Part shown: positions 1 to 64,000 of the stretch, piece after piece
Layout: each line of letters begins with the position of its first letter
Position numbering within the stretch: the first letter of the stretch is position 1
Made by a program: the position numbers and the translations under genes
Notes under the pieces: generated by a model
Seen by the model: the letters and a program-made list of their open reading frames with translations, nothing else
Told to the model about the DNA's origin: nothing
Database searches by the model: none
IMG/VR virus record: IMGVR_UViG_3300045988_151163
Coordinates: 10,857 to 74,856 of that record
Source of the DNA: a virus
Length of the DNA: 64,000 nucleotides
Direction: 5' to 3' (one strand)

Positions 1-58
1 TTTCAGCTAATTCTGAAACTGTTGTACTAATTGATGTACTAAATTGAAATAAAGCCAT
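1..58 (-). CDS. tail fibre/receptor-binding protein paralog, N-terminal fragment (gene continues past window start)
   Basis: minus-strand ATG at 56-58, 8 nt after GGAGG SD; N-terminus MALFQFS resembles MALFYF of the 1377..2813 paralog. Confidence 0.45.
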   Translation of the reverse strand, partial: MALFQFSTSISTTVSELAE

Positions 59-70
59 AGTCTAACCTCC

Positions 71-1375
71 TTAATATATTCCAAACTTCTTCATAAGTAA
101 TTGAGAATTTTTAATAATCTCATCAGATGTTTGATCATGTTCTACTATACCTACATATTTAAAATTAGATACCCCTAATGAAGACAAATTTCCACAATGA
201 ACATTATCAAAAGTTCTAATAAATTCTCCGTTAATATATATTGATGCATTAGCAAGATAGAAAACATCTTTACTATATACAAAATCATTAAATTTTACTA
301 CATACATATTATATTTTAAAGGATCTTTATTTATTTCAAAATATTTATTTTTATCGGTACTTTCTCCAGTAGCTTGAATTTTTATTGTATTAGTTCCATA
401 AAAACATATTCCAGTAGATCCATTATCATAGTTACCTAAATCTAAGTAAGGCTGATTAGCACTCGTTTCTCCTCTTGATGCTATTACTATATAATAAATT
501 AAAGAATTAGAAGACTGAAAAATTTCTTCTTTGTTTGTATAAATTGCTCCACCTGTTCTACTAGATGTTATTCTTAATACGCTTTTATAAAAATTCTCTT
601 TATCAGTCTGATAAATACAACCTTGAAATTCAAAATTTCTATTATTATCAGTATCATACCACTTATGGTTATCTGAAACAAAAGTTGTTGCAGGATGCCA
701 TTCATGATCAACAAAACCAGCTGGTAATATCCATTGTTTTTTACTCCAGCTATGATAAATAATTTCTTCACTATAAGGTAAATAAAAAACTCCACCAATA
801 TTTATAAATTGTTTACCATCTTCATCTTTAACAATAGTCTTAAATGAAGTTGATCTCAAATTAGTTGAAACATAAAGATTATCTGCAACAATAGCCTCTC
901 CTGTTTCAGTATTTGGACTATCATTATAAACACATTTGGTTAACATAACTACATCATCTTTACCATCATCTGATTCATACGAATCAAACCTTCCTCTAAG
1001 AACATTAAACTGCGCGGCCAGCGTCTCTGAGATCTTCGGATTTGACACCAGTTGGTTCTTCACATTAAAATATACTCGGTTATATCTGGCTAATCCAAAA
1101 GTGCTTTCTGATTCAGTTCCATAATTATATAAAATAATAATTGTTTCATAACCAACTGTGTCACAAATATACCAATTAAATAAACTATTTGTAGTTGTTC
1201 CAACTAAATCATAATCTATTGTAACATTTTTATCATTTATTGACAAATTCAAATTACCAATATTACTAATATTATGCAGATAAATATTTGCACCATTACT
1301 TCTAGCCTCTTTTATTTTAGACTCAAGGTTGCTAATATCCGCGGCAGCCGCAATACTAAATTTGTATAATCCCAT
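71..1375 (-). CDS. tail fibre/receptor-binding protein paralog A (434 aa)
   Basis: ORF with GGAGGGG SD; shares about 170-aa N-terminal domain and motif NLYVSTNL-x6-FKTIVKD-x2-G-x2-FINIGGVFY with 1377..2813 and 2863..3540; divergent C-terminus. Confidence 0.6.
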   Translation of the reverse strand: MGLYKFSIAAAADISNLESKIKEARSNGANIYLHNISNIGNLNLSINDKNVTIDYDLVGTTTNSLFNWYICDTVGYETIIILYNYGTESESTFGLARYNRVYFNVKNQLVSNPKISETLAAQFNVLRGRFDSYESDDGKDDVVMLTKCVYNDSPNTETGEAIVADNLYVSTNLRSTSFKTIVKDEDGKQFINIGGVFYLPYSEEIIYHSWSKKQWILPAGFVDHEWHPATTFVSDNHKWYDTDNNRNFEFQGCIYQTDKENFYKSVLRITSSRTGGAIYTNKEEIFQSSNSLIYYIVIASRGETSANQPYLDLGNYDNGSTGICFYGTNTIKIQATGESTDKNKYFEINKDPLKYNMYVVKFNDFVYSKDVFYLANASIYINGEFIRTFDNVHCGNLSSLGVSNFKYVGIVEHDQTSDEIIKNSQLLMKKFGIY

Positions 1376-1376
1376 T

Positions 1377-2813
1377 TTACCCCTCCTGATCTAATCTAAA
1401 TTTTTTCATTAAATAATTTATATTATCTAAAATTTCTTCATTAGAAGTATCCCCAGGTTGAATACCTACATATTGTAAAGTTCCCATTTTTAAATTATTT
1501 TTAGAATAATCACTAATATAAAATGAAGATATCGTGACTGGAAATGAGGTATCTCTCGTATCTCTAGTTGCGGCAAGTTGACCTTCCCAACTTAAATTAT
1601 TATTTATAAACAAAGAAAAATCTATATTTTCATCATAATCAATATTTTTATGTTTTTTAAATTTAAAAGTGTATAATAAAACAGGAAAATTTGTAATATC
1701 ATAATTTGGTATCCAATATGTAGTATTTGAAGATGCTATTGGAAACATTTTTGGATTTGCATACGTAGAACTTCTTGGCATTCTGCATTTCAATCCTAAT
1801 AGAGTATCTCCATCAATACTTTTCTCATTTTTAAAAAGACCTGTTGGACTATTGTTTCCAAAAGTTTTATTTATTATTGTATCTCCTCTTTGGTCAAGAA
1901 AATCTATAGCAGGAAAAGAACTACCATAAAACGTATCTCTAGCAGATAAAATGGCATAAAGCGTAAATCCATTATCATCATTTTGAGGAATTGGAAAATT
2001 CCATTTTCCATCAAATAATATTTTATCTTTCTCTTTTTTTAGTTTATTTGGATTATAATAAGCAAAAGTTGCCAATAATCTTTTTCCAGAATCATATAAA
2101 CCACTTGGAACAAATTTAGTATTAGCATTCCATTCATATTTAATTCTGCCATCTGGCACAATAATTAAAATTGGACATGTACTATTAGCAATTACATAAT
2201 CAACATTATTAGTATAGAAAACTCCACCAATATTTATAAATCTATTACCTTCAGAGTCTTTAACAATAGTCTTAAAATTGATATCTTGTAAATTTGTTGA
2301 AACGTATAAATCGTCTGCAACAATAATTTCTCCATTATTTATTTCATTTCCATTATTAAAAGTGCATTTACTTAGCACAATAGAATCGTTACTCTTATTT
2401 TCATCATCAAAAGTATTAAATTTACCTTTTATTAAATTAAATCTATCTGAAAGAGTATCTTCTTTAAAAGGTATCTCAATCATTTTCTCTTTATATCTAA
2501 AGTATGCTCTATTATAAGTAGCGATACCTAAGGTATTATCTTTTCCATTTTCATTTACGTTTGGTGAATCACATAAAATAATTAAACTTTCTTGATTATA
2601 AGCATCACATAAATACCAAAAATATTGTGCTGTTGAAGCTTTAGATAACTCATATTGAATATTTAATTCAATCTCATTTATCTTTAAAATTACATTTGAT
2701 ACAGATACAATAGTATATGAAATATTCGCGCCTTCATTTCTAATTCTATCTAATTTTTCTTTTAGCAAAGACATATCATCTGATATATTTATAGTAAAAT
2801 AAAATAAAGCCAA
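1377..2813 (-). CDS. tail fibre/receptor-binding protein paralog B (478 aa, TTG start)
   Basis: TTG start 8 nt after AAAGGAGG SD; N-terminal domain and central motif shared with 71..1375. Confidence 0.6.
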   Translation of the reverse strand: MALFYFTINISDDMSLLKEKLDRIRNEGANISYTIVSVSNVILKINEIELNIQYELSKASTAQYFWYLCDAYNQESLIILCDSPNVNENGKDNTLGIATYNRAYFRYKEKMIEIPFKEDTLSDRFNLIKGKFNTFDDENKSNDSIVLSKCTFNNGNEINNGEIIVADDLYVSTNLQDINFKTIVKDSEGNRFINIGGVFYTNNVDYVIANSTCPILIIVPDGRIKYEWNANTKFVPSGLYDSGKRLLATFAYYNPNKLKKEKDKILFDGKWNFPIPQNDDNGFTLYAILSARDTFYGSSFPAIDFLDQRGDTIINKTFGNNSPTGLFKNEKSIDGDTLLGLKCRMPRSSTYANPKMFPIASSNTTYWIPNYDITNFPVLLYTFKFKKHKNIDYDENIDFSLFINNNLSWEGQLAATRDTRDTSFPVTISSFYISDYSKNNLKMGTLQYVGIQPGDTSNEEILDNINYLMKKFRLDQEG

Positions 2814-2862
2814 AGTTGTTACCTCCTTTTTCTCAAAATAAAAAGGGGCTTTATTAAAGCCC

Positions 2863-3540
2863 CTATTCAGTTGTTGATGTGCTACTCGGTTCTTTAGAAC
2901 TAATAGTTAAAATACTTGCAGAATAAGGTAAATAAAAAACTCCACCAATATTTATAAATTGTTTGCTAGTATCCTCTTTACTTTTAACTATTGTTTTTAC
3001 ACCAACGTTAATTAAATTTGTAGATAAATATAAATTATCTGAAATATTGATAGCATTAGCTGATGCTAAATTAGAATTAACTAATGCTCTGGTAATATAA
3101 ACATCATTTAAAGAAGTTATATTATATCTACCTTTTGGAATATTAAATAAATCACTTAAACTAAAACCATCAATAGAAACAGAATTTAAACATTTTAAAG
3201 TGTTATTATATTTACAAATAATTAAATTATATCTTTGATCTGCGCTACTTGTATTATTACCATCAATACCACTAAAACTTTCTCTATTTAAAATAGTACA
3301 ACATTCATAGTCTGGAGCATCACAAATAGTAATGCTCCATTGATATGAACCATTATAATTTCCAGTGGTTGGAAAAGAAAAAGTACACACATCTTCATCA
3401 ATAGTTAAAGAACAAGTAGTTCCACTTACCGTACAAGCCATATTACCATTTTTACTTGTTGCCCATTGAGTAACAAGAGTCTCAAACTCTTTTGGTAAAT
3501 TATTTATTGTACAATTTATAGTTTTATTAAAAATAGACAT
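2863..3540 (-). CDS. short tail fibre paralog (225 aa) carrying the shared C-terminal motif
   Basis: C-terminus DNLYLSTNL...KTIVKSKEDTSKQFINIGGVFYLPYS matches paralogs A/B; AAGGAGAAAG SD. Confidence 0.5.
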   Translation of the reverse strand: MSIFNKTINCTINNLPKEFETLVTQWATSKNGNMACTVSGTTCSLTIDEDVCTFSFPTTGNYNGSYQWSITICDAPDYECCTILNRESFSGIDGNNTSSADQRYNLIICKYNNTLKCLNSVSIDGFSLSDLFNIPKGRYNITSLNDVYITRALVNSNLASANAINISDNLYLSTNLINVGVKTIVKSKEDTSKQFINIGGVFYLPYSASILTISSKEPSSTSTTE

Positions 3541-3542
3541 TA

Positions 3543-5189
3543 CTAATTACTTTCTCCTTCCTCGGTCTTTATTGTTGTATTATATAAACTAACCAATGCA
3601 TTATATGCACTATCATCATTATCTGTATTGTAGTAAGATAAATTAGCTTTATAATCAGATTCAGAGACTTCTGTATCATAAAATTGAACATCTAAATCAT
3701 AAGAACTTAATCTATCTTCTACCTTCTTATAAACTCTACCCTTAATTGAAGTACCATAAATTTGTAAATCATATAAATTAAAAGCAGAATCAGAATGTGA
3801 AGTTAATTTAAACTTAGATGTAGGAATGTGGTTTACATATTTAACAATAGTAGTAACTTTAGAGGTATTTACAAAGGCATCTGCGGCATCCACCCAGATC
3901 CCAAGGTCTGGATTCCAAGTTTGTAAGACTGGAATACCATTACCCGTACTAGATACTACAAATTTTACCATATCTATTTGAACTTCCTCATTGAAGTTAA
4001 ATATTAAACTAAAATTAGAATCAGGTAAAGAAATTGAAGTATCTTCTTTTCCATCAAATAATTTATAAATATCTGTTTTAGCTATTCCTACTAAATTGTC
4101 TAAATCAAATCCACCTGCGGTTAAATTCGATAAATCACTATCTGCGGTTAAAGTATCCATAATTGGTTCATGCAATGCATCAAATGTTTCATTATTATGA
4201 TAAGAGATATAAAAATTATTCTGTTTAATATCTTTTAATAAATCTCTTAAATCCATTTGACCAGATTCGCCTTTGCCAACATCTATATAAAGATTACCAT
4301 GAATCTTAACATCGCCATTCTTATAAACTTCAAAGGCATTATTTCTTTGTTCCATAACGCCATTACCAACTTCAAAAACTGTTGTATTTTTATTGTCATT
4401 GTAAAAACCACAAACAGTCTGATAATCATATCCAGCTATAGTTCTGTAACCTTCTGCATGACATCCTAATTGTTGCTTCGCAGCATCGCCCACTTCAACA
4501 ACTCCGCCAGCCTGAGTTTCAACGCCCTCCGCATGGCAGCCTGAACTAAGAACTTTAGTTTGTACACCTTCCGCATGTCCGCCAAGAATTGCAAGATTTA
4601 ATTCATCTTTTTTGATTATTTCTTGGCTACCTGTTGTTTCTCCACTTACTGTACCATTTGCTGCGGTTTCGCCTACTTTAGTATCTATACCCTCAGCATG
4701 TGAGTAGTGACCAGCGGCTACCGCGCCACTGCCCTCTGTATGCGAACTTTGTCCACTTGCTATTGTTGATGAGCCTTCTGCATGTGCATAAAGCCCAGTT
4801 GTATTAGTCAAATATCCTTCACTATGTGAAGCTACTTCTTTAGACTTTGTAATCCATCCTTCTGCATGAGAATAATCTCCGCTAGCTTCACATTTATATC
4901 CCTCTGCATGAGATCCACTACCTGAAGCTATAGTTTGAAAATTCTGAGTAAAAGAATAATCTCCAGATGCGTTAGTCTCAAATCCAGTTGCTGTAGCGCC
5001 TTCACCGGTTGCGCTATTATTAGTATTTAAAGTAACACTATTATTGCCAATCGCGGTTTCTTCTTTTCTATTGACGCTAAGCGAGCCTTCAATAACAGGG
5101 TTTGTTCGACTTATCATTGTTTTTCTAGCTTGCTCGTCTCTAACATTATAAAGAGAGCCTTCTAGTTTTACCTGTGAAACTTCCTCCAT
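3543..5189 (-). CDS. tail fibre protein with about 10 tandem x-S-H-A-E-G repeats (beta-helix-like)
   Basis: repeats GSHAEGY, YSHAEGW, ASHSEGY, YAHAEGS, SSHTEGS, YSHAEGI, GGHAEGV, GCHAEGV, GCHAEGY read directly in the translation; SD AAAGGAG. Confidence 0.55.
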   Translation of the reverse strand: MEEVSQVKLEGSLYNVRDEQARKTMISRTNPVIEGSLSVNRKEETAIGNNSVTLNTNNSATGEGATATGFETNASGDYSFTQNFQTIASGSGSHAEGYKCEASGDYSHAEGWITKSKEVASHSEGYLTNTTGLYAHAEGSSTIASGQSSHTEGSGAVAAGHYSHAEGIDTKVGETAANGTVSGETTGSQEIIKKDELNLAILGGHAEGVQTKVLSSGCHAEGVETQAGGVVEVGDAAKQQLGCHAEGYRTIAGYDYQTVCGFYNDNKNTTVFEVGNGVMEQRNNAFEVYKNGDVKIHGNLYIDVGKGESGQMDLRDLLKDIKQNNFYISYHNNETFDALHEPIMDTLTADSDLSNLTAGGFDLDNLVGIAKTDIYKLFDGKEDTSISLPDSNFSLIFNFNEEVQIDMVKFVVSSTGNGIPVLQTWNPDLGIWVDAADAFVNTSKVTTIVKYVNHIPTSKFKLTSHSDSAFNLYDLQIYGTSIKGRVYKKVEDRLSSYDLDVQFYDTEVSESDYKANLSYYNTDNDDSAYNALVSLYNTTIKTEEGESN

Positions 5190-5257
5190 TATTAAACTCC
5201 TTTTTCTCTTATTTATAATAAATAATAAAACATATTAGCAAATTAAAGTAATATGAC

Positions 5258-7498
5258 CTAAATACGCTCATATGCTCTACTTGCGCTAATACTCATAGTC
5301 TGTTGTCCGTTTAAAGGTAAAGAAATGCTATTAACAATATAATCACCGTTAACGCCACTTATTTTATCATTAACAGTTATTCTTCTATTAACATCTAAAT
5401 AATAAATAGGAATAGAAGAAATAGATATTGCTTCAGCAAAACTTGTATTTTGATATAATAAATCTCTAAAAGTCTCAAGAGCAGTATAACCAGAAGAGTT
5501 CATTTCAATATTGCTATAAATATTTTTATCTACTTGAGATATAGCTTGACCTTCTTTTCCACACTTATTTCTCAAATAATCAGCAAATGTTATAGATACA
5601 CCTTCTTCGTTCTTAAGTTCTTTACCATATTCATCATAGCCAATTTCATCATCATCTTTATTGATAATAACAATATCTGGTATATCAAGATTATATATTT
5701 TATTGATTTTATCTTCTTGATGAGATAATATTCTAGGTCCAATAGAGTCAACTGAATAAGTTCCCATCGCAGTTGAAGGCTCAATAAAATCAATAAAATA
5801 TGGTAAATAATTTGGTTTATTTAATATATCAAATTTATACTTACCATATGATTGTGTCTCTTCATTATAAGCAGTAAAATCATATATTAAATTCAACAAA
5901 TCCATAAGCTCTTGTTCATAAATATCCGGTCTGATTTGACGCATATTTTTATACATTCCTCTAAAACATAATTCAACACGCCAATCTTGTGGTTGATAAA
6001 TATGAATATCACTTTGAGTTATAGACCAAATTGATTTATTCTCAACTTTATCTAAAGATTTTGTATCTATTGTATAAAATTCATTTTCTTCATTTTTAAT
6101 AGCTTCTCTTCTATTCTCTTGAGGAGTATCATCTTTTGCAATAAAACTTAAAATTTCATTATCTATCTTAACATCTTCTAAATTTTTTGCTCCATCAAGA
6201 ACTTGTATTTTACCAGAGTATTTAGTAGAATCTTGATCATCTCGTAAAAACCTAACTGCATAATAATTTAATTCACTTGGCTTTTCTTTAATTACAACAT
6301 GATAATGAATTGCAATATCATTATCAGTCTTTCCCCAAATATGATAATCATTCTTTATATTTTCATAACTTGGAGTATTGCTAATAGAAGTAATTAAACC
6401 ATTATTTGTATTAAATTCATACTCAACTTTACTATTACTACTAAAATCTACTTGATAATTTTTATTATTTATTAAATAAATATTGTTATCTGCACTTGAA
6501 GTGAAACTTCCATCTTCATTTTTTCGTCCATAATTAGCTAACTGGTATGGATTATAAGAAAGCATTCCACTTTCATCAACAGTCAATTCGTCATATGATG
6601 TATTCAAATAATTTTTCTTTTCTTGAAAAATAAAATGTCCATCTACATCATAAAAATATTCATAATTACCCAATGTACTAACAATAGTATCAAGAACAGT
6701 ACAAACATTATCTCCAATATTTGAAACTAATTCACCAGGGTATGTAAATGAAGTATAAGTATATCCTATCTCATCCCCAGCTTCATATGTCTTCCAAACC
6801 GCGGGTGTTTTACTTGAAGTAACTTCATTTGAATCTGTTGTAAAATGACTATCTTCTGTATTAAAATATAATGTTTGAGAACCTTGCCAATGTACAATTT
6901 GTTTTAATTCTCTTGGGATATCTGTAATATAAACATTAGATATTCCTTCTCCACCATAATTTACAACAAGAGTCTGAATAATGTCAAATATTAACTGCGG
7001 CAATGTGGTTACGTTTCCCTCACTATCTAGCTGATCATACTCATGGAACGTGATACTGGTAGGTAATCCGCCGCCCATTGAACCATTAAGCAAACACATT
7101 TTATCTTGTAAACTTAATGAAATAGTTACACTACCTAAATTATGGGAAATACTTGGTTGCTGAATTAAAAATATTCCTTGCTTAAACCAAATAATATCAT
7201 CATATTTTAAATCTATGTTATTTTCAAATCCAACATATAAAGCAATTCTTTTACTTATTGATAACAAATTATCTACATCTGTTAAATCATTATCTACTTC
7301 ATCAGCTACGAAAGTTAAACTAGCAGTTCTTCTTAATGAAGAGGAGCCATTTATATTGATATTGCCAGTAGAAACTCTACCGACAATATCACTAATAGGT
7401 TTTTCTTCTGAATCTAGAACTTCTATTTTAACATAGCATTGCTTTAAATTATCTTCATCTAATTGTTTTAAAAAATCTTTATCTAACATATAATTCAT
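5258..7498 (-). CDS. tail/baseplate structural protein (746 aa)
   Basis: large ORF in tail module, SD GGGGAGG; function inferred from position only. Confidence 0.4.
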   Translation of the reverse strand: MNYMLDKDFLKQLDEDNLKQCYVKIEVLDSEEKPISDIVGRVSTGNININGSSSLRRTASLTFVADEVDNDLTDVDNLLSISKRIALYVGFENNIDLKYDDIIWFKQGIFLIQQPSISHNLGSVTISLSLQDKMCLLNGSMGGGLPTSITFHEYDQLDSEGNVTTLPQLIFDIIQTLVVNYGGEGISNVYITDIPRELKQIVHWQGSQTLYFNTEDSHFTTDSNEVTSSKTPAVWKTYEAGDEIGYTYTSFTYPGELVSNIGDNVCTVLDTIVSTLGNYEYFYDVDGHFIFQEKKNYLNTSYDELTVDESGMLSYNPYQLANYGRKNEDGSFTSSADNNIYLINNKNYQVDFSSNSKVEYEFNTNNGLITSISNTPSYENIKNDYHIWGKTDNDIAIHYHVVIKEKPSELNYYAVRFLRDDQDSTKYSGKIQVLDGAKNLEDVKIDNEILSFIAKDDTPQENRREAIKNEENEFYTIDTKSLDKVENKSIWSITQSDIHIYQPQDWRVELCFRGMYKNMRQIRPDIYEQELMDLLNLIYDFTAYNEETQSYGKYKFDILNKPNYLPYFIDFIEPSTAMGTYSVDSIGPRILSHQEDKINKIYNLDIPDIVIINKDDDEIGYDEYGKELKNEEGVSITFADYLRNKCGKEGQAISQVDKNIYSNIEMNSSGYTALETFRDLLYQNTSFAEAISISSIPIYYLDVNRRITVNDKISGVNGDYIVNSISLPLNGQQTMSISASRAYERI

Positions 7499-7500
7499 GA

Positions 7501-9393
7501 CTATACCTCCCCTGGAGTATCTGCACTTAATATGTGAAGTTGCGGATGCGCGATTGTCACAGTTTTAGTATTACAATATACTAAAGTATCACAAAATCCA
7601 TATTTAGTCAAATTCTCAACAGTATAATCTGCTATTTCTATTATTGTTGCACTGAAATTATAAGTTAATCTACCAAGCTGAGTATTAGGTGATAATGATA
7701 CATTAGTCAATCTAACAATCATATTGCCCTCTTGAGTAGATTTATATACTTTTCTCTTTCCATCCATTAAGAATTCTATAACCAAATTTCTAAATTCTCT
7801 TTCTCTAATATGATCATAATGGTCTATTCTATTTTCAGTATTATAATCATCATATAACCCAGCAATTACAGTAGAACCATACATTTTCTCTCTTGATGTA
7901 AAAGTATTGTTATCATCCATATTAAAACTAATAATACCACCAATAGAGAAAGTCTTGTTTCTAGTTCCACCTGTTCTAGTGATAAAAGGATATTTACCAC
8001 CAATAGTATCGGTAATAGATTCCTGTACATTAACATTAAAATTAGAAACAGTATAATCATAAGGAATTTTTAGTTGTCTGCCATCTGCATCATATAAATA
8101 AGCATATTCATAATTTCTTAAAATAGGCTTTTCTGTTTTGTTTAAACTACTCTTTGTAGAACCATCATCTTCAATTTGTTGAATACCATATTTATACCAA
8201 ACACCACTTTCCGCAGTATTATCAAAGAAATAAAAATCTGTTTTATATTCTTCTTCAATAAAAGGTAAAGTGATAGTTTGAATAGTATCCCACATAGTAA
8301 ACTCATTGCTTTCATCTGTATCTTCATAATGAATACCAGATTTTATTCTACTATCTGCGCGGCGGACGACGTATGTTCCCGCAGTTGCAGCATTAAGGTT
8401 ACCAATATGCAAGCATACTCGCCCCTCATCTTCCTCGAGCCCGCGATCAGTTAAAGTCTTAAATTTAGAATCTGTACTATAATCAATCGTTTCTATTGTT
8501 AAAGGGTTTTCTGCAACGCCAAAAGCGGCTTTAACTTTAAAAGCAATTTCTCCAGATTCATAGTAATTTATAGTTGTATATTGTAATCCAACAGTATAGA
8601 TTGCTCCATTAACTAAAGATGTCTTAAATCTATATTTTATTTGATTTACGTCATAAAATTTACTTGCATAAATAATGTCACTATCTTCAATTTTCATATT
8701 TGAATCAATGACATTTCCTTTATATAAAGAAACCCTATAACTTCTAAGAGTTTCACTTTCGTCTATATTATAATATTTACCTAATACTTCTATTGTTTCA
8801 GAATTTACTGTATAAGTATCAGCAGAATCTCCTGTGTAATATCCAATACTAGGTATTCTAATTGTTGCTTGACCTATTGCTTTAGTAACTACTATTGTAG
8901 ACCATTCAGAAAAATTACTTGCATTTTCTGAAATCCAAGCTTGTTGTCCTTTAGTATAAGTAGTTGGATCATATTCAACCTTACTAAATCTTAATTGAAT
9001 TGAATAAATTCGACCTGGAATAAACCCACTAAAGCCTGGATAAGCAGTATCAGTTCCTTTTATATCTTCATTTAAAATCTTTGTTACGTAAACACCATCT
9101 TGTGATGTTTTCTCCCAACCCATATTAAGAATAATTCCTGTTTTTCTATAATGAATATTAGAATCTTCTTTATTAACTGCGCTTGTCGCATCTGATTGAT
9201 AAGTAACAACAGCATGTAATTTTATTGATGAATCAAATTCTATTACATTAAATTTTGATAACGAAAAATAAATATTACATGCTGGTTTGTTACCCTCAAG
9301 AGGCTGATCTGTTGCAGTATCAATAGTTTGCCAAGTAACAAAAGAAGGAGCATAACTATTGACAATGGGTGGGTATAAATCATAGCTTGCCAA
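7501..9393 (-). CDS. tail/baseplate structural protein (630 aa)
   Basis: large ORF in tail module; position only. Confidence 0.4.
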   Translation of the reverse strand: MASYDLYPPIVNSYAPSFVTWQTIDTATDQPLEGNKPACNIYFSLSKFNVIEFDSSIKLHAVVTYQSDATSAVNKEDSNIHYRKTGIILNMGWEKTSQDGVYVTKILNEDIKGTDTAYPGFSGFIPGRIYSIQLRFSKVEYDPTTYTKGQQAWISENASNFSEWSTIVVTKAIGQATIRIPSIGYYTGDSADTYTVNSETIEVLGKYYNIDESETLRSYRVSLYKGNVIDSNMKIEDSDIIYASKFYDVNQIKYRFKTSLVNGAIYTVGLQYTTINYYESGEIAFKVKAAFGVAENPLTIETIDYSTDSKFKTLTDRGLEEDEGRVCLHIGNLNAATAGTYVVRRADSRIKSGIHYEDTDESNEFTMWDTIQTITLPFIEEEYKTDFYFFDNTAESGVWYKYGIQQIEDDGSTKSSLNKTEKPILRNYEYAYLYDADGRQLKIPYDYTVSNFNVNVQESITDTIGGKYPFITRTGGTRNKTFSIGGIISFNMDDNNTFTSREKMYGSTVIAGLYDDYNTENRIDHYDHIREREFRNLVIEFLMDGKRKVYKSTQEGNMIVRLTNVSLSPNTQLGRLTYNFSATIIEIADYTVENLTKYGFCDTLVYCNTKTVTIAHPQLHILSADTPGEV

Positions 9394-9416
9394 TTTATAA
9401 CCCTCCTTTTTCTCTT

Positions 9417-9905
9417 CTATCGCGGCGGTTGGTTAGGGAGATCTCTAAGCGCACTCACTAGACTCTCTGCATACGAGTTGCCGCCTTCCTCAACATAATC
9501 ACTAAATCTTCTATTAACAGTATCCATTGAAAAGTCATCTACCCAGCCTTGTTTTGTGAAAAAATGATGTTTTTCTACAAGCCAGCTTTTTATATCATTT
9601 CGGTCTGATGTTACTAATCTTTTTATACTATTTTTGTTATCTACTAATTCCTCTTTTATCTCTTGTATGTCACTTTTTATTTCTTGGTGTTCTTTTTTAT
9701 GCTCGTCAAAGTCTTTTTTTAATTCATTTAATTGTTCTAGTATTTTATCCTCGTTCTTTTTTTCTTCCTCTTCTTTTCCAAAATGTTTTTTTAGTATATT
9801 ATAAAAATATTTAAGTAATTCAATTAACTCTTTGAAAGCAATCAACACCATAAAAATAATAATGGCAATAGTTGTAGCTGAATAACTAGATAATAGGTTA
9901 AGCAT
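9417..9905 (-). CDS. membrane-anchored coiled-coil protein (N-terminal TM helix; holin-like or assembly factor)
   Basis: hydrophobic stretch TTIAIIIFMVLIAF followed by K/E-rich coiled coil; SD AAGGAGG. Confidence 0.35.
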   Translation of the reverse strand: MLNLLSSYSATTIAIIIFMVLIAFKELIELLKYFYNILKKHFGKEEEEKKNEDKILEQLNELKKDFDEHKKEHQEIKSDIQEIKEELVDNKNSIKRLVTSDRNDIKSWLVEKHHFFTKQGWVDDFSMDTVNRRFSDYVEEGGNSYAESLVSALRDLPNQPPR

Positions 9906-10027
9906 TTTATCTATTCCTCCTTGGGTTTATTCATTTCTCAAAATATATCAAAGCTGCCCAAAGAGTATAATCTTATAACGACCAAATGCGGTCACAGGCT
10001 ACTATTAACCCATGACCGCACCAATCA

Positions 10028-10204
10028 TTACTCTTCCTCAGTAGCCTCAGCTGTAGGCTCTGATTTAGTAGAAGCATTTTTCAATGCATTCTCATGCATT
10101 TCATAAACATCTCTCCAGATGTCTTTCATTACATAATATATTGCATCTATTGGAAGATTACTATTGTTAACCGCAGTTACTATAGTTTGTCTAAGTTCAT
10201 CCAT
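10028..10204 (-). CDS. small acidic protein (58 aa)
   Basis: not in ORF track; ATG preceded by AAAGGAG SD (rc of 10209-10216); overlaps weaker plus-strand ORF 9921..10106. Confidence 0.4.
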   Translation of the reverse strand: MDELRQTIVTAVNNSNLPIDAIYYVMKDIWRDVYEMHENALKNASTKSEPTAEATEEE

Positions 10205-10263
10205 TAGTTAGTCTCCTTTATCTCTTTATTTAAGTATAACAAAAATTTTTTATTTTGTCAATA

Positions 10264-13200
10264 TTATGATATTGTAGCACTAACAACTTTAGTATATGTA
10301 TGTTTATGTCCTTCTGTTTCTCCTGTATAAACCGTGTTAGTCTTGAAATCAATAGTTTTACTTTTTAGAACAGTATTAACAACACTTTCTATATAGTTTT
10401 TTAAGGACGTACTCGAACCAATCATAATATTTTCTCCAGAAGCATTAAATATAGCCTTAGGAGAAGAAAGATATAATTCTGTTCCACCAGATAATCTTAA
10501 TTTTGAAGAACCACTCAAAGAAGTTTCTGATGCATTTATAGATAAACCAAAACTACCAACTCTTAAAGAACCACTTGTATTAGTTATTTCCATTTTATTA
10601 CTACCACTAGAAGCAGTTACTCTAGTAGTACCTTTCATAGAAATATCTCCACCGGTACCTTTAATACCAGATTCACCATCTGTTAAAATATTAAAATCAC
10701 CACTTGTGTCAAATTTAATATTTCCGCCACCACTTGCAGTATCATAAATACTGCTTGTAGTAATAGTCCATCCGCCTATCTGACCAGATGTCATCTGTCC
10801 ACCTGACCAATTTGCTTCTCCCGAACCAGTTTTAAAATGAACGCCACCGATAATCGCATCATTACAAGTAAGAACTCCGGCTGTACTAAAACTCCATCCA
10901 GAACCAATAATTGATCCATTACTATTAAGTGTAACACTTCCTCCTTTAAGAGTTGAATTACTAATTGTCCATCCACCAATAGTACCTCTTGTAGACCATA
11001 GTTCACCTAAATTATTTACCCTAAAAGGAGATGGATTCGGTCCCAATGAAATACCTGTTGTACCTAAGTAGAAACATCCCGATGTAGAATCTAATAATTT
11101 TGAGCTATTCCAACCAGAAGTATTATATGAGATATATCCTCCACTAGTCATAGGATGAATATCAAAAATTTTAATATCTCCTGATTTAACATAAATTGAA
11201 TCCTTATCAATAGTCCAATTTGCTATATGACCTTTAGTAGCTAAAAGTTCACCAGTTCTATCTACCCAAAAAGAATCTCCAAGAGAAAGTCCTTCATTTC
11301 CTAAATAAAAACCTTTTCCAGTTTTATTAAAATCTTCTTTAATAAAAGCAATATAACCTTTTTTACTATCTAATACTAATCCTGGTTTGGTTACACCATC
11401 TATAACAACTGTATTTGTTGACAATAGTTGATACTCATCAAGAGTCCAATTAGCAATATGTCCTGCAGTAGCCCATAAAATACCATTACTTTCAACTTCA
11501 AAAACTCCACGATTATTCTTTTTAGAACTTTCTTTACCTAATCTAATTCCTTGTGTTCCAACATACAAACTATTGTTTTTAAAATCATGTATACCATCTG
11601 TATTATATCTTAAAGAAGCATTTGAAATATCTTTTTTATCAACCTCTAAAACTAAAAAGTGATCTGAAGTTGTTGCATTCTTTTTAAAACTACCAATCTT
11701 CAAAGAACCTTCTGCGCTAAGCTCCAAATTATGACCAAAAGAAAGACCATCCGTACCAATATAAACACTAGAGCTATTATTTTCAGATTGATCAGTTGAT
11801 TGATTAACAAAAGACTTACTAATTAAATAAGAAGCTCCATGTCCAATAAAACTAGTACCTTTAAGATTTTGCCCTATTATCCAATGCGCACCACTTAAAT
11901 TTCCTACTTCAAGGATACCTGTTCCTTGCGTTCTTAATCCTGTTGAAGGTTGTATGCTTACTTTAAATGTATTACCAATACTAAAACCATCTGAACCAAG
12001 ATAGAATCCAGGTTGCATGCTATCTAAAGTATCATGTGGTTTTCTAGTATTATCACTAGAATAAATTTTGGGACTGCGGTTTTCAGGTCCATTAGCGTCC
12101 GTCAAGCCGACTGAGTTACCGCTATCAAGCACGAGCTGCGCGTTATTTTTTATTACACTAGATAAGGTATTTTCGCCAATTTCCCATCCGCCAATAACTC
12201 CAGATGTAAATGTACTTTTACCTTCAGAGTTAACATTCCAATAACTACTCTTTATAGCACCATCGGTTAAGTTAATAAGCATACCCTGTCCGCTTGAATA
12301 ATTATCTCTTTCTTCTTGAGTTTTTAGATTATTAAAATCTATTTCACTAATAAAGCTACCATCTTTTTTGCTATAATAACCTTTTCTTTTTGAATCATAT
12401 TTATAATAATTTCCAGAATATATTGAAGCAAAAGCCTGATTTGGACTAATTACAATCTGACCTTGTCCTGGCATACCCATAAACGCGGAACCTGTTTTAG
12501 CATCTAAAAAGATAGATTGAATACCTTGTGAATATCCAAATAAACCAATATCTTTATTTCTTAAATTAAGGTCATTTTCAGTTTCAGAAACCATGCTTCT
12601 GTTAACTGAAGTTCTAGCACCCATAAACATTCCTGTAAAAGTATTATTGTTCGTCTTTACACCAGCACCAATCTGAGGACAGAACATATATTCGCCATTA
12701 TTAGATAAATAATATTTTTTACCATCCCAGTTGTTTAGACCAGGAATTTCATATGAATTACATTTCATATTTATTGGTCTAATAATGATAACTGATTCTT
12801 GACTAGATTCAATACCTATATTTAAGTCAGCTATTTCTTTATTTTTATTCTTAATATCTGTATTTAATTCTGATGTTTTTGTACTATATTTTTCTTGTAA
12901 ATATTGTAATGGAACTAAATAACTATTTTCATAAGTTTTTAATAAATCAGTATTATATTTCTCAGTTATACTATTTATACTTTTTATCTTTGTATTTTTA
13001 ACATCATCAGCTAAGGTCTTTAATATATTATCTTTCTCTAAAGTTTTTTCTCTTGTTAATATAGCATAATGTTGTCTTATAACAGCAATTTCTTTACCTT
13101 TTTCTTCATCAGTAAAATCTTTATTTGCTTTAATTTTAGCTATTTCTTTACTACAATTATCATTTTCATTTGCTGTTAACTCCTCATATCTTTTTTGAAC

Positions 13201-16200
13201 AATATCTTTAGCTTCTGAGTATTTTTTACCAGATAAAGTTCTATTCTGATATGATATAATAGGTTCACTAGAAATAATGATATTTTCTTTATTGGCTTCA
13301 ATTTTACCTAAATCTAAAACATATTGTTGATTTAATTGGCCTCTTTGTTCTAGTATTTCATCAGACTCAATTTCTCTGCCGTATGAATAAAGTTTTTGCT
13401 TAAAATTAACAAAGATATTCCAAATATCAACATAATTTTTTTCCACATCATTTCCGCTTACATACTCTGTAATATTCACATAGTATCCACCTAATGTGTC
13501 TAATAACTTTTGATATTCTTCTTCTTGTTTTGCTAATTCAGCCAAATTTTCATTCTCAACTACATTTTTTAATTTAGCAGTAAAATCACTGTAATTAGTT
13601 GTAACTGTTTTATTTTTAATACTTTGATTAAAAGTATTAAAAGCATCAATAGAGCTTTGTAAAACGTTAATGTCTTTTCTAATAATAGTTCTAATGCCAT
13701 TACCATATAAAGTTGAAATTCTAGAGAAAACATCTTCAAATAAAGAAGATATAGATTCAATGTCATTTCCATCATTATATCCAATACCATAAACACTTGT
13801 CTTAGTATTTAAAACAGATATAATAATATTATTTATAATATTTAATTCATTATAAATAAAAGTATCTGCACTCTTAGAGCTGCCTATTTTAATTCCATTA
13901 GAAAGAGTTAACTCACTCATATTAGATTGAGCTGAGACATCTCTATCTAAGTTATTTATTGCGTTAATAATATTTTGTAATGCATCTATACATTCACTTC
14001 TTTTTTGAAGTTCCTCTTTACTCTGTTTAAGTAAGTATTCTATCTGATAAAGGTTACATGCTTTTAAAAATAATTCTAAATTACTATAAATTGAATTGTT
14101 CTTATCTAAAGCTTTTTGTAATTCCTCTTTCTCAGAAGTAATTTTACTTAATTTATCTTTTAATATCTTATTCTCAATATCGACTTTTACTTTAATATAA
14201 TTATAAAAATCTCCAGATTGGAAAAGAGGATTTGGTTTTGCAACAGGACACTCATTATCTTCAGAAACAGATATTTCATGTATAGTCATATTCTTATCTA
14301 AAAAGATATTACTATTTGCACTCCAAGAATAATTACATTCTTTACTATCCACTCCAATCAAATTACTTTCACATCTAAAATTCTCTGTATCATCATATTG
14401 AGGATTATTTCCCGCTGAAGTATATAATACATTATAAAAGCCACCTTCAAGTGATGGAACAAAAGATTTAAAACTTCCATCAGAAGCAAAATCCGTTTGT
14501 GGCTTTTTGATTCTAGTAATTTCAATAGGATAATCATAGTAGATATGTAAATCATTATTATAGATATTATTTAAGTCATCTGTACTTTGATCCGCAGTTG
14601 CTTTTAAATTAGATAATGAAATATTTGCCTGTACGATTATATAAGGGACATTATTTTCATTAGTCCATTGACTTAATTTATTTTTATCACTATTTGTAGG
14701 GATAATATAACAAGAGCTAGCGTCACTATCTGATATAGCGAAAGGACAAAAATATTTGTTTTCTTTCCATCCTAAGCCTTGTTTTTCTCCACTATCAAAG
14801 ATATTCCAAGATACATTAGCTTGACCTGTTTGAGAAGAAGCACTTGTATTTATCTCTTCTCCATCTTTATAGACTTTGACATTTAATCTATATAAATCAC
14901 CTTTAATATGTGAATAGTTATTGTTTGATAAAGAATAACATTTCTTTAAAGTATTACTAACTAAATCATAGATATACCAATCAATAGTACCATCATTATC
15001 TTCTACTGCAACGAAACGCATTTTTACAGGATGCTCATTACCATTATCATCAACATAAATATCTCCATAGCGATATTCCGTATCTCCAATTTTATAGGTA
15101 ACAAAAGCAGTATATTTAGTACCATTAGTTCCATTCTCACCATCTTTTGAGAATCTAATAGGCACATCTTCATATAATACTGTATTACCAAAAATAATGG
15201 TTAAACTTGAAAGACTCTGCGCGGACTTCGCGTTATAGCGGCTAGCAAGCTTGTACTGTAGACTCCTATTAGCGCCATTCCCGCGTATATAATAATAATT
15301 ATCGTCTTTTGTTATAGCAGAAGTATTATCTTGATTTATACTTTCAAAATAAACCAAATTAGGCTTTAATAAACTGTTGATTGGAACTTTCCAAACCCAA
15401 CTAACTCTATCATATTCAGCCTTAGAGATCTCTTCACCGGTGGCCGCGCTTATAATACTAAATTCAACAGGTTTAATCTCCAATTTCTGCAAACTTAAAC
15501 CATCATAATTATCACTATCTGGTGCGTCACCATCTGCATCATAGTTATAATTTACATTAGCATTATCTAAAACGACTAAGAAATCTTGCCCTTCTTTTGT
15601 TCTTATACTGATTTGTTTTGTTTCAATAGGATAAGCAGTAATTGAACCAGACGCTTGCTTCTTATTAGTATAAACGTAGACCTTAAAAATATTCATGTCT
15701 GATGTTAATGAACTTACAGGAAAACTAATTTTAGTAGTATAAATGCCATCAGTAATATTCTTATCGTTTAAAGCTATGATACTATAAAAATCGTCTTGAC
15801 TAATGATTCGACCTTGCTGGTCAATTTGCTCCCATACGTAATTTAACTCTTCATCACGAACTACATTATTATATAAATTAGGATAATTTACTTCACAAGT
15901 TAAAGTTACATTACCTACGTTTTCGAGATAAGTATTATTTTCTTTATCTGCATATAAATTAACTTCTTTAATTAAAGAATATAAATTACTTATGGTTAAC
16001 TCTCCATAGACCCATAATTGACCTTCATTAGTACCAACATAACATCTAATTTTAGATTTGTGTTTAATATCTTGATTTGAGATCGTCACCGAACCCGCTG
16101 TTGTATTAAAAACAAAAGAGCTATCATTCTGTGCTTCACCTAAAACCTCTGTTCTAGAATTTAAACATCTCCAATTCACGCCCGCAGAACGATGATAATA

Positions 16201-17367
16201 CTTACTTGTCTCATTTACTGTTGGATCTTCGATAAACCAATAAACAGGCATTTTAGCATAAGAAGTCTCAAGTCCATTTAGAAATACCTTCAAATTGATT
16301 TTCTTTTCTTCAATAGAGGAAACATCTTGATTAGCAAAAAAAGGTCCATTCTCTGCTGTTAATACAACTTTATATCCGCCTTCAACTGTTTCAATATCTT
16401 CACAAACAGTTAATTGAATATCTTTTAATATAATATCAGCCCAAACATTTTTATCTGTTTTAGCTGGATCTTGCGGGAACCCATCAACAAAAGCAGTAAC
16501 TTTAATGCTTCTCTTTTTATCAAAAACAATTTCGTCTCCAAAATTAAGAACTAAATAATTAGTTTGATTAGACCAATTTGTTAATTCATATGGATTACCA
16601 TTAAAAACCTTAGAATCTAAATAAAATTCTTGAATGTCATCTTTTAAAATTCCATCTGCATTCTTTCTGCGGATTGGGATCTCAACCTTAATTCCATAAG
16701 AACCAGAAATCCTTTGTTCTTTTGCAATAGAGGTTTTAACATTCATATTTAATTTTAAGATATTATATCCACTATCAAAATATCCTTTTAATAAATCAGA
16801 CAAATCATATGGAACAATATCATTTATATCTATAGTTTCATCTTGATAAGATGCAAACTTAATTAAATTATAATTATTAAAAAGATTTTGACTTACTTCA
16901 ATTCTTTTTACTGTTTCTGCTGTTGTTTTATCTTCTCCAACCACTGTAACAGAAGGTGTTACAGAGTTTAAAATAACAAGAGGATTATCAAAATCTCCTC
17001 TTGGAACTAACACTAACACATGGTCACCAACTGAATAACTAGGCGTACTTGCATGCGCTTGCAATTTATCATTTTCTAAATATTTTACTCTATAGGTCGC
17101 GGTTCCTTGGTCCACTATCTCCATGACTTCCATCTCATAAGAAACATCACTTTGAACTGCGGATGCCGCGTTCTCTGACACTGAAGCTACAGCATCATAA
17201 ATTGAATTGGAGATATAGTCTGCTCCCTTATTCAATGAAGTATTGGAAGCTGCTTTAGTAAAATTCTCTTTTACTGTAGAATCAACTTGAAACTTAGTGT
17301 AGTCTGTTGCCAATACTCTTTCCTCCTTTTTCTCTTCTTTATTAGAATATGAAAAATTAAATCTCAT
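10264..17367 (-). CDS. giant tail protein (about 2368 aa): central coiled coil and four C-terminal about 65-aa repeats with G-x-I-(A/G)-(N/G)-W-T-(I/L) motif
   Basis: start placed at ATG 17365-17367 (MRFNFSY), 9 nt downstream of TATAAT of promoter 17377..17405; motifs GHIANWTLD, GHIANWTID, GTIGGWTIS, GQIGGWTIT. Confidence 0.55.
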   Translation of the reverse strand: MRFNFSYSNKEEKKEERVLATDYTKFQVDSTVKENFTKAASNTSLNKGADYISNSIYDAVASVSENAASAVQSDVSYEMEVMEIVDQGTATYRVKYLENDKLQAHASTPSYSVGDHVLVLVPRGDFDNPLVILNSVTPSVTVVGEDKTTAETVKRIEVSQNLFNNYNLIKFASYQDETIDINDIVPYDLSDLLKGYFDSGYNILKLNMNVKTSIAKEQRISGSYGIKVEIPIRRKNADGILKDDIQEFYLDSKVFNGNPYELTNWSNQTNYLVLNFGDEIVFDKKRSIKVTAFVDGFPQDPAKTDKNVWADIILKDIQLTVCEDIETVEGGYKVVLTAENGPFFANQDVSSIEEKKINLKVFLNGLETSYAKMPVYWFIEDPTVNETSKYYHRSAGVNWRCLNSRTEVLGEAQNDSSFVFNTTAGSVTISNQDIKHKSKIRCYVGTNEGQLWVYGELTISNLYSLIKEVNLYADKENNTYLENVGNVTLTCEVNYPNLYNNVVRDEELNYVWEQIDQQGRIISQDDFYSIIALNDKNITDGIYTTKISFPVSSLTSDMNIFKVYVYTNKKQASGSITAYPIETKQISIRTKEGQDFLVVLDNANVNYNYDADGDAPDSDNYDGLSLQKLEIKPVEFSIISAATGEEISKAEYDRVSWVWKVPINSLLKPNLVYFESINQDNTSAITKDDNYYYIRGNGANRSLQYKLASRYNAKSAQSLSSLTIIFGNTVLYEDVPIRFSKDGENGTNGTKYTAFVTYKIGDTEYRYGDIYVDDNGNEHPVKMRFVAVEDNDGTIDWYIYDLVSNTLKKCYSLSNNNYSHIKGDLYRLNVKVYKDGEEINTSASSQTGQANVSWNIFDSGEKQGLGWKENKYFCPFAISDSDASSCYIIPTNSDKNKLSQWTNENNVPYIIVQANISLSNLKATADQSTDDLNNIYNNDLHIYYDYPIEITRIKKPQTDFASDGSFKSFVPSLEGGFYNVLYTSAGNNPQYDDTENFRCESNLIGVDSKECNYSWSANSNIFLDKNMTIHEISVSEDNECPVAKPNPLFQSGDFYNYIKVKVDIENKILKDKLSKITSEKEELQKALDKNNSIYSNLELFLKACNLYQIEYLLKQSKEELQKRSECIDALQNIINAINNLDRDVSAQSNMSELTLSNGIKIGSSKSADTFIYNELNIINNIIISVLNTKTSVYGIGYNDGNDIESISSLFEDVFSRISTLYGNGIRTIIRKDINVLQSSIDAFNTFNQSIKNKTVTTNYSDFTAKLKNVVENENLAELAKQEEEYQKLLDTLGGYYVNITEYVSGNDVEKNYVDIWNIFVNFKQKLYSYGREIESDEILEQRGQLNQQYVLDLGKIEANKENIIISSEPIISYQNRTLSGKKYSEAKDIVQKRYEELTANENDNCSKEIAKIKANKDFTDEEKGKEIAVIRQHYAILTREKTLEKDNILKTLADDVKNTKIKSINSITEKYNTDLLKTYENSYLVPLQYLQEKYSTKTSELNTDIKNKNKEIADLNIGIESSQESVIIIRPINMKCNSYEIPGLNNWDGKKYYLSNNGEYMFCPQIGAGVKTNNNTFTGMFMGARTSVNRSMVSETENDLNLRNKDIGLFGYSQGIQSIFLDAKTGSAFMGMPGQGQIVISPNQAFASIYSGNYYKYDSKRKGYYSKKDGSFISEIDFNNLKTQEERDNYSSGQGMLINLTDGAIKSSYWNVNSEGKSTFTSGVIGGWEIGENTLSSVIKNNAQLVLDSGNSVGLTDANGPENRSPKIYSSDNTRKPHDTLDSMQPGFYLGSDGFSIGNTFKVSIQPSTGLRTQGTGILEVGNLSGAHWIIGQNLKGTSFIGHGASYLISKSFVNQSTDQSENNSSSVYIGTDGLSFGHNLELSAEGSLKIGSFKKNATTSDHFLVLEVDKKDISNASLRYNTDGIHDFKNNSLYVGTQGIRLGKESSKKNNRGVFEVESNGILWATAGHIANWTLDEYQLLSTNTVVIDGVTKPGLVLDSKKGYIAFIKEDFNKTGKGFYLGNEGLSLGDSFWVDRTGELLATKGHIANWTIDKDSIYVKSGDIKIFDIHPMTSGGYISYNTSGWNSSKLLDSTSGCFYLGTTGISLGPNPSPFRVNNLGELWSTRGTIGGWTISNSTLKGGSVTLNSNGSIIGSGWSFSTAGVLTCNDAIIGGVHFKTGSGEANWSGGQMTSGQIGGWTITTSSIYDTASGGGNIKFDTSGDFNILTDGESGIKGTGGDISMKGTTRVTASSGSNKMEITNTSGSLRVGSFGLSINASETSLSGSSKLRLSGGTELYLSSPKAIFNASGENIMIGSSTSLKNYIESVVNTVLKSKTIDFKTNTVYTGETEGHKHTYTKVVSATIS

Positions 17368-17376
17368 TCTTATTCT

Positions 17377-17417
17377 ATTATAACCAAAAATAGCGGAGAG
17401 GTCAAGTCCTCTCCGCA
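17377..17417 (-). promoter_or_regulatory. terminator hairpin after the tape measure protein (GCGGAGAGG/CCTCTCCGC + T-run) whose loop/stem carries the -35 (TTGACC-17-TATAAT) of the giant tail gene promoter
   Basis: read on minus strand. Confidence 0.5.
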
Positions 17418-17426
17418 TAATTTCTG

Positions 17427-20400
17427 TTATTTTCTAATTCCGTTCTTTTGTGCTGCAATATTTTTAAGATTAAGTAAAGCTTGTTCAATTTCTGCCGCAT
17501 TGTTAGCATTAGGGAATTCTGCAACAATGTTATAAACATTATTTTCTTCTTTATTGCTACCTGTTGTTGTTGAAACAGTTTTTCCTTGACCAATTTCATT
17601 AGTCATACTAGAAAGTCTTTCTCCAACTACATCAGAAATAGCATTTTGAATTGAAGAAATAATATTTGGCATACTTCTAACAATTTTTACTGCATCTAAA
17701 ATATTTTCTGTATCAGAAGCATTTAATACAAGTTCTTTTTGATGTAAAATACCAAGTCTACCATTATCACTATCTAAGCCATCTCCTTGAGACATAGGCC
17801 AATTTCCTGTATAACCACCAGTTTTTGCTCTAAAACGATAGCCTTTCTTTTGATCTCTGGTGGAAGCAGCAACTGTATAATTAGTATATTTTCTTTTACC
17901 TTCAAGTGTTTTCGCTCTAGCTATTAGCGTTGCAATTTGCCGACCCGCAGAATCTCTTGATGCATAAGCTGTATCATCTTCAACCATAATATTTCCGTCT
18001 CCACTATTATTAACAATCCAATATTTCATTTTATTATTGGATAAACTAGCAGTGGTTGATGTTGTTCCATCATATCCTCCACCTGAGCTACCGCCGCCTC
18101 CAGAACTACCAGATCCAGAATAACTATAATCTCCATAATTTGTTGCACTACTAAAAGTAGTTTGACTAGCAGTTGCCGCAGCTTGCATCAGAGATAAATA
18201 CTGTTGAATATTGTTAATAGCATCTTTGATAGATTGAACCACACCCTCCCAAGCAGTTTTAACTTGATCAACACTATTTCTTAAATTCTCTAATTGAGAA
18301 CTACTATCTGAAGCAAGTTCAGCAGTCTTATTCTTCAAATTATCTGTCTCATCTTCTGCTCCTCTAATCGCGCCTGATATACCATCTGGTCCAAAATCTT
18401 GTCCAGCTTTATCGGCAGTGTCTGAAACTTGTTCTTCATATTTTTGAGTTGCTTCAATTAACTTATCATTTGCATCTGTAACCATAGCTTTCACGCTAGA
18501 GCCATCATCGCCAGCCCATTTCTCAATCATTTGATCTGCGGCTGCATCCCAGATACCTTTACCTTCAACAAGAGAAGATTCAATACTATCTACAATACCG
18601 TTCATATTATCTCTAACAGCATCATATATGCTATTAAAATCACTGATATTGTTATCTGTAGCTTCTTTAATTAATCTCTGCTGTTCTGATGTCATAGATG
18701 CATAAGCTTCTTCATCTTGCTTGTAGATCTCAAGAGTCAAACCTAATTGAGCTTCTTGCAATCCAGACTTCGCGGTTGCCGCCTCACTGGCATATCCCAT
18801 CGACATTTCTTGGTACCATTTATCCAGATCTGCCATCTCTTGACTGTCCGCGCCGTATTTTTCAAGATACTCTTTTTTCTTAGATAAGTATTCTTGATCT
18901 AATTTTAATAAGTTTTCAATATTAGATTGATATGCTGTTTTAGATAACTCATAAAGTTCTTTATAAGAATCTAATAACGCTTGACGCTTACTAGCAACGT
19001 CGTCTTCATCTGCAACATATTGATAAGTCCAGTTACCTTCTTGATTTCTAGTAACTTTCATTGTATTTTTACTATTTTGAGCATCTTCTAAAGCAATTTC
19101 TTTTTGAAGAATATCAAATCTAGCATTTGCTGCATCAATATCATATTGAGTTAATTGTTTCTTTTCTCTTAAAGCTTTAAGCTCTTTTTCTTGGAACTCT
19201 AACAATTTCTGTTTAGCTTTTACACTCTTGGTGTCTGTAATAGCTTGATCGACATTAGCTTTAAAAATTTCTGTATTATAAGCTTTTTCTGTTGCATCCA
19301 TATACAAGTCTGCGGATTCTTTTAATCTATCCCATTGATCTTGCATATAGTCAAGTGTTGTTCCACCAGTTATTTTTTTCTCAAGAGTATCAATAGTAGA
19401 AGAAATAGTGTTTTGATATTGGTCTTTAATAAGATTTATTCTATCAAGTACTGCGTCATTTAAGTCTTGTTCACAATCACGCATCTTTTCATATGCTTCT
19501 TGATAAGCTTCACTTTCTTCTCCATAAGATTGTTTCGCGGCTTCAGCTTGTTCTGCCCAGAACTCCTTCTGCTGTCTCAAAGATTCGATTTGAGCGCCGC
19601 TATTATTGATTTGAGCAGAATATAATTGGTCCATCATATCATATGCTTCTTCTCCATAGATTAACTCTATAAGTTCAGCTTGATATTCAAGATTGTCATT
19701 TATTCTATCAAATTCATCCATTAAGTCTTCAAACTTATCTGCAGCTTGATCAATACCATCCATATAAGCATCCCAAGCATCTTGGAACAAATCTTTCATA
19801 TCTTTAGCATGATCCATCAAATCGCTTTGAAGTTCTTTAAGTCTGTCTTGAGCCTGAGAAATTGTTTCAAACATACCAGAATAACCCGTAGTATGTAAAT
19901 TCATAATTTCTCTTTCAACTACTCCTATAGCAGCTAGATCCGCGGCAATCGTACCATTATCACCTTGATATGTACTAAATGAAGCTACTATGTTTTTGCT
20001 CTTTTTACCAAGATCTTCATATACCTTAGTGAAATCTTCTTCCATTTCCGCCAAGAAGTCTTGCATATCTCTTTCAGCTTCAGAAAAATCAAGTTTAATT
20101 TTATAATCTTCTTCAAATATAGCTAAAGTATTTTCTCTTTGTTTCTTTTCTTCTTCTGCAATCGCATCAGCGACATCTTTCATTTCATCATATAATAAAG
20201 TATCATATCTTTCAATTTGTTTCTTAAAATCTTCATATTTTTGTTTGGCTATATCCATACCAGCTTCATCTAAAGAGCCTGCATTATATGCACTAACAGC
20301 TGCATTATAAGCATTTATTTGAGCTTGATATGCTGCTTCATAGTTAGTGATCTCACCAGTATCTTTAAATGCAACTCCAAAAGATTTAAGTCTGCCTTGT

Positions 20401-23400
20401 ACTTCTTGTGCTTCTTGAATTTGAAGTTTTTGTTTTTCCTTTTGTTTATCAATCTGTTGGTCTAATAATTTATTCTCTTCTTGTAAACTTTCAATAAGCT
20501 GTTTTCCGGACATTGTGCTTTGCTTATCTTCAAGTTTATCAAGTTCATCATTAATAGCTTCAAGAGCTTTATTAACAGACCAATATCTATCTACTTTGTC
20601 GTCAGTAAATTCTTCTTCTTTTTTAGAAGAAGAGCTTCCTCCGCCTCCACCTTTAGATGCGCCTGCTGACATACTCTTACCAAGATTTGCTCTAACATTG
20701 CCAATAGCAGCAAGTTTAGTAGATAAACTTTGCATAACAACTTTAGCTGCATCTTTATGCTTAAAGATACCATCTAATCCTGGAATTTCAGCTAATTGAT
20801 TAGCTAAATTAGCTGCATCAACTGTAGCACTTTGCATTTGCATAGCTAAATTATATACAGCTGTTTGTGCAGCACTCATTTTTTGCGCGCTGGAAGTAGC
20901 TGCATTTCCAGTTAATTCTTCTGCTAAAGCCAAATCATCATTAGCCAATCTTGCTAATTGAGACATAGCTTCATCAACAGCTTTAACCTCTGCTAAATCT
21001 AATTGCGCATTTGCCAATGTTTCTAATTGGCTTTGATTCATAGACATTTGTCCATTTTGAATCTGTAAAGCAGCTAAATACTGGTCATCCATATTTAGAA
21101 GAGTATTAAGATTATCAATAGTTAAGAATCCATTTTCATTATATGAATCCATTATGCTATTAAGAGAATTATATGCACCTTGAATGCTACTTAATTCTCC
21201 TGTGATATCACTCATTTCTTCTTTAGCTTTTTCATGCACAGCAGTCCAAACTTCTACTTGATCAACATTGTCTTCAGTAGAATTGTTTAAATCATTTTGT
21301 GCTTTATTTAAACCGTTTGAAACATTAGTTAAGTCTTCTCCTTCATCAATAGCATCTTTCCATGCTTTAATTTGATCTTTATTAACACCTATTGTTTCTG
21401 AAACAATATCTATTGCATTTTTTTCTTCATCTGTTAAACTATCAAATCCATCTTCTTTTAATTTTTCTATTGCTGAAGTAGCTTTTTCAATATCATCAAC
21501 ATTTAAAAAAGAATCTAATCCAGGAAAACTTTCTATTTCTTCTTTTATGTTTCCAAGGGCACCTTCTAATGTTTTAAAATTTTCTATTGCAGTTGAATAA
21601 GTTTTGTCAACAGAGCCAGAGTAATCTACAGAAGAACCTTCTCCCCTTTTGATAGTACCTTCTTGGGTTTTTTCATAGCCAGTATAGCTATAACTCGTCA
21701 TTCCTTCAACTTGACTTTGAGTAGTTAATGATTCATTATTAGCTTTAGCTTCTGCATTAACTCTATCTTCAATAGCTTGAGTTAACTCTTTTTCTTTTTC
21801 TATTCTTATATCATAAAAAATTTTTAATTGAGCAATTTGTTCTGATGAATCTAATTTTTCAAAATCTTCTTGAGTGCCAAAATAATCTTGAATACCTTGA
21901 TCGGCGAATAAACTATCAATTTGTTCTTGAGTTAACTCGCCATCTTCTAAATTCTCAAGAACGCCACCCGCAACAGTAGCAGAACTTCTAACCTCGGCTA
22001 GTACAGAAAAATCACCTAAACCATCTATTTGTTTCTGAAGATTTTCTCCTGCATCTTCTGGTAAAACTAAATCAATATTATCAAGAATAGCTTTTGCATC
22101 TGAATCAGATATGCTTGCCATTATATCTTGAACAGTTTTTTCTGCATATCCTTTTTCTATCAATGCTCTAGATGCTTCATATTTAGAAGAATATTGTAAT
22201 AAAGCATCATTTCTAGCTGTCAAATATGTAATGGCATACTGTCTTGCATCTTCTATAGCTTTTTTATTTTCTTCTTTGCTGTAATCTTCTCCTTCGACGC
22301 CTTCTTCTTTTTTCCACCCATAAGTTGATCTTGTTTTTTCTACAATAGCAGAAATACCTTTTTGATAATCTGTATATGAAACATCTTTAGAACCTAAATT
22401 CTTATTATTAAAAACTTCATTTGCAGAATTTTCTCTTTCTGCTGTTTTTCCTTTTGTCTCTGCGTCTTCCCAATTCGTAATAGCAGTTGAAATGGTTTCT
22501 GAATTTAACAATTCTGAAATTTGCTTAGAAGCCATTGAAGGATTTTCATTCAGAATTTTTACTAATTCTGCATTATTTTCTGTTGCAACTTTAGTTAAAC
22601 TTTCTACAGTAATATGATTACTATCAGTAAATCTGATACCTAATTTATCTAATTCTTGAGCCAATTTCTTTTCGCTATCATTTCTACTCATCATACCTTG
22701 TAGATCTAAAGTATCTTGACCTTGACCAACTCTATCAATTCTAGCACCAGCTTCTTTAACTATATTGGCACTAATAGAAGCAGTCTGTTTTTCTTTTTCT
22801 TCAGAAGTAGCTTCTTGTATATCTACATTGCTATCAGTTTGAACTTGCTTTATAATATTATCTAATTCTTCATAATCCGCGGTAAGCGCTTGTACTGCCG
22901 CACTCTGAATACCGTGTTGCTGACAAAGTAAATAAACTTGTTGTCTAAAAGCTTCTAAGTTATTTTTCTTATATTGCTCTTTTAATGATTCGTAACTAGA
23001 AACTAATTCATTAACAGATTCTTTTTGTTCTTCCGTTGCTAATGTAACTTCATGAGCTGCATTTGCTGCATTTTCTGCTGCCTTTGCATCTTCTTCAACT
23101 GCTTTTTTGTGAGCTTTGTAAAGTGCAATACCTCCAATTACTGCTGCGGTTACGAGAGCCATAGCTCCACTAACTATGCCTATAGCAAGTCCTAAAGAAT
23201 GTGTTGCTGCTTGATTTTTAATTTTTTCTATTGTATTTAATTTTGTTACAGCAGTATTAGCTGTTGTAGCTACTGTTGCTTTTGCTTCAATTCTTGCAGA
23301 TAAACTTAAAACCGCATTTTTTACTTTTTCAGCTGCTGTTTCAGCCAAAGTTGCAATTCTATTTGATTCTTTTACAGCAATAAAAGTCTCATAAACGCTA

Positions 23401-26087
23401 ATCAATGAAGGAATTATCATGGCTAATGACATAAAAGATTGTTCCACTTTTTCTGTTAAAGTTAAATCATCATTTGAAAAAATATTTCCTAAATTTCTAA
23501 TTTGATTTATTGCCATTGCTAATTGACCAAGAGAACCTACAACCTGTCCAATTTGTTGCATCGTGGTTTTTTGATTAAAAGCTTTAACCAATTCTTCTCG
23601 AAAAGAAATCAATCCTTTTTCAGTTTTTTGAATTTGCCCTTGCATTTGTTCAAGACCAGCTAAGTTTCCAGCTTGTGTTCTTGCTTCTTTAAAAACATTT
23701 TCTAGTACATCATCAAGAGCTTTTCCTTGTCGTGCTGCTTCTTTAGCTCTTTCTGCTAAATTATTAAAAAAATTATCAACCTCTGCTTGAGGTAAATCTA
23801 ATTCTTGAATATTAGATATAAAATCTTTATCTTGTTTTATTTTAGAAATTTTAGCGTCAATAGCTGATTCTTTAGCTTGAGTATCTAATTCTTTAAAATC
23901 TTCTTTTAAAGCTTTTAAATCAATAGTGGTAATTTTATCATCAACTTCTTTAATTATAGTTGAAATTTGAGACCACTTATCTTTAAAAGCATCTCCTGAT
24001 TTCATAATTTCTTTAATACTTGGTAATACTCGTTCATCAGTTTTTATTAAATTGCTCATTGCATCTTCTATCTGATTATTTCCAAAAGCATCAGTAGTCA
24101 TTGAAGTGCCGAGATTTTCACCCTCTATTGTATTAGCTATTTTTAAAAAGGTGTTTATTTTTTCTAAATCTTTAGATCTTCTTTCAGTAGAAGCTTCTAA
24201 TGATGTATCTATATCTAATAAACCTATTAAATTATTTTTTTGTTTAGTAATAGCTTCAACTTGTTCACTATATTTAACAGTCATTTCAGCTTGAGCAACA
24301 ATTTTTTTATTTAATAAATTTATTTGTTTTTCGTCTTCTGCTGTTAAGTATTTATTATTTTCAATTAAATATTGATTATTAGCTTTTAATTGAGCAGTAG
24401 CATCTGCAACGGCTTTCCCGCCCATGCTTTCTGGATTTTGAATATATGCATTTTGAGCAATTTCATTAAATTGATCTAAAGCAGGCATAGAATTCTTTAA
24501 TGCTTCTAAATTAGTTCTTGTATCTTTAATATTATTTGCAATATTAAGAATACTTTCACTAATTTTCCCACTAAAAGTCTTCAGCATTAAAGGAGCAACA
24601 AAAGACAGTATACCCTTTAAACCACCTGCTGTTTTAACAAAATTATCTACAACTTCTAATAACTTAGTAGCATCTTCAGTTAAGTCTTTAATACCTTCTG
24701 TATCAAATAAATCTTGATAAATTGTTTCAGCAGTTGCTCTTAATATTTCAAGCTTTTTATTTAAAGACTCCAAAGCAATATCTTGCTGTTCTTGCAACGT
24801 ACCAGCAGCATTTTGAGATACAGCTAGAGTATCTTGATACATACTCCAGTTATTAAATAATGCAGTTAAATTATTATACTGTCTTTTACCTGCCATAGCT
24901 ACTGCAATAGCTTGACGCTGAGCTTCCGTCCATCCTTGCCATTTCTCAGCAACCTCTTCCATTACAGTACCCATTTCTCTTAAGTTGCCTGTTTCATCCA
25001 GAACTCTAATACCAACAGACTCAAGAGTACCGGATACTTCACCAAGAGTAGTACCAAATTCATCAACGCCATCAACTTGTAAGTCGCCCATACGAGCATA
25101 AATTGTTTTAAGAGCAGTACCAACAGATTCTGGTGCTTGTCTTGTTACAGAAACAATAGTAGCAACTTGGGCAGATAACTGATCAATATTAACACCCATC
25201 ATAGACGCGGATGACGCTACTTTAGACATAGCTGTAGCCAGCTCTTCCAGATCTGATGCAGTTGCCGCACCTACTGCCGCCAACTTATCTACATATTCTT
25301 CATATATACCGAAGCCCTTTTCTGCGGCTTCGTTTGCTACGTTGTAACCATTCCATACAGCTGTGAGTTGCTCAGACACTTCCGCCATAGATTGACCTGT
25401 TACATTAGCTGTCTTTGCAGTAATATCAGTTAAAGCTTTAACTGTATCATCATCAAGACCCTGTTGGTAATAAATCAAAGCTCCTTCAGTGTAATCTCTT
25501 GTTGAAACAGCAAGCGCTTTTGCGGCTTCATTCGCGTCTTTTGAGAAATCTCTCATTTGATCAGCCGACTGTCCAGTTACAATTCTAATATCATTTAAAG
25601 CAGTATCAAGATTTTTAATATAACCATAAGCTTGTTGAGTGCTACTAAGCATTTGATTCCATAAACCAGAGCTCAATCCCCACTTAACAGTATTTTTCAT
25701 GGTTTGAGCCATTTCGTCAACTAGTTTATTAGTTCTTTTAACTACACTACCCATCTGAGTAAATGTATTGGTTAAATTTAAGAAAGCTTTTTGACCTGAA
25801 GTCCCTGCATTTAATAAATTTTTGCTTATTGTTTGAATATCAGTACCATTTTGTTTTAATACTTTATTAAACTTTTCAAAATTAACTGTATTGATATTTG
25901 GATTATAAGCCTTTTCAAGTGCAAGTTCAATTTGATCTATGGATTTTAATATTTCTGAAGTATCCATATTTAATGGATGTTCAAAAACAGTAAATTCTTT
26001 TCTAACTTCATTTAAACTTTGCTTTAATTCATTAACACCTTTTAAATCTGCTATTGTCCGCAGTTTAAAATCTATTGTGTTAGCCAT
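17427..26087 (-). CDS. tail tape measure protein (2886 aa)
   Basis: very long, mostly helical/coiled-coil ORF with Gly/Ser linkers (GGGGGSSSSKKEEE, GSGSSGGGGSSGGG) directly upstream of tail tip genes; AAGGAGG SD. Confidence 0.8.
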   Translation of the reverse strand: MANTIDFKLRTIADLKGVNELKQSLNEVRKEFTVFEHPLNMDTSEILKSIDQIELALEKAYNPNINTVNFEKFNKVLKQNGTDIQTISKNLLNAGTSGQKAFLNLTNTFTQMGSVVKRTNKLVDEMAQTMKNTVKWGLSSGLWNQMLSSTQQAYGYIKNLDTALNDIRIVTGQSADQMRDFSKDANEAAKALAVSTRDYTEGALIYYQQGLDDDTVKALTDITAKTANVTGQSMAEVSEQLTAVWNGYNVANEAAEKGFGIYEEYVDKLAAVGAATASDLEELATAMSKVASSASMMGVNIDQLSAQVATIVSVTRQAPESVGTALKTIYARMGDLQVDGVDEFGTTLGEVSGTLESVGIRVLDETGNLREMGTVMEEVAEKWQGWTEAQRQAIAVAMAGKRQYNNLTALFNNWSMYQDTLAVSQNAAGTLQEQQDIALESLNKKLEILRATAETIYQDLFDTEGIKDLTEDATKLLEVVDNFVKTAGGLKGILSFVAPLMLKTFSGKISESILNIANNIKDTRTNLEALKNSMPALDQFNEIAQNAYIQNPESMGGKAVADATAQLKANNQYLIENNKYLTAEDEKQINLLNKKIVAQAEMTVKYSEQVEAITKQKNNLIGLLDIDTSLEASTERRSKDLEKINTFLKIANTIEGENLGTSMTTDAFGNNQIEDAMSNLIKTDERVLPSIKEIMKSGDAFKDKWSQISTIIKEVDDKITTIDLKALKEDFKELDTQAKESAIDAKISKIKQDKDFISNIQELDLPQAEVDNFFNNLAERAKEAARQGKALDDVLENVFKEARTQAGNLAGLEQMQGQIQKTEKGLISFREELVKAFNQKTTMQQIGQVVGSLGQLAMAINQIRNLGNIFSNDDLTLTEKVEQSFMSLAMIIPSLISVYETFIAVKESNRIATLAETAAEKVKNAVLSLSARIEAKATVATTANTAVTKLNTIEKIKNQAATHSLGLAIGIVSGAMALVTAAVIGGIALYKAHKKAVEEDAKAAENAANAAHEVTLATEEQKESVNELVSSYESLKEQYKKNNLEAFRQQVYLLCQQHGIQSAAVQALTADYEELDNIIKQVQTDSNVDIQEATSEEKEKQTASISANIVKEAGARIDRVGQGQDTLDLQGMMSRNDSEKKLAQELDKLGIRFTDSNHITVESLTKVATENNAELVKILNENPSMASKQISELLNSETISTAITNWEDAETKGKTAERENSANEVFNNKNLGSKDVSYTDYQKGISAIVEKTRSTYGWKKEEGVEGEDYSKEENKKAIEDARQYAITYLTARNDALLQYSSKYEASRALIEKGYAEKTVQDIMASISDSDAKAILDNIDLVLPEDAGENLQKQIDGLGDFSVLAEVRSSATVAGGVLENLEDGELTQEQIDSLFADQGIQDYFGTQEDFEKLDSSEQIAQLKIFYDIRIEKEKELTQAIEDRVNAEAKANNESLTTQSQVEGMTSYSYTGYEKTQEGTIKRGEGSSVDYSGSVDKTYSTAIENFKTLEGALGNIKEEIESFPGLDSFLNVDDIEKATSAIEKLKEDGFDSLTDEEKNAIDIVSETIGVNKDQIKAWKDAIDEGEDLTNVSNGLNKAQNDLNNSTEDNVDQVEVWTAVHEKAKEEMSDITGELSSIQGAYNSLNSIMDSYNENGFLTIDNLNTLLNMDDQYLAALQIQNGQMSMNQSQLETLANAQLDLAEVKAVDEAMSQLARLANDDLALAEELTGNAATSSAQKMSAAQTAVYNLAMQMQSATVDAANLANQLAEIPGLDGIFKHKDAAKVVMQSLSTKLAAIGNVRANLGKSMSAGASKGGGGGSSSSKKEEEFTDDKVDRYWSVNKALEAINDELDKLEDKQSTMSGKQLIESLQEENKLLDQQIDKQKEKQKLQIQEAQEVQGRLKSFGVAFKDTGEITNYEAAYQAQINAYNAAVSAYNAGSLDEAGMDIAKQKYEDFKKQIERYDTLLYDEMKDVADAIAEEEKKQRENTLAIFEEDYKIKLDFSEAERDMQDFLAEMEEDFTKVYEDLGKKSKNIVASFSTYQGDNGTIAADLAAIGVVEREIMNLHTTGYSGMFETISQAQDRLKELQSDLMDHAKDMKDLFQDAWDAYMDGIDQAADKFEDLMDEFDRINDNLEYQAELIELIYGEEAYDMMDQLYSAQINNSGAQIESLRQQKEFWAEQAEAAKQSYGEESEAYQEAYEKMRDCEQDLNDAVLDRINLIKDQYQNTISSTIDTLEKKITGGTTLDYMQDQWDRLKESADLYMDATEKAYNTEIFKANVDQAITDTKSVKAKQKLLEFQEKELKALREKKQLTQYDIDAANARFDILQKEIALEDAQNSKNTMKVTRNQEGNWTYQYVADEDDVASKRQALLDSYKELYELSKTAYQSNIENLLKLDQEYLSKKKEYLEKYGADSQEMADLDKWYQEMSMGYASEAATAKSGLQEAQLGLTLEIYKQDEEAYASMTSEQQRLIKEATDNNISDFNSIYDAVRDNMNGIVDSIESSLVEGKGIWDAAADQMIEKWAGDDGSSVKAMVTDANDKLIEATQKYEEQVSDTADKAGQDFGPDGISGAIRGAEDETDNLKNKTAELASDSSSQLENLRNSVDQVKTAWEGVVQSIKDAINNIQQYLSLMQAAATASQTTFSSATNYGDYSYSGSGSSGGGGSSGGGYDGTTSTTASLSNNKMKYWIVNNSGDGNIMVEDDTAYASRDSAGRQIATLIARAKTLEGKRKYTNYTVAASTRDQKKGYRFRAKTGGYTGNWPMSQGDGLDSDNGRLGILHQKELVLNASDTENILDAVKIVRSMPNIISSIQNAISDVVGERLSSMTNEIGQGKTVSTTTGSNKEENNVYNIVAEFPNANNAAEIEQALLNLKNIAAQKNGIRK

Positions 26088-26112
26088 TCCGTTTCCTCCT
26101 TTTCTTATTTAA

Positions 26113-26152
26113 TTGCAAAAAATAAGACCTTACTATTAAATTATAATAGTAA
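26113..26152 (-). terminator. hairpin terminator between chaperone-like gene and the tape measure protein
   Basis: AAGACCTTACTAT...ATAGTAAGGTCTT + T-run. Confidence 0.45.
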
Positions 26153-26171
26153 GGTCTTTAAAATTAACTTA

Positions 26172-26708
26172 TTATGACCGTTCAAACTGAATGCCAGTTC
26201 CTTTAGCCATCTCCATTATCTGTGAATACTTATCAACGTCAAAATCTTTTAATTGTTCTACAATATCATTTGCGGACTTTGGCGCGAACTGCAAAATCTG
26301 GTCTGTGAATCCTTTAACCGAATATGTATATTTCTTATATTCTGTTACAACCCACTCATAAGCTTTAAGAATTCGATCCATTTCTTCTGAACCAATAGCA
26401 TCAAGTATTACGTTCATAACGCCATTTGTTTTAAGAATATCAAATAACTTAAGCAAATCTGATTTCTGAGCATCTGTAAAAGAAAGATTTGTGTGCGTCA
26501 TAACAATATAATCTGCTAATATACAATTTCCAAGGAAATCATTATAAATTGTTGATGTGGTAGCTTGTTCCACAACCGCCTGGATCATATCATTTAATTC
26601 TTCTGTAGAAATATAAGTTTTTACTTCTACTTTTTTATCTCCAAAATAAATTTCTTCTATATCTTCTTTAACCTTTAATTTTAAAGAAGAGAAACTAACT
26701 TTTGCCAT
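26172..26708 (-). CDS. tail assembly chaperone or tail tube protein (178 aa)
   Basis: immediately upstream of the tape measure protein; start at MAKVSF with AAAAGGAG SD. Confidence 0.35.
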   Translation of the reverse strand: MAKVSFSSLKLKVKEDIEEIYFGDKKVEVKTYISTEELNDMIQAVVEQATTSTIYNDFLGNCILADYIVMTHTNLSFTDAQKSDLLKLFDILKTNGVMNVILDAIGSEEMDRILKAYEWVVTEYKKYTYSVKGFTDQILQFAPKSANDIVEQLKDFDVDKYSQIMEMAKGTGIQFERS

Positions 26709-26774
26709 TCCTTTTTCTCCTTTTGTTTTTCTTTCTATAATAATTATAGCAAAAAATTTTTGTCTTGTCAAGTT

Positions 26775-28226
26775 TTAGTTCATTAAAAATCGCAGATTTA
26801 CTACTGCTCTTGATGCTAAATAACCTGAAATAACTTTTTTACTTCTTTGATAAGCAAGTTCTATATCGTTACCTTTTCTTCCTATTTTTCTATTTTCTTT
26901 TCCTAAAAATCTCATGCCACTATTGATAAGAATATTTTTACCATTAACGTTGATTATAACTAAATTTTTAAAATTACCATTTTGTTCAACTTTTTGAATC
27001 ACATCTTGCAATAATTCATCAACTAATTTAACTTTTATTTGTCCTGTTGTTTTATCATTAACAATTAAGAAATCTCCTAATTTTTTATTTATATCATAGC
27101 CTTTTATTGCTCTTGCCAACATAATAATTCCAGCATCATTTACTAAAGCTTTTGCATTCTTTGCTTTTGGACCTAATGCAGCGATATTTGTAAAATGCAT
27201 TTGATAATTTTTATCCGTATCCATAAGCAATCTATAAAGAGGTGTTCCCGAAACTAATGTAATCCAAGAACCATATTGTCCAAAGGTTTCAGATTTTTCT
27301 GATAAACCAAGATATTTTGGTTTCCCATTAACCGTAATTGTTAAATAAGAGTCTACTTTTGAACGCATATTATATTCAGTATCAATAGTGATTTTATCAC
27401 TTCCTTGTGCGCTAAAAACCAAATGTTCGTTAATATTTCTTGAAGTACCACCCGCATTTATTGCACCTCTAACTTGAACTCCTGTGCTTTTTAATTCAGT
27501 ATTAAGTTGATCCATAAAATTTTTTACTGTTTCTTCTACAAAGTATTCAAAATGTAAACCTTCAATTAAAGCTTTTGGAACTTGACCATAATATTCTCTA
27601 ATTACATCATTAAATTGGGTTATAAAACCAAAAGTACCATATTTTCTACTAATAGGGACAACGCCACTATTTTTAGTCATATTTGCAATTTTATTATTTA
27701 ATTCTTTTAATTTTACATTTAAAGTATCTATATTTTTATTCTTTTTTTGTAATGAATCAAGAAAATCTTGAGAGTTTTTTGCTAAATCATTCATTTTATT
27801 TAATCTTTCTCTAATCGCGTCTAAGTCTAAATATCCTGGTTTATTTCTATATTGAGAAACGGTTATACTAGAATTACTACCTCCAGAAATCAAGTTACCA
27901 TTATCATCAAATTTTATGTTATTATATTTTTCATTAACTTCTTCACTGATTAAATTATACATTTTTTGTTTTTCATCTTCTGGAAAATTAAAAGTATCAT
28001 TTTTATCCTTTTGACTATCTCTTGCTGCATTTAAAAATTGCTCTAGTGTTTTAGCAAAATCTTTTTCTTGTCCATTAAGTTTTGTTAATTTTAAACTGTT
28101 TAATATTTCAGTGTGGCGACTGTGCCATGCATTATACTCATATGAACTATCTAAAAATACACCATTTTTATTATAACCTTTAATAGAATGGTGTATATAA
28201 TAACCAGATCTTTGAATTTTTGACAT
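26775..28226 (-). CDS. tail structural protein (483 aa)
   Basis: position between major tail gene and tape measure protein; SD AAAAGGAAG. Confidence 0.35.
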   Translation of the reverse strand: MSKIQRSGYYIHHSIKGYNKNGVFLDSSYEYNAWHSRHTEILNSLKLTKLNGQEKDFAKTLEQFLNAARDSQKDKNDTFNFPEDEKQKMYNLISEEVNEKYNNIKFDDNGNLISGGSNSSITVSQYRNKPGYLDLDAIRERLNKMNDLAKNSQDFLDSLQKKNKNIDTLNVKLKELNNKIANMTKNSGVVPISRKYGTFGFITQFNDVIREYYGQVPKALIEGLHFEYFVEETVKNFMDQLNTELKSTGVQVRGAINAGGTSRNINEHLVFSAQGSDKITIDTEYNMRSKVDSYLTITVNGKPKYLGLSEKSETFGQYGSWITLVSGTPLYRLLMDTDKNYQMHFTNIAALGPKAKNAKALVNDAGIIMLARAIKGYDINKKLGDFLIVNDKTTGQIKVKLVDELLQDVIQKVEQNGNFKNLVIINVNGKNILINSGMRFLGKENRKIGRKGNDIELAYQRSKKVISGYLASRAVVNLRFLMN

Positions 28227-28249
28227 ATCTTATTCACTTCCTTTTAGGT

Positions 28250-28280
28250 ATAAAAAAATTGGGAGCGCACCGCGCTCCCG
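28250..28280 (-). terminator. intrinsic terminator after major tail gene (GGGAGCGC..GCGCTCCC + T-run)
   Basis: GC hairpin with flanking A/T runs, works in both directions. Confidence 0.6.
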
Positions 28281-28292
28281 CATCTTTTTATA

Positions 28293-29315
28293 TTATGGTC
28301 CTACCTGTTCTGCTGCTGCTACAGTATAATCAGGAGTGTCCTTTGTTAATGTACCATGCTGTGTAGCATGAACAGACTCAGAATCACTTCCAAGATTATC
28401 TGTACCAATAACCTGCATTACACACATTACTTTCTTTGTAGAATCAAACTGTGTATAACCAGGGAAAGCATCCATAGTAAATGTAAATGTTGAAGGATCA
28501 CCAGATGAAGCCATTGAGAATGTGAATCCAGACTGAACCTTTACACGAGGTAAAATAATTTCAGCTGCCATATCCTGACCATCATCTTCACGTCTAAACA
28601 GAGTCTGAGCTTCAACATAGAAGTAACCACCAAAGTCTTCTGGCTTAATTTCTACTTCTGTTACACCTGTACTCATAATTAAGTAGAAGTCTAACTGTAC
28701 AGTCTTGCTATTAACAGTTTGACCAGTAGCATCTTTAAGAGTAAACGTAGCTACAGTATCTTTGTCTACCTTATAATCTTCATGTCCCTCAGTTGCATCT
28801 TCAACAGCCTTTGTACCAGAAACAGCTACATCGCTAATCCAGTCAATACCTGCACCAGATCCATCAAGAACAGTAGCATAAGCTGGAATAACACCACAAA
28901 CAATAAAAGATGTTGCTGCATTTAATCCAGTCTCTTCTCTTAAATCGTCAAGATCAACTTCTGCTACACCAGCATTACTTGTCATCTTATTTACTGTGAT
29001 GTGAACGTGGCTTACGTTCTTTTTATCTGGGTTAATAAGTCCTGCACCTGAAAGTACTGCTAATCCCATAGGAGAGATAAGTGCATCCTCAACTGTGAAG
29101 GTCATTGTCTTTTCACCTTCCCAAGCGATCAGACGGTTATTACCTTTACCACCTTGAGCATAAACTGTTGTTGTAGCCTGCTCAAGACTAGAAGTCTTAG
29201 CTGTATCAATCATGAAACAAGGCTGACCCTTTTTGAATGTCTTTTGACCAATCTTTTGATTGTTCGCTGTAGCCTTAAATACTACATCGCAAATCTCGCG
29301 GACACCGAACTTCAT
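28293..29315 (-). CDS. major tail protein (or sheath), highly expressed
   Basis: start MKFGVREI with AAGGAGG SD; locally much higher GC and GC-rich hairpin terminator 28250..28280 right after stop, as for abundant structural genes. Confidence 0.45.
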   Translation of the reverse strand: MKFGVREICDVVFKATANNQKIGQKTFKKGQPCFMIDTAKTSSLEQATTTVYAQGGKGNNRLIAWEGEKTMTFTVEDALISPMGLAVLSGAGLINPDKKNVSHVHITVNKMTSNAGVAEVDLDDLREETGLNAATSFIVCGVIPAYATVLDGSGAGIDWISDVAVSGTKAVEDATEGHEDYKVDKDTVATFTLKDATGQTVNSKTVQLDFYLIMSTGVTEVEIKPEDFGGYFYVEAQTLFRREDDGQDMAAEIILPRVKVQSGFTFSMASSGDPSTFTFTMDAFPGYTQFDSTKKVMCVMQVIGTDNLGSDSESVHATQHGTLTKDTPDYTVAAAEQVGP

Positions 29316-29338
29316 GTCTATTTCCTCCTTAATTTTAA

Positions 29339-30088
29339 TTATTTGGAATGGATATCTTCCATCCAATACTCTACTTCATCTAAATCTGTTGCACCAGCCA
29401 TTATAGCTTGCATATGCATATCATAAGCAAGTTTCTTTTGATAACGAGTGAATTCATCAGTAAGCTGATATACAGTATAATTCATTAAACTGTTAATGTC
29501 TTTTTGCTCACCAACAGCAAGAATTGAAATATAAAGATTAAATATCTCTTTTGGAGCATCTTTTTCTTTATGCTGTTTTTTAAGCTTATCATGTCTTGCT
29601 TTTAATTTTTCAGCAATCTTTGCGGCAAAGCCATCAGCTGGATTGTATTCTCCTTCTCCTTTACCGGGCGGTGTTAAACAGAACATATCTATTATAATAC
29701 TTTTAAAAGCATCATAATTGCCTAAATGAATAAAAGATTTTGGATTATTTTCTAAACTTAAATTTGTTAAAATAATCCTATTAGGTTCAAATTTTATTGA
29801 ATGATTTGGAAAAAGCAGAGTTAACAATAGCAAAGTATCTGTTTTAAACTGTGCTTTTTCTTTTGTATTCATCATTGACATAAATATTTCAAAATCACTC
29901 TTATTCTCTAAACCTATTTTGTCCTCTTCAGGTAACAAATCTTTTGAAAAATTTAAGAATGAGCAACCTGAATGAAAACTTTCTTCACTAATAAGTGAAA
30001 TTTCTTTAATAGTGGGTTGATGAATATTGACCTGAGCTTCTAAAAAGGGGATATCTAACCCCGATAAAAGTAATAAATTATTCACCAT
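29339..30088 (-). CDS. head-tail connector/tail completion protein (hypothetical)
   Basis: ORF; start chosen at ATG overlapping stop of upstream gene (ATAATGGTGAATAA). Confidence 0.3.
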   Translation of the reverse strand: MVNNLLLLSGLDIPFLEAQVNIHQPTIKEISLISEESFHSGCSFLNFSKDLLPEEDKIGLENKSDFEIFMSMMNTKEKAQFKTDTLLLLTLLFPNHSIKFEPNRIILTNLSLENNPKSFIHLGNYDAFKSIIIDMFCLTPPGKGEGEYNPADGFAAKIAEKLKARHDKLKKQHKEKDAPKEIFNLYISILAVGEQKDINSLMNYTVYQLTDEFTRYQKKLAYDMHMQAIMAGATDLDEVEYWMEDIHSK

Positions 30089-30686
30089 TATCAGGGTCAC
30101 CCGCCTCTGGAATAAAATCATCAGAACCATGAACTGCGGCATATGTTAAACAATAGCCAGATAATTCTTCTGAAATGACAATTTCATTACATCCCATAAA
30201 GTTTAGTGTTCCCAAACCCGAAAGTCTACATTCATTTAAAATACCATCAATATAACCAGCAATCTTAAGCGGTCGCTGCCTATAGTTTCCCACATCCCAG
30301 TATTGAGTGTGACAGATTATATCTATCATAACAGTACAATCTCTAAAATGAGGATTTCTTTCACAAGGAGCAAAATTATCAAAGGTTATTAAGATATAGC
30401 TTTTTACTTGCTCATTTTCGCCCATAAGGAGATTAGGATTTAATCTAATATACCCTTCATCATACATTTTAGCTACGCTTTTTTCTTTTATTCTCTTATT
30501 ATACTCAGGATTTGTCATATCAAAAAGACAATCTTTAGTATTTATAATAAGCAATCTTTTAAGCATATCACTATAAGGCTTACTATCTACAAATAGCTTT
30601 TTTAATATTGCTTCTGTATCTTTTTCACAAGAGAGAAAAGTGGATTTTATTTCTCCATTGTATCCATTTATTTTTCCAGCTCTCAT
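30078..30686 (-). CDS. head-tail joining protein (hypothetical)
   Basis: ORF with AAAGGAG SD. Confidence 0.35.
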   Translation of the reverse strand: MRAGKINGYNGEIKSTFLSCEKDTEAILKKLFVDSKPYSDMLKRLLIINTKDCLFDMTNPEYNKRIKEKSVAKMYDEGYIRLNPNLLMGENEQVKSYILITFDNFAPCERNPHFRDCTVMIDIICHTQYWDVGNYRQRPLKIAGYIDGILNECRLSGLGTLNFMGCNEIVISEELSGYCLTYAAVHGSDDFIPEAGDPDNGE

Positions 30687-30704
30687 TAAGAATCTCCTTT
30701 AACT

Positions 30705-31607
30705 CTAGAAAGAATCAATATTTACTTTTAGTGTAATATCTTCTTCTCCCTCTCTAATATAAGAAATTATAAAAGAATCAGCTTTTCCTGTTAATATATT
30801 TAACACTAACGTATTTTCGTCTGATTTTACAATTTTAACCTTATTAGAATTAACTACAAATTTACCATTACTAGCATTTTTTATAGAATATTCAATTTCT
30901 TCTCCAAAAACTTCTACAATTTGCGGGCCGTCGATATGAGGATCTCTTCGTTCAAACTCTTGGATCTCAGGAATAATCATATTATTTTCATCAATATTAT
31001 CAAAGTATTCATCTAAATAAACTTCAATAATACCTCTTTGACTGTATCTATCAACCGCTGCAACTCTCCAATTATGATTATCAAATTTTACAATTTGGAA
31101 TCTTTTAAAGAAAGCTTCTGTTTCTTCGTTTTTAGTAATATAAACAATTAAAGTATAATTTAAGTCATTACTTTCGATTGAGTGCTTCTGTCTCCAGATT
31201 AAGGAAGTCTCAACCGGTCCCCGCAAATAAACCCAATACTTGTTTTTATTTATATCTATTGAATAATTACATCTTCTAATTGCTGCTCTAAAATAAGCTT
31301 CTTCTGCATAATCTTGTAAATATGTAATCCAATATGTTTTAGTTCTATCCCAATAAAAAGTATCCCCTTCTTGTAATCCAGCTTCAAACTCAATAGAAAT
31401 TTCTTTTTGATCATAATCTTCTTTCAGCTTATCTGGATTTATTAAACAACGCCATTTTTCATTATTATTTAATGTTATCCATTCAGCTTGATATGAATTT
31501 TGCTGAGAAGAAAGCATAGATTTTAATTTACCTTTGTTTAAGCGACAATCTGCTGATTTGCCACCTAAATAGTTTATTCTTGTGGACATTCTATCGAATC
31601 CAGACAT
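30705..31607 (-). CDS. structural protein (hypothetical, 300 aa)
   Basis: ORF with GAGGTGA SD. Confidence 0.35.
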   Translation of the reverse strand: MSGFDRMSTRINYLGGKSADCRLNKGKLKSMLSSQQNSYQAEWITLNNNEKWRCLINPDKLKEDYDQKEISIEFEAGLQEGDTFYWDRTKTYWITYLQDYAEEAYFRAAIRRCNYSIDINKNKYWVYLRGPVETSLIWRQKHSIESNDLNYTLIVYITKNEETEAFFKRFQIVKFDNHNWRVAAVDRYSQRGIIEVYLDEYFDNIDENNMIIPEIQEFERRDPHIDGPQIVEVFGEEIEYSIKNASNGKFVVNSNKVKIVKSDENTLVLNILTGKADSFIISYIREGEEDITLKVNIDSF

Positions 31608-31915
31608 CGCTTCACCTCATTCATTAAACTCAAGCATTCAAAAATAGTTTTCCTAAAATAAAAAAATTCTTGTTCATCATCCTCATTATCTAAGAACAAT
31701 AGACTCTCTAATTTGCATAAAATTTTAAAAAAACTAAAATAATCAGATAATAAACTATCTAAACCTACTAATTCAAAGATTGTATTATTTAAAGAAGTTT
31801 TCCAATCTTTGTTTTCTTCTTTCAATGGAAGAACTTTATAAATTTGATTTGTTAATCTGGTTATTGTATTTTTAACTGCTTCTTTTGTTACATTGCAATT
31901 ATATTTTATAACCAT
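31574..31915 (-). CDS. hypothetical protein (113 aa)
   Basis: ORF with GGAGG SD, overlaps neighbours. Confidence 0.35.
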   Translation of the reverse strand: MVIKYNCNVTKEAVKNTITRLTNQIYKVLPLKEENKDWKTSLNNTIFELVGLDSLLSDYFSFFKILCKLESLLFLDNEDDEQEFFYFRKTIFECLSLMNEVKRCLDSIECPQE

Positions 31916-32459
31916 AGGATGGTTCCTCCATTATCTGCCCCATAGTAGATAACATAAGACCATTCTTTCCTCTTTTTCTTCTCTTATAAAGTCTTTGTAA
32001 ATGAAAACCTTGTTGTGTATAGCTTTCTTTTAAAACTTTTAATTTAGCCATGTGATTAGCTTGAGAAGTAAATTTAAAATCAGATCCACTATATTTCATT
32101 CGTGTATTATCTACATGAGCTAATTGTTGACCCAACCATTCTACAACCATATACATAGCAATAATCTCCTTTTCTTCTGGAGTTAATTCTGCATTAAAGT
32201 AGCCGCCTATCCATCCGATAGCCGGCACTTTTACATTATCACTTTCAACTCCACAATAGTCGCCCAAGTCATCATAATAACCTTCTACATAGTCATAAAT
32301 ATCAAATCTTGGAAACTCAACAAAAGAAATTGCAGCAATAAGCATTTCTTGAAGCAAAGGTAACGTTTCTACTTCTGAAATTTCCATATACATATCATCA
32401 GTTACCTTTTCAAGAAATCTATCATATATAGCTGAGAATGAGGTTACTTTATTATCCAT
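31899..32459 (-). CDS. hypothetical head-tail connector protein (186 aa)
   Basis: ORF with AAAGGAGG SD. Confidence 0.35.
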   Translation of the reverse strand: MDNKVTSFSAIYDRFLEKVTDDMYMEISEVETLPLLQEMLIAAISFVEFPRFDIYDYVEGYYDDLGDYCGVESDNVKVPAIGWIGGYFNAELTPEEKEIIAMYMVVEWLGQQLAHVDNTRMKYSGSDFKFTSQANHMAKLKVLKESYTQQGFHLQRLYKRRKRGKNGLMLSTMGQIMEEPSYGYKI

Positions 32460-32482
32460 AGAGTATCCTCCTTTTCTCTTTA

Positions 32483-33043
32483 TTATCCCATCTTTGTTAC
32501 ATTATATTTAGGAGTAGTTTTTCTAGCAGGTGCAGCTGCGGTTTCCGCCTTTGGTGCTACCTTTCTAGTTGGCTTAGTTTCCTCTACTGGGGCATCTTCA
32601 TCAGCCATCATTTCGTTAATCTCAATCGCTGTATTTACATTAAAATTAAGCTTTTCGCCCAGCATTTTTCTTTTTCTCATATCTGGAATTTGAAGATCAA
32701 CCGCGAGTTTCTTAGCAGTATCAAGACCGCCTTCTGTTGCAAAATTGATAAAATCTTCAAATTCATCTATTGTGCCATTTAACAGAATATTCTTAATATC
32801 TTCTGTACTATAAAAATATTCTGGTTCTACTTCCATGTTTAAAAATGCAAGTGCATCTTTATCATTTATAGTTAAACAATTCTTTAAAATATAGTCTCCG
32901 CCTGGAACATATTGAACTTTTTGTAATTCATCTAAAGAAATTTGTTTTGTTTCTCCAATATTAAATTGTCTATCAATTCCATCTTCTGGGATCTGATATC
33001 CGACACTATTTGTGCTATTGTTTGTTACAGAAATTCTATCCAT
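32483..33043 (-). CDS. hypothetical capsid-associated protein (186 aa; Ala/Pro/Lys-rich tail)
   Basis: ORF with AAAGGAG SD just downstream of the major capsid gene terminator. Confidence 0.35.
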   Translation of the reverse strand: MDRISVTNNSTNSVGYQIPEDGIDRQFNIGETKQISLDELQKVQYVPGGDYILKNCLTINDKDALAFLNMEVEPEYFYSTEDIKNILLNGTIDEFEDFINFATEGGLDTAKKLAVDLQIPDMRKRKMLGEKLNFNVNTAIEINEMMADEDAPVEETKPTRKVAPKAETAAAPARKTTPKYNVTKMG

Positions 33044-33074
33044 TATTAAATTCTCCTTTATCTCTTAATAGCAG

Positions 33075-33105
33075 AAAATTGGGGAGATAATTCAATCTCC
33101 CCTAT
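33075..33105 (-). terminator. intrinsic terminator after major capsid gene (GGGGAGAT..ATCTCCCC)
   Basis: hairpin + T-rich tail on minus strand. Confidence 0.55.
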
Positions 33106-33122
33106 TCTCTTGTATTATAAAA

Positions 33123-34148
33123 CTACGCTCTTGTTAAAGATGTATTCTGATATACACAGATAGCATTAGAGAAGATTGCTCTTACTCCGACTTTCTTGTA
33201 AACCTGAATTTCTTTTGAATGGTCATAGTTTGTATATTCTTCTGCGATTGCGCCACCCTCAAATGCAATCTTTACAGGCTTTTCTGCACCTGTTGGAATA
33301 ATCCAAGCATATGAAGGATCAATAACCTTAACAGCATTTGTTTCATCCTCGAATGACTGTGGCAGAACTACTACTTGGTGACCCTTGTAATTACCAATAT
33401 AACCATTTGACCACAAAGTGTTCTTCATTGCATCAGACATTCTAGCATCTGAAGGAATCATTGTTGCAGCAAATTCAAATGTACAATAAATCGTTGAACG
33501 ACTACCATAAGAATCTGCAATAGAAAGCAGTTCATCCATTTTCTTCTCTACAAAGCTATTTTGCTGTGTCTTGTTAGCTGCCTGAATTGAAGCTACAGCA
33601 CCAATCAGCTGCTTCTCAATTTCAACATAGATACACTCATCAATGCCTTCCATAAGAATATCAAGCACTTCAGCAAAATCAACTCTACCATCAAGGAACT
33701 CCTCAAATCCGATCTGAGCAGCACCACCAAAAGCATTTGTTGTTACTTCAAAACTTCTACCATCAAGTTTGAATACTTCGTACAGACCAGCCAAACCAAC
33801 TTTACCAATAAATGTCTTAGCTCTTCTTCTAGAAGCAAGAGTCGTTTTCTGTGTAAAGATAGGTTTTTGACCCTGTGCAAACATTCTAACTTCAGCAAAC
33901 TGTGAATATTGTTGCATTACTTTCTCCGGAACAACATCGTTAATTGTCTGCTCCATTAAAGCAAAAATTGTATTTTTATTGATTTGATAATCTCTATATG
34001 TACCTGCAAGACCATTGAACTCTTCTCTAAGAGTGTCATTCAAATCTGCGTAGCTGTATTGCTTTTCGCCAAAGCTATAAGCAACAGGAGCAGAAGGCTT
34101 AGCCTTAGCGACTGTCTTAGCAAGCTGTAAAAGCTGTTCAAATTTCAT
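33123..34148 (-). CDS. major capsid protein (341 aa)
   Basis: size, position after scaffold, high local GC/codon bias, AAGGAGG SD, strong hairpin terminator (33075..33105) after stop. Confidence 0.55.
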   Translation of the reverse strand: MKFEQLLQLAKTVAKAKPSAPVAYSFGEKQYSYADLNDTLREEFNGLAGTYRDYQINKNTIFALMEQTINDVVPEKVMQQYSQFAEVRMFAQGQKPIFTQKTTLASRRRAKTFIGKVGLAGLYEVFKLDGRSFEVTTNAFGGAAQIGFEEFLDGRVDFAEVLDILMEGIDECIYVEIEKQLIGAVASIQAANKTQQNSFVEKKMDELLSIADSYGSRSTIYCTFEFAATMIPSDARMSDAMKNTLWSNGYIGNYKGHQVVVLPQSFEDETNAVKVIDPSYAWIIPTGAEKPVKIAFEGGAIAEEYTNYDHSKEIQVYKKVGVRAIFSNAICVYQNTSLTRA

Positions 34149-34162
34149 CTTCTAAATCCTCC

Positions 34163-34798
34163 TTACGCAATTCTCTGAATCTTAAGTCCAGGCTGTCCAT
34201 CAGGCATCGTATATACCTTAGCTACTACAAACTTAATAGTACCAACTACTGTATCAGCTTCTTTAGTTAATACTAAAGTATTATATGTTGATACACCATC
34301 TGCGCCAGTGTTTTCAACTTTCTTAAGTTGAAGTTCGTCGCCAACTGCATACTCCTTACCTGTTTCAACCATGTTTGTTGTATAAATATCTCCAATATTT
34401 GTCTTAAATAATCTTGGAGCGATTCCATCCATACGATATGGATACTCTGTATGACCCGGAGTAATTGATGCACCTTTTGTAAGTGCGCCGTCGCCATACC
34501 CTGCTGTTGCCAGCTTTGATGTTACATAATTATCGCCTACTCTAATCATAGCGAAATCTTTATATGAAGTTCTCCAGAAATCCTCATATAACTTAATTTC
34601 GTTAAATACGAGCATTGGCTCTCCCTTACCCTCAGCAGTTACTCTTCCTGTAGCGTAATCATAGAACATGAATTCACCATTCTGAAGTACTTCTACTTTA
34701 GGATCAAGAGGTAAACTTGCATAAATTTGACCTGTTTTTTGAGCTGATAACTGATTAGGTTCTACTTGACCATAACCAACTCTAGTAAAATTTGCCAT
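34163..34798 (-). CDS. capsid decoration/accessory protein (hypothetical)
   Basis: start at MANFTRV with AGGAGG SD; high GC like the major capsid gene. Confidence 0.35.
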   Translation of the reverse strand: MANFTRVGYGQVEPNQLSAQKTGQIYASLPLDPKVEVLQNGEFMFYDYATGRVTAEGKGEPMLVFNEIKLYEDFWRTSYKDFAMIRVGDNYVTSKLATAGYGDGALTKGASITPGHTEYPYRMDGIAPRLFKTNIGDIYTTNMVETGKEYAVGDELQLKKVENTGADGVSTYNTLVLTKEADTVVGTIKFVVAKVYTMPDGQPGLKIQRIA

Positions 34799-34820
34799 TA
34801 TTGTATTCCTCCTGTAATAT

Positions 34821-36191
34821 TTATTTACGACTCTTAACTGCATCTACTGCACGTAACCACTCTGGAACATCTGATTCAAGATCAGAATTCAAATTGTATG
34901 TGGTTGGAGCAGGTTGCTGGGAATCTTCTTCTAAATTAAAATTAACTTTCTTTCTTACACAAATAACAGAAAGTTTAGACTCAATATCATCTAATGAATA
35001 CTGAGTTTTGTTAGCAATAACATCTTTCTTATCTTCATCATCAAGCATATAGAAACTAGCAATAAGGTCATCTTTCTCTTTATCTTCAACTTTGTTCTTG
35101 AAATCAGTAAGAGCATCACAAGTTTCTTTTAATGAATTATACTGTGATTGAAGTTCTGTATATTGCTGCTCAAGAAGAGCGTAATCCTTTTCTTTCTTTT
35201 TCTTAGAATCGTCATCATCCTGCTTAGGTTCTTCTTCCTCTTTCTTAGGTTCTTCTGCCTTAGCTGGCTCTTCTTCTTTTTTATCTTTTTCTAAAGCACT
35301 GTCAGTAGCAGGTTTCTTTTTAGGATCCTCAGCTGGCTCTTCTTCTTTCTTTTCGCCCTCTTTCGGCTCATCTTTAGCCGGCTCGCCCTTTTCCTTCTTA
35401 TCTTCTGGCTGCTTAGAAAAATCCTTCATTACATCTTCACTATCAGTGATTAAAGTTTCATCTGTTTTGACCACTGTTTTTTTACCTCCTTCAGATATTT
35501 TTAAAGCACTTTGGACTTCTTCCATCATACTGTATAAGGTAGTCATAAATTCTTCACTATCTTCTTTACTAAAAGAAGCACTAACTTTTGGTGCGGTTAT
35601 GCTAGATCCCTCAAAACAAGGTTCTACATCGTCACCAAGTATGCAAAGCTTATAAAAAATAGCTCCATCAACTAAGAAAAAATCATTACCAGAATTATAA
35701 TCTTTTACCCAATTTCCTGTCATTGTCTTATCATCGACTTCCATTGAATGACCTTTACCTTCATCAATAGCACTTTGACATTCAGGATATTGAGATGTCC
35801 AAAGATAACCTTCTGTCATTAGATATTCTCTAATTATTGAACCATTTATTGCATCATAATCTTCAAACTTTTGAAACCAGACCCTTGCATCCGTAGGAAT
35901 AAAACCATAAGGTCTAGTAGTGCATTCTTTTTTAATACCATCATGGTCAATAATAACTTTTTTGCCATGATCTCCAAAATCTTGCTTTTCTGCTTTATAA
36001 GTTCCAACAATAGGAGTTCCACGAAGTGTGGTAGACATTTCCTGTAAGACTTCTTTTGAAAAATAAGTTTTATTTCTATTTTCTCCTACGTAAAGAACTT
36101 TTATTTCACATTTAGATATTAAAGGGTTAATATCTAATGGTTTCAAATTTATAAATTCTGGAGCATCAATAGTAGCAACAGATTGGTACAT
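34821..36191 (-). CDS. scaffolding protein (possibly fused to prohead-protease-like N-terminus)
   Basis: long K/E/P-rich low-complexity and coiled-coil C-terminal half; between portal and capsid genes. Confidence 0.4.
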   Translation of the reverse strand: MYQSVATIDAPEFINLKPLDINPLISKCEIKVLYVGENRNKTYFSKEVLQEMSTTLRGTPIVGTYKAEKQDFGDHGKKVIIDHDGIKKECTTRPYGFIPTDARVWFQKFEDYDAINGSIIREYLMTEGYLWTSQYPECQSAIDEGKGHSMEVDDKTMTGNWVKDYNSGNDFFLVDGAIFYKLCILGDDVEPCFEGSSITAPKVSASFSKEDSEEFMTTLYSMMEEVQSALKISEGGKKTVVKTDETLITDSEDVMKDFSKQPEDKKEKGEPAKDEPKEGEKKEEEPAEDPKKKPATDSALEKDKKEEEPAKAEEPKKEEEEPKQDDDDSKKKKEKDYALLEQQYTELQSQYNSLKETCDALTDFKNKVEDKEKDDLIASFYMLDDEDKKDVIANKTQYSLDDIESKLSVICVRKKVNFNLEEDSQQPAPTTYNLNSDLESDVPEWLRAVDAVKSRK

Positions 36192-36284
36192 ATTACTATA
36201 TTTCTCCTTTCTATAAATCTTCTATATTATATTAAAAGAACAGTTATGCATTTTGAAAAATCTGACCAAGAGATAGAGAAAGTA

Positions 36285-37886
36285 TTAAGACATACTTTCT
36301 CTATTCTGTAAAGTCTTATCAGATTTTTTATCATCATCTAATTCTTTTCTACCTACTTGCTTTTCTTCTATTTTAGGTGCTGCACTTTTAGAATTATTAA
36401 CCTGACTTAATGCATCTGCATTCATTGTAGAAGACATCATAGGTGGGATAAACAAGTTAACCAAATCTAATACTTCTGTTTCAAAATGCGCGGTTGCGAG
36501 TATGCTACTCTGACTCTGGCCCAATGCAATTTGCGGAAGCATCTTAGAATAACCAAGCTGAGTTTGTTCTTTATAAAGCTTAGACAACTCTTTATAATTA
36601 TAAATTGTTGTAGTTAATAACTGTACTTTATAGACAACTTTTTTAGGCGTTGTATTAAAAGGATCAAGTAAGCTATTTAAGAAATCTTCAAATTGAAGCA
36701 ATAAATTGTACATTGTAGCTTCATCATTCATAATAGATTTTTCCAAAGCTGTATTACCTGTTGTATTAAACAAGTTTAATGACATACCAGCTTCATTATA
36801 TACCTGTCTTTCAATACGCTCTAAGTCATCAGTCTTAGTCGCACTATCCTCAGCCATGTCCGCCACTTCGACATCCGCGAATGTAGTTAATACTTTAATA
36901 CCAACTGCATCAGCTAACATTTTTACTGCATTATTATGAAGCTGTTGTGCTTCATCCATATCAAATATTAAATCTCCATTTTTATCAAATGGCATTTTTT
37001 GAATAACAATTTTTAATAACTTTTGTAAAGTTCTTTGCTTATCAATAGCTTGTGCTTCATCTAAATCTATAAGCAACGGAATTACTGCAATAAAAGGTGG
37101 ATAATCTTCTCCATTTACAGTAAATTTAACTGTCATTTTGGGATCTAACAAATACCAACCACTAGTATCTCCAGAGAACTGCGGAGGAAGCTTTCCTTTT
37201 TTATAAAGAACATATCCTTTTTGAAATTCTTTTGGAAATAATTTTAAAATAGCCATTCTTTGCGCAACAGTTCCAAATTTATCATCAAAATATCTCATAT
37301 TAAACTCAACCGCAGGTTGATCTCCATAGTTGAATCTTGAACGACAATAATCTTGAGGTAACTCTTGTAAAACTATTTTTTTAGCTGTTGGAACTTTATA
37401 CCCATAATAGCAACCATTTAATAAAGTTTTTAATGCAATTTCGCCTAAAGTTTTTTTAACTCCAAAATCGTCTAACATAGATAAAGCATTATCAAAATTA
37501 GTAATTAACTTTTCATTCTTATATTTTTTATCTTTAACATATGGAGTTACATACCAATCATATCTATACAAGAATGCCATATATCTGACTATTCTTGCAT
37601 AGATACCACTTGTACGATAAAAGAAATTAGAAATTTCTCTCATAGTTCTTAGGTCATAATTATCAATAGCTCTAAGTACTGAACACTTATCTGCTAATCT
37701 TGGGTTAGTTTTTCTTAAATCTCCTAATTTAAAAACTGCATCATCCAATGTCTTAACTCCAACTCTAATAGAATTAAAATCTACTACTGGAGTTTCTTTA
37801 ATAACTGGTCTATTAGAATAACTAATTTTTTGGTCGGTATCCATATCAAATCTTTTATTTGAATCATTTGGTATCGCAAAAACCAT
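36285..37886 (-). CDS. portal protein (533 aa)
   Basis: size and position immediately after terminase region; AAAGGAGG SD; own promoter 37911..37939. Confidence 0.55.
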   Translation of the reverse strand: MVFAIPNDSNKRFDMDTDQKISYSNRPVIKETPVVDFNSIRVGVKTLDDAVFKLGDLRKTNPRLADKCSVLRAIDNYDLRTMREISNFFYRTSGIYARIVRYMAFLYRYDWYVTPYVKDKKYKNEKLITNFDNALSMLDDFGVKKTLGEIALKTLLNGCYYGYKVPTAKKIVLQELPQDYCRSRFNYGDQPAVEFNMRYFDDKFGTVAQRMAILKLFPKEFQKGYVLYKKGKLPPQFSGDTSGWYLLDPKMTVKFTVNGEDYPPFIAVIPLLIDLDEAQAIDKQRTLQKLLKIVIQKMPFDKNGDLIFDMDEAQQLHNNAVKMLADAVGIKVLTTFADVEVADMAEDSATKTDDLERIERQVYNEAGMSLNLFNTTGNTALEKSIMNDEATMYNLLLQFEDFLNSLLDPFNTTPKKVVYKVQLLTTTIYNYKELSKLYKEQTQLGYSKMLPQIALGQSQSSILATAHFETEVLDLVNLFIPPMMSSTMNADALSQVNNSKSAAPKIEEKQVGRKELDDDKKSDKTLQNRESMS

Positions 37887-37910
37887 AAGATACCTCCTTT
37901 ATCTAAAATA

Positions 37911-37939
37911 ATTATACTAAAAATTTCGGCTTTTGTCAA
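37911..37939 (-). promoter_or_regulatory. promoter TTGACAAA-15-TATAAT upstream of portal gene, downstream of the endonuclease insert
   Basis: rc reads TTGACAAAAGCCGAAATTTTTAGTATAAT. Confidence 0.5.
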
Positions 37940-37956
37940 ATTTATCTAAAATAAAT

Positions 37957-38325
37957 CTACCATCCATTGGCTGCTTTCATTATATAATCATAATTCATAA
38001 TATATTCATCCCAATATGGTATTGCAATTAAAGTAATATTATGTAATTTACAATATTTCCTTTTTTGTGCATCATTATACTTTTGTTTATTTAAACCTGA
38101 CACTCCACCAAATTTACTTTTTGGTTCATAATGTTGGATTCCTTGAAATTCAATTAAAAAGTCAAGGTCTCCATTGTCATCAAAAACTGCAAAATCAAAA
38201 CGAAGCGGCCTCCCGCTTGAACTTACCAAATCAGGGAAAGTATATTCCTCCTGATAGTCCAATCCCGCAGCATCTAAAATTTCACAAATTTTAATTTCTC
38301 CTCTTGAACTCTTCATAAATTTCAC
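37957..38325 (-). CDS. Vsr/DUF559-like PD-(D/E)xK endonuclease (homing-endonuclease-like insertion between terminase and portal)
   Basis: motifs RFDFAVFD...DFLIEFQGIQHY and DAQKRKYCKLHNITLIAIPYW match the DUF559/Vsr fold signature. Confidence 0.5.
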   Translation of the reverse strand: MKFMKSSRGEIKICEILDAAGLDYQEEYTFPDLVSSSGRPLRFDFAVFDDNGDLDFLIEFQGIQHYEPKSKFGGVSGLNKQKYNDAQKRKYCKLHNITLIAIPYWDEYIMNYDYIMKAANGW

Positions 38326-38378
38326 ATCCTTTACTTATATATTTTAAATCCAATCTTTTCATTTTAATAATTCTTGAC

Positions 38379-40118
38379 CTAACTATAAAACATCATATTA
38401 GCAAAATTTCTAGAACCACGTTTTTTTCTTTTCGCTTCTTCTTTTTTAATATATAGTAAACCATATTCAAAAGCAGAGAATTTATCTTTTTTAATTGTTT
38501 TTGTGCTTTGTTTAAGAATTGTATTAACGCCTTCATTTTCCTCAACCAAATTCATCATTTGGTCTCTTAAAACAGAAGTTAAAACAAAAGGTTTTAGCTT
38601 TTCATTTCTTTGATCTATTGACATATTTTGACCCATTTTAGTTTCCATTAACTTCATTTTAGCTTCACGTTCATCAATTAAAAGTTTTACTCTACCACTA
38701 CTTAATTGAGTTTGAGCATAAGTATGAGCTTCTGTATTAACAGGAGCATTAGCCTTAATAAGATACATGGCATCACGTTCCATATCATCAGTTCTAAACT
38801 TCTTATATTCTTGTCCAGCTTCTTCATATGTTCCACCTTCAACACCAAAAGGAGGTAATGTTTCACCAGTTTCTGGATCTATTTGACTCTTAACCATATA
38901 ATCAATAAGACCAACACCAAGACCATTCGCATCAATAGCACAACATCTAGCTTTATATCTATAAAACAATCGTTTAATATAAATCGCTTGTGTTTCAAAA
39001 TGTTCTGCTTCATAAGTATAAATATTTACCAAACTCTTAATTGCTGAACCTTGAACTTGCGGCGTGACCTTAAATATCATAACCTCAGTTGTACATCCTA
39101 TACGACCAACGTCTATACCTAATACATAATAAGCTGATTTAGAGCTACGTCCGCTCCATTCATATTCTGGTTGATTAAGTTCTCTGTGTTTATCAAATAT
39201 CTGCGCACTAAAGTAAGCATTTTCTGCATCACCGCTCCAAACAGAACAATATTCTCTTTCAAATGACGCTTCGTTAAATGTACCTGACATTTTTAATTCT
39301 TCTACAAAGTCTTCATTTAAGAGTCCTTCTGTAACAGGAGTCTCATAAGTTCCGCCCATAATCATTGTCTTATCAGGTTCAATAATTGATTCTACTAAAA
39401 GCTCACATAATTTATCATAAGCAAATGAGTTTTTATATCCAGCAGTTGTAATATAAATCTGGCTCTTGTTAACAACCTCTCCAGGTACACGAGAACCATC
39501 CGGAAGCCGCCTATCTACATTTGTAGTAGGAATAATAATTTCATTAAGTGCAGTCTGATCAATAAGAACGCACTCCTCCATAAGTCCACCTGTTCGACGC
39601 TGTCCTCTGGAACTTTCTCTTGCTGCAAGTATATCTATCTTAGATCCATTTTTAAAAATATATTTTACGTTATCTTTGGTTTTAGTAGACACACCTCTAT
39701 CCCAGTTAATTTCATTGTTAAGCGCGGGAATTAGCCTACATATTTCTTCTATTTTAGCTACTGTAATACTAGCAGCTTGCTCTTTACCGCCTGTAGTAAC
39801 AAACAGCTCTGAACCAGGATATAATATACATCTAAGCATGAGAACCATCATCGAAAGAAATGATTTCGAGTAAGCTCTGGGGAATGTAGCATACACCTTG
39901 CGATGCCGCATTACAACTCTAATAAAAACTCTCTGATAAAAATAGAAATGGAAAGTACTGTCCGGCCCCTTTATAAAATCTACAAAGAGGTCAGGGTACT
40001 TTCTATAAAAAGATATAGTATATCTAATTTCATCAATGTGTTCATTGATTCGTTCTTCTGACATTCCTATTTTTTTATTTTTTGAACCAGAGAGGTCTAA
40101 TAAGCTTTGTAAACTCAT
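38379..40118 (-). CDS. terL: terminase large subunit (579 aa)
   Basis: N-terminal ATPase-like motifs (ATFPRAYSKS, ECVLIDQ) and C-terminal RNaseH-like nuclease motifs (YYVLGIDVGRIG, CCAIDANGLGVG). Confidence 0.75.
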   Translation of the reverse strand: MSLQSLLDLSGSKNKKIGMSEERINEHIDEIRYTISFYRKYPDLFVDFIKGPDSTFHFYFYQRVFIRVVMRHRKVYATFPRAYSKSFLSMMVLMLRCILYPGSELFVTTGGKEQAASITVAKIEEICRLIPALNNEINWDRGVSTKTKDNVKYIFKNGSKIDILAARESSRGQRRTGGLMEECVLIDQTALNEIIIPTTNVDRRLPDGSRVPGEVVNKSQIYITTAGYKNSFAYDKLCELLVESIIEPDKTMIMGGTYETPVTEGLLNEDFVEELKMSGTFNEASFEREYCSVWSGDAENAYFSAQIFDKHRELNQPEYEWSGRSSKSAYYVLGIDVGRIGCTTEVMIFKVTPQVQGSAIKSLVNIYTYEAEHFETQAIYIKRLFYRYKARCCAIDANGLGVGLIDYMVKSQIDPETGETLPPFGVEGGTYEEAGQEYKKFRTDDMERDAMYLIKANAPVNTEAHTYAQTQLSSGRVKLLIDEREAKMKLMETKMGQNMSIDQRNEKLKPFVLTSVLRDQMMNLVEENEGVNTILKQSTKTIKKDKFSAFEYGLLYIKKEEAKRKKRGSRNFANMMFYS

Positions 40119-41320
40119 TACTCATCCTCCTCTCCTAGGTCAGAATCTAAAAGAACTCTATCTTCTTCAATTTGCTGTGCAATACTTTCTTTATATTCAA
40201 CAGTAGCATCATCATCAAGCTCAATATGATCAAGCCCTTTGGCTTTAGCGGCCTCTTTAGCAGCACGCTGTTCGTCCGCACGCTCTCTTTTCTTAATATA
40301 CTCTTCAATCTGTTGAGCAAGACCAGAGTCTGAAGTGATAAGATTTCTTGTATAAGCCTGTAAATCATCAATTACCTTATCTACAATATCTAGAGGCGTA
40401 TCAATAACATACTCTGGAATTGCGCCTTTTGTTTTTTCACAATAAGCTACTAATTCACCAATAGCATCAAACTGTTTAGTCTTTTCATCTTTATTCTGAG
40501 CAGCAGTAAATTTACTAGACTTCATTTGCGCATCATAAACTTTACTTAATTTCTGATAAGTATCAAAATCTCCAATATCAAGAGCCTGATCCATTTTAAG
40601 CGAAGTCTTACAAATAAACATTAAAGTCTTATCAGTTGCCGCATCTTGAATATCAAATGAATTTTGAAAATCATTATACATCTTTTCAAGTGCGACCCAA
40701 TCCGCAGCAGAGTACATTTTACCCCACTTCATAGCAAGATAAACTTTATCCTCTGCTGTTAAATCAGCACCTACATCTATTAACTCTACATCTTGCGGGA
40801 AGCCGCCTCCGACTTCTTTAATCTGGCCACTGATTTGCTCAAACCTAGGTTCTGGCGCAGTAGTTTGAATATATGTTTTATATTGAGCTTCTGAAATCTC
40901 TCCATTTTCATAAGCTTCTTTGATATGCTCTTGTTCCTCTTCAGTTCCAGCTGAACCGCCCATCATCTGAAGCCGCACGTTAGCTTCTTGATTCAACCTA
41001 TCTGAATCCGCCCAGGTGTAATTCTTAAACTGTTTCAATTTCATTTTAGAAATATATTTACCAATTACACTCAAACCAGTCATCTTATGAGGATCTTTAG
41101 CATAAGCTCTATCTCTTAAAATATTCCATTCAGATTCAATATAAGGAAGATCAAATTTTTCAAGAATCCATAAGAATGTTTCTGGATCCCAGTTATCAAT
41201 GTGCATTGTTAAGCAATTTTTACAAAGTTCGCATTTCGCACCATCTTTATAAGTATAAAATTTTGTATCAGCAAGTGTTCTTTTGCATTTTATACATGTA
41301 CATTTTTCCGATACCGCCAT
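40118..41320 (-). CDS. Zn-ribbon protein upstream of terL (possible small terminase/DNA-binding; uncertain)
   Basis: N-terminal CxxC...CxxC (CTCIKCK...CELCKNC), acidic C-terminus; stop overlaps terL start. Confidence 0.3.
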   Translation of the reverse strand: MAVSEKCTCIKCKRTLADTKFYTYKDGAKCELCKNCLTMHIDNWDPETFLWILEKFDLPYIESEWNILRDRAYAKDPHKMTGLSVIGKYISKMKLKQFKNYTWADSDRLNQEANVRLQMMGGSAGTEEEQEHIKEAYENGEISEAQYKTYIQTTAPEPRFEQISGQIKEVGGGFPQDVELIDVGADLTAEDKVYLAMKWGKMYSAADWVALEKMYNDFQNSFDIQDAATDKTLMFICKTSLKMDQALDIGDFDTYQKLSKVYDAQMKSSKFTAAQNKDEKTKQFDAIGELVAYCEKTKGAIPEYVIDTPLDIVDKVIDDLQAYTRNLITSDSGLAQQIEEYIKKRERADEQRAAKEAAKAKGLDHIELDDDATVEYKESIAQQIEEDRVLLDSDLGEEDE

Positions 41321-41338
41321 TTATATTCACCTTCTTTT

Positions 41339-42424
41339 TTACTTTTTGTTTCTACAAGATTTACAAATAGAATACCATCCATCTCTACTTGTCTTATTCT
41401 TTGCAAAAAAGTAGCTGTGACCTAATTTAATTTGACCGCATCTTGAACATCTTTTCCAATATCCTTTTTCTTCTTCGGTATAGTGCCAAATGAGCCAATC
41501 CATTTTAGCTTGTTCAGATAACATTTTAGGGATTTTATTTCGCCAAAGGGAAGAAATATATTCAACAGAATGTTTAATTTCAAATTCTTCGTATAATAGA
41601 TCTTGAATTTCTGCGTTTTGTTTACCATCTATTTTATATATTACTAATTTATAATATAAAGGGAATTTTTCTTTAAAAGTTCTTTCTACTAAATCATCTA
41701 AATCAACCATCATCCATCTTAAATCACTTCCAAAATTTTCATATGTTTCCTCTTTTATTTTTGAGTAATTGCATAACAAGAGAGAAACATGAAAAGGATT
41801 GATTAAAGTAATTAGACCATCGCTATAAATCTCACCTGTATCTGGGTCAATCTGGATTTTTTCCTGTAAATTTACCCGGGATATTGATTTAACTAAATTT
41901 GTGCTATACATTGGTCTGCGATAGACCTCTTTTAAAACATATTGGTCTTTTCTCATTTCAATGAGTTGTTTTTTTAAGAGATACGCGCGCTTGCCAGTAG
42001 CTGTACTAGCCTGCTTCTCTATTCGCTCTATACTCTCGCGAAGTTCTCTCAAACCGGGCACTTCCGCAATATCTTGCTCAGTAATTTCATATTTAGGTCT
42101 ATAAATAATATTCTTATCATTAGCAATCATATTATAGATGCCATCTTCGCCATTTTCAAGTTTTCCAATAAGTCCTTCAAAAGATGTCTCTCTATCATTA
42201 ACTGTTTTCATTCTGTTATCTGTTAATAATGAACTTTTTTCACCTTGTTTATTTTGCTTTCTATCTTCTTTATTTGCTGCTAATATTATATAATCTGCTA
42301 ATTTTTCTAGATATGTTGAGTTCAATCTTTCAGGAGGAGTATTGGCTATTATTTTTTTGACATGCTCTGTTCGCTCTTGTGATGATTCAAGCGAAAAGTC
42401 CATTTTTATGTAATTTTGTTCCAT
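41339..42424 (-). CDS. hypothetical protein with C-terminal Zn ribbon (first gene of leftward operon)
   Basis: CSRCGQ...CKSCRNKK; AGAAAGGAG SD; driven by promoter 42453..42481. Confidence 0.3.
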   Translation of the reverse strand: MEQNYIKMDFSLESSQERTEHVKKIIANTPPERLNSTYLEKLADYIILAANKEDRKQNKQGEKSSLLTDNRMKTVNDRETSFEGLIGKLENGEDGIYNMIANDKNIIYRPKYEITEQDIAEVPGLRELRESIERIEKQASTATGKRAYLLKKQLIEMRKDQYVLKEVYRRPMYSTNLVKSISRVNLQEKIQIDPDTGEIYSDGLITLINPFHVSLLLCNYSKIKEETYENFGSDLRWMMVDLDDLVERTFKEKFPLYYKLVIYKIDGKQNAEIQDLLYEEFEIKHSVEYISSLWRNKIPKMLSEQAKMDWLIWHYTEEEKGYWKRCSRCGQIKLGHSYFFAKNKTSRDGWYSICKSCRNKK

Positions 42425-42452
42425 GTCACTTCTCCTTTCTGTTCTTAATCAC

Positions 42453-42481
42453 ATTATACCAAAATTTTTCAGCCTTGTCAA
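42453..42481 (-). promoter_or_regulatory. sigma-A-type promoter of the leftward packaging/structural operon (TTGACA-17-TGGTATAAT), back-to-back with the plus-strand early promoter
   Basis: rc reads TTGACAAGGCTGAAAAATTTTGGTATAAT. Confidence 0.55.
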
Positions 42482-42551
42482 TATTTAATTGGAATTATTA
42501 AAAATTTTATGTTATAATAATTATAATAAATAGAATAAGGAGAGTAAAAAT

Positions 42552-42842
42552 ATGATTGATATTGATAAAATAGCGCGTATACAAAAACGCACTAAAAAAA
42601 GATTTCTTAGGCAACAAAAGAAGTATATTAAAATTATAAACAAAGCAATAAAGTACAATACCAAACATGGTAAAAGTTACATAGAAGTATCTTTATCAGA
42701 ACCTTTTATTATTGTTAATCCAAATTTTATAAATAAAATTATAAAATTATATGAAGGGCTAGGTTTTAAGGTTGAAAAATATAATAAGGGTTATTCTGGA
42801 GAATACCTTTTAATAAAATGGAAAAAAATGGAGGACTTTTAA
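42552..42842 (+). CDS. hypothetical basic protein (96 aa)
   Basis: ORF with AAGGAGAG SD. Confidence 0.5.
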   Translation: MIDIDKIARIQKRTKKRFLRQQKKYIKIINKAIKYNTKHGKSYIEVSLSEPFIIVNPNFINKIIKLYEGLGFKVEKYNKGYSGEYLLIKWKKMEDF

Positions 42843-42993
42843 TGAGATTAAGGAAAAATTTCATGCCTAAACCTAGTACAATAATTAAGAAAGGTATCCA
42901 TCAAGCCATATGGGAGGACATGATTTAGATAGATGTGGAGAAAAATATTTTGGTTATAAAAAGGATAAGAAAGGAGTGCGCTAAGCTGTCTTA

Positions 42994-43248
42994 GTGGCAG
43001 CCATCAAGCGCGATTGCCGCATGAAAAAGTTTAAGATTGATGCTCCTGTTGACTATGTAATGGGACATTTAAAATATGGACATTATGAAGGAGAAGTTGA
43101 AATTCCAGAGGAAGATGAAGAAAATTTTTTAAAGTCTCCTTTAGATTATTTAAACAATAATGATTTGGTAGAGTCATTAGATTTTAAAGTTGATGTTGAA
43201 ATCGAAGATTGTGGAGATATATATGAAGTAAATTATGAGGAGGTATAG
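42994..43248 (+). CDS. hypothetical acidic protein (84 aa; alternative start 43021)
   Basis: ORF; AAAGGAG 14 nt upstream. Confidence 0.45.
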   Translation: MAAIKRDCRMKKFKIDAPVDYVMGHLKYGHYEGEVEIPEEDEENFLKSPLDYLNNNDLVESLDFKVDVEIEDCGDIYEVNYEEV

Positions 43249-43250
43249 CA

Positions 43251-44129
43251 ATGCCAGCACATGATGATTTAGGAACTAGAATGAAAACTTTCTATGAAAA
43301 CGCATCTAAAACTTACCTTATGCACAGATGTCCTGTTGCCATTAGGCTAGATGGCCGCGCTTTCCATACTTTTACAAAAGGATTTCAGAAACCTTTTGAT
43401 GAAATATTGATGAAGTCAATGCAAAAAACTATGCAGTATCTTTGTAAGAATATCCAAGGATGCGTTTTTGGATATACTCAGTCAGATGAGATTACTCTTA
43501 TATTAGTAGATTATAAAAATTTAACCAGCACTGCGTGGTTTGATTATGACGTACAGAAAGTATGTAGTATTGCTGCAAGTATGGCTACGATGATATTTAA
43601 CAAGTATTTTTATGATAATGTATTTATGTACAATGCGACTGCTGCTGTTGATTTATCCAATAAAAAATATCCATTTAAAGAAGTATATTCTAAAGCAGTA
43701 AATAAAGGTGCAATGTTTGACGCAAGATGCTTTAATATACCAAAAGAAGAAGTAGCTAATTTAATTTATTGGCGGCAGTTGGATGCTATACGGAATTCAG
43801 TCCAGGCAACCGGACAAGCAAACTTTAGCCATAAAGAGCTACAAGGCAAATCTTGCGCAGACATAAAAGAAATGCTTAAAGAAAAAGGCGTTGATTGGAA
43901 TAGTCTTCCTTTAGAGTTTCAAAGAGGCTCTTGTTGTGTAAGAAATGCTGTTGCCATAAAAAAAGAACAAGTTATTTTCCCTAGTGGGAAAAAGATGATT
44001 AGATCTATTATAGAACTTAGAGATACATCCAAGCCAGAAAAAGCTTGGATTATAGATAAAGAAATCCCTATATTTAAAGGAAAAGATAGAAAGTATATTG
44101 AAGATTTAATTTTTATTGAGGAGGAATAA
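43251..44129 (+). CDS. Thg1-like protein (tRNA-His guanylyltransferase family 3'-5' nucleotidyltransferase)
   Basis: VAIRLDGRAFHTFTKGFQKPFDE and GYTQSDEITLIL match Thg1 catalytic palm motifs (compare human VVVRLDGRNFHRF...AKPND and AYGQSDEYSFVF); WRQLD matches the Thg1 WRQ.D. Confidence 0.8.
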   Translation: MPAHDDLGTRMKTFYENASKTYLMHRCPVAIRLDGRAFHTFTKGFQKPFDEILMKSMQKTMQYLCKNIQGCVFGYTQSDEITLILVDYKNLTSTAWFDYDVQKVCSIAASMATMIFNKYFYDNVFMYNATAAVDLSNKKYPFKEVYSKAVNKGAMFDARCFNIPKEEVANLIYWRQLDAIRNSVQATGQANFSHKELQGKSCADIKEMLKEKGVDWNSLPLEFQRGSCCVRNAVAIKKEQVIFPSGKKMIRSIIELRDTSKPEKAWIIDKEIPIFKGKDRKYIEDLIFIEEE

Positions 44130-44130
44130 T

Positions 44131-44382
44131 ATGAAAATTTACAATATGCCTAGAGGATCTGGAAAGACGAGATATTTAGCAAGCCTAAATATGCCCATTA
44201 TTGTATCTACTAAAGCAATGAAAAATGAAACTGAGTTACAGGGTGCTAAAGAAGTATATACAGTAAAAGAATTTTTAAAATTAAAGAAAAAGCCTAGTAT
44301 TGTATGTGTCGATGAGTTGGAATTAGTATTGGGAAGATTGCTAGATTGTTGTATTGATTCAGCAACTATTACAGAAAGGTAA
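44131..44382 (+). CDS. mini P-loop NTPase-like protein (83 aa)
   Basis: Walker A MPRGSGKTRYL and Walker B-like IVCVDELE; start overlaps Thg1-like stop (GAGGAGGAATAATATG). Confidence 0.45.
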   Translation: MKIYNMPRGSGKTRYLASLNMPIIVSTKAMKNETELQGAKEVYTVKEFLKLKKKPSIVCVDELELVLGRLLDCCIDSATITER

Positions 44383-44671
44383 TAATTTTGGATCAGTTAA
44401 AAACAAATACCGAAAAAGCCTATAAAAACTGACTCATATAGAGGAATAATAAACAAGATTTATGCTTATGCTTGTCCTACATGTGGAAAAATGGATGAAT
44501 GAACGTCAGGAAACAATGTATTGTTGGAATTGCGGTCAAAGATTACAATGGTGAGATTCCGTCTTTTGAAATCAAAATAACTTTTGGAGAGGGAATTGTC
44601 GAGGAAAGTTAGGCTAGACTAACTCGCCAAATTTGACCCCGAAATATGCCCGCCCATGATACCTCAGATTC

Positions 44672-44700
44672 ATTATACCATACTATGTGTAGTTTGTCAA
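44672..44700 (-). promoter_or_regulatory. isolated minus-strand consensus promoter (antisense to upstream region)
   Basis: rc TTGACA-17-TGGTATAAT; no minus ORF downstream. Confidence 0.45.
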
Positions 44701-44825
44701 GCACTAATTTTTACATAATCATTGGTTAGGCGGGGCAAACACTTTAGTGCGTTAAAGCATTGAAGCGCGCAAGAAAATGATAAAAAGAAGTAAAGAAAAT
44801 GATAAAAATTTTTTTACAAAAACAC

Positions 44826-44854
44826 TTGACAAATGAATCAAAAAGGCTTATAAT
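44826..44854 (+). promoter_or_regulatory. early promoter TTGACA-17-TATAAT (gene 44905)
   Basis: exact consensus hexamers, 17-nt spacer. Confidence 0.6.
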
Positions 44855-44904
44855 GTGTACATAAGGTAAAGGAAAGGAAGCCAAAAGGCTAAAGGTAAAA
44901 AGTT

Positions 44905-45141
44905 ATGGAGTTCAGAATGTATCAGAATATTGAGGGCGTTGAATTTGAGGTTATGGGTGACAAGGTTCTCTTTCACACAGAGGACGAGGCACAGGTCACA
45001 GGACTTGAGTATTTCGCAGAAAAGCACAATGTGTCGATCGAAGTCCGTGAGGATGGCTGGACAGAGGTTTTTGGTGATACAACTTCACTTTTCTACTTCG
45101 TTTGCGGTTTGGGTAGAATGACAATCAATAACAACTTGTAG
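44905..45141 (+). CDS. hypothetical protein (78 aa), higher-GC early gene
   Basis: own promoter 44826..44854; conserved leader shared with 45700 gene. Confidence 0.55.
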   Translation: MEFRMYQNIEGVEFEVMGDKVLFHTEDEAQVTGLEYFAEKHNVSIEVREDGWTEVFGDTTSLFYFVCGLGRMTINNNL

Positions 45142-45264
45142 AAGTAAAAACAAGGCAAGGGCGCAAGCTCTTGCCTTTAATAGTGCTTAACGCTTTAGTG
45201 CGTTAAAGTGTTAAAGCACTAAAGTATTGTATTTAAAAGAGTACAATTTATTTATAAAAAAAGC

Positions 45265-45293
45265 TTGACAATCAATAACAAAAGGCTTATAAT
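45265..45293 (+). promoter_or_regulatory. early promoter (gene 45327)
   Basis: TTGACA-17-TATAAT. Confidence 0.6.
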
Positions 45294-45326
45294 AAAGATA
45301 AAGATAAAGGAAAGAGGTAAACAACT

Positions 45327-45611
45327 ATGAATAATAAGAGAAAGTCAGCATTGAGAATAAACGTAGAAACGGCATTGATTACATTGTCTATTTTTGTTGG
45401 TGTGCTGCTTGTTAGCTTTGTAATGTGCATTGTAGGCTTTAAGGTGTTCAGAGCGCATGACGACATTGATTTGGAGTTGACACCAACAGCACAGCTCGAA
45501 AATACTATTGATGTAGAAGCATTAGGCAAAAGACCAACAGAAGCAAGCGAACTTGTAAGACCTGTTGATGATAGCACAATGGAGTACATTAACAAAAGTT
45601 TAGAAAAATAG
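45327..45611 (+). CDS. small membrane protein (94 aa, one TM)
   Basis: promoter 45265..45293, SD GGAAAGAGGT. Confidence 0.55.
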   Translation: MNNKRKSALRINVETALITLSIFVGVLLVSFVMCIVGFKVFRAHDDIDLELTPTAQLENTIDVEALGKRPTEASELVRPVDDSTMEYINKSLEK

Positions 45612-45621
45612 AAAAAAGTGC

Positions 45622-45650
45622 TTGACAAACAAAGCACAATCTGTTATACT
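45622..45650 (+). promoter_or_regulatory. early promoter (gene 45700), -35 inside hairpin GTGCTT/AAGCAC
   Basis: TTGACA-17-TATACT. Confidence 0.55.
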
Positions 45651-45699
45651 TAGTATAAAGATAAGGAAAGGAAAGCCAAAGGCTTAAAGGTAAATAACT

Positions 45700-45891
45700 A
45701 TGAATAAGACAACACTTGCATACTTCACAATCGAGGATAACTATTTTGTATTCACAAGAACAAACTATTTTGATGATAACACAAAGTCGATCGAGAGAGC
45801 AAAGGCTGAAAAGGAACTTGCAAGACTTCAGGCAATCAACAAGGACAGACATCTGAAGATTGTTACACGTTACGATTGCATCACAATGTAG
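45700..45891 (+). CDS. hypothetical protein (63 aa)
   Basis: promoter 45622..45650; terminator 45893..45918. Confidence 0.55.
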   Translation: MNKTTLAYFTIEDNYFVFTRTNYFDDNTKSIERAKAEKELARLQAINKDRHLKIVTRYDCITM

Positions 45892-45956
45892 GAAGAAGGC
45901 AAAAGCCTTCTTTTTTTGTTCGTTCTGAATCGAACAAATGGTCTGGTGTCCGAACT

Positions 45957-45986
45957 ATTATAGCACACTACTAGCCAACTTGTCAA
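45957..45986 (-). promoter_or_regulatory. isolated minus-strand consensus promoter (faces terminator of gene 45700)
   Basis: rc TTGACA-18-TGCTATAAT. Confidence 0.45.
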
Positions 45987-46084
45987 GAGGAAAAATGTAA
46001 AAAAATAAAAAAATATCTTTCCTAAAACAGGTAAAGGATTTAATAAAAAACGCAAGCAAATTGTATCAATCTATTGAATAAAGT

Positions 46085-46098
46085 AGTATTATAATACT
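46085..46098. repeat. perfect palindromic 14-mer AGTATTATAATACT with conserved about 80-bp flanks; copy A (others at 46727..46740 and 50836..50849)
   Basis: three copies sharing AAAAACGCAAG..TTGTATCAATC..AAAGTAGTATTATAATACTTGTAAGGAA. Confidence 0.6.
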
Positions 46099-46131
46099 TG
46101 TAAGGAACACAAGGAAAGGAAACAAGAGAAC

Positions 46132-46233
46132 ATGAGTTTGATTGAAAGAATTGAGGAAGCTATCGAGAACAAAGACACAAACGCACTTGAATTACTGCTT
46201 GTAGATTGGGATAACAATAGATTGACAAATTAG
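46132..46233 (+). CDS. hypothetical 33-aa peptide
   Basis: ATG after AAGGAAAGGAAACAAGAG; downstream of palindromic 14-mer element. Confidence 0.3.
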   Translation: MSLIERIEEAIENKDTNALELLLVDWDNNRLTN

Positions 46234-46246
46234 AAAGAGGTTAAAA

Positions 46247-46486
46247 ATGAAAGAATTTTTCAGTATCACAGAAAAGAAGTATGTTTTTGAGGTTGCGGAC
46301 TTGACTACAATTATAACAATTTTAAATGTCTTGTTTGTGGTGTGCGGTTTCGCGTGGGCACCTTGGCTTGGCATTGTGAATTGCAGTGTTTGGCTTGTGT
46401 TGAATGTAAAAGCAAAAGCGCATGTGAATAGTTATGTGACACAGATTGCACTCATTATATTAAATGCGTATTTCTTGACATTGTAG
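46247..46486 (+). CDS. small membrane protein (79 aa)
   Basis: SD GAAAGAGGT; terminator 46485..46514. Confidence 0.5.
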   Translation: MKEFFSITEKKYVFEVADLTTIITILNVLFVVCGFAWAPWLGIVNCSVWLVLNVKAKAHVNSYVTQIALIILNAYFLTL

Positions 46487-46607
46487 AGAAGATATAAAAA
46501 TCTTCTCTTTTTTAATGGGCATAATACTTTAGCGCGTTAAAGCGTTACAGTTCACTGCACTAAAGCGACTTCCGCAACCATCGAACACCTGGTCTGCTGC
46601 CCGAAAA

Positions 46608-46637
46608 ATTATACCACAGGTGACCGCACTTTGTCAA
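46608..46637 (-). promoter_or_regulatory. isolated minus-strand consensus promoter; followed on plus side by TTGCACAA..TTGTGCAA terminator 46646..46693
   Basis: rc TTGACA-18-TGGTATAAT. Confidence 0.45.
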
Positions 46638-46794
46638 GAGAAAATTTGCACAAATTTACAAGTTTTTTCAATCCCGAAATTGTGCAATTTTTTTATAAAA
46701 AACTATTGACTTTTGTTACCTAAAGTAGTATTATAATACTTGTAAGGAACAGAAACAACACGATAGCTGAAAACAGAAACTTACAAAAAAGGTG

Positions 46795-46823
46795 TTGACA
46801 AACTCAATAAGATGTGCTATAAT
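46795..46823 (+). promoter_or_regulatory. early promoter (gene 46857)
   Basis: TTGACA-17-TATAAT. Confidence 0.6.
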
Positions 46824-46856
46824 AAGTACAGAAATTAAGGAAAGAGGTAGTTGAGT

Positions 46857-46985
46857 ATGAAAGTTGTTAAAATTGAGAAGCATGGTTGCAATTATATTGT
46901 TGGTTTCGAGGGTGGCGCGGTTCGTCACTTCTGCGGCAGTGAGATTGAGTTCCAGGCTTGGCTTGAGAAGAAAACAAAAAAGTAG
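46857..46985 (+). CDS. hypothetical 42-aa protein (paralog of 47062 gene)
   Basis: promoter 46795..46823, SD GGAAAGAGGT; MKVVKIEKHGC... resembles MKMVVVKLGG... Confidence 0.45.
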   Translation: MKVVKIEKHGCNYIVGFEGGAVRHFCGSEIEFQAWLEKKTKK

Positions 46986-46995
46986 TAAAAAGGGG

Positions 46996-47024
46996 TTGAC
47001 AAACCCCACAAGGTATGGTATAAT
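46996..47024 (+). promoter_or_regulatory. early promoter (gene 47062), -35 inside GGGGTT/AACCCC hairpin
   Basis: TTGACA-17-TGGTATAAT. Confidence 0.6.
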
Positions 47025-47061
47025 AAATACATAATAAAGAAAAGGAAAGAGGTAAAAAATT

Positions 47062-47175
47062 ATGAAGATGGTTGTTGTTAAACTTGGCGGAGTTGTTGTT
47101 GACAAGGATTGCTACTCACTTGCGAAGATTCGTGAGATTGAGAAAGCTGGATTCACGGTTGAGAGTGTCAAGTAG
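47062..47175 (+). CDS. hypothetical 37-aa protein
   Basis: promoter 46996..47024, SD GGAAAGAGGT. Confidence 0.45.
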   Translation: MKMVVVKLGGVVVDKDCYSLAKIREIEKAGFTVESVK

Positions 47176-47230
47176 GCACTCTCCATAGGGTTTGAAGATT
47201 TGGTTGTTTGAAAGGAAAGAGGTAAAAATT

Positions 47231-47641
47231 ATGTTTATGGTTTTGGAAAATGGTTGTAAGACGATTGTAGTAACAAGTATTGAGGGCTTTAATATTTATA
47301 GCTATATTGACTTTATCGAGGGACTTTGGGAGAGCGATGAGTCAGACTTCTGGGATAGTAATGGCAATGAGATTGACTTCTGGGGAACAATGGAGATGAT
47401 CGCTGGCTATCTCGATATGGGCGAAACTGTGAAAACTTCAAGCAATCCGCATGAGTTCTCATATGGCGATGATTTCTTCCTTGTTGGAGATAGTGTTCAG
47501 GCTAATATCAAGCATATCGTTGATTTTATTGCTGAAGTTATTGGAACGCATGATGAGTTTACTTGCTGGGGTTTGCTTCGTATGATTGCAATGTCTGATG
47601 TTACAGAATATACAAACAATATTCATATCAAAAGAATTTAG
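47231..47641 (+). CDS. hypothetical acidic protein (136 aa)
   Basis: SD GGAAAGAGGT 8 nt before ATG 47231. Confidence 0.55.
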   Translation: MFMVLENGCKTIVVTSIEGFNIYSYIDFIEGLWESDESDFWDSNGNEIDFWGTMEMIAGYLDMGETVKTSSNPHEFSYGDDFFLVGDSVQANIKHIVDFIAEVIGTHDEFTCWGLLRMIAMSDVTEYTNNIHIKRI

Positions 47642-47648
47642 AAAGGGG

Positions 47649-47677
47649 TTGACAAAAGTAAGAGCATATGATACAAT
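47649..47677 (+). promoter_or_regulatory. promoter driving non-coding segment 47684..47790
   Basis: TTGACA-17-TACAAT; no ORF/RBS downstream. Confidence 0.5.
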
Positions 47678-47795
47678 ATAGGTACAAACAAAAGATAGGA
47701 AGAGATAGAGGCTCACCACTCAGTTGACAGGTTATCTAATAGGTGGTCGGTTGACTGAGGAGCCGAAGCCTTCCATATGGATTTAAAAAATAGTT

Positions 47796-47824
47796 GTTGA
47801 CAAATAATAATAAATATGATATAA
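47796..47824 (+). promoter_or_regulatory. promoter driving non-coding tRNA-like segment, then gene 47980
   Basis: TTGACA-17-TATAAT. Confidence 0.5.
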
Positions 47825-47838
47825 TAAATATAGAAATA

Positions 47839-47907
47839 AGGGATAGTAGGCTAAATGGCAAACCGCTAATGCGCATAGAAACAAGAGTTCGATTCTCTTC
47901 TATCTCA
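47839..47907 (+). ncRNA. tRNA-like fragment (acceptor GGGATAG/CTATCTC + T arm AAGAG-TTCGATT-CTCTT, degenerate D/anticodon arms)
   Basis: canonical T-loop and 7-bp acceptor pairing but no foldable anticodon arm. Confidence 0.3.
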
Positions 47908-47979
47908 AGCAAGGCGAACCTAGGAATGACCTTTTGCAAATAGAATAGCTAGGATAAATAAAGGAAAGAGGTAAAAAAT

Positions 47980-48229
47980 ATGAAGAAAATCTATGTAGTT
48001 AAAGAAAAAGAACTGCTATGGGGTAAAAGAAAAAGCATATTTTACAAGCAAAGATAAATGTATCGGCTTTATTCTTGGAAAAATAGAGGATTGTAAAAAA
48101 GCTTGTGATATAAAATCTGATAAATGGGATTATGAAAACAAACACTTAAATAAAAAAGATTTGTTTAATTGGATGTTTTTTGATACGCACAATAATTATT
48201 TTATAGTATCAACTATTACAGTTTATTAA
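47980..48229 (+). pseudogene. frameshifted small Cys-containing gene (MKKIYVVKEKEL...; reading frame broken in an A-tract, continues +1 to 48229)
   Basis: SD GGAAAGAGGT; 25-aa ORF stops at 48057 while a +1 frame stays open about 75 codons from about 47999 with no start of its own. Confidence 0.35.
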
Positions 48230-48237
48230 AATAAGTA

Positions 48238-48266
48238 TTGACAAACAATAGAAAGTATGTTATAAT
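48238..48266 (+). promoter_or_regulatory. early promoter (gene 48298)
   Basis: TTGACA-17-TATAAT. Confidence 0.6.
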
Positions 48267-48297
48267 AAAAAAAAGTTAAGGAAAAGAGGTAAAGAAT

Positions 48298-48462
48298 ATG
48301 ACAATAGGAATTTTTAAAAATGGGCATGTTGATTGGTTTTATAAGTGTACTGACATTGAGGTAACAGAGGGTTTTATCAGATTTAAGAAGAATAATAACA
48401 AAGATATGCTTTGTTTCTTTTTTCGTAATATTGAAGGATATGCTATTAGGGAAGAGGTGTAG
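48298..48462 (+). CDS. hypothetical 54-aa protein
   Basis: promoter 48238..48266; SD AAAAGAGGT. Confidence 0.5.
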   Translation: MTIGIFKNGHVDWFYKCTDIEVTEGFIRFKKNNNKDMLCFFFRNIEGYAIREEV

Positions 48463-48465
48463 CAG

Positions 48466-48600
48466 ATGGAAATTATAATTGCTTTTGGTTGCGGATGCGT
48501 GTTTATTATACCGCCATTGATCGCGGCAAGTGTCAGCGATGCAGTTCAGCGCAAGAAAAAACGCAACGAAATTTTGAAAAATTTTGGAATTAAGCCTTGA
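48466..48600 (+). CDS. 44-aa membrane peptide
   Basis: SD GGAAGAGGT; hydrophobic core. Confidence 0.4.
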   Translation: MEIIIAFGCGCVFIIPPLIAASVSDAVQRKKKRNEILKNFGIKP

Positions 48601-48625
48601 CAAATTAGTCAAGGCATGGTATAAT
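48597..48625 (+). promoter_or_regulatory. early promoter (gene 48658); -35 embedded in perfect palindrome GCCTTGAC-N6-GTCAAGGC
   Basis: TTGACA-17-TGGTATAAT. Confidence 0.6.
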
Positions 48626-48657
48626 AAATACATAATAAAGGAAAGGGAGTAAAGAGT

Positions 48658-48843
48658 ATGAAAGTTGCAAGAAAGATTACTGTTCCAAAAAAAGAATATG
48701 AGGTTCTCGATAAATTTCTTGATATGTGTAATGAAATAGGATTAGAAACTGATGAGCTTGTTGATTTGCTTAATGCAATTTCTAATAAAGATTCAGAATT
48801 TGACTGGGCAGGGATTACATATGATATTGAGTACTTAGCTTAG
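48658..48843 (+). CDS. hypothetical 61-aa protein
   Basis: promoter 48597..48625; terminator 48842..48867. Confidence 0.55.
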   Translation: MKVARKITVPKKEYEVLDKFLDMCNEIGLETDELVDLLNAISNKDSEFDWAGITYDIEYLA

Positions 48844-48879
48844 GGGCTATATAGCCCCTAATTTTTTTACAACAAAAGC

Positions 48880-48957
48880 TTGACATATCGCGGCAGTTGT
48901 GATATAATGGAATTTTGAGATGAAAATACCCTAGAAAAAATTTTTCATTTTTCTCTT
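48880..48957 (+). ncRNA. promoter (TTGACA-17-TATAAT) followed after about 10 nt by hairpin+T-run terminator: predicted about 45-nt non-coding transcript
   Basis: no ORF; TGAAAAT/ATTTTCA stem + TTTTTCTC. Confidence 0.4.
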
Positions 48958-49048
48958 GACAAATTAAATGAAATATGATATACTGGGCGGCCCGCGCACC
49001 ATCGCAGCGGGCCGAAATATTATACCACACATGACTCAGGTTTGTCAA
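48956..49048. repeat. convergent-promoter unit U2: plus promoter 48956..48984, GC hairpin 48985..49014, minus-strand promoter 49019..49048
   Basis: TTGACA-17-TATACT; GGGCGGCCCGCG..CGCAGCGGGCCG; rc TTGACA-18-TGGTATAAT. Confidence 0.6.
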
Positions 49049-49066
49049 GACTAATTTTCAAAAAAG

Positions 49067-49113
49067 TTATCCACAATTTACTATCCCGAAATTGTGGATA
49101 ACTTTGTGGATAA
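49067..49113. promoter_or_regulatory. three consensus DnaA boxes (TTATCCACA at 49067..49075; TGTGGATAA at 49094..49102 and 49105..49113), two forming a hairpin with TCCCGAA loop
   Basis: exact match to TTATNCACA consensus, 3 copies in 47 bp. Confidence 0.5.
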
Positions 49114-49119
49114 CTCCTA

Positions 49120-49148
49120 TTGACAAATAGGATTCTATGCGGTATAAT
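49120..49148 (+). promoter_or_regulatory. early promoter (gene 49183)
   Basis: TTGACA-17-TATAAT. Confidence 0.55.
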
Positions 49149-49182
49149 ACATACATAAGGTAAAGGAAGGGCGGTTGATAAT

Positions 49183-49326
49183 ATGATGGTATTTGAAGTT
49201 ATGGGGTACACGATAGTTGGATATGGGTATCGCTGGACAGTCACCCGCAATGGTGTACACGTTGGTACATATTCTGATACATGGGTAAATATCAGAAATG
49301 CAATTATTTTGAAAAAAATCAAATAA
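49183..49326 (+). CDS. hypothetical 47-aa protein
   Basis: promoter 49120..49148. Confidence 0.4.
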   Translation: MMVFEVMGYTIVGYGYRWTVTRNGVHVGTYSDTWVNIRNAIILKKIK

Positions 49327-49330
49327 GGGG

Positions 49331-49359
49331 TTGACAAATACCCCTAAACATGGTATAAT
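49331..49359 (+). promoter_or_regulatory. early promoter (gene 49394)
   Basis: TTGACA-17-TGGTATAAT. Confidence 0.6.
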
Positions 49360-49393
49360 CATTATAGAAAATAAAGAAAGGAAGTTGTTAGAT

Positions 49394-49624
49394 ATGACAT
49401 TTTTAGGTTTTTGTGGAATTGGTGGAGCATGTGTTATTGCTTTCTCTTGTGGATGGTTCTTTTTGATGGTAGCATATGCTATTTTTGCTGAGTGTGCAGG
49501 ACTTCCGATGCCTTTTGATGAAGATTATTTGATTTGTAAAATCAATCTGTATTTTTGGCTGGGTACTATGTGTTTAGGTATCATTCTTTGGCTTATTGTT
49601 GCTATTGCTAGTCTTTTTAATTAA
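49394..49624 (+). CDS. small membrane protein (76 aa)
   Basis: promoter 49331..49359; SD AAAGGAAG. Confidence 0.55.
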   Translation: MTFLGFCGIGGACVIAFSCGWFFLMVAYAIFAECAGLPMPFDEDYLICKINLYFWLGTMCLGIILWLIVAIASLFN

Positions 49625-49628
49625 AGTA

Positions 49629-49657
49629 TTGACAAATATCTTTAAATATGATATAAT
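49629..49657 (+). promoter_or_regulatory. early promoter (gene 49690)
   Basis: TTGACA-17-TATAAT. Confidence 0.6.
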
Positions 49658-49689
49658 AAATATAGAAAATGAAAGAGAGGTAAGAGATT

Positions 49690-49854
49690 ATGGAAAAAGG
49701 TGGAATTAGTTTTAGTGGTTTATTGTTTATTACTCTTTTGGTTTTGAAGTTGGTAAAAGTAATTTCAATATCATGGGTTTGGGTTTTTGCTCCTTTGTGG
49801 ATTCCATTGGGCATCACACTCATTTGTATTATTATTGGAATATTTATTCATTAG
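49690..49854 (+). CDS. 54-aa membrane peptide
   Basis: promoter 49629..49657; SD AAGAGAGGT. Confidence 0.5.
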   Translation: MEKGGISFSGLLFITLLVLKLVKVISISWVWVFAPLWIPLGITLICIIIGIFIH

Positions 49855-49871
49855 AAAGAGGGGTAATAGTT

Positions 49872-50105
49872 ATGAGAGAAGTTATTTATAAGGTAACAAA
49901 GCCAGGACGTGTAGGTTTTGCAAAACGCAAAACCCTCGAACATGCACAGAGAACTGCACAGAATATCCACGGAGAATACAAGGCGATTCTTGTAGACCCC
50001 GAAATTGCAACAAAGACTTTGATTGCAAGTTCGCCTATGCGTCAGCGTATGATTGCACAGTTTGGAAGAGTGCACCCTAGTTTGAAAAATAGGGTTGACA
50101 AGTAG
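49872..50105 (+). CDS. hypothetical basic protein (77 aa)
   Basis: SD AGAGGGGT 8 nt upstream. Confidence 0.5.
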   Translation: MREVIYKVTKPGRVGFAKRKTLEHAQRTAQNIHGEYKAILVDPEIATKTLIASSPMRQRMIAQFGRVHPSLKNRVDK

Positions 50106-50123
50106 TCAACCCTATGGTATAAT
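50095..50123 (+). promoter_or_regulatory. early promoter (gene 50149); -35 in palindrome GGGTTGAC-N5-GTCAACCC
   Basis: TTGACA-17-TGGTATAAT. Confidence 0.6.
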
Positions 50124-50148
50124 AGATATAGAAAGTGAGGTAAACAAA

Positions 50149-50457
50149 ATGAAAATTTATATTATTCATGAAGATAATGATGGTGTTATTGGAGTAGCAG
50201 ATAGTTATGAAAGTGCAGTTCAATTTCTTATTGATAAAGAGTGGATAACAGAAGATTTTGAAATTTGGAATAGAGAAAACAATTACAGCCGTCCTCTTTA
50301 TACTTTTGAAATCAAGCCAGAAGACATTAAAGCATGGAATATTAGCAAGTTTAATGATTTCTTTGATGGAGATTTTGAGATTGAAGAGGCTAATCTCATA
50401 ACAGATGCACGTAATAAAATTGAGGAGGTGCTTGCCAACGATGGGTTGGAGTCATGA
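50149..50457 (+). CDS. hypothetical acidic protein (102 aa)
   Basis: promoter 50095..50123. Confidence 0.55.
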   Translation: MKIYIIHEDNDGVIGVADSYESAVQFLIDKEWITEDFEIWNRENNYSRPLYTFEIKPEDIKAWNISKFNDFFDGDFEIEEANLITDARNKIEEVLANDGLES

Positions 50458-50608
50458 TTATACTTTTGATTATCTTAAAGAGCAGGCTAACCAAAAATCA
50501 AAAGATGCAACATGTGACAAGATTCTTAGCCACATCAATAGAAATCCTTGCATAACAGTAGCCGAGTTGAGAAAATTTATCATTGACTTAAAAAATAATG
50601 GTTTTTAA
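50441..50608 (+). CDS. hypothetical 55-aa protein
   Basis: GAGGAGG SD 10 nt upstream; bidirectional terminator 50591..50622. Confidence 0.5.
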   Translation: MGWSHDYTFDYLKEQANQKSKDATCDKILSHINRNPCITVAELRKFIIDLKNNGF

Positions 50609-50622
50609 CCATTATTTTTTTT
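50591..50622. terminator. bidirectional intrinsic terminator (AATAATGGTT/AACCATTATT with A-run and T-run)
   Basis: perfect 10-bp stem flanked by A6 and T8. Confidence 0.6.
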
Positions 50623-50632
50623 GAAATTAAAC

Positions 50633-50724
50633 TTGACAAAGTTCCTTTGATATGATATAATGGCGGCGCGCTTGCGGTTGGGGCGCGCCGCAATATTATA
50701 CCACATGTACCCGCAGTTTGTCAA
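50633..50724. repeat. convergent-promoter unit U3: plus promoter 50633..50661, GC hairpin 50662..50691, minus promoter 50695..50724; terminator 50743..50779
   Basis: TTGACA-17-TATAAT; GGCGGCGCGC..GCGCGCCGC; rc TTGACA-18-TGGTATAAT. Confidence 0.6.
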
Positions 50725-50911
50725 GACTAATTTTTGAAAAAATTGCACAAAAATTTTTCTCCCGAATTGTGCAATTTTTACGAAAAGAATCTGATAAAAA
50801 ACGCAAGAATTTTGTATCAATCCATGCTTAAAAGTAGTATTATAATACTTGTAAGGAAGAGATAACAACATGATAGTTGAAAACAAACTTCCTAAAGAAA
50901 ATAAAAAAATG

Positions 50912-50940
50912 CTTGACAAAGCAAACTAAATGTGCTATAA
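50912..50940 (+). promoter_or_regulatory. promoter followed by about 95 nt non-coding leader, then promoter 51041..51069 for the exonuclease gene
   Basis: TTGACA-17-TATAAT twice in tandem. Confidence 0.5.
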
Positions 50941-51101
50941 TAAATACATACAAGGGAGCTGATAAAGCTTGAAACAAAACCCTGTCGAGTGCGTAAGGAA
51001 GTCAAGGTACAGTAAAGGTTGAAAAAATTTGAAAAAGGTCTTGACAAACTCCCTTGAATATGTTATACTTAGTACATAAGGTAAAGGAAAGAGGTAAAAA
51101 A

Positions 51102-51800
51102 ATGGAAAAAAAGATTGATAGAAGAATTAAGTACAGAGCAGTTGTTGATACAGAAACTTGCCCTGTTGACAAAGACTTGAAAGATGTAATTCCTAGTAAT
51201 ATGTGGACGTATGATTTTGGTTTCGCAATCGTAGATAAGAATGGCAACGTATATGAAGCATATAGCTTTGTCAATGCGGATATCTTTATCGGAGAGCGTG
51301 AGTTGATGAAGTCTGCCTATTATGCCAACAAGATTCCGCAGTATTGGGAAGATATCAAAGCAGGCAAGCGCACACTTGCAACATTTTACAATATTAGAAA
51401 GAAATTCTTTGAAGTGTGCGAAGAATACGGAGTAGAAGAAGTTTACGCCCACAATATGCGATTCGATCATGGAACATTGAATACAACAGAAAGATGGTTG
51501 ACAAAATCAAAATACCGCTATTTTTTCCCATCACAATATATTATTTGTGATACTTTGAAGATGGCAAGGGATGTTATTCTAAAAATGTCAACATACAAAA
51601 GATTTTGTGCTGAAAATGGCTATGTTACAAAGAATGGGCAGCCAAGAGCAACCGCTGAAATTCTTTACAGATTCATCAAAAAAGATAATGATTTTATAGA
51701 AAGCCACACCGCACTTGAAGATGTGCTAATCGAGAAAGAGATTCTTGCCTATTGTTTCAAGCAACATAAAAAAATGCGTCGGCTCTTGTGGGAAAATTAA
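51102..51800 (+). CDS. DEDDh-family 3'-5' exonuclease (DnaQ/RNase T-like)
   Basis: Exo I VVDTETCP, Exo II YAHNMRFDHG, Exo III HTALEDV; promoter 51041..51069. Confidence 0.7.
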   Translation: MEKKIDRRIKYRAVVDTETCPVDKDLKDVIPSNMWTYDFGFAIVDKNGNVYEAYSFVNADIFIGERELMKSAYYANKIPQYWEDIKAGKRTLATFYNIRKKFFEVCEEYGVEEVYAHNMRFDHGTLNTTERWLTKSKYRYFFPSQYIICDTLKMARDVILKMSTYKRFCAENGYVTKNGQPRATAEILYRFIKKDNDFIESHTALEDVLIEKEILAYCFKQHKKMRRLLWEN

Positions 51801-51809
51801 AATTCCCAC

Positions 51810-51838
51810 TTGACAAACCGCCTAAAGTGTGGTAATAT
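51810..51838 (+). promoter_or_regulatory. early promoter (gene 51870)
   Basis: TTGACA-17-TAATAT. Confidence 0.5.
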
Positions 51839-51869
51839 ATAATAGAAGAAAGAAAGGAGAAGAAAAGGT

Positions 51870-52193
51870 ATGAAAACAAGAGCGCAGTTGATAGAAGAAA
51901 TCATGGCTGAGTTTGAAAAAGACGGCGAACCAGTAAGCGAAGAAGAAGCTGGTAAAATTGCTGATTTAGAAATCAAAGCCAAGGAAAACAATGTTAAACA
52001 CTATGAGCGTAGCATAAAGCCACGAGACAAGCCAACAAAAGAGAGAAAAATAGACGTAGAAAAATTAAAAATTTTAGAACAAATCCAAGCTACCCTTGAG
52101 GAATACGGATTTACAGTGAAAAGGGAGCGAGAGGTTGCGCTACATTTTGGAAACTATGAGTTGAAACTCATTAGACATAAAAAAAGTAGTTGA
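51870..52193 (+). CDS. hypothetical K/E-rich protein (107 aa)
   Basis: promoter 51810..51838; SD AAAGGAG. Confidence 0.55.
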   Translation: MKTRAQLIEEIMAEFEKDGEPVSEEEAGKIADLEIKAKENNVKHYERSIKPRDKPTKERKIDVEKLKILEQIQATLEEYGFTVKREREVALHFGNYELKLIRHKKSS

Positions 52194-52218
52194 CAAACAA
52201 TAAAAAATGTGATATAAT
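52190..52218 (+). promoter_or_regulatory. promoter with only an 8-codon ORF downstream; tandem with 52281..52309
   Basis: TTGACA-17-TATAAT. Confidence 0.45.
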
Positions 52219-52280
52219 AATTATAGAAAGTGAGGGAAGGAAAAATGAGAAGTCCGCCGAAAAGAAAATAAAAAAAATAG

Positions 52281-52309
52281 TTGACAAAATAAAAAAAGTA
52301 TGATATAAT
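52281..52309 (+). promoter_or_regulatory. early promoter (gene 52345)
   Basis: TTGACA-17-TATAAT. Confidence 0.6.
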
Positions 52310-52344
52310 AAATATATAATAAAGAAAGAAAGAGGTAGATAGTT

Positions 52345-52716
52345 ATGGAAAAGAAGATTACACAGAAGGAAATGTTCAATGAGGTTATCGCACTTGCTAC
52401 TGCAAACGGTAGAGAGGACATTGTGAAGTTTGCCGAGGAAAGAATCGCGGCACTCGATAAGAAGTCCGCAAACCGTAAGCCATCGAAGAATCAGACTGCA
52501 AACGAGGAAATCAAGGCTAAAATCCTGGAGTTCCTTGAGGGTTCGGACGGAAATACTTGTACCGAAATCAAAGATGGTCTTTCCGGTGACTACTCACTCA
52601 ATAAGATTGTAGCACTGATGACGCAGTTGTCAGGCGGTGCAAAGCCAAAGGATGGTGTTGAGTATCCAGTGGTTAGATTTGCTGAGGGTAAGGTGGTTAA
52701 GTTCCGCCTTGCCTAA
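52345..52716 (+). CDS. hypothetical protein (123 aa), paralog of the 55380 gene; winged-helix-like
   Basis: shares ANRKPSKNQTANEEIKAKIL...CTEI...YSLNKIVALMTQL with 55380..55778; high GC; promoter 52281..52309. Confidence 0.55.
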   Translation: MEKKITQKEMFNEVIALATANGREDIVKFAEERIAALDKKSANRKPSKNQTANEEIKAKILEFLEGSDGNTCTEIKDGLSGDYSLNKIVALMTQLSGGAKPKDGVEYPVVRFAEGKVVKFRLA

Positions 52717-52741
52717 GCAGTAAAAAATTTCATAAAGGGGC

Positions 52742-52770
52742 TTGACAAACAAGCCCCTATATGATAAAAT
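52742..52770 (+). promoter_or_regulatory. promoter of the two-tRNA unit; -35 in hairpin GGGGCTTG/CAAGCCCC
   Basis: TTGACA-17-TAAAAT, tRNA 5' end 13 nt downstream. Confidence 0.55.
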
Positions 52771-52783
52771 ATAATTAAGACAT

Positions 52784-52921
52784 GGGGATGTAGCTCAGTG
52801 GTAGAGCGGTGGCTCGTTAAGCCACGTCACATTGATGATACCCCTCTAAAAGCACTTTTGACTTAATCAACCAAGGGTGGGCGTTAGAGACGGGGCGAGA
52901 GTTCGATTCTCTCCATTCCCA
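52784..52921 (+). tRNA. aberrant tRNA-like gene: canonical acceptor, D, anticodon (loop UCGUUAA, GUU=Asn, C at position 33) and T arms, but a 71-nt insertion at the variable-loop position (52826..52896)
   Basis: GGGGATG/CATTCCC acceptor pairing, D arm GCTCAGTGGTAGAGC, anticodon stem GTGGC/GCCAC, T arm GAGAG-TTCGATT-CTCTC; driven by promoter 52742..52770. Confidence 0.45.
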
Positions 52922-52930
52922 ATTAAAAAT

Positions 52931-53002
52931 AGGCGTGTGGCTCAATGGAAAAGCAACGGTCTCCAAAACCGCGATTTACAGGTTCAAATCCTGTCGCGCC
53001 TG
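52931..53002 (+). tRNA. tRNA-Trp (CCA)
   Basis: acceptor AGGCGTG/CGCGCCT, anticodon arm CGGT-CTCCAAA-ACCG, T arm ACAGG-TTCAAAT-CCTGT; GGTCTCCAAAACC is typical of tRNA-Trp. Confidence 0.75.
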
Positions 53003-53036
53003 CTAATACAGTAAAAGATTGTTACCTCCTTTCCTT

Positions 53037-53066
53037 GGGTGCGAGAAATCGCACCCTATTTTTTTG
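53037..53066 (+). terminator. intrinsic terminator after tRNA-Trp (GGGTGCGA/TCGCACCC + T7)
   Basis: hairpin + T-run. Confidence 0.65.
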
Positions 53067-53075
53067 AAAAAGTGC

Positions 53076-53170
53076 TTGACAAAAATTGATTTTTGTGTTA
53101 TAATGGGCGGCGCGCCATAGGTCGCGGCGCGCCGAACTTCCAGTATACCATAATCCCGGCTTTTTGTCAA
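53076..53170. repeat. convergent-promoter unit U4: plus promoter 53076..53104, GC hairpin 53105..53134, minus promoter 53142..53170
   Basis: TTGACA-17-TATAAT; GGGCGGCGCGCC..GCGGCGCGCCG; rc TTGACA-17-TATACT. Confidence 0.6.
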
Positions 53171-53215
53171 GGGTTTTTTGAAAAATTTTTTTTATTTTTT
53201 TTATCCCAAAATGCT

Positions 53216-53244
53216 TGACAAATTAAAATCTATCCTGTATAATA
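53216..53244 (+). promoter_or_regulatory. early promoter (gene 53277)
   Basis: TTGACA-17-TATAAT. Confidence 0.6.
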
Positions 53245-53276
53245 AGTATGTAAGGTAAAGGAAAGGGGTAATAAGT

Positions 53277-53690
53277 ATGAAGCATGTATTTGATAGAAGA
53301 ACTTATATTAAGTTTAATGGTTGGGAATGTTTTAAAGATACATCTATTTTTAAAGATTTGCAGTTTTTACCAGAAGAAAAAGCAACTGAAAAGTTATTCT
53401 ATATTAGAGATTTTAAAGAGTTGGTAACAAAAGTACAGAATGGGGTAATCTGTAATGCAGAAATGGACGAAACATTTTTTAAACATCGTCCAAAGGTGGT
53501 ACTTCATACTGCGGATTTGTTTAATAATTATTTTTCTATCACAGAAAAAAATTTTGCACCATTAGAAATCAAAATTGAGTATATAGAAGATAAAAACACT
53601 TCATTAAAAACTCTTTCAGGAATGCTTCCTGCTGATGATTTTGTGGAGTATCTAAAAGATAGAGAAATTTCTTTAGAAAAATTTTTATAA
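53277..53690 (+). CDS. hypothetical protein (137 aa)
   Basis: promoter 53216..53244. Confidence 0.55.
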   Translation: MKHVFDRRTYIKFNGWECFKDTSIFKDLQFLPEEKATEKLFYIRDFKELVTKVQNGVICNAEMDETFFKHRPKVVLHTADLFNNYFSITEKNFAPLEIKIEYIEDKNTSLKTLSGMLPADDFVEYLKDREISLEKFL

Positions 53691-53695
53691 AACTA

Positions 53696-53757
53696 TTGAC
53701 AAATAATATTAAACATGATATAATAAAGAAAAGATAAGGAAAGAGGTAAAAAATATG
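53696..53757 (+). repeat. about 60-bp promoter+leader+RBS block, near-identical direct repeat of 53912..53975
   Basis: TTGACAAATAATATTAAACATGATATAATAAAGAAAAGATAAGGAAAGAGGTAAAAAA in both. Confidence 0.6.
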
Positions 53758-53895
53758 ACAGTTAAAGATTTAATTAGAATATTAGAACAGTATCCATCAG
53801 ATACAGAAGTTTCTGTCTATTATGACGGCGGTGTCGCGGATAACGCCCATGAACCTGAGATAGATTATGATAATTCTAATATTATAATATGGTAA
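53755..53895 (+). CDS. hypothetical 46-aa protein
   Basis: promoter 53696..53724 (duplicate of 53912 block). Confidence 0.4.
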   Translation: MTVKDLIRILEQYPSDTEVSVYYDGGVADNAHEPEIDYDNSNIIIW

Positions 53896-53911
53896 TAAAA
53901 TAAAAAAATAC

Positions 53912-53975
53912 TTGACAAATAATATTAAACATGATATAATAAAGAAAAGATAAGGAAAGAGGTAAAAAAGATATG
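53912..53975 (+). repeat. second copy of the promoter+leader block (drives the HAD phosphatase gene)
   Basis: see 53696..53757. Confidence 0.6.
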
Positions 53976-54431
53976 AAAACATTAGTATTTGACATGGATG
54001 GAACAATCGCAAATTTCTACGGAGTAGAGGGCTGGCTTAAGGATTTACACAACGAGAATCCGCGCCCTTACATTATGGCTGAACCACTTTGGGATATGGC
54101 TTTGCTTGGTTCTCTTCTCTGTTGTTTGAAGAGCGTTGGTTACAGAATCGTTGTCACATCTTGGTTGTCTAAGGATTCTACAAAAGACTTTGACGAAGTT
54201 GTGAGAACTGCAAAAAGAGATTGGCTTACTAGATATAACTTCCCTTTTGATGAAATCCACCTTGTGAAGTATGGCACAACAAAAGCAAACTGTACACGCA
54301 AGCATGGTGGCAATCAGATTCTTTTTGATGATAACGCAAAGGTTCGCAAGGGTTGGAGCTTGGGAGAAACAATCGACCCGACCGCAGAAAATATTATTGA
54401 CTTTTTAGCTGATTTACTCTTGACAGAGTAG
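53973..54431 (+). CDS. HAD-superfamily phosphatase, 5'(3')-deoxyribonucleotidase-like (152 aa)
   Basis: motif I FDMDGT, motif II VVTSW, motif III KRDW, motif IV LFDDN. Confidence 0.65.
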   Translation: MKTLVFDMDGTIANFYGVEGWLKDLHNENPRPYIMAEPLWDMALLGSLLCCLKSVGYRIVVTSWLSKDSTKDFDEVVRTAKRDWLTRYNFPFDEIHLVKYGTTKANCTRKHGGNQILFDDNAKVRKGWSLGETIDPTAENIIDFLADLLLTE

Positions 54432-54448
54432 GTCAGCGGTGGTATAAT
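54420..54448 (+). promoter_or_regulatory. early promoter (gene 54475)
   Basis: TTGACA-17-TGGTATAAT. Confidence 0.55.
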
Positions 54449-54474
54449 AGGTATAGAAAGTGAGGTAGATAAGA

Positions 54475-54666
54475 ATGGTAATAGGAATGAAGAAATCTTT
54501 TTTCCCAACCTATAAGCAAGCTATTGAGTATGTATCAGTAATTTGTTCTCAAAGAATGGGTAATATAAAAGTTGGGTGTAAAAGAGATAAAACACTAAAA
54601 AAACCTTGGTTTGTTGAGTATACCGCTTGGTCAGAAGATTTTATTAAAAGAGAGGGATTGAAATAA
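54475..54666 (+). CDS. hypothetical 63-aa protein
   Basis: promoter 54420..54448. Confidence 0.5.
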   Translation: MVIGMKKSFFPTYKQAIEYVSVICSQRMGNIKVGCKRDKTLKKPWFVEYTAWSEDFIKREGLK

Positions 54667-54677
54667 TGAAAAAACAC

Positions 54678-54706
54678 TTGACAAATATTTATGGTTATGC
54701 TATAAT
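54678..54706 (+). promoter_or_regulatory. early promoter (gene 54739)
   Basis: TTGACA-17-TATAAT. Confidence 0.6.
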
Positions 54707-54738
54707 TATTATAGAAAATGAAAGAGAGGTAAAATAAA

Positions 54739-54915
54739 ATGGCAAAAATTAAAGAAGTAATTGAGATAACAAAAGAAGAAAAAGAAATTCTTGAAAAAGC
54801 AGATGATATTTTAACTTCAATAACATTGGCATTAGGAGAAAAGCATCTTAATGATTTTAATTATCCAAGCATACTTGATCGAATGTCAATTACTTTTAAT
54901 GCATTAACAAAATAG
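54739..54915 (+). CDS. hypothetical 58-aa acidic protein
   Basis: promoter 54678..54706; terminator 54913..54935. Confidence 0.45.
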   Translation: MAKIKEVIEITKEEKEILEKADDILTSITLALGEKHLNDFNYPSILDRMSITFNALTK

Positions 54916-54946
54916 GCAAAATGCCTATTTTTTTTACTTAAAACTC

Positions 54947-55038
54947 TTGACAAACAATAGAAAGTATGCTATAATGGCGCGGCGTGCACGCTCCTCGCAC
55001 GCCGAGATATTATACCACATAGCTCTGGCATTTGTCAA
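54947..55038. repeat. convergent-promoter unit U5: plus promoter 54947..54975, GC hairpin 54976..55006, minus promoter 55009..55038; terminator 55047..55093
   Basis: TTGACA-17-TATAAT; GGCGCGGCGTGC..GCACGCCGAG; rc TTGACA-18-TGGTATAAT. Confidence 0.6.
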
Positions 55039-55099
55039 TAGGAAAATTGCACAAATTTTTTAACCTTGTGCATCCCGAATTTTGTGCATTTTTCCGATA

Positions 55100-55330
55100 T
55101 TGATTTTCTATAAATATTTTGTTATAATGTATTTACAAGGTAAGGAAAGAAAACAAAATAGCAACCTCGGTCGTGAGGAAAACAAATTTTGAAACTTTCA
55201 AAAACCTATTGACAAACATTAAAAAATATGTTATAATAAGCATGTAAGGTCAAGGAAGATTAAAGGTTCTAAACCGAAAAGAAAATAATAAAAAAAAATG
55301 CTTGACAAACCTTACAAAATATGTTATAAT
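55100..55330 (+). promoter_or_regulatory. three tandem promoters (55100..55128 TTGATT-17-TATAAT; 55209..55237; 55302..55330) separated by about 70-100 nt non-coding spacers, upstream of gene 55380
   Basis: each with 17-nt spacing and TRTG extended -10. Confidence 0.5.
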
Positions 55331-55379
55331 ATATATGTAACAAAGAGTTAAGAATTTATTAAGAAAAGGGGTATGTTTT

Positions 55380-55778
55380 ATGACAACAACAAACAAGACA
55401 ACAAAGAAGCAGTACTTTGAAATGATTATGGCTATTGAGGGCGTGTCCGAGGATATTAAGGACTTCTGTGCAAGAGAGATTGCAACCCTTGAGAAGAAGA
55501 ACGCCAACCGTAAGCCGTCTAAGAATCAGACCGCAAACGAGGAAATCAAGGCGAAGATTCTTGATGTACTTGAGGACTCTAAGCCTATGACCTGTACAGA
55601 GATTATGACCGCCTTTAATGGCGAGTATTCACTCAATAAGATTGTAGCACTGATGACTCAGCTTGCTGGTCCAGCAAAGGATGAAAACAGAGATGCTACT
55701 AAGGTATATCTTGTTCGCCGTATTCCAGATGGTAAGAAGATGACTTTCGCCCTTAATACCGAGGGTATCGAGGGTTAG
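55380..55778 (+). CDS. hypothetical protein (132 aa), paralog of 52345..52716
   Basis: shared core motif; three tandem promoters upstream (55100, 55209, 55302). Confidence 0.55.
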   Translation: MTTTNKTTKKQYFEMIMAIEGVSEDIKDFCAREIATLEKKNANRKPSKNQTANEEIKAKILDVLEDSKPMTCTEIMTAFNGEYSLNKIVALMTQLAGPAKDENRDATKVYLVRRIPDGKKMTFALNTEGIEG

Positions 55779-55831
55779 TAAAAACAATGTGCGGTCGGTG
55801 GGGTTCTCCCACCGAAAACCGCAATTAAAGG

Positions 55832-55860
55832 TTGACATTCTCAACCTCTTGTGATATAAT
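55832..55860 (+). promoter_or_regulatory. early promoter (gene 55892); -35 in palindrome AGGTTGA-N5-TCAACCT; preceded by nested GC hairpin 55789..55823
   Basis: TTGACA-17-TGATATAAT. Confidence 0.55.
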
Positions 55861-55891
55861 ATAAGTACAGTAAAGGAAAGGGGTTGTGAAT

Positions 55892-56278
55892 ATGAATATC
55901 AAGTTGTGTGAAGATTGCGAAAACCTTATCTGTAAGAATGGCAAAATGCTTTGCCATGAGATGTGGGATAAACCTTGTGAAGAGTTGGAAGAATGTCCCG
56001 AAGGATTCACAATGGAAGAGGTTGTCGAGTTGGAAGAGAAAACCAAAGGACAGAGAGTTGACCACGGGATTGCCCAGGAAAAGCGCAAGGATTCAAAGCC
56101 TAGGACAGTGAAGATTTCTGATGAAAAAAAAGCAGTTTTCCATGATATTTTAACCAATTTGCAAAGTATTTATGGCGAAAAGGTTGAGATTCTTAAGGAA
56201 AACAAGCTGATTTCTTTAGAAATCAATGGTCGCAAGTTCAAAATCGACTTAATTGAGCAGAGAAAACCTAAGAAATAA
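55892..56278 (+). CDS. Cys-rich (zinc-finger-like) acidic protein (128 aa)
   Basis: CEDCENLICKNGKMLCHEMWDKPCEELEEC; promoter 55832..55860; terminator 56287..56340. Confidence 0.5.
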   Translation: MNIKLCEDCENLICKNGKMLCHEMWDKPCEELEECPEGFTMEEVVELEEKTKGQRVDHGIAQEKRKDSKPRTVKISDEKKAVFHDILTNLQSIYGEKVEILKENKLISLEINGRKFKIDLIEQRKPKK

Positions 56279-56341
56279 AGGTTTTTAGAGGAAAATTCCT
56301 TAAAAAATGAGGAATTTTCCTCTATTTTTTTATTTTTTTAC

Positions 56342-56401
56342 TTGACAAAGCACATAAAATGTGGTATAATGTCGCGGCGTTGACCACCGGGCAACGCCGA
56401 G
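56342..56401 (+). repeat. half unit U6: plus promoter 56342..56370 + GC hairpin 56371..56401, no partner minus promoter
   Basis: TTGACA-17-TGGTATAAT; GTCGCGGCGTTG..CAACGCCGAG. Confidence 0.5.
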
Positions 56402-56611
56402 TTCCCACGACCAGACCCTATATGGCTTTTTTTCCTGGTTGTTTGAAATCTGAAAACCGCCATACGGTTCCCGAAATTAGATGTTTGACTTACTTTTGTT
56501 GTGAATTTGCTCGTTTTCTATCTGAAACGTAAAAATATCCGTCAGAATAAAAAATGGCTTACTGTATCGAATTACAGTGATTCTATTGATAAATGCCTCA
56601 GCGCATCTCTC

Positions 56612-56672
56612 TTGACATTTTTTCGTATTTTTGATATAATTATATAGGGGAAGTAAATTAGCTTCGTTTTTT
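56612..56672 (+). ncRNA. promoter (56612..56640) immediately followed by a hairpin+T-run terminator (56650..56672): predicted about 25-nt transcript
   Basis: TTGACA-17-TATAAT then GAAG-TAAATTAG-CTTC-GTTTTTT. Confidence 0.4.
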
Positions 56673-56769
56673 CTTATTCTCATATAAAAACGAACAAATA
56701 CTCGCAACAATAGAAAAAACATAGTTACAGCTAATTACAGTTTTACTACTGGTATATGCTTTCGTGCCT

Positions 56770-56798
56770 TTGACACTTCTGAAAAATTATTATATAAT
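56770..56798 (+). promoter_or_regulatory. early promoter (gene 56839)
   Basis: TTGACA-17-TATAAT. Confidence 0.55.
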
Positions 56799-56838
56799 AT
56801 ATATAGAAAATGAAATAGAAAGAAGAGGTTATAAGACT

Positions 56839-57207
56839 ATGGGTAAAACAATAGCAGAGCTTATTGCAGAAGGCAAGTCAGTTGAAGAGATTAGCAAGAT
56901 GGCGCAGGCGGAAGCCGATGCAGTTGCCGCAGCCAAGGATAAGAGAAAGATTGATACTGAAGAAGTGAATGCCGTAAGAGAATATCTGATTGCTGATGTG
57001 TTGGATTATATGGAAGCTATTACTGGAATTGATATTTCAGATGAAGACGCAGCTGAGATTACGAAGGACCTGACTGATAAGATGAAGGTTATCGAGCTTT
57101 TCATTCAGGCAATGGATTTGACTGAGAGCAAGCCTAAGCCTAAGGTAAAGAAGGAGCCGGAGTCAGATTCTATGGCGGATTTGTTTAATCTTTTCAGACT
57201 CTTTTAG
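56839..57207 (+). CDS. hypothetical acidic protein (122 aa)
   Basis: promoter 56770..56798; strong terminator 57220..57256. Confidence 0.5.
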   Translation: MGKTIAELIAEGKSVEEISKMAQAEADAVAAAKDKRKIDTEEVNAVREYLIADVLDYMEAITGIDISDEDAAEITKDLTDKMKVIELFIQAMDLTESKPKPKVKKEPESDSMADLFNLFRLF

Positions 57208-57219
57208 TCTAAAGTAATT

Positions 57220-57256
57220 AGTCCCTGTACACATTACATGTACAGGGACTTTTTGC
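57220..57256 (+). terminator. strong intrinsic terminator ending the plus-strand early region (12-bp stem AGTCCCTGTACA + T5)
   Basis: perfect stem + T-run. Confidence 0.65.
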
Positions 57257-57349
57257 GCGGGTTCTCGTCTAGGGATCTCTTTAATGAAGAATAAAAAGAC
57301 TAAAACGATAACGGTGACGGGAACATGGTCCAGGGTATGCGCGGCCAGA

Positions 57350-57480
57350 CAAAAACATTATCCAGAGACAAAAACACTATCTAGCACTATCTAGCACTAT
57401 TCAAAAATAAAAACTCTATTTAACACTATTCAAAATATTATCCAGAGACAAAATGCTATCCAACACTATTCAAAGATAAA
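57350..57480. repeat. iteron-like direct-repeat cluster (2x ATTATCCAGAGACAAAA, 2x CACTATCTAG, 3x AACACTATTCAAA)
   Basis: read directly; sits in convergent intergenic gap between plus early region and minus module. Confidence 0.6.
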
Positions 57481-57495
57481 ACACTGTCTAATGCT

Positions 57496-57813
57496 CTATT
57501 TATTACCAGACTTAGCATATTCATTCCAACTCCAATTCCTTACCTGCTCTCTAAACACCCTATCAGCTTCATTACTAACACCTTCATATTTCGCTGTAAC
57601 AATAGCCCTATCAACACTTGCACCATACTTTATACAAAAACTATATAAATCCTCATCCCTAACAATCTCACCATTCCTATCTCTAATCCCTATACCATTA
57701 TTCTTTAACCAATAAAAAACAGCTAAACCCGCCGGCACATCGCCATCATATGCCTTCCTCAACTGCATCTTTATACCATCAATATCCTTAGCAACAATCT
57801 CTGTATTAAACAT
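57496..57813 (-). CDS. hypothetical protein (105 aa)
   Basis: ORF with GAGGAGAAATAG SD; higher GC than surroundings. Confidence 0.45.
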   Translation of the reverse strand: MFNTEIVAKDIDGIKMQLRKAYDGDVPAGLAVFYWLKNNGIGIRDRNGEIVRDEDLYSFCIKYGASVDRAIVTAKYEGVSNEADRVFREQVRNWSWNEYAKSGNK

Positions 57814-57972
57814 AACTATTTCTCCTCTCTAATATAAAACAATAGTAAAAGGGAGCTCGAGGCAGAGCCTCGAATTTTCAGATCATTTTTCAAAACTAAT
57901 GTCTGTATACGCGGCATTGCCCCAGACCCCTTTTAACCCAGCCCTAAAATCTTCCACCGAACCGCCGCGGTC

Positions 57973-58638
57973 TCATAATGCTACCCGCACATCATCAATA
58001 TCTAATATATAAATATTATATGGATTATATATTAACTTAGGTCTCACACAAGCAATTATAAAATCCATATTATTGTACCCCTCTTCAATATATACTTCTC
58101 CAAACCTATACCCTCTAATATTCTCATTACCTAATTGAAAAATTTTTATAAAAGATCCATCTGTTGTTACAATAACATCTTCTGAATAATATTCTACATC
58201 TAAGTTACTAACTAACTCTTCTCTCACTATATCCATATTTTCTTTACTAATACATCCTATACCAATATTCCTGCTTAATAAACTATCTCTAAAATAATAT
58301 TCAGGCATCAATATACTTTTCTTTAACTTATCATCATTACTATAATCTAACTTATAAACAGCTTTTTGTGCAACAGGATATTTTTTATTACTACGCTTAA
58401 TCATTCTAAGCTGTTTTCTATTCTCACACCCAACTTCAACAAAACTAGCATCAAAGAGTCCATCCATACAATTAAACCCAACATCTAAAAAGAACCAACA
58501 ATCATTATTCTTAAATACTATCATAGTATTGCTTTTTGCATCAACGACATCTTTATCTAACAAATCATATACCCTATTACACACATCTTTTACATCATCT
58601 TTGTTACACCAAAAGGCATAATTCTTTCCAATATCCAT
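57973..58638 (-). CDS. hypothetical protein (221 aa), paralog of 58642..58989
   Basis: N-terminal about 100 aa shared (NYAFWC...DVC.RVYD.L...V.A.KSNTMIVF...DCW.FLD...DASFVE.G). Confidence 0.45.
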   Translation of the reverse strand: MDIGKNYAFWCNKDDVKDVCNRVYDLLDKDVVDAKSNTMIVFKNNDCWFFLDVGFNCMDGLFDASFVEVGCENRKQLRMIKRSNKKYPVAQKAVYKLDYSNDDKLKKSILMPEYYFRDSLLSRNIGIGCISKENMDIVREELVSNLDVEYYSEDVIVTTDGSFIKIFQLGNENIRGYRFGEVYIEEGYNNMDFIIACVRPKLIYNPYNIYILDIDDVRVAL

Positions 58639-58641
58639 CTA

Positions 58642-58989
58642 TTATTCATTCTCCTCCATAACATACTTTTGTGGATTATAAATAGTGCTTCTTTCAATAT
58701 TATCCAAATCTAATATATAAATATCTTCAGGGTCTTTATTAGTATTCTTAATCATTTCAATCTTCTCTTTATCTTTATACCCTGCTTCAACAAAACTAGC
58801 ATCAAAAAAGTTTTTTATACGCAGTAGACTATCCATGTTTAAATCTAAAAAAGACCAACAATCACCATAAGTAAAAACTATCATAGTATTAGTTTTTAAA
58901 GCAATAACATTTTTTCTCAGTGCATCATATACTTTATTGCACATATCTTCTGCACTAATTCCATCACACCAAAAACCATAATTATCCAT
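58642..58989 (-). CDS. hypothetical protein (115 aa), short paralog
   Basis: as above; AAAGGAGAGAAAAG SD. Confidence 0.45.
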   Translation of the reverse strand: MDNYGFWCDGISAEDMCNKVYDALRKNVIALKTNTMIVFTYGDCWSFLDLNMDSLLRIKNFFDASFVEAGYKDKEKIEMIKNTNKDPEDIYILDLDNIERSTIYNPQKYVMEENE

Positions 58990-59185
58990 TCTTTTCTCTC
59001 CTTTTAATTATAAATATAGGGACAAGGTTTTAATCTCTTTACACCGGCCCCTCTTTCAACATTACATCACTACGCCGCGCCTAAAGGTATAAATAATCTT
59101 GGAGTAGTGAGCGAAGCGAACTACGTAAAGATTATTTATACCGTCTATTTATTTATTTAGTATTTATTCTCTATTTATATATTAG

Positions 59186-59341
59186 AGTGCCGATTAAGCA
59201 CTTTTCCTTAGAAAAAAGTGCCAATTAAGCACTTTCTGCTCATTAAAAAGTGCTTATTAAGCACTTTTTCTTGTATATAAAAGTGCCGATTAAGCACTTT
59301 TTAATAGACTCCTTGTATCTAAAAAGTGCCATTTTAGCACT
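59186..59341. promoter_or_regulatory. array of five evenly spaced (31-43 bp) palindromes AAAAGTGCC-N7-GCACTTTT (59186, 59217, 59249, 59282, 59325): operator/centromere-like
   Basis: five near-identical inverted repeats between minus-strand operons. Confidence 0.6.
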
Positions 59342-59346
59342 TTTAT

Positions 59347-59634
59347 TTAACCGTCCGCGTAGAACACATCATCCCTAATAAAATTTGCTGCAACTAATTC
59401 TTGGTATCCAATAGTTGAAACCTTCTTAGCTTTATCTAAAGTTATCCCCAGTTCATTACTGATAGCCTGCGGGCTTATCTTCCACTTAGTACCATTCTTA
59501 AATTTACACAAATATAACCACAATAATAATCCATTATTATTAAGACTAGCTGCTGCCTTCAAACCTTTATTTGAAATTTGAAAAAATTCTCCCGGCTCAT
59601 ACTTAACTGGTCTATCTGTGGTTACAGCTTTCAT
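59347..59634 (-). CDS. HTH/winged-helix DNA-binding protein (95 aa)
   Basis: ISPQAISNELGITLDKAKKV helix-turn-helix-like; flanks operator array 59186..59341. Confidence 0.4.
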   Translation of the reverse strand: MKAVTTDRPVKYEPGEFFQISNKGLKAAASLNNNGLLLWLYLCKFKNGTKWKISPQAISNELGITLDKAKKVSTIGYQELVAANFIRDDVFYADG

Positions 59635-59635
59635 T

Positions 59636-59818
59636 TTAATTACCCCCTAATATTTTATCAAGAGCTTTATTAAAATTATCTGTAACTTCATATATCCAGC
59701 ACTTCAATCCAGATCTATATATATTATCTTTCTCTAATAGAGGCTCAAAACCCATATCCCTTAAAAGCATCCTTACTCTTAAAGAATAAATAGTTTTATA
59801 TTTGGTTCTTATTGGCAC
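59636..59818 (-). CDS. hypothetical 60-aa basic protein
   Basis: ORF, overlaps neighbour start/stop. Confidence 0.35.
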   Translation of the reverse strand: MPIRTKYKTIYSLRVRMLLRDMGFEPLLEKDNIYRSGLKCWIYEVTDNFNKALDKILGGN

Positions 59819-59823
59819 TTAAA

Positions 59824-59988
59824 TCACTCCTTGTTTACATATTCAATAGTATAATCTGCATTTTGCCCTCTGCCAACCTTAGTCAATTTAATACCTTGCT
59901 TTTCTAAAGTTCTAACAGTGCGCGGAAACGCCTCTCGTAGAGTCGACTCACTCAGCCTTAATCGCTGACATGTTTCTTGAAGATTCAA
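59824..59988 (-). CDS. small HTH regulator (54 aa, Xre/excisionase-like), TTG start
   Basis: not in ORF track; GAAAGGAGG SD 8 nt before TTG; LRLSESTLREAFPRTVRTLEKQGI is a classic HTH. Confidence 0.4.
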   Translation of the reverse strand: MNLQETCQRLRLSESTLREAFPRTVRTLEKQGIKLTKVGRGQNADYTIEYVNKE

Positions 59989-60105
59989 TTCCGTAATCCT
60001 CCTTTCTCTTTTATTATACTATATTTGTAAACAATTACAAACAAATTATCGGCTTTTGCCCAACACATAGTTTAGAATTTTGTCCAAATTCTATAAATAA
60101 TGAAA

Positions 60106-60309
60106 TCATGTATTCTTATTATCGCGCGAGCCACGCTTTGTGGTATCTTCATGTTCAACTCTCCTTACTACTCTTATTCCCATTGCTGTCAACATTTTAT
60201 TTGGATTCTTGCGGATCGCCGTGACAATCAATTCAACTCCCGCGCGGAATCCAAAATACAAACTAACAATAGCTATCGCTATATAAATCAAAATAATAAC
60301 CCAACTCAT
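60106..60309 (-). CDS. small membrane protein (67 aa)
   Basis: hydrophobic N-terminus VIILIYIAIAIVSLYFGF. Confidence 0.4.
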   Translation of the reverse strand: MSWVIILIYIAIAIVSLYFGFRAGVELIVTAIRKNPNKMLTAMGIRVVRRVEHEDTTKRGSRDNKNT

Positions 60310-60635
60310 CGTGTCTCAAACTCTCTCCCTGTAGCAGCCTCTAAGTCAAACTCCCGCCACTCACTTAATCTACTACTGCTTTTCTCTTGTTTAAATAGGT
60401 TTTTTATTTTTTCTGTTAAAATATAATAATCACCAGATACCTTTTTTAACCGTTCAGACAAGTCACTTATTGCTGTATCATATTTGTCTATTGTTATATT
60501 GCCTCTATCCAGTGCTAAATCGCCAAACTTAATATTCGATATTCGATTAGTAGTAATACCGGTTGAGGTCAAATCACAGCTACAATAGCTGATCCCACCC
60601 ATCTCTTCATCATTACATCTATTAAAATAATCCAT
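60306..60635 (-). CDS. hypothetical protein (109 aa)
   Basis: ORF with GCGGAGGGAG SD; driven by minus promoter 60736..60764. Confidence 0.45.
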   Translation of the reverse strand: MDYFNRCNDEEMGGISYCSCDLTSTGITTNRISNIKFGDLALDRGNITIDKYDTAISDLSERLKKVSGDYYILTEKIKNLFKQEKSSSRLSEWREFDLEAATGREFETR

Positions 60636-60735
60636 TTAATCTCCCTCCGCAATCCGAAAAGATTCGATCCGTCATGTCCTTCTTCAAACCTTTTATTAAC
60701 TGCTTTTGTTTTATTTTTATTTATTTTCTAATAAT

Positions 60736-60764
60736 ATTATAACAAACTTATTTTTGTTTGTCAA
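60736..60764 (-). promoter_or_regulatory. minus-strand promoter for 60635..59347 operon, divergent from plus promoter 60791..60819
   Basis: rc TTGACA-17-TATAAT; plus: TTGAAA-17-TGATATAAT. Confidence 0.5.
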
Positions 60765-60851
60765 GTTACGGCCGCCCAAGCAATATCAATTTGAAAAACT
60801 TTAATATTTTTGATATAATAAATATAGAAAATAAAGAAAGAGGGTATAAAT

Positions 60852-61076
60852 ATGGTAATTGAAAAACTTATTTTTCCAAAATGTGTTAGTTTTTCAGAAC
60901 TTGAAACCGGAAGATGTTTTATGCTAAGTTGCAATGCAGATGCTTCTGTTTTTTTAAAAGTTAATAGTAACAATAGTCGTAAAAATGCTGTAAATTTAAC
61001 TACTAATATGCTAATCGAAATTAGCTCTAATGCGGCAGTATTTCCAATAAAAGCAACATTGTCAATTTCAGTATAA
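60852..61076 (+). CDS. hypothetical 74-aa protein (member of tandem paralog set)
   Basis: promoter 60791..60819; SD AAGAGGGT. Confidence 0.45.
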   Translation: MVIEKLIFPKCVSFSELETGRCFMLSCNADASVFLKVNSNNSRKNAVNLTTNMLIEISSNAAVFPIKATLSISV

Positions 61077-61095
61077 AAATTAGAGGAGAAATAAA

Positions 61096-61389
61096 ATGCA
61101 AATCGTAAATAAAAAAGAAAAGGAAAAAATTCCTTTTTCAAAAATTAAAATAGGAGAATGTTTTGAATATTGTGATCCAATTACTAAATGGAAAGATTTT
61201 TATATGCGTATAAATCCTCATGAAGTTATAGTAGATGACATGATAGCTGACAATGTAAAATATTATATAAACAACAAATCTTGCATAGAGGGTAATGCAG
61301 TATCATTCTATGATAAAAATATTCAACATTTTTCAGATAATACTATGGTAATGCCACTTAAAACACAATTAGTTATAATGGAGGGATAA
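61096..61389 (+). CDS. hypothetical 97-aa protein (paralog set)
   Basis: shared pattern PFSKIKIGECF / PFKSVNIGDIF. Confidence 0.45.
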   Translation: MQIVNKKEKEKIPFSKIKIGECFEYCDPITKWKDFYMRINPHEVIVDDMIADNVKYYINNKSCIEGNAVSFYDKNIQHFSDNTMVMPLKTQLVIMEG

Positions 61390-61391
61390 TA

Positions 61392-61655
61392 ATGTTAAAA
61401 ATAAAAATGCCAACTAATAAAGCATACCCTTTTAAATCTGTTAATATAGGAGATATATTTTCATATAACAATGATTGTTATATGAAAATTGAAACTGCAA
61501 CTGCAGATTACGCGAGAGGTAGTTACTCTATTCAAGTTAATGCAGTTAATCTTAAAAATGGACAATTAGCCCGTTTTTTATCAGATAATCAAATTTACTT
61601 CTTGGATGCAGAAATGACTGTAACCAGAAGAGATATGTCGCCCTATGAAAAATAA
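61392..61655 (+). CDS. hypothetical 87-aa protein (paralog set)
   Basis: as above. Confidence 0.45.
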   Translation: MLKIKMPTNKAYPFKSVNIGDIFSYNNDCYMKIETATADYARGSYSIQVNAVNLKNGQLARFLSDNQIYFLDAEMTVTRRDMSPYEK

Positions 61656-61670
61656 GAAAGGAGATAATCT

Positions 61671-61850
61671 ATGGTTTTTCGTGATTTGCGGCTTGCAGAT
61701 TTTTTTATTTGTGGCGGCGTCCCCTTTATAAAGATACCTATGTACTGGGATGACGCGACACCATATAATTGCATAAATATAGAAACAAGAGAACCAGATT
61801 ATGTACATCCATTGTCACAGATAATTAGAAAGGAAGGGTCTTATGAATAG
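61671..61850 (+). CDS. hypothetical 59-aa protein
   Basis: SD AAGGAG. Confidence 0.4.
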   Translation: MVFRDLRLADFFICGGVPFIKIPMYWDDATPYNCINIETREPDYVHPLSQIIRKEGSYE

Positions 61851-62004
61851 ACAAGCTATTAGAAAAGAAGCTTATGCGAGGGGAGCAAAAGATTTAGTAT
61901 ACATACTTTGGGACGAATATTTAAACTTAAAAGATATGACTATTAACATACCATTAGAAAAATTAGAAAGAATTATTGATGAAAGGTTTGATGTAGATGA
62001 ATGA
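61843..62004 (+). CDS. hypothetical 53-aa protein
   Basis: SD AGGAAGGG; overlaps neighbours. Confidence 0.35.
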   Translation: MNRQAIRKEAYARGAKDLVYILWDEYLNLKDMTINIPLEKLERIIDERFDVDE

Positions 62005-62146
62005 TCTAGCTGTAAAGTTCACAAAGCAAAACCGCGGCAAGGGTAAAGTAGTCAAAATTACTTCCTATTGTTTTTGGTGGGAAACTTTGCCAGATAAGAA
62101 TGGTAATACAAAAACAACTGTATATATGAAAAGTTATTTTATGTAA
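61997..62146 (+). CDS. hypothetical 49-aa protein
   Basis: ATGAATGA overlap coupling. Confidence 0.3.
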   Translation: MNDLAVKFTKQNRGKGKVVKITSYCFWWETLPDKNGNTKTTVYMKSYFM

Positions 62147-62162
62147 GAAAGAGGTGAGTTAT

Positions 62163-62885
62163 ATGACAATATATGCTTTACATGGAATTTATTCTATCAT
62201 TATGTTTTTTGCTTCATCGTTTATAGTAATATCTTTATTAGGAGAAAATAAACTTAGCCTTTTAAAAAAAATATATAAAAAAGATAAATCAGCGGACACT
62301 ATTGAATCAACCCTTTTAATTATTTGTTTTTTGACTCTCTGTGCTTGGCTTCTTTCTGCATTTCCTTATATGAATAGAAGCGATTTTAGTGAAGAATATG
62401 GGTATGGTGGGTACTCCTCTAAAGAAACATATGAAAAAGAAGTTAAAAAATACAATAAAAATTATAATGCTAATATTGAAACACATGATGATTTTGTTAA
62501 TTTTGTTGAATTACAATGGAAATTTGGTAATTACGTGAGAAATATCGGCTATTTAATAATTATTGTATTCTATTTAATTATGGTTTTGATAGAGTTTGAT
62601 ATGAATAAACTAGAGAGAAAATTGGAAAAGATTAGAGAAAGTATCTGGGAATTGTCAGATATACCTAATCCAGATGATCAAACAAAGCAGTTACTCGATT
62701 TACTATCTAAGACCAAGAAGAAACTTGAAAAACAGATTCAATTAAAGTCAGTGTCTAAAAGTATCAAAATGTTAAAACAGATTCAAGCAGATGAATCTAC
62801 AGTCGATATAACAAGAGAGATAGATGAGTTAACTGCTTTATATCAACTTAATGAAACAGATTTATTAAAGGAGAAATATCAATAA
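62163..62885 (+). CDS. multi-pass membrane protein with C-terminal coiled coil (240 aa)
   Basis: SD AAGAAAGAGGTGAG; hydrophobic segments. Confidence 0.5.
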   Translation: MTIYALHGIYSIIMFFASSFIVISLLGENKLSLLKKIYKKDKSADTIESTLLIICFLTLCAWLLSAFPYMNRSDFSEEYGYGGYSSKETYEKEVKKYNKNYNANIETHDDFVNFVELQWKFGNYVRNIGYLIIIVFYLIMVLIEFDMNKLERKLEKIRESIWELSDIPNPDDQTKQLLDLLSKTKKKLEKQIQLKSVSKSIKMLKQIQADESTVDITREIDELTALYQLNETDLLKEKYQ

Positions 62886-63235
62886 TGGAAGTTTTATACA
62901 CTACACAAATAACCTATGTACATGCATCTATGTTTTTATTTATTGTACTTGCCTTTTGTTTTATAGTTACTTTTATTTTTAGTTTAATTGAATATTGTTC
63001 TTTTAGCGCTGTTCAGTTAATTACAGGTATACTCGCGGCAGCCTCAATTGCTGGCATCATTATAATTGGCTGCAATAGTATCAAAGTGACGGCAACCGCG
63101 GTTAATGCAAACACAATAGAAGCAAATTATCTACAAAATAATCATATATTATCACAAGAAGGAAATGTTTTAAAAACAATTTCAGAAGAAGATTATCAAA
63201 AAACAAAGAACTATATAAGCTCAACAGGTGAATAA
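62885..63235 (+). CDS. membrane protein (116 aa)
   Basis: two hydrophobic helices. Confidence 0.45.
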   Translation: MEVLYTTQITYVHASMFLFIVLAFCFIVTFIFSLIEYCSFSAVQLITGILAAASIAGIIIIGCNSIKVTATAVNANTIEANYLQNNHILSQEGNVLKTISEEDYQKTKNYISSTGE

Positions 63236-63307
63236 ATATCACCTGTTGTTTTTTTATAATTTTTTTGATATAATAATTATAGAAAACATGAAAGGAAGTG
63301 CAATATT

Positions 63308-63559
63308 ATGAATATTATGGATAAGAAGTTTAATATTACAGATAAAAAAAATCAAAATGATGAGTTACTGCAACCCGCAATAGATTTTGCTACTATTCTT
63401 CAATCAGAGGCTTTTAGACAGATTCGGAATAAAATTCATCGTTGGGATGCTTCAGAAAATAACGATGAAATCGCTGGTTATGTTAAAGGAATTTGTGATA
63501 TGGAGGCTGAAGCCTATAAGATTTTATTGAAAGGAGAACATCAAAATGGGAATATTTAA
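63308..63559 (+). CDS. hypothetical 83-aa protein
   Basis: SD AAAGGAAG. Confidence 0.45.
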   Translation: MNIMDKKFNITDKKNQNDELLQPAIDFATILQSEAFRQIRNKIHRWDASENNDEIAGYVKGICDMEAEAYKILLKGEHQNGNI

Positions 63560-63707
63560 GTGCAAACATAAAGAATACCGTGTTATTGCATGTGATCCAA
63601 AGGATAAGCACTATACAGTAAAGTGCGTTAAGTGCGGCGCTCAGTGGCAGGAGCCTAAAGCAGTTGGAGAAGAGTATGACATGATGCGAATTTATAAGAG
63701 AGAATAG
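63546..63707 (+). CDS. small Zn-ribbon protein (53 aa)
   Basis: CKHKEYRVIAC...CVKCG. Confidence 0.35.
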   Translation: MGIFKCKHKEYRVIACDPKDKHYTVKCVKCGAQWQEPKAVGEEYDMMRIYKRE

Positions 63708-63710
63708 CCT

Positions 63711-63908
63711 ATGAAGCTTGGAAAATTTATTAAGAATTTTTACTTTGATGAAAAAGTTGTTATAAAAGAAGATGAAGAAATTCTTTTTGAAGGTAGAGTA
63801 TGGGATACTCCATATTGGCTTTCTAATTTTAAACTTGATAATGATGATGATTGTGAAGCCTGTATGCTTGAAAATGGTAAAATCACTATCTATGTAAAGG
63901 AGGAGTAA
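63711..63908 (+). CDS. hypothetical 65-aa protein
   Basis: ORF. Confidence 0.4.
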   Translation: MKLGKFIKNFYFDEKVVIKEDEEILFEGRVWDTPYWLSNFKLDNDDDCEACMLENGKITIYVKEE

Positions 63909-63912
63909 AAAA

Positions 63913-64000
63913 ATGGCAAAGGATAGGGAAAGAGTATGTTCATATTATGTATGCGAAGGACAGTGTCTTAAAGGCAGAGAAGGTACGTTTAATAAAGCCT
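63913..64000 (+). CDS. Cys-rich protein, N-terminal fragment (continues past window end)
   Basis: SD AAGGAGGAG; MAKDRERVCSYYVCEGQCLKG. Confidence 0.35.
   Translation, partial: MAKDRERVCSYYVCEGQCLKGREGTFNKA

Follow-up and report, generated by a model that had tools for sequence, protein, structure and literature searches.

Intergenic promoter-hairpin modules in uncultured gut phages and their possible role in the control of early genes

Background

Early regions of phages are known to produce short cis-antisense RNAs from convergent promoters, such as the OOP RNA of lambda, directed against cII, and the sar RNA of P22, transcribed from Psar, which faces Pant. In these systems a strong promoter located downstream of or inside an early unit points back into it and yields a non-coding product, and promoters that lie face to face interfere with each other. 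Hairpins are also a hallmark of the early promoters of phage N4, where stems of 5-7 bp with loops of 3 nt are read by a giant virion RNA polymerase that is needed for their use. RNAs of the 6S-like type are long and mostly double-stranded, with a central bubble resembling an open promoter. The sigma-A promoter itself consists of the hexamers TTGACA and TATAAT with a spacer of 17 (+/-1) bp, and an extended -10 TG is common in Firmicutes.

Structures at the very 5' end of an RNA are of particular relevance in Firmicutes, where decay proceeds from the 5' end via RppH and RNase J1 and where RNAs are stabilised by 5' stem-loops or bound ribosomes; the RppH of B. subtilis requires at least 2-3 unpaired 5' nucleotides (PMC3997798). 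A combination of promoter and short hairpin has likewise been described for the solitary repeat units of RNA anti-CRISPRs (Racr): these highly expressed units stand right behind a promoter and have no association with cas genes (PMC10651486).

In this paper we examine a phage genome segment of 64,000 nucleotides, in the following referred to as the window, in which a sequence-only reading had described consensus promoters at positions 56342, 56612 and 48880 as transcribing almost nothing. We describe these promoters together with the intergenic units around them and extend the analysis to related phages.

Results

Promoters and full units in the window

Sigma-A consensus sites with at most one mismatch number 45 in the window, compared with 1.9 expected from shuffled sequences. 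No ORF accompanies 13 of the 35 plus-strand consensus promoters, and all but one of these 13 lie at 44.8-56.8 kb. The promoters at 56342, 56612 and 48880 proved to be perfect (TTGACA-17-TATAAT, 12/12 positions each) and without an ORF, as had been proposed. The late genes of the phage have sigma-A-type promoters as well.

Four full units, in which a rightward promoter (P+) and a reversed, leftward promoter (P-) face each other across a GC hairpin, are present in the window. Unit A (48956..49113) comprises P+ at 48956-48984, the hairpin at 48988-49014, P- at 49019-49048 and the motif TCCCGAAA at 49084; its inverted repeat of 14-17 bp, with a T run on the minus strand, is built of three perfect DnaA boxes, the only ones in the window. 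Unit B (50633..50785) has P+ at 50633-50661, the hairpin at 50663-50691, P- at 50695-50724 and an inverted repeat TTGCACAA..TCCCGAATTGTGCAA. Unit C (53076..53211), which sits downstream of tRNA genes, has P+ at 53076-53104, the hairpin at 53108-53134, P- at 53142-53170 and TCCCAAAA at 53204. Unit D (54947..55095) has P+ at 54947-54975, the hairpin at 54980-55004, P- at 55009-55038 and an inverted repeat with TCCCGAAT at 55073, and its stem shows a compensatory change from T-A to A-T in the related locus L001. The reversed promoters have in common an 18-bp spacer and TGTGGTATAAT. With -15 to -23 kcal/mol the unit hairpins are the most stable local structures, and their segments, which directly follow a strong promoter, contain 76-86% GC in a genome of 31-35% GC. 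Their 3' flanks read AAAT or AACTTCC, and a U tract is absent from every copy in the window.

Two further leftward promoters of the P- class, both on the minus strand, lack a GC hairpin. One (45957..46027) consists of P- at 45957-45986 with TCCTAAAA at 46020, and its RNA would be antisense to the gene 45701-45892 and would reach a minus-strand terminator at 45637-45618; the other (46608..46695) consists of P- at 46608-46637 with an upstream inverted repeat and TCCCGAAA at 46672. An inverted repeat with a T run lies just upstream of four P- promoters. Non-canonical pairs in the repeat upstream of P- amount to 34 A.C and 18 G.T, an A.C excess that lends weak support to a hairpin in minus-strand RNA. 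The automatic search for this repeat was confounded by AT-rich sequence. Terminator-like hairpins with a T run were also found on the minus strand, which carries no genes here, over the -35 box of 6 of the 34 rightward promoters (1.3 expected), and three of the six were likewise called by the terminator scan.

The half unit at 56342 and its leader

The rightward promoter P+ at 56342..56370 (plus strand) has the form TTGACA-17-TGgTATAAT, with an extended -10 TG, and is the same in the relatives L001 and L002. As noted in the earlier reading, a GC hairpin follows directly (56375..56399, plus strand; CGGCGTTG / ACCACCGGG / CAACGCCG, with the stem at 56375-56382 / 56392-56399 and ACCACCGGG as the loop). 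It begins 4 nt past the -10 box and reaches -15.4 kcal/mol, a stability equalled by 7 of 1000 composition-matched shuffles. In the similar half-unit form of L013 and L014 the stem at this position is wholly swapped for GGGTCGC/GCGACCC, and all pairs of the half-unit hairpin (8/8) covary across 16 family members. No U tract stands behind the hairpin, the next sequence being AGTTCCCACG; nor did the promoter scan find a reverse consensus promoter to its right, which bears out the one-sidedness claimed before.

Downstream of the hairpin lies a leader element at 56400..56449 (plus strand; AGTTCCCACGACCAGA..CCTGGTTGTTTGA) that is colinear, without gaps, with the reversed promoter 53142-53170 of unit C, its P- hexamers being destroyed (ACGACC for AGTATA, TTTCCT for TGTCAA). 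It contains a run of seven T at 56427-56433, preceded by a hairpin of only 3 bp, and shares about 30 nt with the RNA starts of the P- promoters ending at 45986 and 46637. The family upstream motif TCCCGAAA follows at 56469..56476 (plus strand), and its distance of 62 nt to the hairpin flank equals that in unit C. Indeed, the whole half unit aligns gap-free and colinearly with 53076-53218, this spacing included, which upholds the suggested kinship with the nearby convergent units. Judged by this alignment, the element at 56342 is a conserved intergenic module with one side only: the P- hexamers were lost and P+ alone was kept. A pattern search for further copies of the half-unit leader returned only four contigs, all already known.

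Over the 270 nt that follow the promoter at 56342, two relatives show 98.5-100% identity, compared with 88-96% in the neighbouring genes, and the same values hold for the non-coding stretch 56408..56611 (plus strand) against L001 and L002. This stretch contains no RBS-linked ORF, and its high identity fits a transcribed or otherwise functional leader. The gene-free interval, previously given as 440 bp, extends over about 465 nt: between 56372 and the ATG at 56839 no credible gene is found, the listed ORFs being devoid of an RBS, one of them beginning within the promoter and another, an 81-aa minus-strand ORF, losing its start codon in L002. Within this interval a second consensus promoter (56612..56640, plus strand) with an extended -10 TG, identical in the relatives, stands in tandem with those at 56342 and 56770. 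The third promoter (56770-56798) precedes the last early gene (ATG 56839, 122 aa), the two together occupying 56770..57207 on the plus strand.

Transcripts from 56612 had been predicted to end after about 25 nt at a hairpin with a T run. The structure in question (56650..56672, plus strand; GAAGT/GCTTC followed by GTTTTTT) has five pairs, one of them G.U, at -4.6 kcal/mol (z = -1.1 against shuffles) and is unconvincing as a terminator; on the plus strand, the terminator scan called none from 56342 to the gene at 56839. The same design had been assigned to 48880..48957, with a transcript of about 45 nt. Here the promoter (48880-48908, plus strand, in tandem with unit A) was recovered, and the terminator was not: the A/U-rich hairpin at 48917-48926 / 48942-48951 (feature 48880..48951) has a T run, a 15-nt loop and -5.8 kcal/mol (z = -0.95 against shuffles) and is not called by the scan. 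Since both hairpins are weak and uncalled, the predicted transcripts of 25 and 45 nt are unsupported. Both promoters look rather like upstream members of tandem sets, comparable to 52190/52281 and 55209/55302, and read-through from 56342 and 56612 would probably lead into the last early gene. Nor do the other computed features support the view that such promoters transcribe almost nothing and titrate RNA polymerase: the U tract is missing behind the hairpin at 56375-56399, the 270-nt leader is conserved, and throughout the family the promoter constantly found with the hairpin is the oppositely directed P-, whose transcript would in 44 of 61 copies cover at least 260 nt of antisense sequence before any canonical terminator.

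The module family

In the loci fetched from related IMG/VR phages, phAss-1 and Clostridia MAG contigs, 152-162 distinct copies of the module were counted; the MAGs with such contigs belong to Oscillospiraceae, Christensenellaceae and Ruminococcus. It is apparently an undescribed, conserved intergenic element of an uncultured clade of long-tailed gut Clostridia phages. Its core is a leftward sigma-A-type consensus promoter (P-) with TCCYRAA 33-35 nt beyond the -35 box. Among 190 hairpin promoters, 58% have TCCYRAW at a distance of 32-37 nt beyond the -35 box; the share among 813 other consensus promoters is 6%, and the distances peak sharply at 33-34 nt. In terms of sequence, P- is a distinct promoter class with a conserved upstream motif of its own. 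P+ is lineage-specific (33 of 122 modules) and in the lineage of this phage gives rise to the four face-to-face units. The region of the upstream motif (TCCCGAAA / TTGCACAAATTT) is a candidate site for a binding factor.

The GC hairpin has a perfectly paired stem of mostly 7-10 bp, free in sequence, and a loop of mostly 9-11 nt. From the -10 box of P- to the stem there are 3-9 nt, and from that of P+, on the other side of the palindrome, 1-5 nt; the correlation of -10-to-stem distance with stem length is not significant once duplicates are removed. With start sites inferred from the position of the -10 box, transcription would typically begin at or just inside the base of the stem, and at a spacing of 3-4 nt part of the stem would stay untranscribed. 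A hairpin of -10 kcal/mol or lower is found within the first 50 nt of the putative P- transcript in 122 of 152 modules. The family comprises 46 different perfect stems, up to nine of them within 13 kb of one phage; the median z of hairpin stability is -3.1 against composition-matched shuffles, and pairing across the family alignment is 100%, compared with 58% in shuffles. Only six of about 800 stem pairs deviate from Watson-Crick pairing (4 G.T, 2 A.C), too few for wobble asymmetry to indicate the hairpin-bearing RNA strand, and this near-absence of G.U and A.C fits selection on both strands or on DNA equally well as on RNA. Between orthologous hairpins only four clear double changes were seen, counts of substitutions being blurred by indels. 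In the plus-strand loops C outnumbers G by 180 to 113, the reverse of the local GC skew, and this asymmetry points to a strand-specific role at the RNA level.

Modules are located between the canonical terminator of a gene, 5-15 nt upstream, and the promoter of the next gene. On the side transcribed from P- the gene runs in the opposite direction in 115 of 147 cases, and an SD-linked ORF within 250 nt is found for 16 of 115 P- RNAs (14%), compared with 46 of 67 neighbouring rightward promoters (69%). The 3' flank of the hairpin begins with A's (AAAT, AAATTTCC) and not with a U tract in about 90% of the copies; in the lineages L011-L014 and L020 a plus-strand T run (TTTTTCT or TTTTTTT) gives the hairpin the look of an ordinary terminator.

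Database searches

Searches of the units against Rfam gave no match, either at gathering thresholds or at permissive E-values. BLAST of the units and their neighbouring regions against deposited phages matched only uncultured phAss-1 and faecal contigs; in the paper on phAss-1, neither promoters nor hairpins nor repeats are mentioned. Enterococcus phage EF1 is a distant cultured relative (portal protein and a 248-aa early protein) and has none of the units; no cultured relative with the module was found. Pfam and PHROGs were uninformative for the flanking early proteins. Of the large ORFs, that of 2886 aa encodes a tape measure protein and that of 2384 aa has no family match; a hairpin-reading virion RNA polymerase was not found in this phage.

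Discussion

The modules resemble the OOP and sar systems in that P- is convergent with a coding unit, which its predicted non-coding RNA overlaps. They differ from them in being repeated many times per genome, in the dedicated upstream motif and the 5' GC hairpin of free sequence that each copy possesses and, in this lineage, in the addition of an anti-antisense promoter as a third one, at a distance of only about 20 bp. Similarly, the predicted stable structure at or within a few nt of the 5' end is shared with Firmicute 5' stabilisers (the aprE leader, the SP82 early-RNA stabiliser and STAB-SD). These stabilisers, however, act on mRNAs, several of them via ribosome binding, whereas the module RNAs appear untranslated and SD-like words in their loops are as frequent as composition predicts.

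Our preferred reading, offered tentatively and with somewhat less than even confidence, is that the modules act on the early genes through antisense RNAs capped by a 5' hairpin and through interference; a control layer is, in our judgement, more likely than promoters that make nothing. P- would direct a non-coding RNA beyond the hairpin and antisense into the preceding rightward early gene. As the start sites of P+ and P- would face each other at a distance of about 20 bp, the two polymerases should be mutually exclusive and the 5' ends of the two RNAs complementary. The GC hairpin may act as a 5'-terminal cap that shields these untranslated transcripts from 5'-end-dependent decay. By antisense pairing and head-on interference the P- RNAs could limit or time the early genes and P+ could counteract P-, so that the promoters would be working regulatory parts and not idle polymerase sinks. 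At 56342, where only P+ is left, the RNA would start in the hairpin, run through the 465-nt leader and past two more promoters, and enter the last early gene.

Several points speak against such an antisense layer. The P- promoters at 45986 and 46637 have no GC hairpin, and the T-run hairpins of L011-L014 and L020 resemble ordinary terminators. Strong antisense and consensus sense promoters firing together would require a timing factor, and a factor binding to the P- upstream motif is the sole candidate for it. Moreover, there is no clear reason for antisense control downstream of tRNA genes, as at unit C.

Like intrinsic or bidirectional terminators, the modules present a GC-rich perfect hairpin in intergenic DNA just downstream of a gene. 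They could be insulators, in which the hairpin is a back-up bidirectional terminator, polymerases from the opposing promoter collide with or block read-through, early units are kept independent and the RNAs have no function. The constant position between a terminator and the next promoter, the T runs of L011-L014 and L020 and the Watson-Crick stems on both strands agree with this explanation. We nevertheless consider it unlikely, given that most copies are without a U tract and their flanks start with A's, that the hairpin position is fixed to the -10 box and not to the end of the gene, that a canonical terminator is already present a few nucleotides upstream, that loop composition is strand-asymmetric, and that a fixed upstream motif suggests a regulated P- instead of a constitutive roadblock. 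Quite unlikely, in our view, are polymerase sinks or decoy factories, in which GC-rich initial transcribed DNA would cause abortive cycling of the host RNA polymerase, or hairpin RNAs of about 30-60 nt would serve as abundant, sequence-independent decoys. The clustering of promoters without an ORF, the exceptional local stability of the hairpins and a face-to-face geometry that bars simultaneous occupancy of both promoters would be accounted for, and since a palindromic stem gives a near-identical hairpin from both strands, two promoters would double the output. The hairpins, however, have no U tract and the terminator scan calls none there, although trimming of longer transcripts down to the stable 5' hairpin could yield tiny structured RNAs. 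Because the late genes also have sigma-A-type promoters, sequestering the host enzyme would be of no obvious help to the phage, and some 45 promoters per genome copy are few relative to the cellular polymerase pool. Pairing is conserved, though a pure DNA trap needs no inverted repeat, and both the upstream motif and the antisense direction of P- are left unaccounted for.

The remaining alternatives account for less. The modules might be elements acting at the DNA level, either transcription-primed origins, with an R loop on the GC segment and a hairpin in the displaced strand, or cruciform or protein-binding sites. A strong promoter ahead of a GC-rich segment in an AT-rich genome, near-perfect Watson-Crick stems on both strands and the three DnaA boxes flanking one unit are in line with this; yet four to nine copies per ~13 kb are too many for origins, the DnaA boxes are confined to unit A of this lineage while other units have TTGCACAA arms, the segment 57355-57474, with its iteron-like repeats, is a better candidate for an origin, and no hairpin-reading virion polymerase was detected, all of which makes the explanation very unlikely. 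Hairpin-forming inverted repeats clustered in the early region are also reminiscent of N4, from which the modules differ in their longer stems (mostly 7-10 bp) and loops (mostly 9-11 nt) and in flanking signals of sigma-A type; N4-like hairpin promoters were dropped because no virion polymerase was found. A 6S-like polymerase-sequestering RNA was rejected as well, with no Rfam match and with predicted RNAs that consist of a short hairpin plus unstructured sequence. Finally, the units could be RNA anti-CRISPRs, with each promoter and hairpin imitating a CRISPR repeat and titrating Cas6- or Cas5-type proteins; this appears extremely unlikely. The 29-37 nt between the two -10 boxes correspond to the size of a repeat, a promoter stands directly upstream, array-like tandem repeats are absent at the units, and two copies start with GTCGCG and many end with GAAAT, which we take to resemble type I-C repeats. 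As in Racr and solitary repeat units, a phage promoter is directly followed by a short GC-rich hairpin without an ORF (PMC10651486). The modules, however, lack any repeat-family similarity (no match of the units to Rfam CRISPR-DR families even at E up to 5), and their dozens of unrelated stems, many within one phage, conflict with mimicry, which demands a specific repeat. The unit also includes an opposing promoter and an upstream motif, its loop is long, the type I-C 3' handle GTGGATTGAAAT was absent on direct reading, and the -10 box is so near that the 5' arm may be partly untranscribed.

Taken further, the antisense reading could describe a two-strand early programme of the whole clade, an extension that we regard as possible but doubtful. 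Each rightward early unit would have a non-coding antisense counterpart dedicated to it, with a promoter class of its own marked by TCCYRAA near -80, consensus sigma-A hexamers and a 5' GC-hairpin leader, and with minus-strand terminators in the inverted repeats and the sense -35 regions, to which this lineage would add a face-to-face anti-antisense promoter on a common palindromic leader. The programme might serve as a timer or dosage limiter of host-takeover genes, switched by a factor that binds the motif.

Conclusions

The module is easily recognised in sequence and could therefore mark early regions as well as gene orientation in phage contigs from metagenomes; it is probably also a marker of a Clostridia host. 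With consensus promoter pairs whose predicted starts lie 20 bp apart and with hairpins of free sequence, the modules may furthermore provide compact, sequence-defined parts for promoter interference or 5'-end RNA protection in Firmicutes. Should the hairpin RNAs be decoys, their existence would suggest that the host has an unknown factor for the recognition of short GC hairpins. If the antisense reading is true, the early genes of abundant uncultured gut phages would be controlled by genome-wide modular antisense promoters with common palindromic leaders.

Consensus promoters of the early block

Late and structural genes, including those for the portal, the terminase and a 2886-aa tape measure protein, occupy window positions 1-42,400 on the minus strand, and a block of short, early-looking plus-strand genes covers 42,500-57,200; genome GC content is 28-37%. 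No close cultured phage was found: phAss-1 and uncultured human-gut contigs are the nearest deposited records, and Enterococcus EF1-like phages come next (protein identity ~32-39%). TTGACA-17-TATAAT with at most one mismatch occurs at 45 sites in the window (1.9 expected), nearly all in the early block. Most consensus promoters have a strong RBS and an ORF within 25-50 nt downstream; of the 35 plus-strand promoters, 13 lack them. The sequence-only reading had pointed to plus-strand promoters at 56342-56370, 56612-56640 and 48880-48908, and all three are 12/12 matches. It had also let the latter two run into terminators, and this part did not hold: the 5-pair hairpin at 56650-56672 (-4.6 kcal/mol, z = -1.1) and the A/U-rich one at 48917-48951 (-5.8 kcal/mol, z = -0.95) are weak and received no call in a terminator scan, so that each promoter rather resembles the distal one in a tandem set. 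Such tandems recur at 52190/52281 and 55209/55302, where mini-ORFs between the promoters (52245-52271, MRSPPKRK*, with a strong RBS; 55259-55288, IKGSKPKRK*, with an ATT start) precede two paralogous genes (52345-52716, 55380-55778) and may encode leader peptides.

Further consensus promoters without a clear ORF lie at 47649-47790 and 50913-51040; the ~90 nt after the 47649 promoter, just upstream of a tRNA-like gene, show long-range complementarity (GAGGCTC..CTCAGTTGAC..GTTGACTGAG..GAGCC). A second promoter-like element, in which a palindrome spans the -10 box (AGTAGTATTATAATACTTGTAAGGAA), is found at 46082-46107, 46724-46749 and 50833-50858, two of the three copies being preceded by AACGCAAG..TTGTATCAATC, and could represent an operator-controlled or middle promoter class. 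The late-gene promoters (minus strand; 42453-42481, 37911-37939, 26743-26771, 17377-17405, 10233-10261) carry sigma-A hexamers too, with a distinctive common spacer AAA(A)TTTTTnGnTATAAT, and the late operon opens with gene 41339-42424, a match to the phage sigma-factor family phrog_5767. CTTTAGYGCGTTAAAG, likely a protein-binding site, occurs three times in intergenic DNA of the left early block (44742-44757, 45193-45208, 46527-46542). Rfam recognizes a tRNA whose anticodon arm is followed by a 67-nt insert (52784-52921, 55 bits, without an ARAGORN call) near a normal tRNA-Trp (52931-53003), and a tRNA-like sequence in which the anticodon arm is shortened and which has its own consensus promoter (47840-47907, 40 bits); a Thg1-like tRNA-His guanylyltransferase homologue is encoded at 43251-44129 (phrog_4717, E = 4.5e-82).

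Full units and the half unit at 56342

Four full units of one design are present in the window (48956-49048, unit A; 50633-50724; 53076-53170; 54947-55038). Each consists of a rightward consensus promoter (P+), a 1-4 nt gap, a GC hairpin (stem 8-11 bp, loop 7-11 nt, -14 to -22 kcal/mol), a 3-7 nt gap and a reversed, leftward consensus promoter (P-), whose spacer measures 18 bp and which carries TGTGGTATAAT. Stem sequences vary among the four, pairing being kept in each. Since the -10 boxes of P+ and P- are only 33-37 bp apart, the start sites would lie face to face at a distance of ~20 bp, which, given usual footprints, would leave no room for two polymerases at once. Stand-alone leftward promoters (minus strand) occur at 44672-44700, 45957-45986 and 46608-46637. 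The only three perfect DnaA boxes of the window (49067-49075, 49093-49101, 49105-49113; TTATCCACA once, TGTGGATAA twice) form the arms of an inverted repeat beside unit A, where the other units have TTGCACAA/TTGTGCAA arms.

At 56342, the GC hairpin claimed to follow the promoter directly is indeed present on the plus strand (56375-56399; CGGCGTTG / ACCACCGGG / CAACGCCG), starting 4 nt past the -10 box; its -15.4 kcal/mol is equalled by 7 of 1000 composition-matched shuffles. As had also been claimed, no reverse consensus promoter lies to its right and no credible coding sequence before the ATG at 56839. This half unit (56342-56485) aligns gap-free with full unit 53076-53218 through promoter, hairpin, the GA(G/A)(T/C)T(C/T)CC flank, the reversed-promoter position, GGCTTTTT..GG TT(G/T)TTTGAAA and TCCC(G/A)AAA, the last at an equal 62-nt distance; the hexamers at its reversed -10 and -35 positions read ACGACC and TTTCCT, P- having been lost. 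A similar one-sided form with a wholly different stem exists in two related loci (L013, L014), whose 248-aa early protein shares only 53% identity with its counterpart in the window. Past the half-unit hairpin, ~30 nt of leader are common to the first transcribed bases of the hairpin-less leftward promoters 45957-45986 and 46608-46637.

Positions 56342-56640 are 98.5-100% identical in related loci L001 and L002, against 88-96% for flanking genes. Across 54600-57300, the three genomes share 97-100% identity in intergenic regulatory DNA and 46-97% in the intervening early genes; judged by these identities, the regulatory scaffold is steadier than the genes under its control. Because intergenic DNA here generally outconserves genes, the conservation of 56342-56640 points to constraint, but not to a specific RNA gene. 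The terminator scan gave no plus-strand call from 56342 to 56839, and the simplest predicted product is therefore a hairpin-capped RNA that continues past the 56612 and 56770 promoters into gene 56839-57207.

A module family among related phages

Related loci were gathered via the neighbouring 248-aa early protein and by DNA pattern scans of IMG/VR and of GTDB genomes. GTDB matches were mostly MAG contigs labelled Clostridia, Eubacteriales, Oscillospiraceae, Ruminococcus, Christensenellaceae or Lachnospiraceae, which hints at the host without proving it. The unit is present in phAss-1 and absent from Enterococcus phage EF1. We counted 152-162 distinct copies, in which P-, rather than P+, is the constant part: a rightward gene's terminator is followed after 5-15 nt by the GC hairpin, (G)AAAT(TTCC) and the reversed P-, then by 33-36 nt often containing TTGCACAAATTT, TCCYRAA(TTTGTGCAA) and the next rightward promoter. 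P+ is lineage-specific, found in only 33 of 122 modules and always 1-5 nt from the stem.

The hairpin is fixed in position and free in sequence. In 122 of 152 modules a hairpin of -10 kcal/mol or lower falls within the initial 50 nt of the predicted P- transcript. Under stricter criteria there are 95 modules; the stem is perfect in 61 of them, with 46 different sequences, and its end lies 3-9 nt away from the -10 box (median against shuffles, z = -3.1). In a register-fixed alignment of 16 members, picked for having a stem, all eight pairs vary on both sides and every one is kept (100% pairing; 58% in shuffles, with 0 of 500 reaching 100%). Compensatory changes also occur between orthologues of genomes 94-95% identical, e.g. 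CGGCGTGC/GCACGCCG to CGGCGAGC/GCTCGCCG. N4-like hairpin promoters were considered and rejected.

Leftward promoters and their predicted transcripts

The fetched loci contain 1003 distinct consensus-like promoters, and a GC hairpin follows 190 of these. TCCYRAW is located 32-37 nt beyond the -35 box in 58% of the 190, with a sharp peak at 33-34 nt, and in 6% of the 813 others. By these sequence characters P- is a promoter class of its own. Its context is antisense and non-coding: the gene on the transcribed side is oriented opposite to P- in 115 of 147 cases, and an SD-linked ORF of at least 30 aa within 250 nt accompanies 16 of 115 P- RNAs versus 46 of 67 adjacent rightward promoters. Of 61 copies, 44 have no canonical terminator within 260 nt of P-. 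No genes lie on the early block's minus strand, but terminator-like signals do. At six of 34 rightward promoters (1.3 +/- 1.1 expected) the -35 box lies within a short inverted repeat preceded by an A run, i.e. a minus-strand hairpin plus T run (45618-45637, 46992-47007, 48593-48614, 49326-49345, 50089-50115, 50908-50923), three of which the terminator scan calls as well. Inverted repeats with a T run behind them likewise closely precede P- at 49048, 50724, 55038 and 46637 (49049-49120: -23.7 kcal/mol, z = -5.9). Combined, orientation, scarce ORFs, few near terminators and these signals suggest that leftward non-coding transcription is real and bounded.

Possible functions

The GC hairpin would work at the RNA level: judging from the -10 boxes, transcription in either direction would start at the foot of the stem or slightly within it, so that hardly any 5' nucleotide, if any, would stay unpaired. 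Firmicute 5'-end decay requires such nucleotides (BsRppH: at least 2 required, at least 3 preferred), and 5' structures and bound ribosomes are established stabilisers there (PMC3997798). Because plus-strand loop composition (180 C versus 113 G) is opposite to the local skew, a strand-specific role is favoured. On these grounds we tentatively regard the modules as a layer over the early genes that works by antisense RNA and interference, with P+ countering P- via occlusion and RNA complementarity, a reading whose chances we put somewhat below even.

That the modules are insulators, a back-up terminator plus an opposing promoter, agrees with their intergenic placement and with hairpin variants bearing a T run in the L011 and L020 lineages, but the 3' flank is A-rich in ~90% of copies, and we consider this unlikely. 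Slightly less probable still is the polymerase sink or source of tiny RNAs proposed in the sequence-only reading; particularly viable if transcripts are trimmed to the hairpin, it leaves the upstream motif and the orientation unexplained, and sigma-A-type promoters serve late genes as well. Replication origins or other DNA-level elements are improbable, as there are too many units per genome and the iteron-like direct repeats between the convergent gene blocks (57355-57474; ATTATCCAGAGACAAAA twice, CACTATCTAG twice, CACTATTCAAA three times) are a better candidate; these and a 32-bp tandem repeat ~1.7 kb beyond (59186-59301, 3.6 copies) are candidate origin or protein-binding regions. Racr-type mimicry of CRISPR repeats truly shares the design of a promoter followed directly by a hairpin (PMC10651486), but with no match to a CRISPR-DR family and up to nine unrelated stems in one phage it is the most improbable of these explanations.

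The module combines elements that are already known, namely antisense promoters, interference between convergent promoters and 5' hairpins. As a whole it is described neither in Rfam, nor in the only paper on a clade member (PMC10607447), nor in the literature searched. The apparent novelty lies in the module as such, which is standardised, recurs in many copies and has a promoter class of its own, and in the palindromic leader that face-to-face promoters have in common in this lineage.

Follow-up and report, generated by a model that had tools for sequence, protein, structure and literature searches.

The window, by which we mean the whole 64-kb stretch of viral DNA that was analysed, carries on its minus strand a compact module in which three small genes are followed by an array of palindromes, an A-rich block, a long hairpin and a G+C-rich patch (Table 1). 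Reading along that strand, the stop codon of the 59347..59634 ORF is followed by two bases and then, in turn, by the palindromes, the A-rich block, the hairpin and the patch. The pattern AAGTGC-N7-GCACTT, with at most one mismatch, is matched five times here (at 59185, 59216, 59248, 59281 and 59324) and nowhere else in the 64 kb, the chance expectation being a mean of 0.15 matches; none of 100 dinucleotide-preserving shuffles of the window reached five. A preliminary description of this DNA had reported five near-identical inverted repeats spaced 31-43 bp apart, and both statements hold, the start-to-start distances being 31, 32, 33 and 43 bp. The span it gave, 59186-59341, is correctly placed but slightly short, as the 23-bp units together occupy 59183-59344. 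The third copy is a perfect 12+1+12 palindrome, AAAAAGTGCTTA-T-TAAGCACTTTTT.

Table 1. Features of the module and of the promoters ahead of it, in minus-strand order (window coordinates).
Feature	Position	Strand	Sequence or remarks
Early-operon promoter	60736..60764	-	perfect consensus TTGACA-17-TG-n-TATAAT; head of the leftward operon entering the module
Second promoter-like site	~60013..60041	-	TTGTAA-16-TATAAT; overlapped by the palindrome TTTGTAA-ACAA-TTACAAA (60024-60041)
Small HTH gene	59824..59988	-	module gene 1; 54 aa; weak MerR/HTH_17 matches (E 0.01-0.1)
Middle gene	59636..59818	-	60 aa; motifs YSLR..LR..GFEP..GLKCW; beside the winged-helix gene in all lineages
Winged-helix gene	59347..59634	-	95 aa; no Pfam or PHROG family
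Iteron 5	59322..59344		AAAAGTGCCATTTTAGCACTTTT; closest to the winged-helix gene; ends 2 nt short of its stop codon
Iteron 4	59279..59301		AAAAGTGCCGATTAAGCACTTTT
Iteron 3	59246..59268		AAAAGTGCTTATTAAGCACTTTT; perfect palindrome
Iteron 2	59214..59236		AAAAGTGCCAATTAAGCACTTTC
Iteron 1	59183..59205		adjoins the A-rich block; degenerate distal half (AGAGTGC...)
A-rich block	59143..59183	-	41 bp; 12% G+C; A-rich on the gene-sense strand; four ATAAATA repeats
Long hairpin/cruciform	59086..59142		57 nt; 15-bp outer arms, 5-bp inner stem, GCGAAGC tip
G+C-rich patch	59023..59085		GGCGCGGCG ... GGGGCCGG; end of the block conserved among close relatives

In the sequences scanned, the array is confined to this phage and its kin. 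It had been suggested that the palindrome be sought elsewhere, and while the remainder of the window contains none, palindrome arrays are kept in all eight lineages described below. Scanning viral contigs for AAAGTGC-N7-GCACTTT returned more than 119 loci, nearly all of them single chance matches, and a clustered array was found only in the window phage's own relatives. Two unrelated high-GC phage contigs (L082, 1619-7614, and L072) carry three to five scattered longer palindromes that fit AAGTGC-N7-GCACTT (e.g., AAGTGCGACSGTCGCACTT), which are probably operators or terminators of a different system. The likeness of TGCTTAA, within the iterons, to a MotA box was put down to coincidence. Neither the array nor the A-rich block (59020-59345) was found to contain a sigma-70-like or other promoter-like site, so the earlier wording that the array lies at the promoterless end of an operon was accurate.

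The A-rich block belongs to the 0.06% least stable 40-bp stretches of the window and has the fourth-lowest duplex stability among non-overlapping 40-bp segments of the whole 64 kb; judged by its sequence, it is a candidate DNA-unwinding element. It also contains a -10-like TATAAA at a distance of 15 nt from the middle of iteron 1. The perfect inverted repeat of 15 bp noticed beforehand just beyond the array is real and turns out to be the outer part of a longer hairpin: its arms lie at 59086-59100 and 59128-59142, the DNA fold has an energy of -14.9 kcal/mol (z = -8.1), and the GCGAAGC tip, at 59111-59117, is on the plus strand, which is the T-rich strand of the A-rich block. Mini-hairpins of the GCGAAGC type are unusually stable and are found at the G4 origin and in ssiA of RSF1010 (PMC13037366). 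Lineage L122 also has a long hairpin past its A-rich block, with the same loop, TCGCTTCGCTC, and different arm sequences. We considered whether GCGAAGC might be a dispersed motif of this phage, such as a hairpin promoter, and rejected the idea, two copies in 64 kb being the chance level; a scan for AATAAATAG-N(8-36)-TCGCTTCGCTC found only the window phage's relatives and three unrelated loci. In several relatives (L001, 5619-5629; L002, L129, L130, L132 and L135) a second short hairpin, with the reverse-complement loop GAGCGAAGCGA, lies about 100 bp beyond the first, at a position that in the window (beyond 59023) is the upstream region of a 115-aa gene; the two opposed hairpins resemble the ssiA and ssiB pair of RSF1010. 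Separately, the 231-kb contig of a jumbo phage (L139, IMGVR_UViG_2595698668_000001) ends about 50 bp from ATAAATAAATAG, which is followed by the 15-mer GTTCGCTTCGCTCAC, the same as in the window hairpin; any array in that phage would fall past the contig end.

The 95-aa and 54-aa ORFs are as they had been described, with a 60-aa ORF, unmentioned at the time, between them. The 95-aa protein had no match in Pfam, PHROGs or PDB sequences, none by tblastn against isolate phages and plasmids, and none in a scan of genome contigs; Foldseek against PDB and BFVD returned nothing, nor did blastn of the locus against phages. A word-indexed search of 5.8 billion proteins recovered only the protein's own cluster, an exhaustive HMMER search of 1.84 billion representatives added four small relatives (P0002, P0003, P0004 and P0006; 39-54% identity), and a profile search a further three (P0013-P0015). 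The family amounts to eight 90%-identity clusters among 5.8 billion proteins, the seven other lineages being 36-54% identical to the window protein. One of five family members has a sub-threshold HTH_36 match (E = 0.027). AF2 run on the single sequence was unusable (pLDDT 46), and a usable model came only from a 5-sequence alignment; the predicted fold is closest to plasmid Rep initiators and is not ParB-like. In most relatives the protein finishes in an acidic C-terminal tail with a hydrophobic GF motif at its tip; the window protein has no such tail. P0002 seems to have a C-terminal extension, but only because its gene call decodes TGA as Trp and so runs on across the iterons. Two giant proteins of the representative library, P0005 (2910 aa) and P0007 (2486 aa), each contain five or six matches to the N-terminal ~36 residues of the winged-helix protein.

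Both adjacent HTH proteins had been put forward as binders of the array. We favour the 95-aa winged-helix protein, which is a candidate for palindrome binder and origin initiator alike; the 54-aa protein, going by the sequences compared, is probably not the binder, since in relatives it is replaced by an RHH or HTH_36 protein with the array unchanged. Its slot is occupied by an RHH protein (PF01402) in L123, L125, L140 and L142 and by a 193-aa HTH_36 protein in L134 (7538-8119; E 5e-8), the C-terminal part of which looks by eye like a GIY-YIG nuclease (GIVKYVGST...). The 54-aa protein probably regulates the promoter of its own operon, and the palindrome over the second promoter-like site bears no relation to the iteron sequence and is probably the operator of this first gene. 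Neither operon promoter, at 60764 or 60040, carries AAGTGC half-sites. The 60-aa window protein has no match to DUF5659 (PF18903) at E <= 1; for the homologues in L140 and L141 a precomputed match, though weak, exists, and we refer to it as DUF5659-like and regard it as a candidate partner or adaptor. Two minus-strand ORFs downstream of the module (57973-58989), of 115 and 221 aa, resemble each other in their N-terminal halves and are paralogues; neither matches a family, and their absence from L001 and L002 marks this as a variable cargo slot.

All seven other lineages (L122, L123, L124, L125, L140, L142 and L143) are represented by contigs that we recovered, and the same layout is found in every one. 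In all eight a small RHH gene, or an HTH gene in the case of the window, comes first, then the 60-aa homologue and then the winged-helix gene; the array of 4-13 palindromes begins 0-3 nt from the winged-helix stop codon or overlaps it. Right past the last iteron comes an A-rich block, 36-49 bp long, in which A makes up 53-62% of the sense strand and the G+C content is 9-16%; it contains ATAAATA repeats and an invariant AATAAATA. In every lineage the last iteron has a degenerate distal half leading into (T)A(A)TATATA. The half-site sequence differs between lineages in step with the protein: AAGTGC in the window, L124, L142 and L143, AAGTGT in L122, AGTAT in L140, AGTAT or AGTGT in L123, and GGTGCC in L125. 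Counted outward from the gene, the spacings are 43, 33, 32 and 31 bp in the window; 54, 33 and 32 bp in L124; 44, 33 and 32 bp in L142 and L143; 32, 32, 32, 28, 22 and 21 bp in L122; 29, 28, 35, 33, 33 and 21 bp in L125; and 21, 36, 28, 35, 33, 21 and 21 bp in L140. Most are multiples of ~10.7 bp (21, 32-33, 43-44, 54), which would place the sites on one face of the helix; the clear exception is L123, where most spacings are 37 bp and thus off helical phase. Beyond the A-rich block, L123 (1316-1426) and L140 (3537-3641) have a second class of repeat, (A/T)GGGG(T/C/G)(A/G)T plus A/T runs every 18-23 bp, which may represent additional binding sites.

Constraint at shorter range was read from an alignment of nine phages, 85-98% identical to the window, across the gene, the array and the hairpin. 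Variable columns numbered 14/288 in the winged-helix gene, 17/103 in the array outside the 6-bp cores and 10/63 in the distal patch, and there were none in the iteron cores (0/60), the A-rich block (0/41) or the hairpin (0/57). The cores differ from the rest of the array (Fisher p = 3e-4), and block and hairpin together (0/98) differ both from the array outside the cores (p = 8e-6) and from the winged-helix gene (p = 0.025). A recombination junction with the variable downstream genes lies at ~59023, past which genes are exchanged, the two paralogues of the window among them. Amid mosaic surroundings and swapped downstream genes, the cassette is thus kept as a unit. In L134 (8714-8738) and L131 (1488-1512) the spacer between iterons 2 and 3 (window 59229-59253) is inverted, which suggests recombination or template switching between palindromic iterons.

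The window represents about half of a large siphophage, with portal and terminase genes and a 2886-aa tape measure, and human gut metagenomes have yielded near-identical contigs of 122-143 kb. TerL is closest (44%) to those of Enterococcus Schiekvirus-like phages, Geobacillus E3, gut phage Phass-1 and SPbeta-like phages. The giant ORFs had hinted at a crAss-like or N4-like identity, which we discarded, as the 2886-aa ORF is the tape measure and TerL groups with large Firmicute siphophages. The two giant ORFs lie at 10264-26087 (minus strand); the tape measure (PF10145) implies a very long tail, and its 2384-aa neighbour has no Pfam match. Between 44700 and 56800 (and also at 60764 and 60791) there are about 40 perfect or near-perfect TTGACA-N17-TG-n-TATAAT promoters, mostly on the plus strand and each ahead of a very small ORF, in what looks like a dense early or host-takeover region; AAATA often stands past the -10 element in this set, ATAATAAATA occurring 13 times against 1.9 expected. 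The window also encodes a Thg1-like tRNA-His guanylyltransferase (43251-44129; PF04446, E 3e-29) and a tRNA-Trp (CCA) gene (52931-53003). Three perfect DnaA boxes, TTATCCACA, lie within 47 bp (49067-49113; at 49067 on the plus strand and at 49093 and 49105 on the minus strand) directly upstream of a consensus promoter (TTGACA at 49120) and are kept in relative L126 (19896-19942); this cluster could serve as an origin that depends on DnaA, as a promoter regulated by it or as a DnaA sink. Within ~10 kb of the array no gene has a Pfam match to ParA, ParM, TubZ, an integrase, a helicase or a primase, no polymerase gene was recognised there, and almost no gene in that stretch matches anything or is annotated. 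GC skew tracks the direction of transcription and carries no information on the origin.

We conclude, with a probability of a little over one half (about 0.55), that 59023-60041 is a self-contained replication-origin cassette of the iteron type with a new minimal initiator, belonging to a large (~122-143 kb) Firmicute gut siphophage. Of the readings offered in the preliminary description, this is the one we favour, because the same arrangement recurs in eight of eight lineages, the half-sites change with the protein, and the predicted fold is Rep-like. Multiple copies of one site are clustered at a single locus, an AT-rich element adjoins them (the 41-bp block, with an equivalent past the last iteron in all eight lineages), and the putative initiator gene is linked to the sites and co-evolves with them in every lineage, the last point being an association. 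Origins of this kind are well known; the protein family is unclassified, very rare and built of one small domain.

The mechanism we propose follows from the linked winged-helix gene, the phased dyad-symmetric sites, the strand-biased AT-rich block and the stable hairpin. Dimers of the 95-aa protein would bind the five palindromes, in each of which two GTGC cores lie about one helical turn apart, and with sites 31-43 bp (three or four turns) from one another the dimers would sit on one face of the DNA and could form a wrapped complex like the lambda O-some. Strain from such a complex would open the adjoining A-rich block with its ATAAATA repeats; Rep proteins are known to bind repeated motifs in a single-stranded DUE (PMC4980987). 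The hairpin, with its very stable GCGAAGC tip on the T-rich strand, might then extrude and signal entry or priming to a helicase or primase whose gene lies elsewhere; the conserved 60-aa protein is a candidate adaptor. The first small HTH or RHH protein would probably act on the operon's own promoter only, and transcription through the region from the early promoters may help origin activation, as in lambda.

Several known systems resemble the locus in part. The AT-rich tract of lambda ori is strand-biased and is followed by a palindrome, which is a likeness to the window locus, and in both an AT-rich tract of ~40 bp adjoins several iterons in the form of imperfect inverted repeats, to each of which a winged-helix N-terminal domain presumably binds as a dimer. 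The lambda origin comprises four 19-bp imperfect inverted-repeat iterons and an AT-rich tract, in a region that is, as here, transcribed from an early promoter (PMC7466680). In contrast to lambda, the origin here would lie just past the gene rather than within it, the host is a Firmicute, and the 95-aa protein is without a C-terminal P-binding-type domain and matches no Phage_rep_O, DnaD or replisome organiser profile in Pfam or PHROG. Initiators of the Rep_3 family, such as pi (R6K), RepA (pPS10) and RepE (F), have two winged-helix domains in tandem (WH1 and WH2) and bind direct repeats as monomers, whereas the window protein has a single domain, palindromic sites and no Pfam Rep_3 match. The oriV of the IncQ plasmid RSF1010 is laid out as iterons, a GC-rich/AT-rich segment and ssi hairpins, and the order is shared down to hairpin single-strand initiation signals with a GNA-type mini-hairpin tip; the loops of the two hairpins in some close relatives are opposed, like those of ssiA and ssiB. 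In ssiA this tip is CCGAAGG (PMC13037366). The RSF1010 proteins (RepC, RepA and RepB') are nevertheless unrelated, and no dedicated primase gene is seen near the window locus. Origins of SaPIs lie directly downstream of the rep ORF and consist of iterons and an AT-rich region, and they share with the window locus this position past the initiator ORF, with 6-12 iterons read by a winged-helix domain beside the AT-rich region (PMC9371898). The SaPI Rep, however, is a large self-loading helicase whose short 5-6 nt iterons flank the AT-rich region on both sides, whereas here a tiny protein without an ATPase would face palindromes of 19-23 bp on one side only.

Alternatively, one could envision the palindromes as an operator array for a winged-helix regulator, the last site covering the -35 and spacer of a weak promoter that has a -10 element only and lies where the A-rich block begins; the phased upstream sites would cooperatively repress or activate the variable downstream genes (58989..57496) or block read-through from the early promoters. 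This explanation we consider unlikely, though more probable than the other alternatives. In six lineages (the window, L124, L142, L143, L140 and L123) a -10-like hexamer (TATAAA, TACAAT, TATATA or TATAAT) is found at a distance of exactly 15 nt from the middle of the last iteron, weak promoter-like matches (9-10/12) run over the last iteron in L123, L124, L125 and L142, the invariant AAT-AAATA of the block resembles the -10 element plus AAATA of the phage's own early promoters, and the downstream genes are co-directional and without a consensus promoter of their own. Yet no -35 element is conserved, the window, L122 and L143 show no promoter-like match on the sense strand, as many as 13 sites is far above the number in known phage operators, and the strand-biased block of 36-49 bp reaches well past the -10 element. 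The array occurs at one place in 64 kb, so that such a regulator would control only the genes behind its own, and these are swapped in close relatives while array, block and hairpin stay invariant; the fold, too, is closest to Rep initiators. A lysis-lysogeny switch, which the preliminary description had also raised, is unsupported, as there is no promoter over the sites, no integrase or CI/Cro-like pair nearby, and only the one set of sites in 64 kb; the operators do not overlie divergent or tandem regulator promoters in the CI/Cro manner, although the -10-like hexamer may mark a single weak promoter.

The centromere that had been suggested is a distinctly less probable alternative. The winged-helix protein of a plasmid-like prophage would here coat a sopC- or parC-like array downstream of its own gene, and a phased inverted-repeat array right past the binder's gene does recall F sopC after sopB; in sopC and P1 parS alike the repeats follow directly on that gene, with an inverted repeat in each. 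The acidic tail with its hydrophobic GF end, found in most relatives, could contact a motor protein, and several lineages have an RHH gene in first place. However, the window protein has no tail, its fold is not ParB-like, and no ParA-type partner is near: a ParA/CbiA, ParM/actin-like or TubZ/tubulin-like NTPase was flagged neither among the ~40 called genes within ~10 kb nor in L125, L134 or L140. A conserved A-rich block and hairpin would moreover have no role in known centromeres. We give very little credence to a site for recombination, packaging (pac- or cos-like), recombinase action or another DNA transaction, for which one might cite the inverted spacer in L134 and L131 and the mosaic junctions that bound the cassette; the palindromes themselves explain the inversion, the terminase genes are 20 kb off, no recombinase is nearby, and the contig ends of four assemblies do not match the site. 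Scarcely any weight falls on an RNA-level element, in which palindromes and hairpin would form stem-loops in the transcript, near the operon's 3' end, and serve as terminators, attenuators or processing sites. The RNA does fold far better than shuffles (z = -7.2), and one palindrome was flagged as terminator-like on the plus strand, but that is the non-transcribed strand. No U-tract stands behind the sense-strand hairpins, the long hairpin being followed only by UUUAGG; in the sense RNA, A would be mismatched with C in 10 of the 13 L123 units (AGTAT...ACACT), and A/G degeneracy at one half-site position fits recognition by a protein instead. The hairpin loop is found in both orientations among close relatives, and no Rfam family reached threshold, with only sub-threshold hairpin noise.

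Some observations also count against the origin reading. The candidate initiator consists of one domain of 95 aa in which no helicase-recruiting part can be recognised, and its window version is missing the acidic tail. The dearth of a recognised helicase, primase or polymerase within ~10 kb and the off-phase spacing of L123 weigh in the same direction, the -10-like hexamer in six lineages fits a regulated promoter too, and the same phage has another candidate origin in the DnaA-box cluster (49067-49113).

A more far-reaching version of the origin reading, which we put forward as speculative and would be surprised to see borne out in full, is that the cassette is a portable minimal replicon: an RHH/HTH regulator, a DUF5659-like adaptor, a single-domain winged-helix initiator of ~95 aa, palindromic iterons, an ATAAATA unwinding element and a GCGAAGC priming signal. 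Were this true, the protein would be the smallest origin-binding initiator described, DUF5659 would gain its first function, and large Firmicute phages would be passing the cassette among themselves as a unit. In the literature searched we found no description of a triad of RHH, DUF5659-like and winged-helix genes with co-varying palindromes.

The replication origins of large gut-Firmicute phages are essentially unmapped, and most genes of this phage are unannotated. Should the array instead belong to a promoter, it would be part of an unusual multi-site regulatory cassette controlling swappable downstream genes. If the locus is an origin, as we favour, a rare orphan family and its DUF5659-like partner would gain a testable function, and a further case would be added of a GCGAAGC mini-hairpin beside an unwinding element. 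The origin reading would also provide a compact initiator-origin pair with five natural specificity variants, in which palindrome reading by a single winged helix and the opening of DNA could be studied, and possibly a small replicon for vectors in gut Firmicutes that are hard to engineer.
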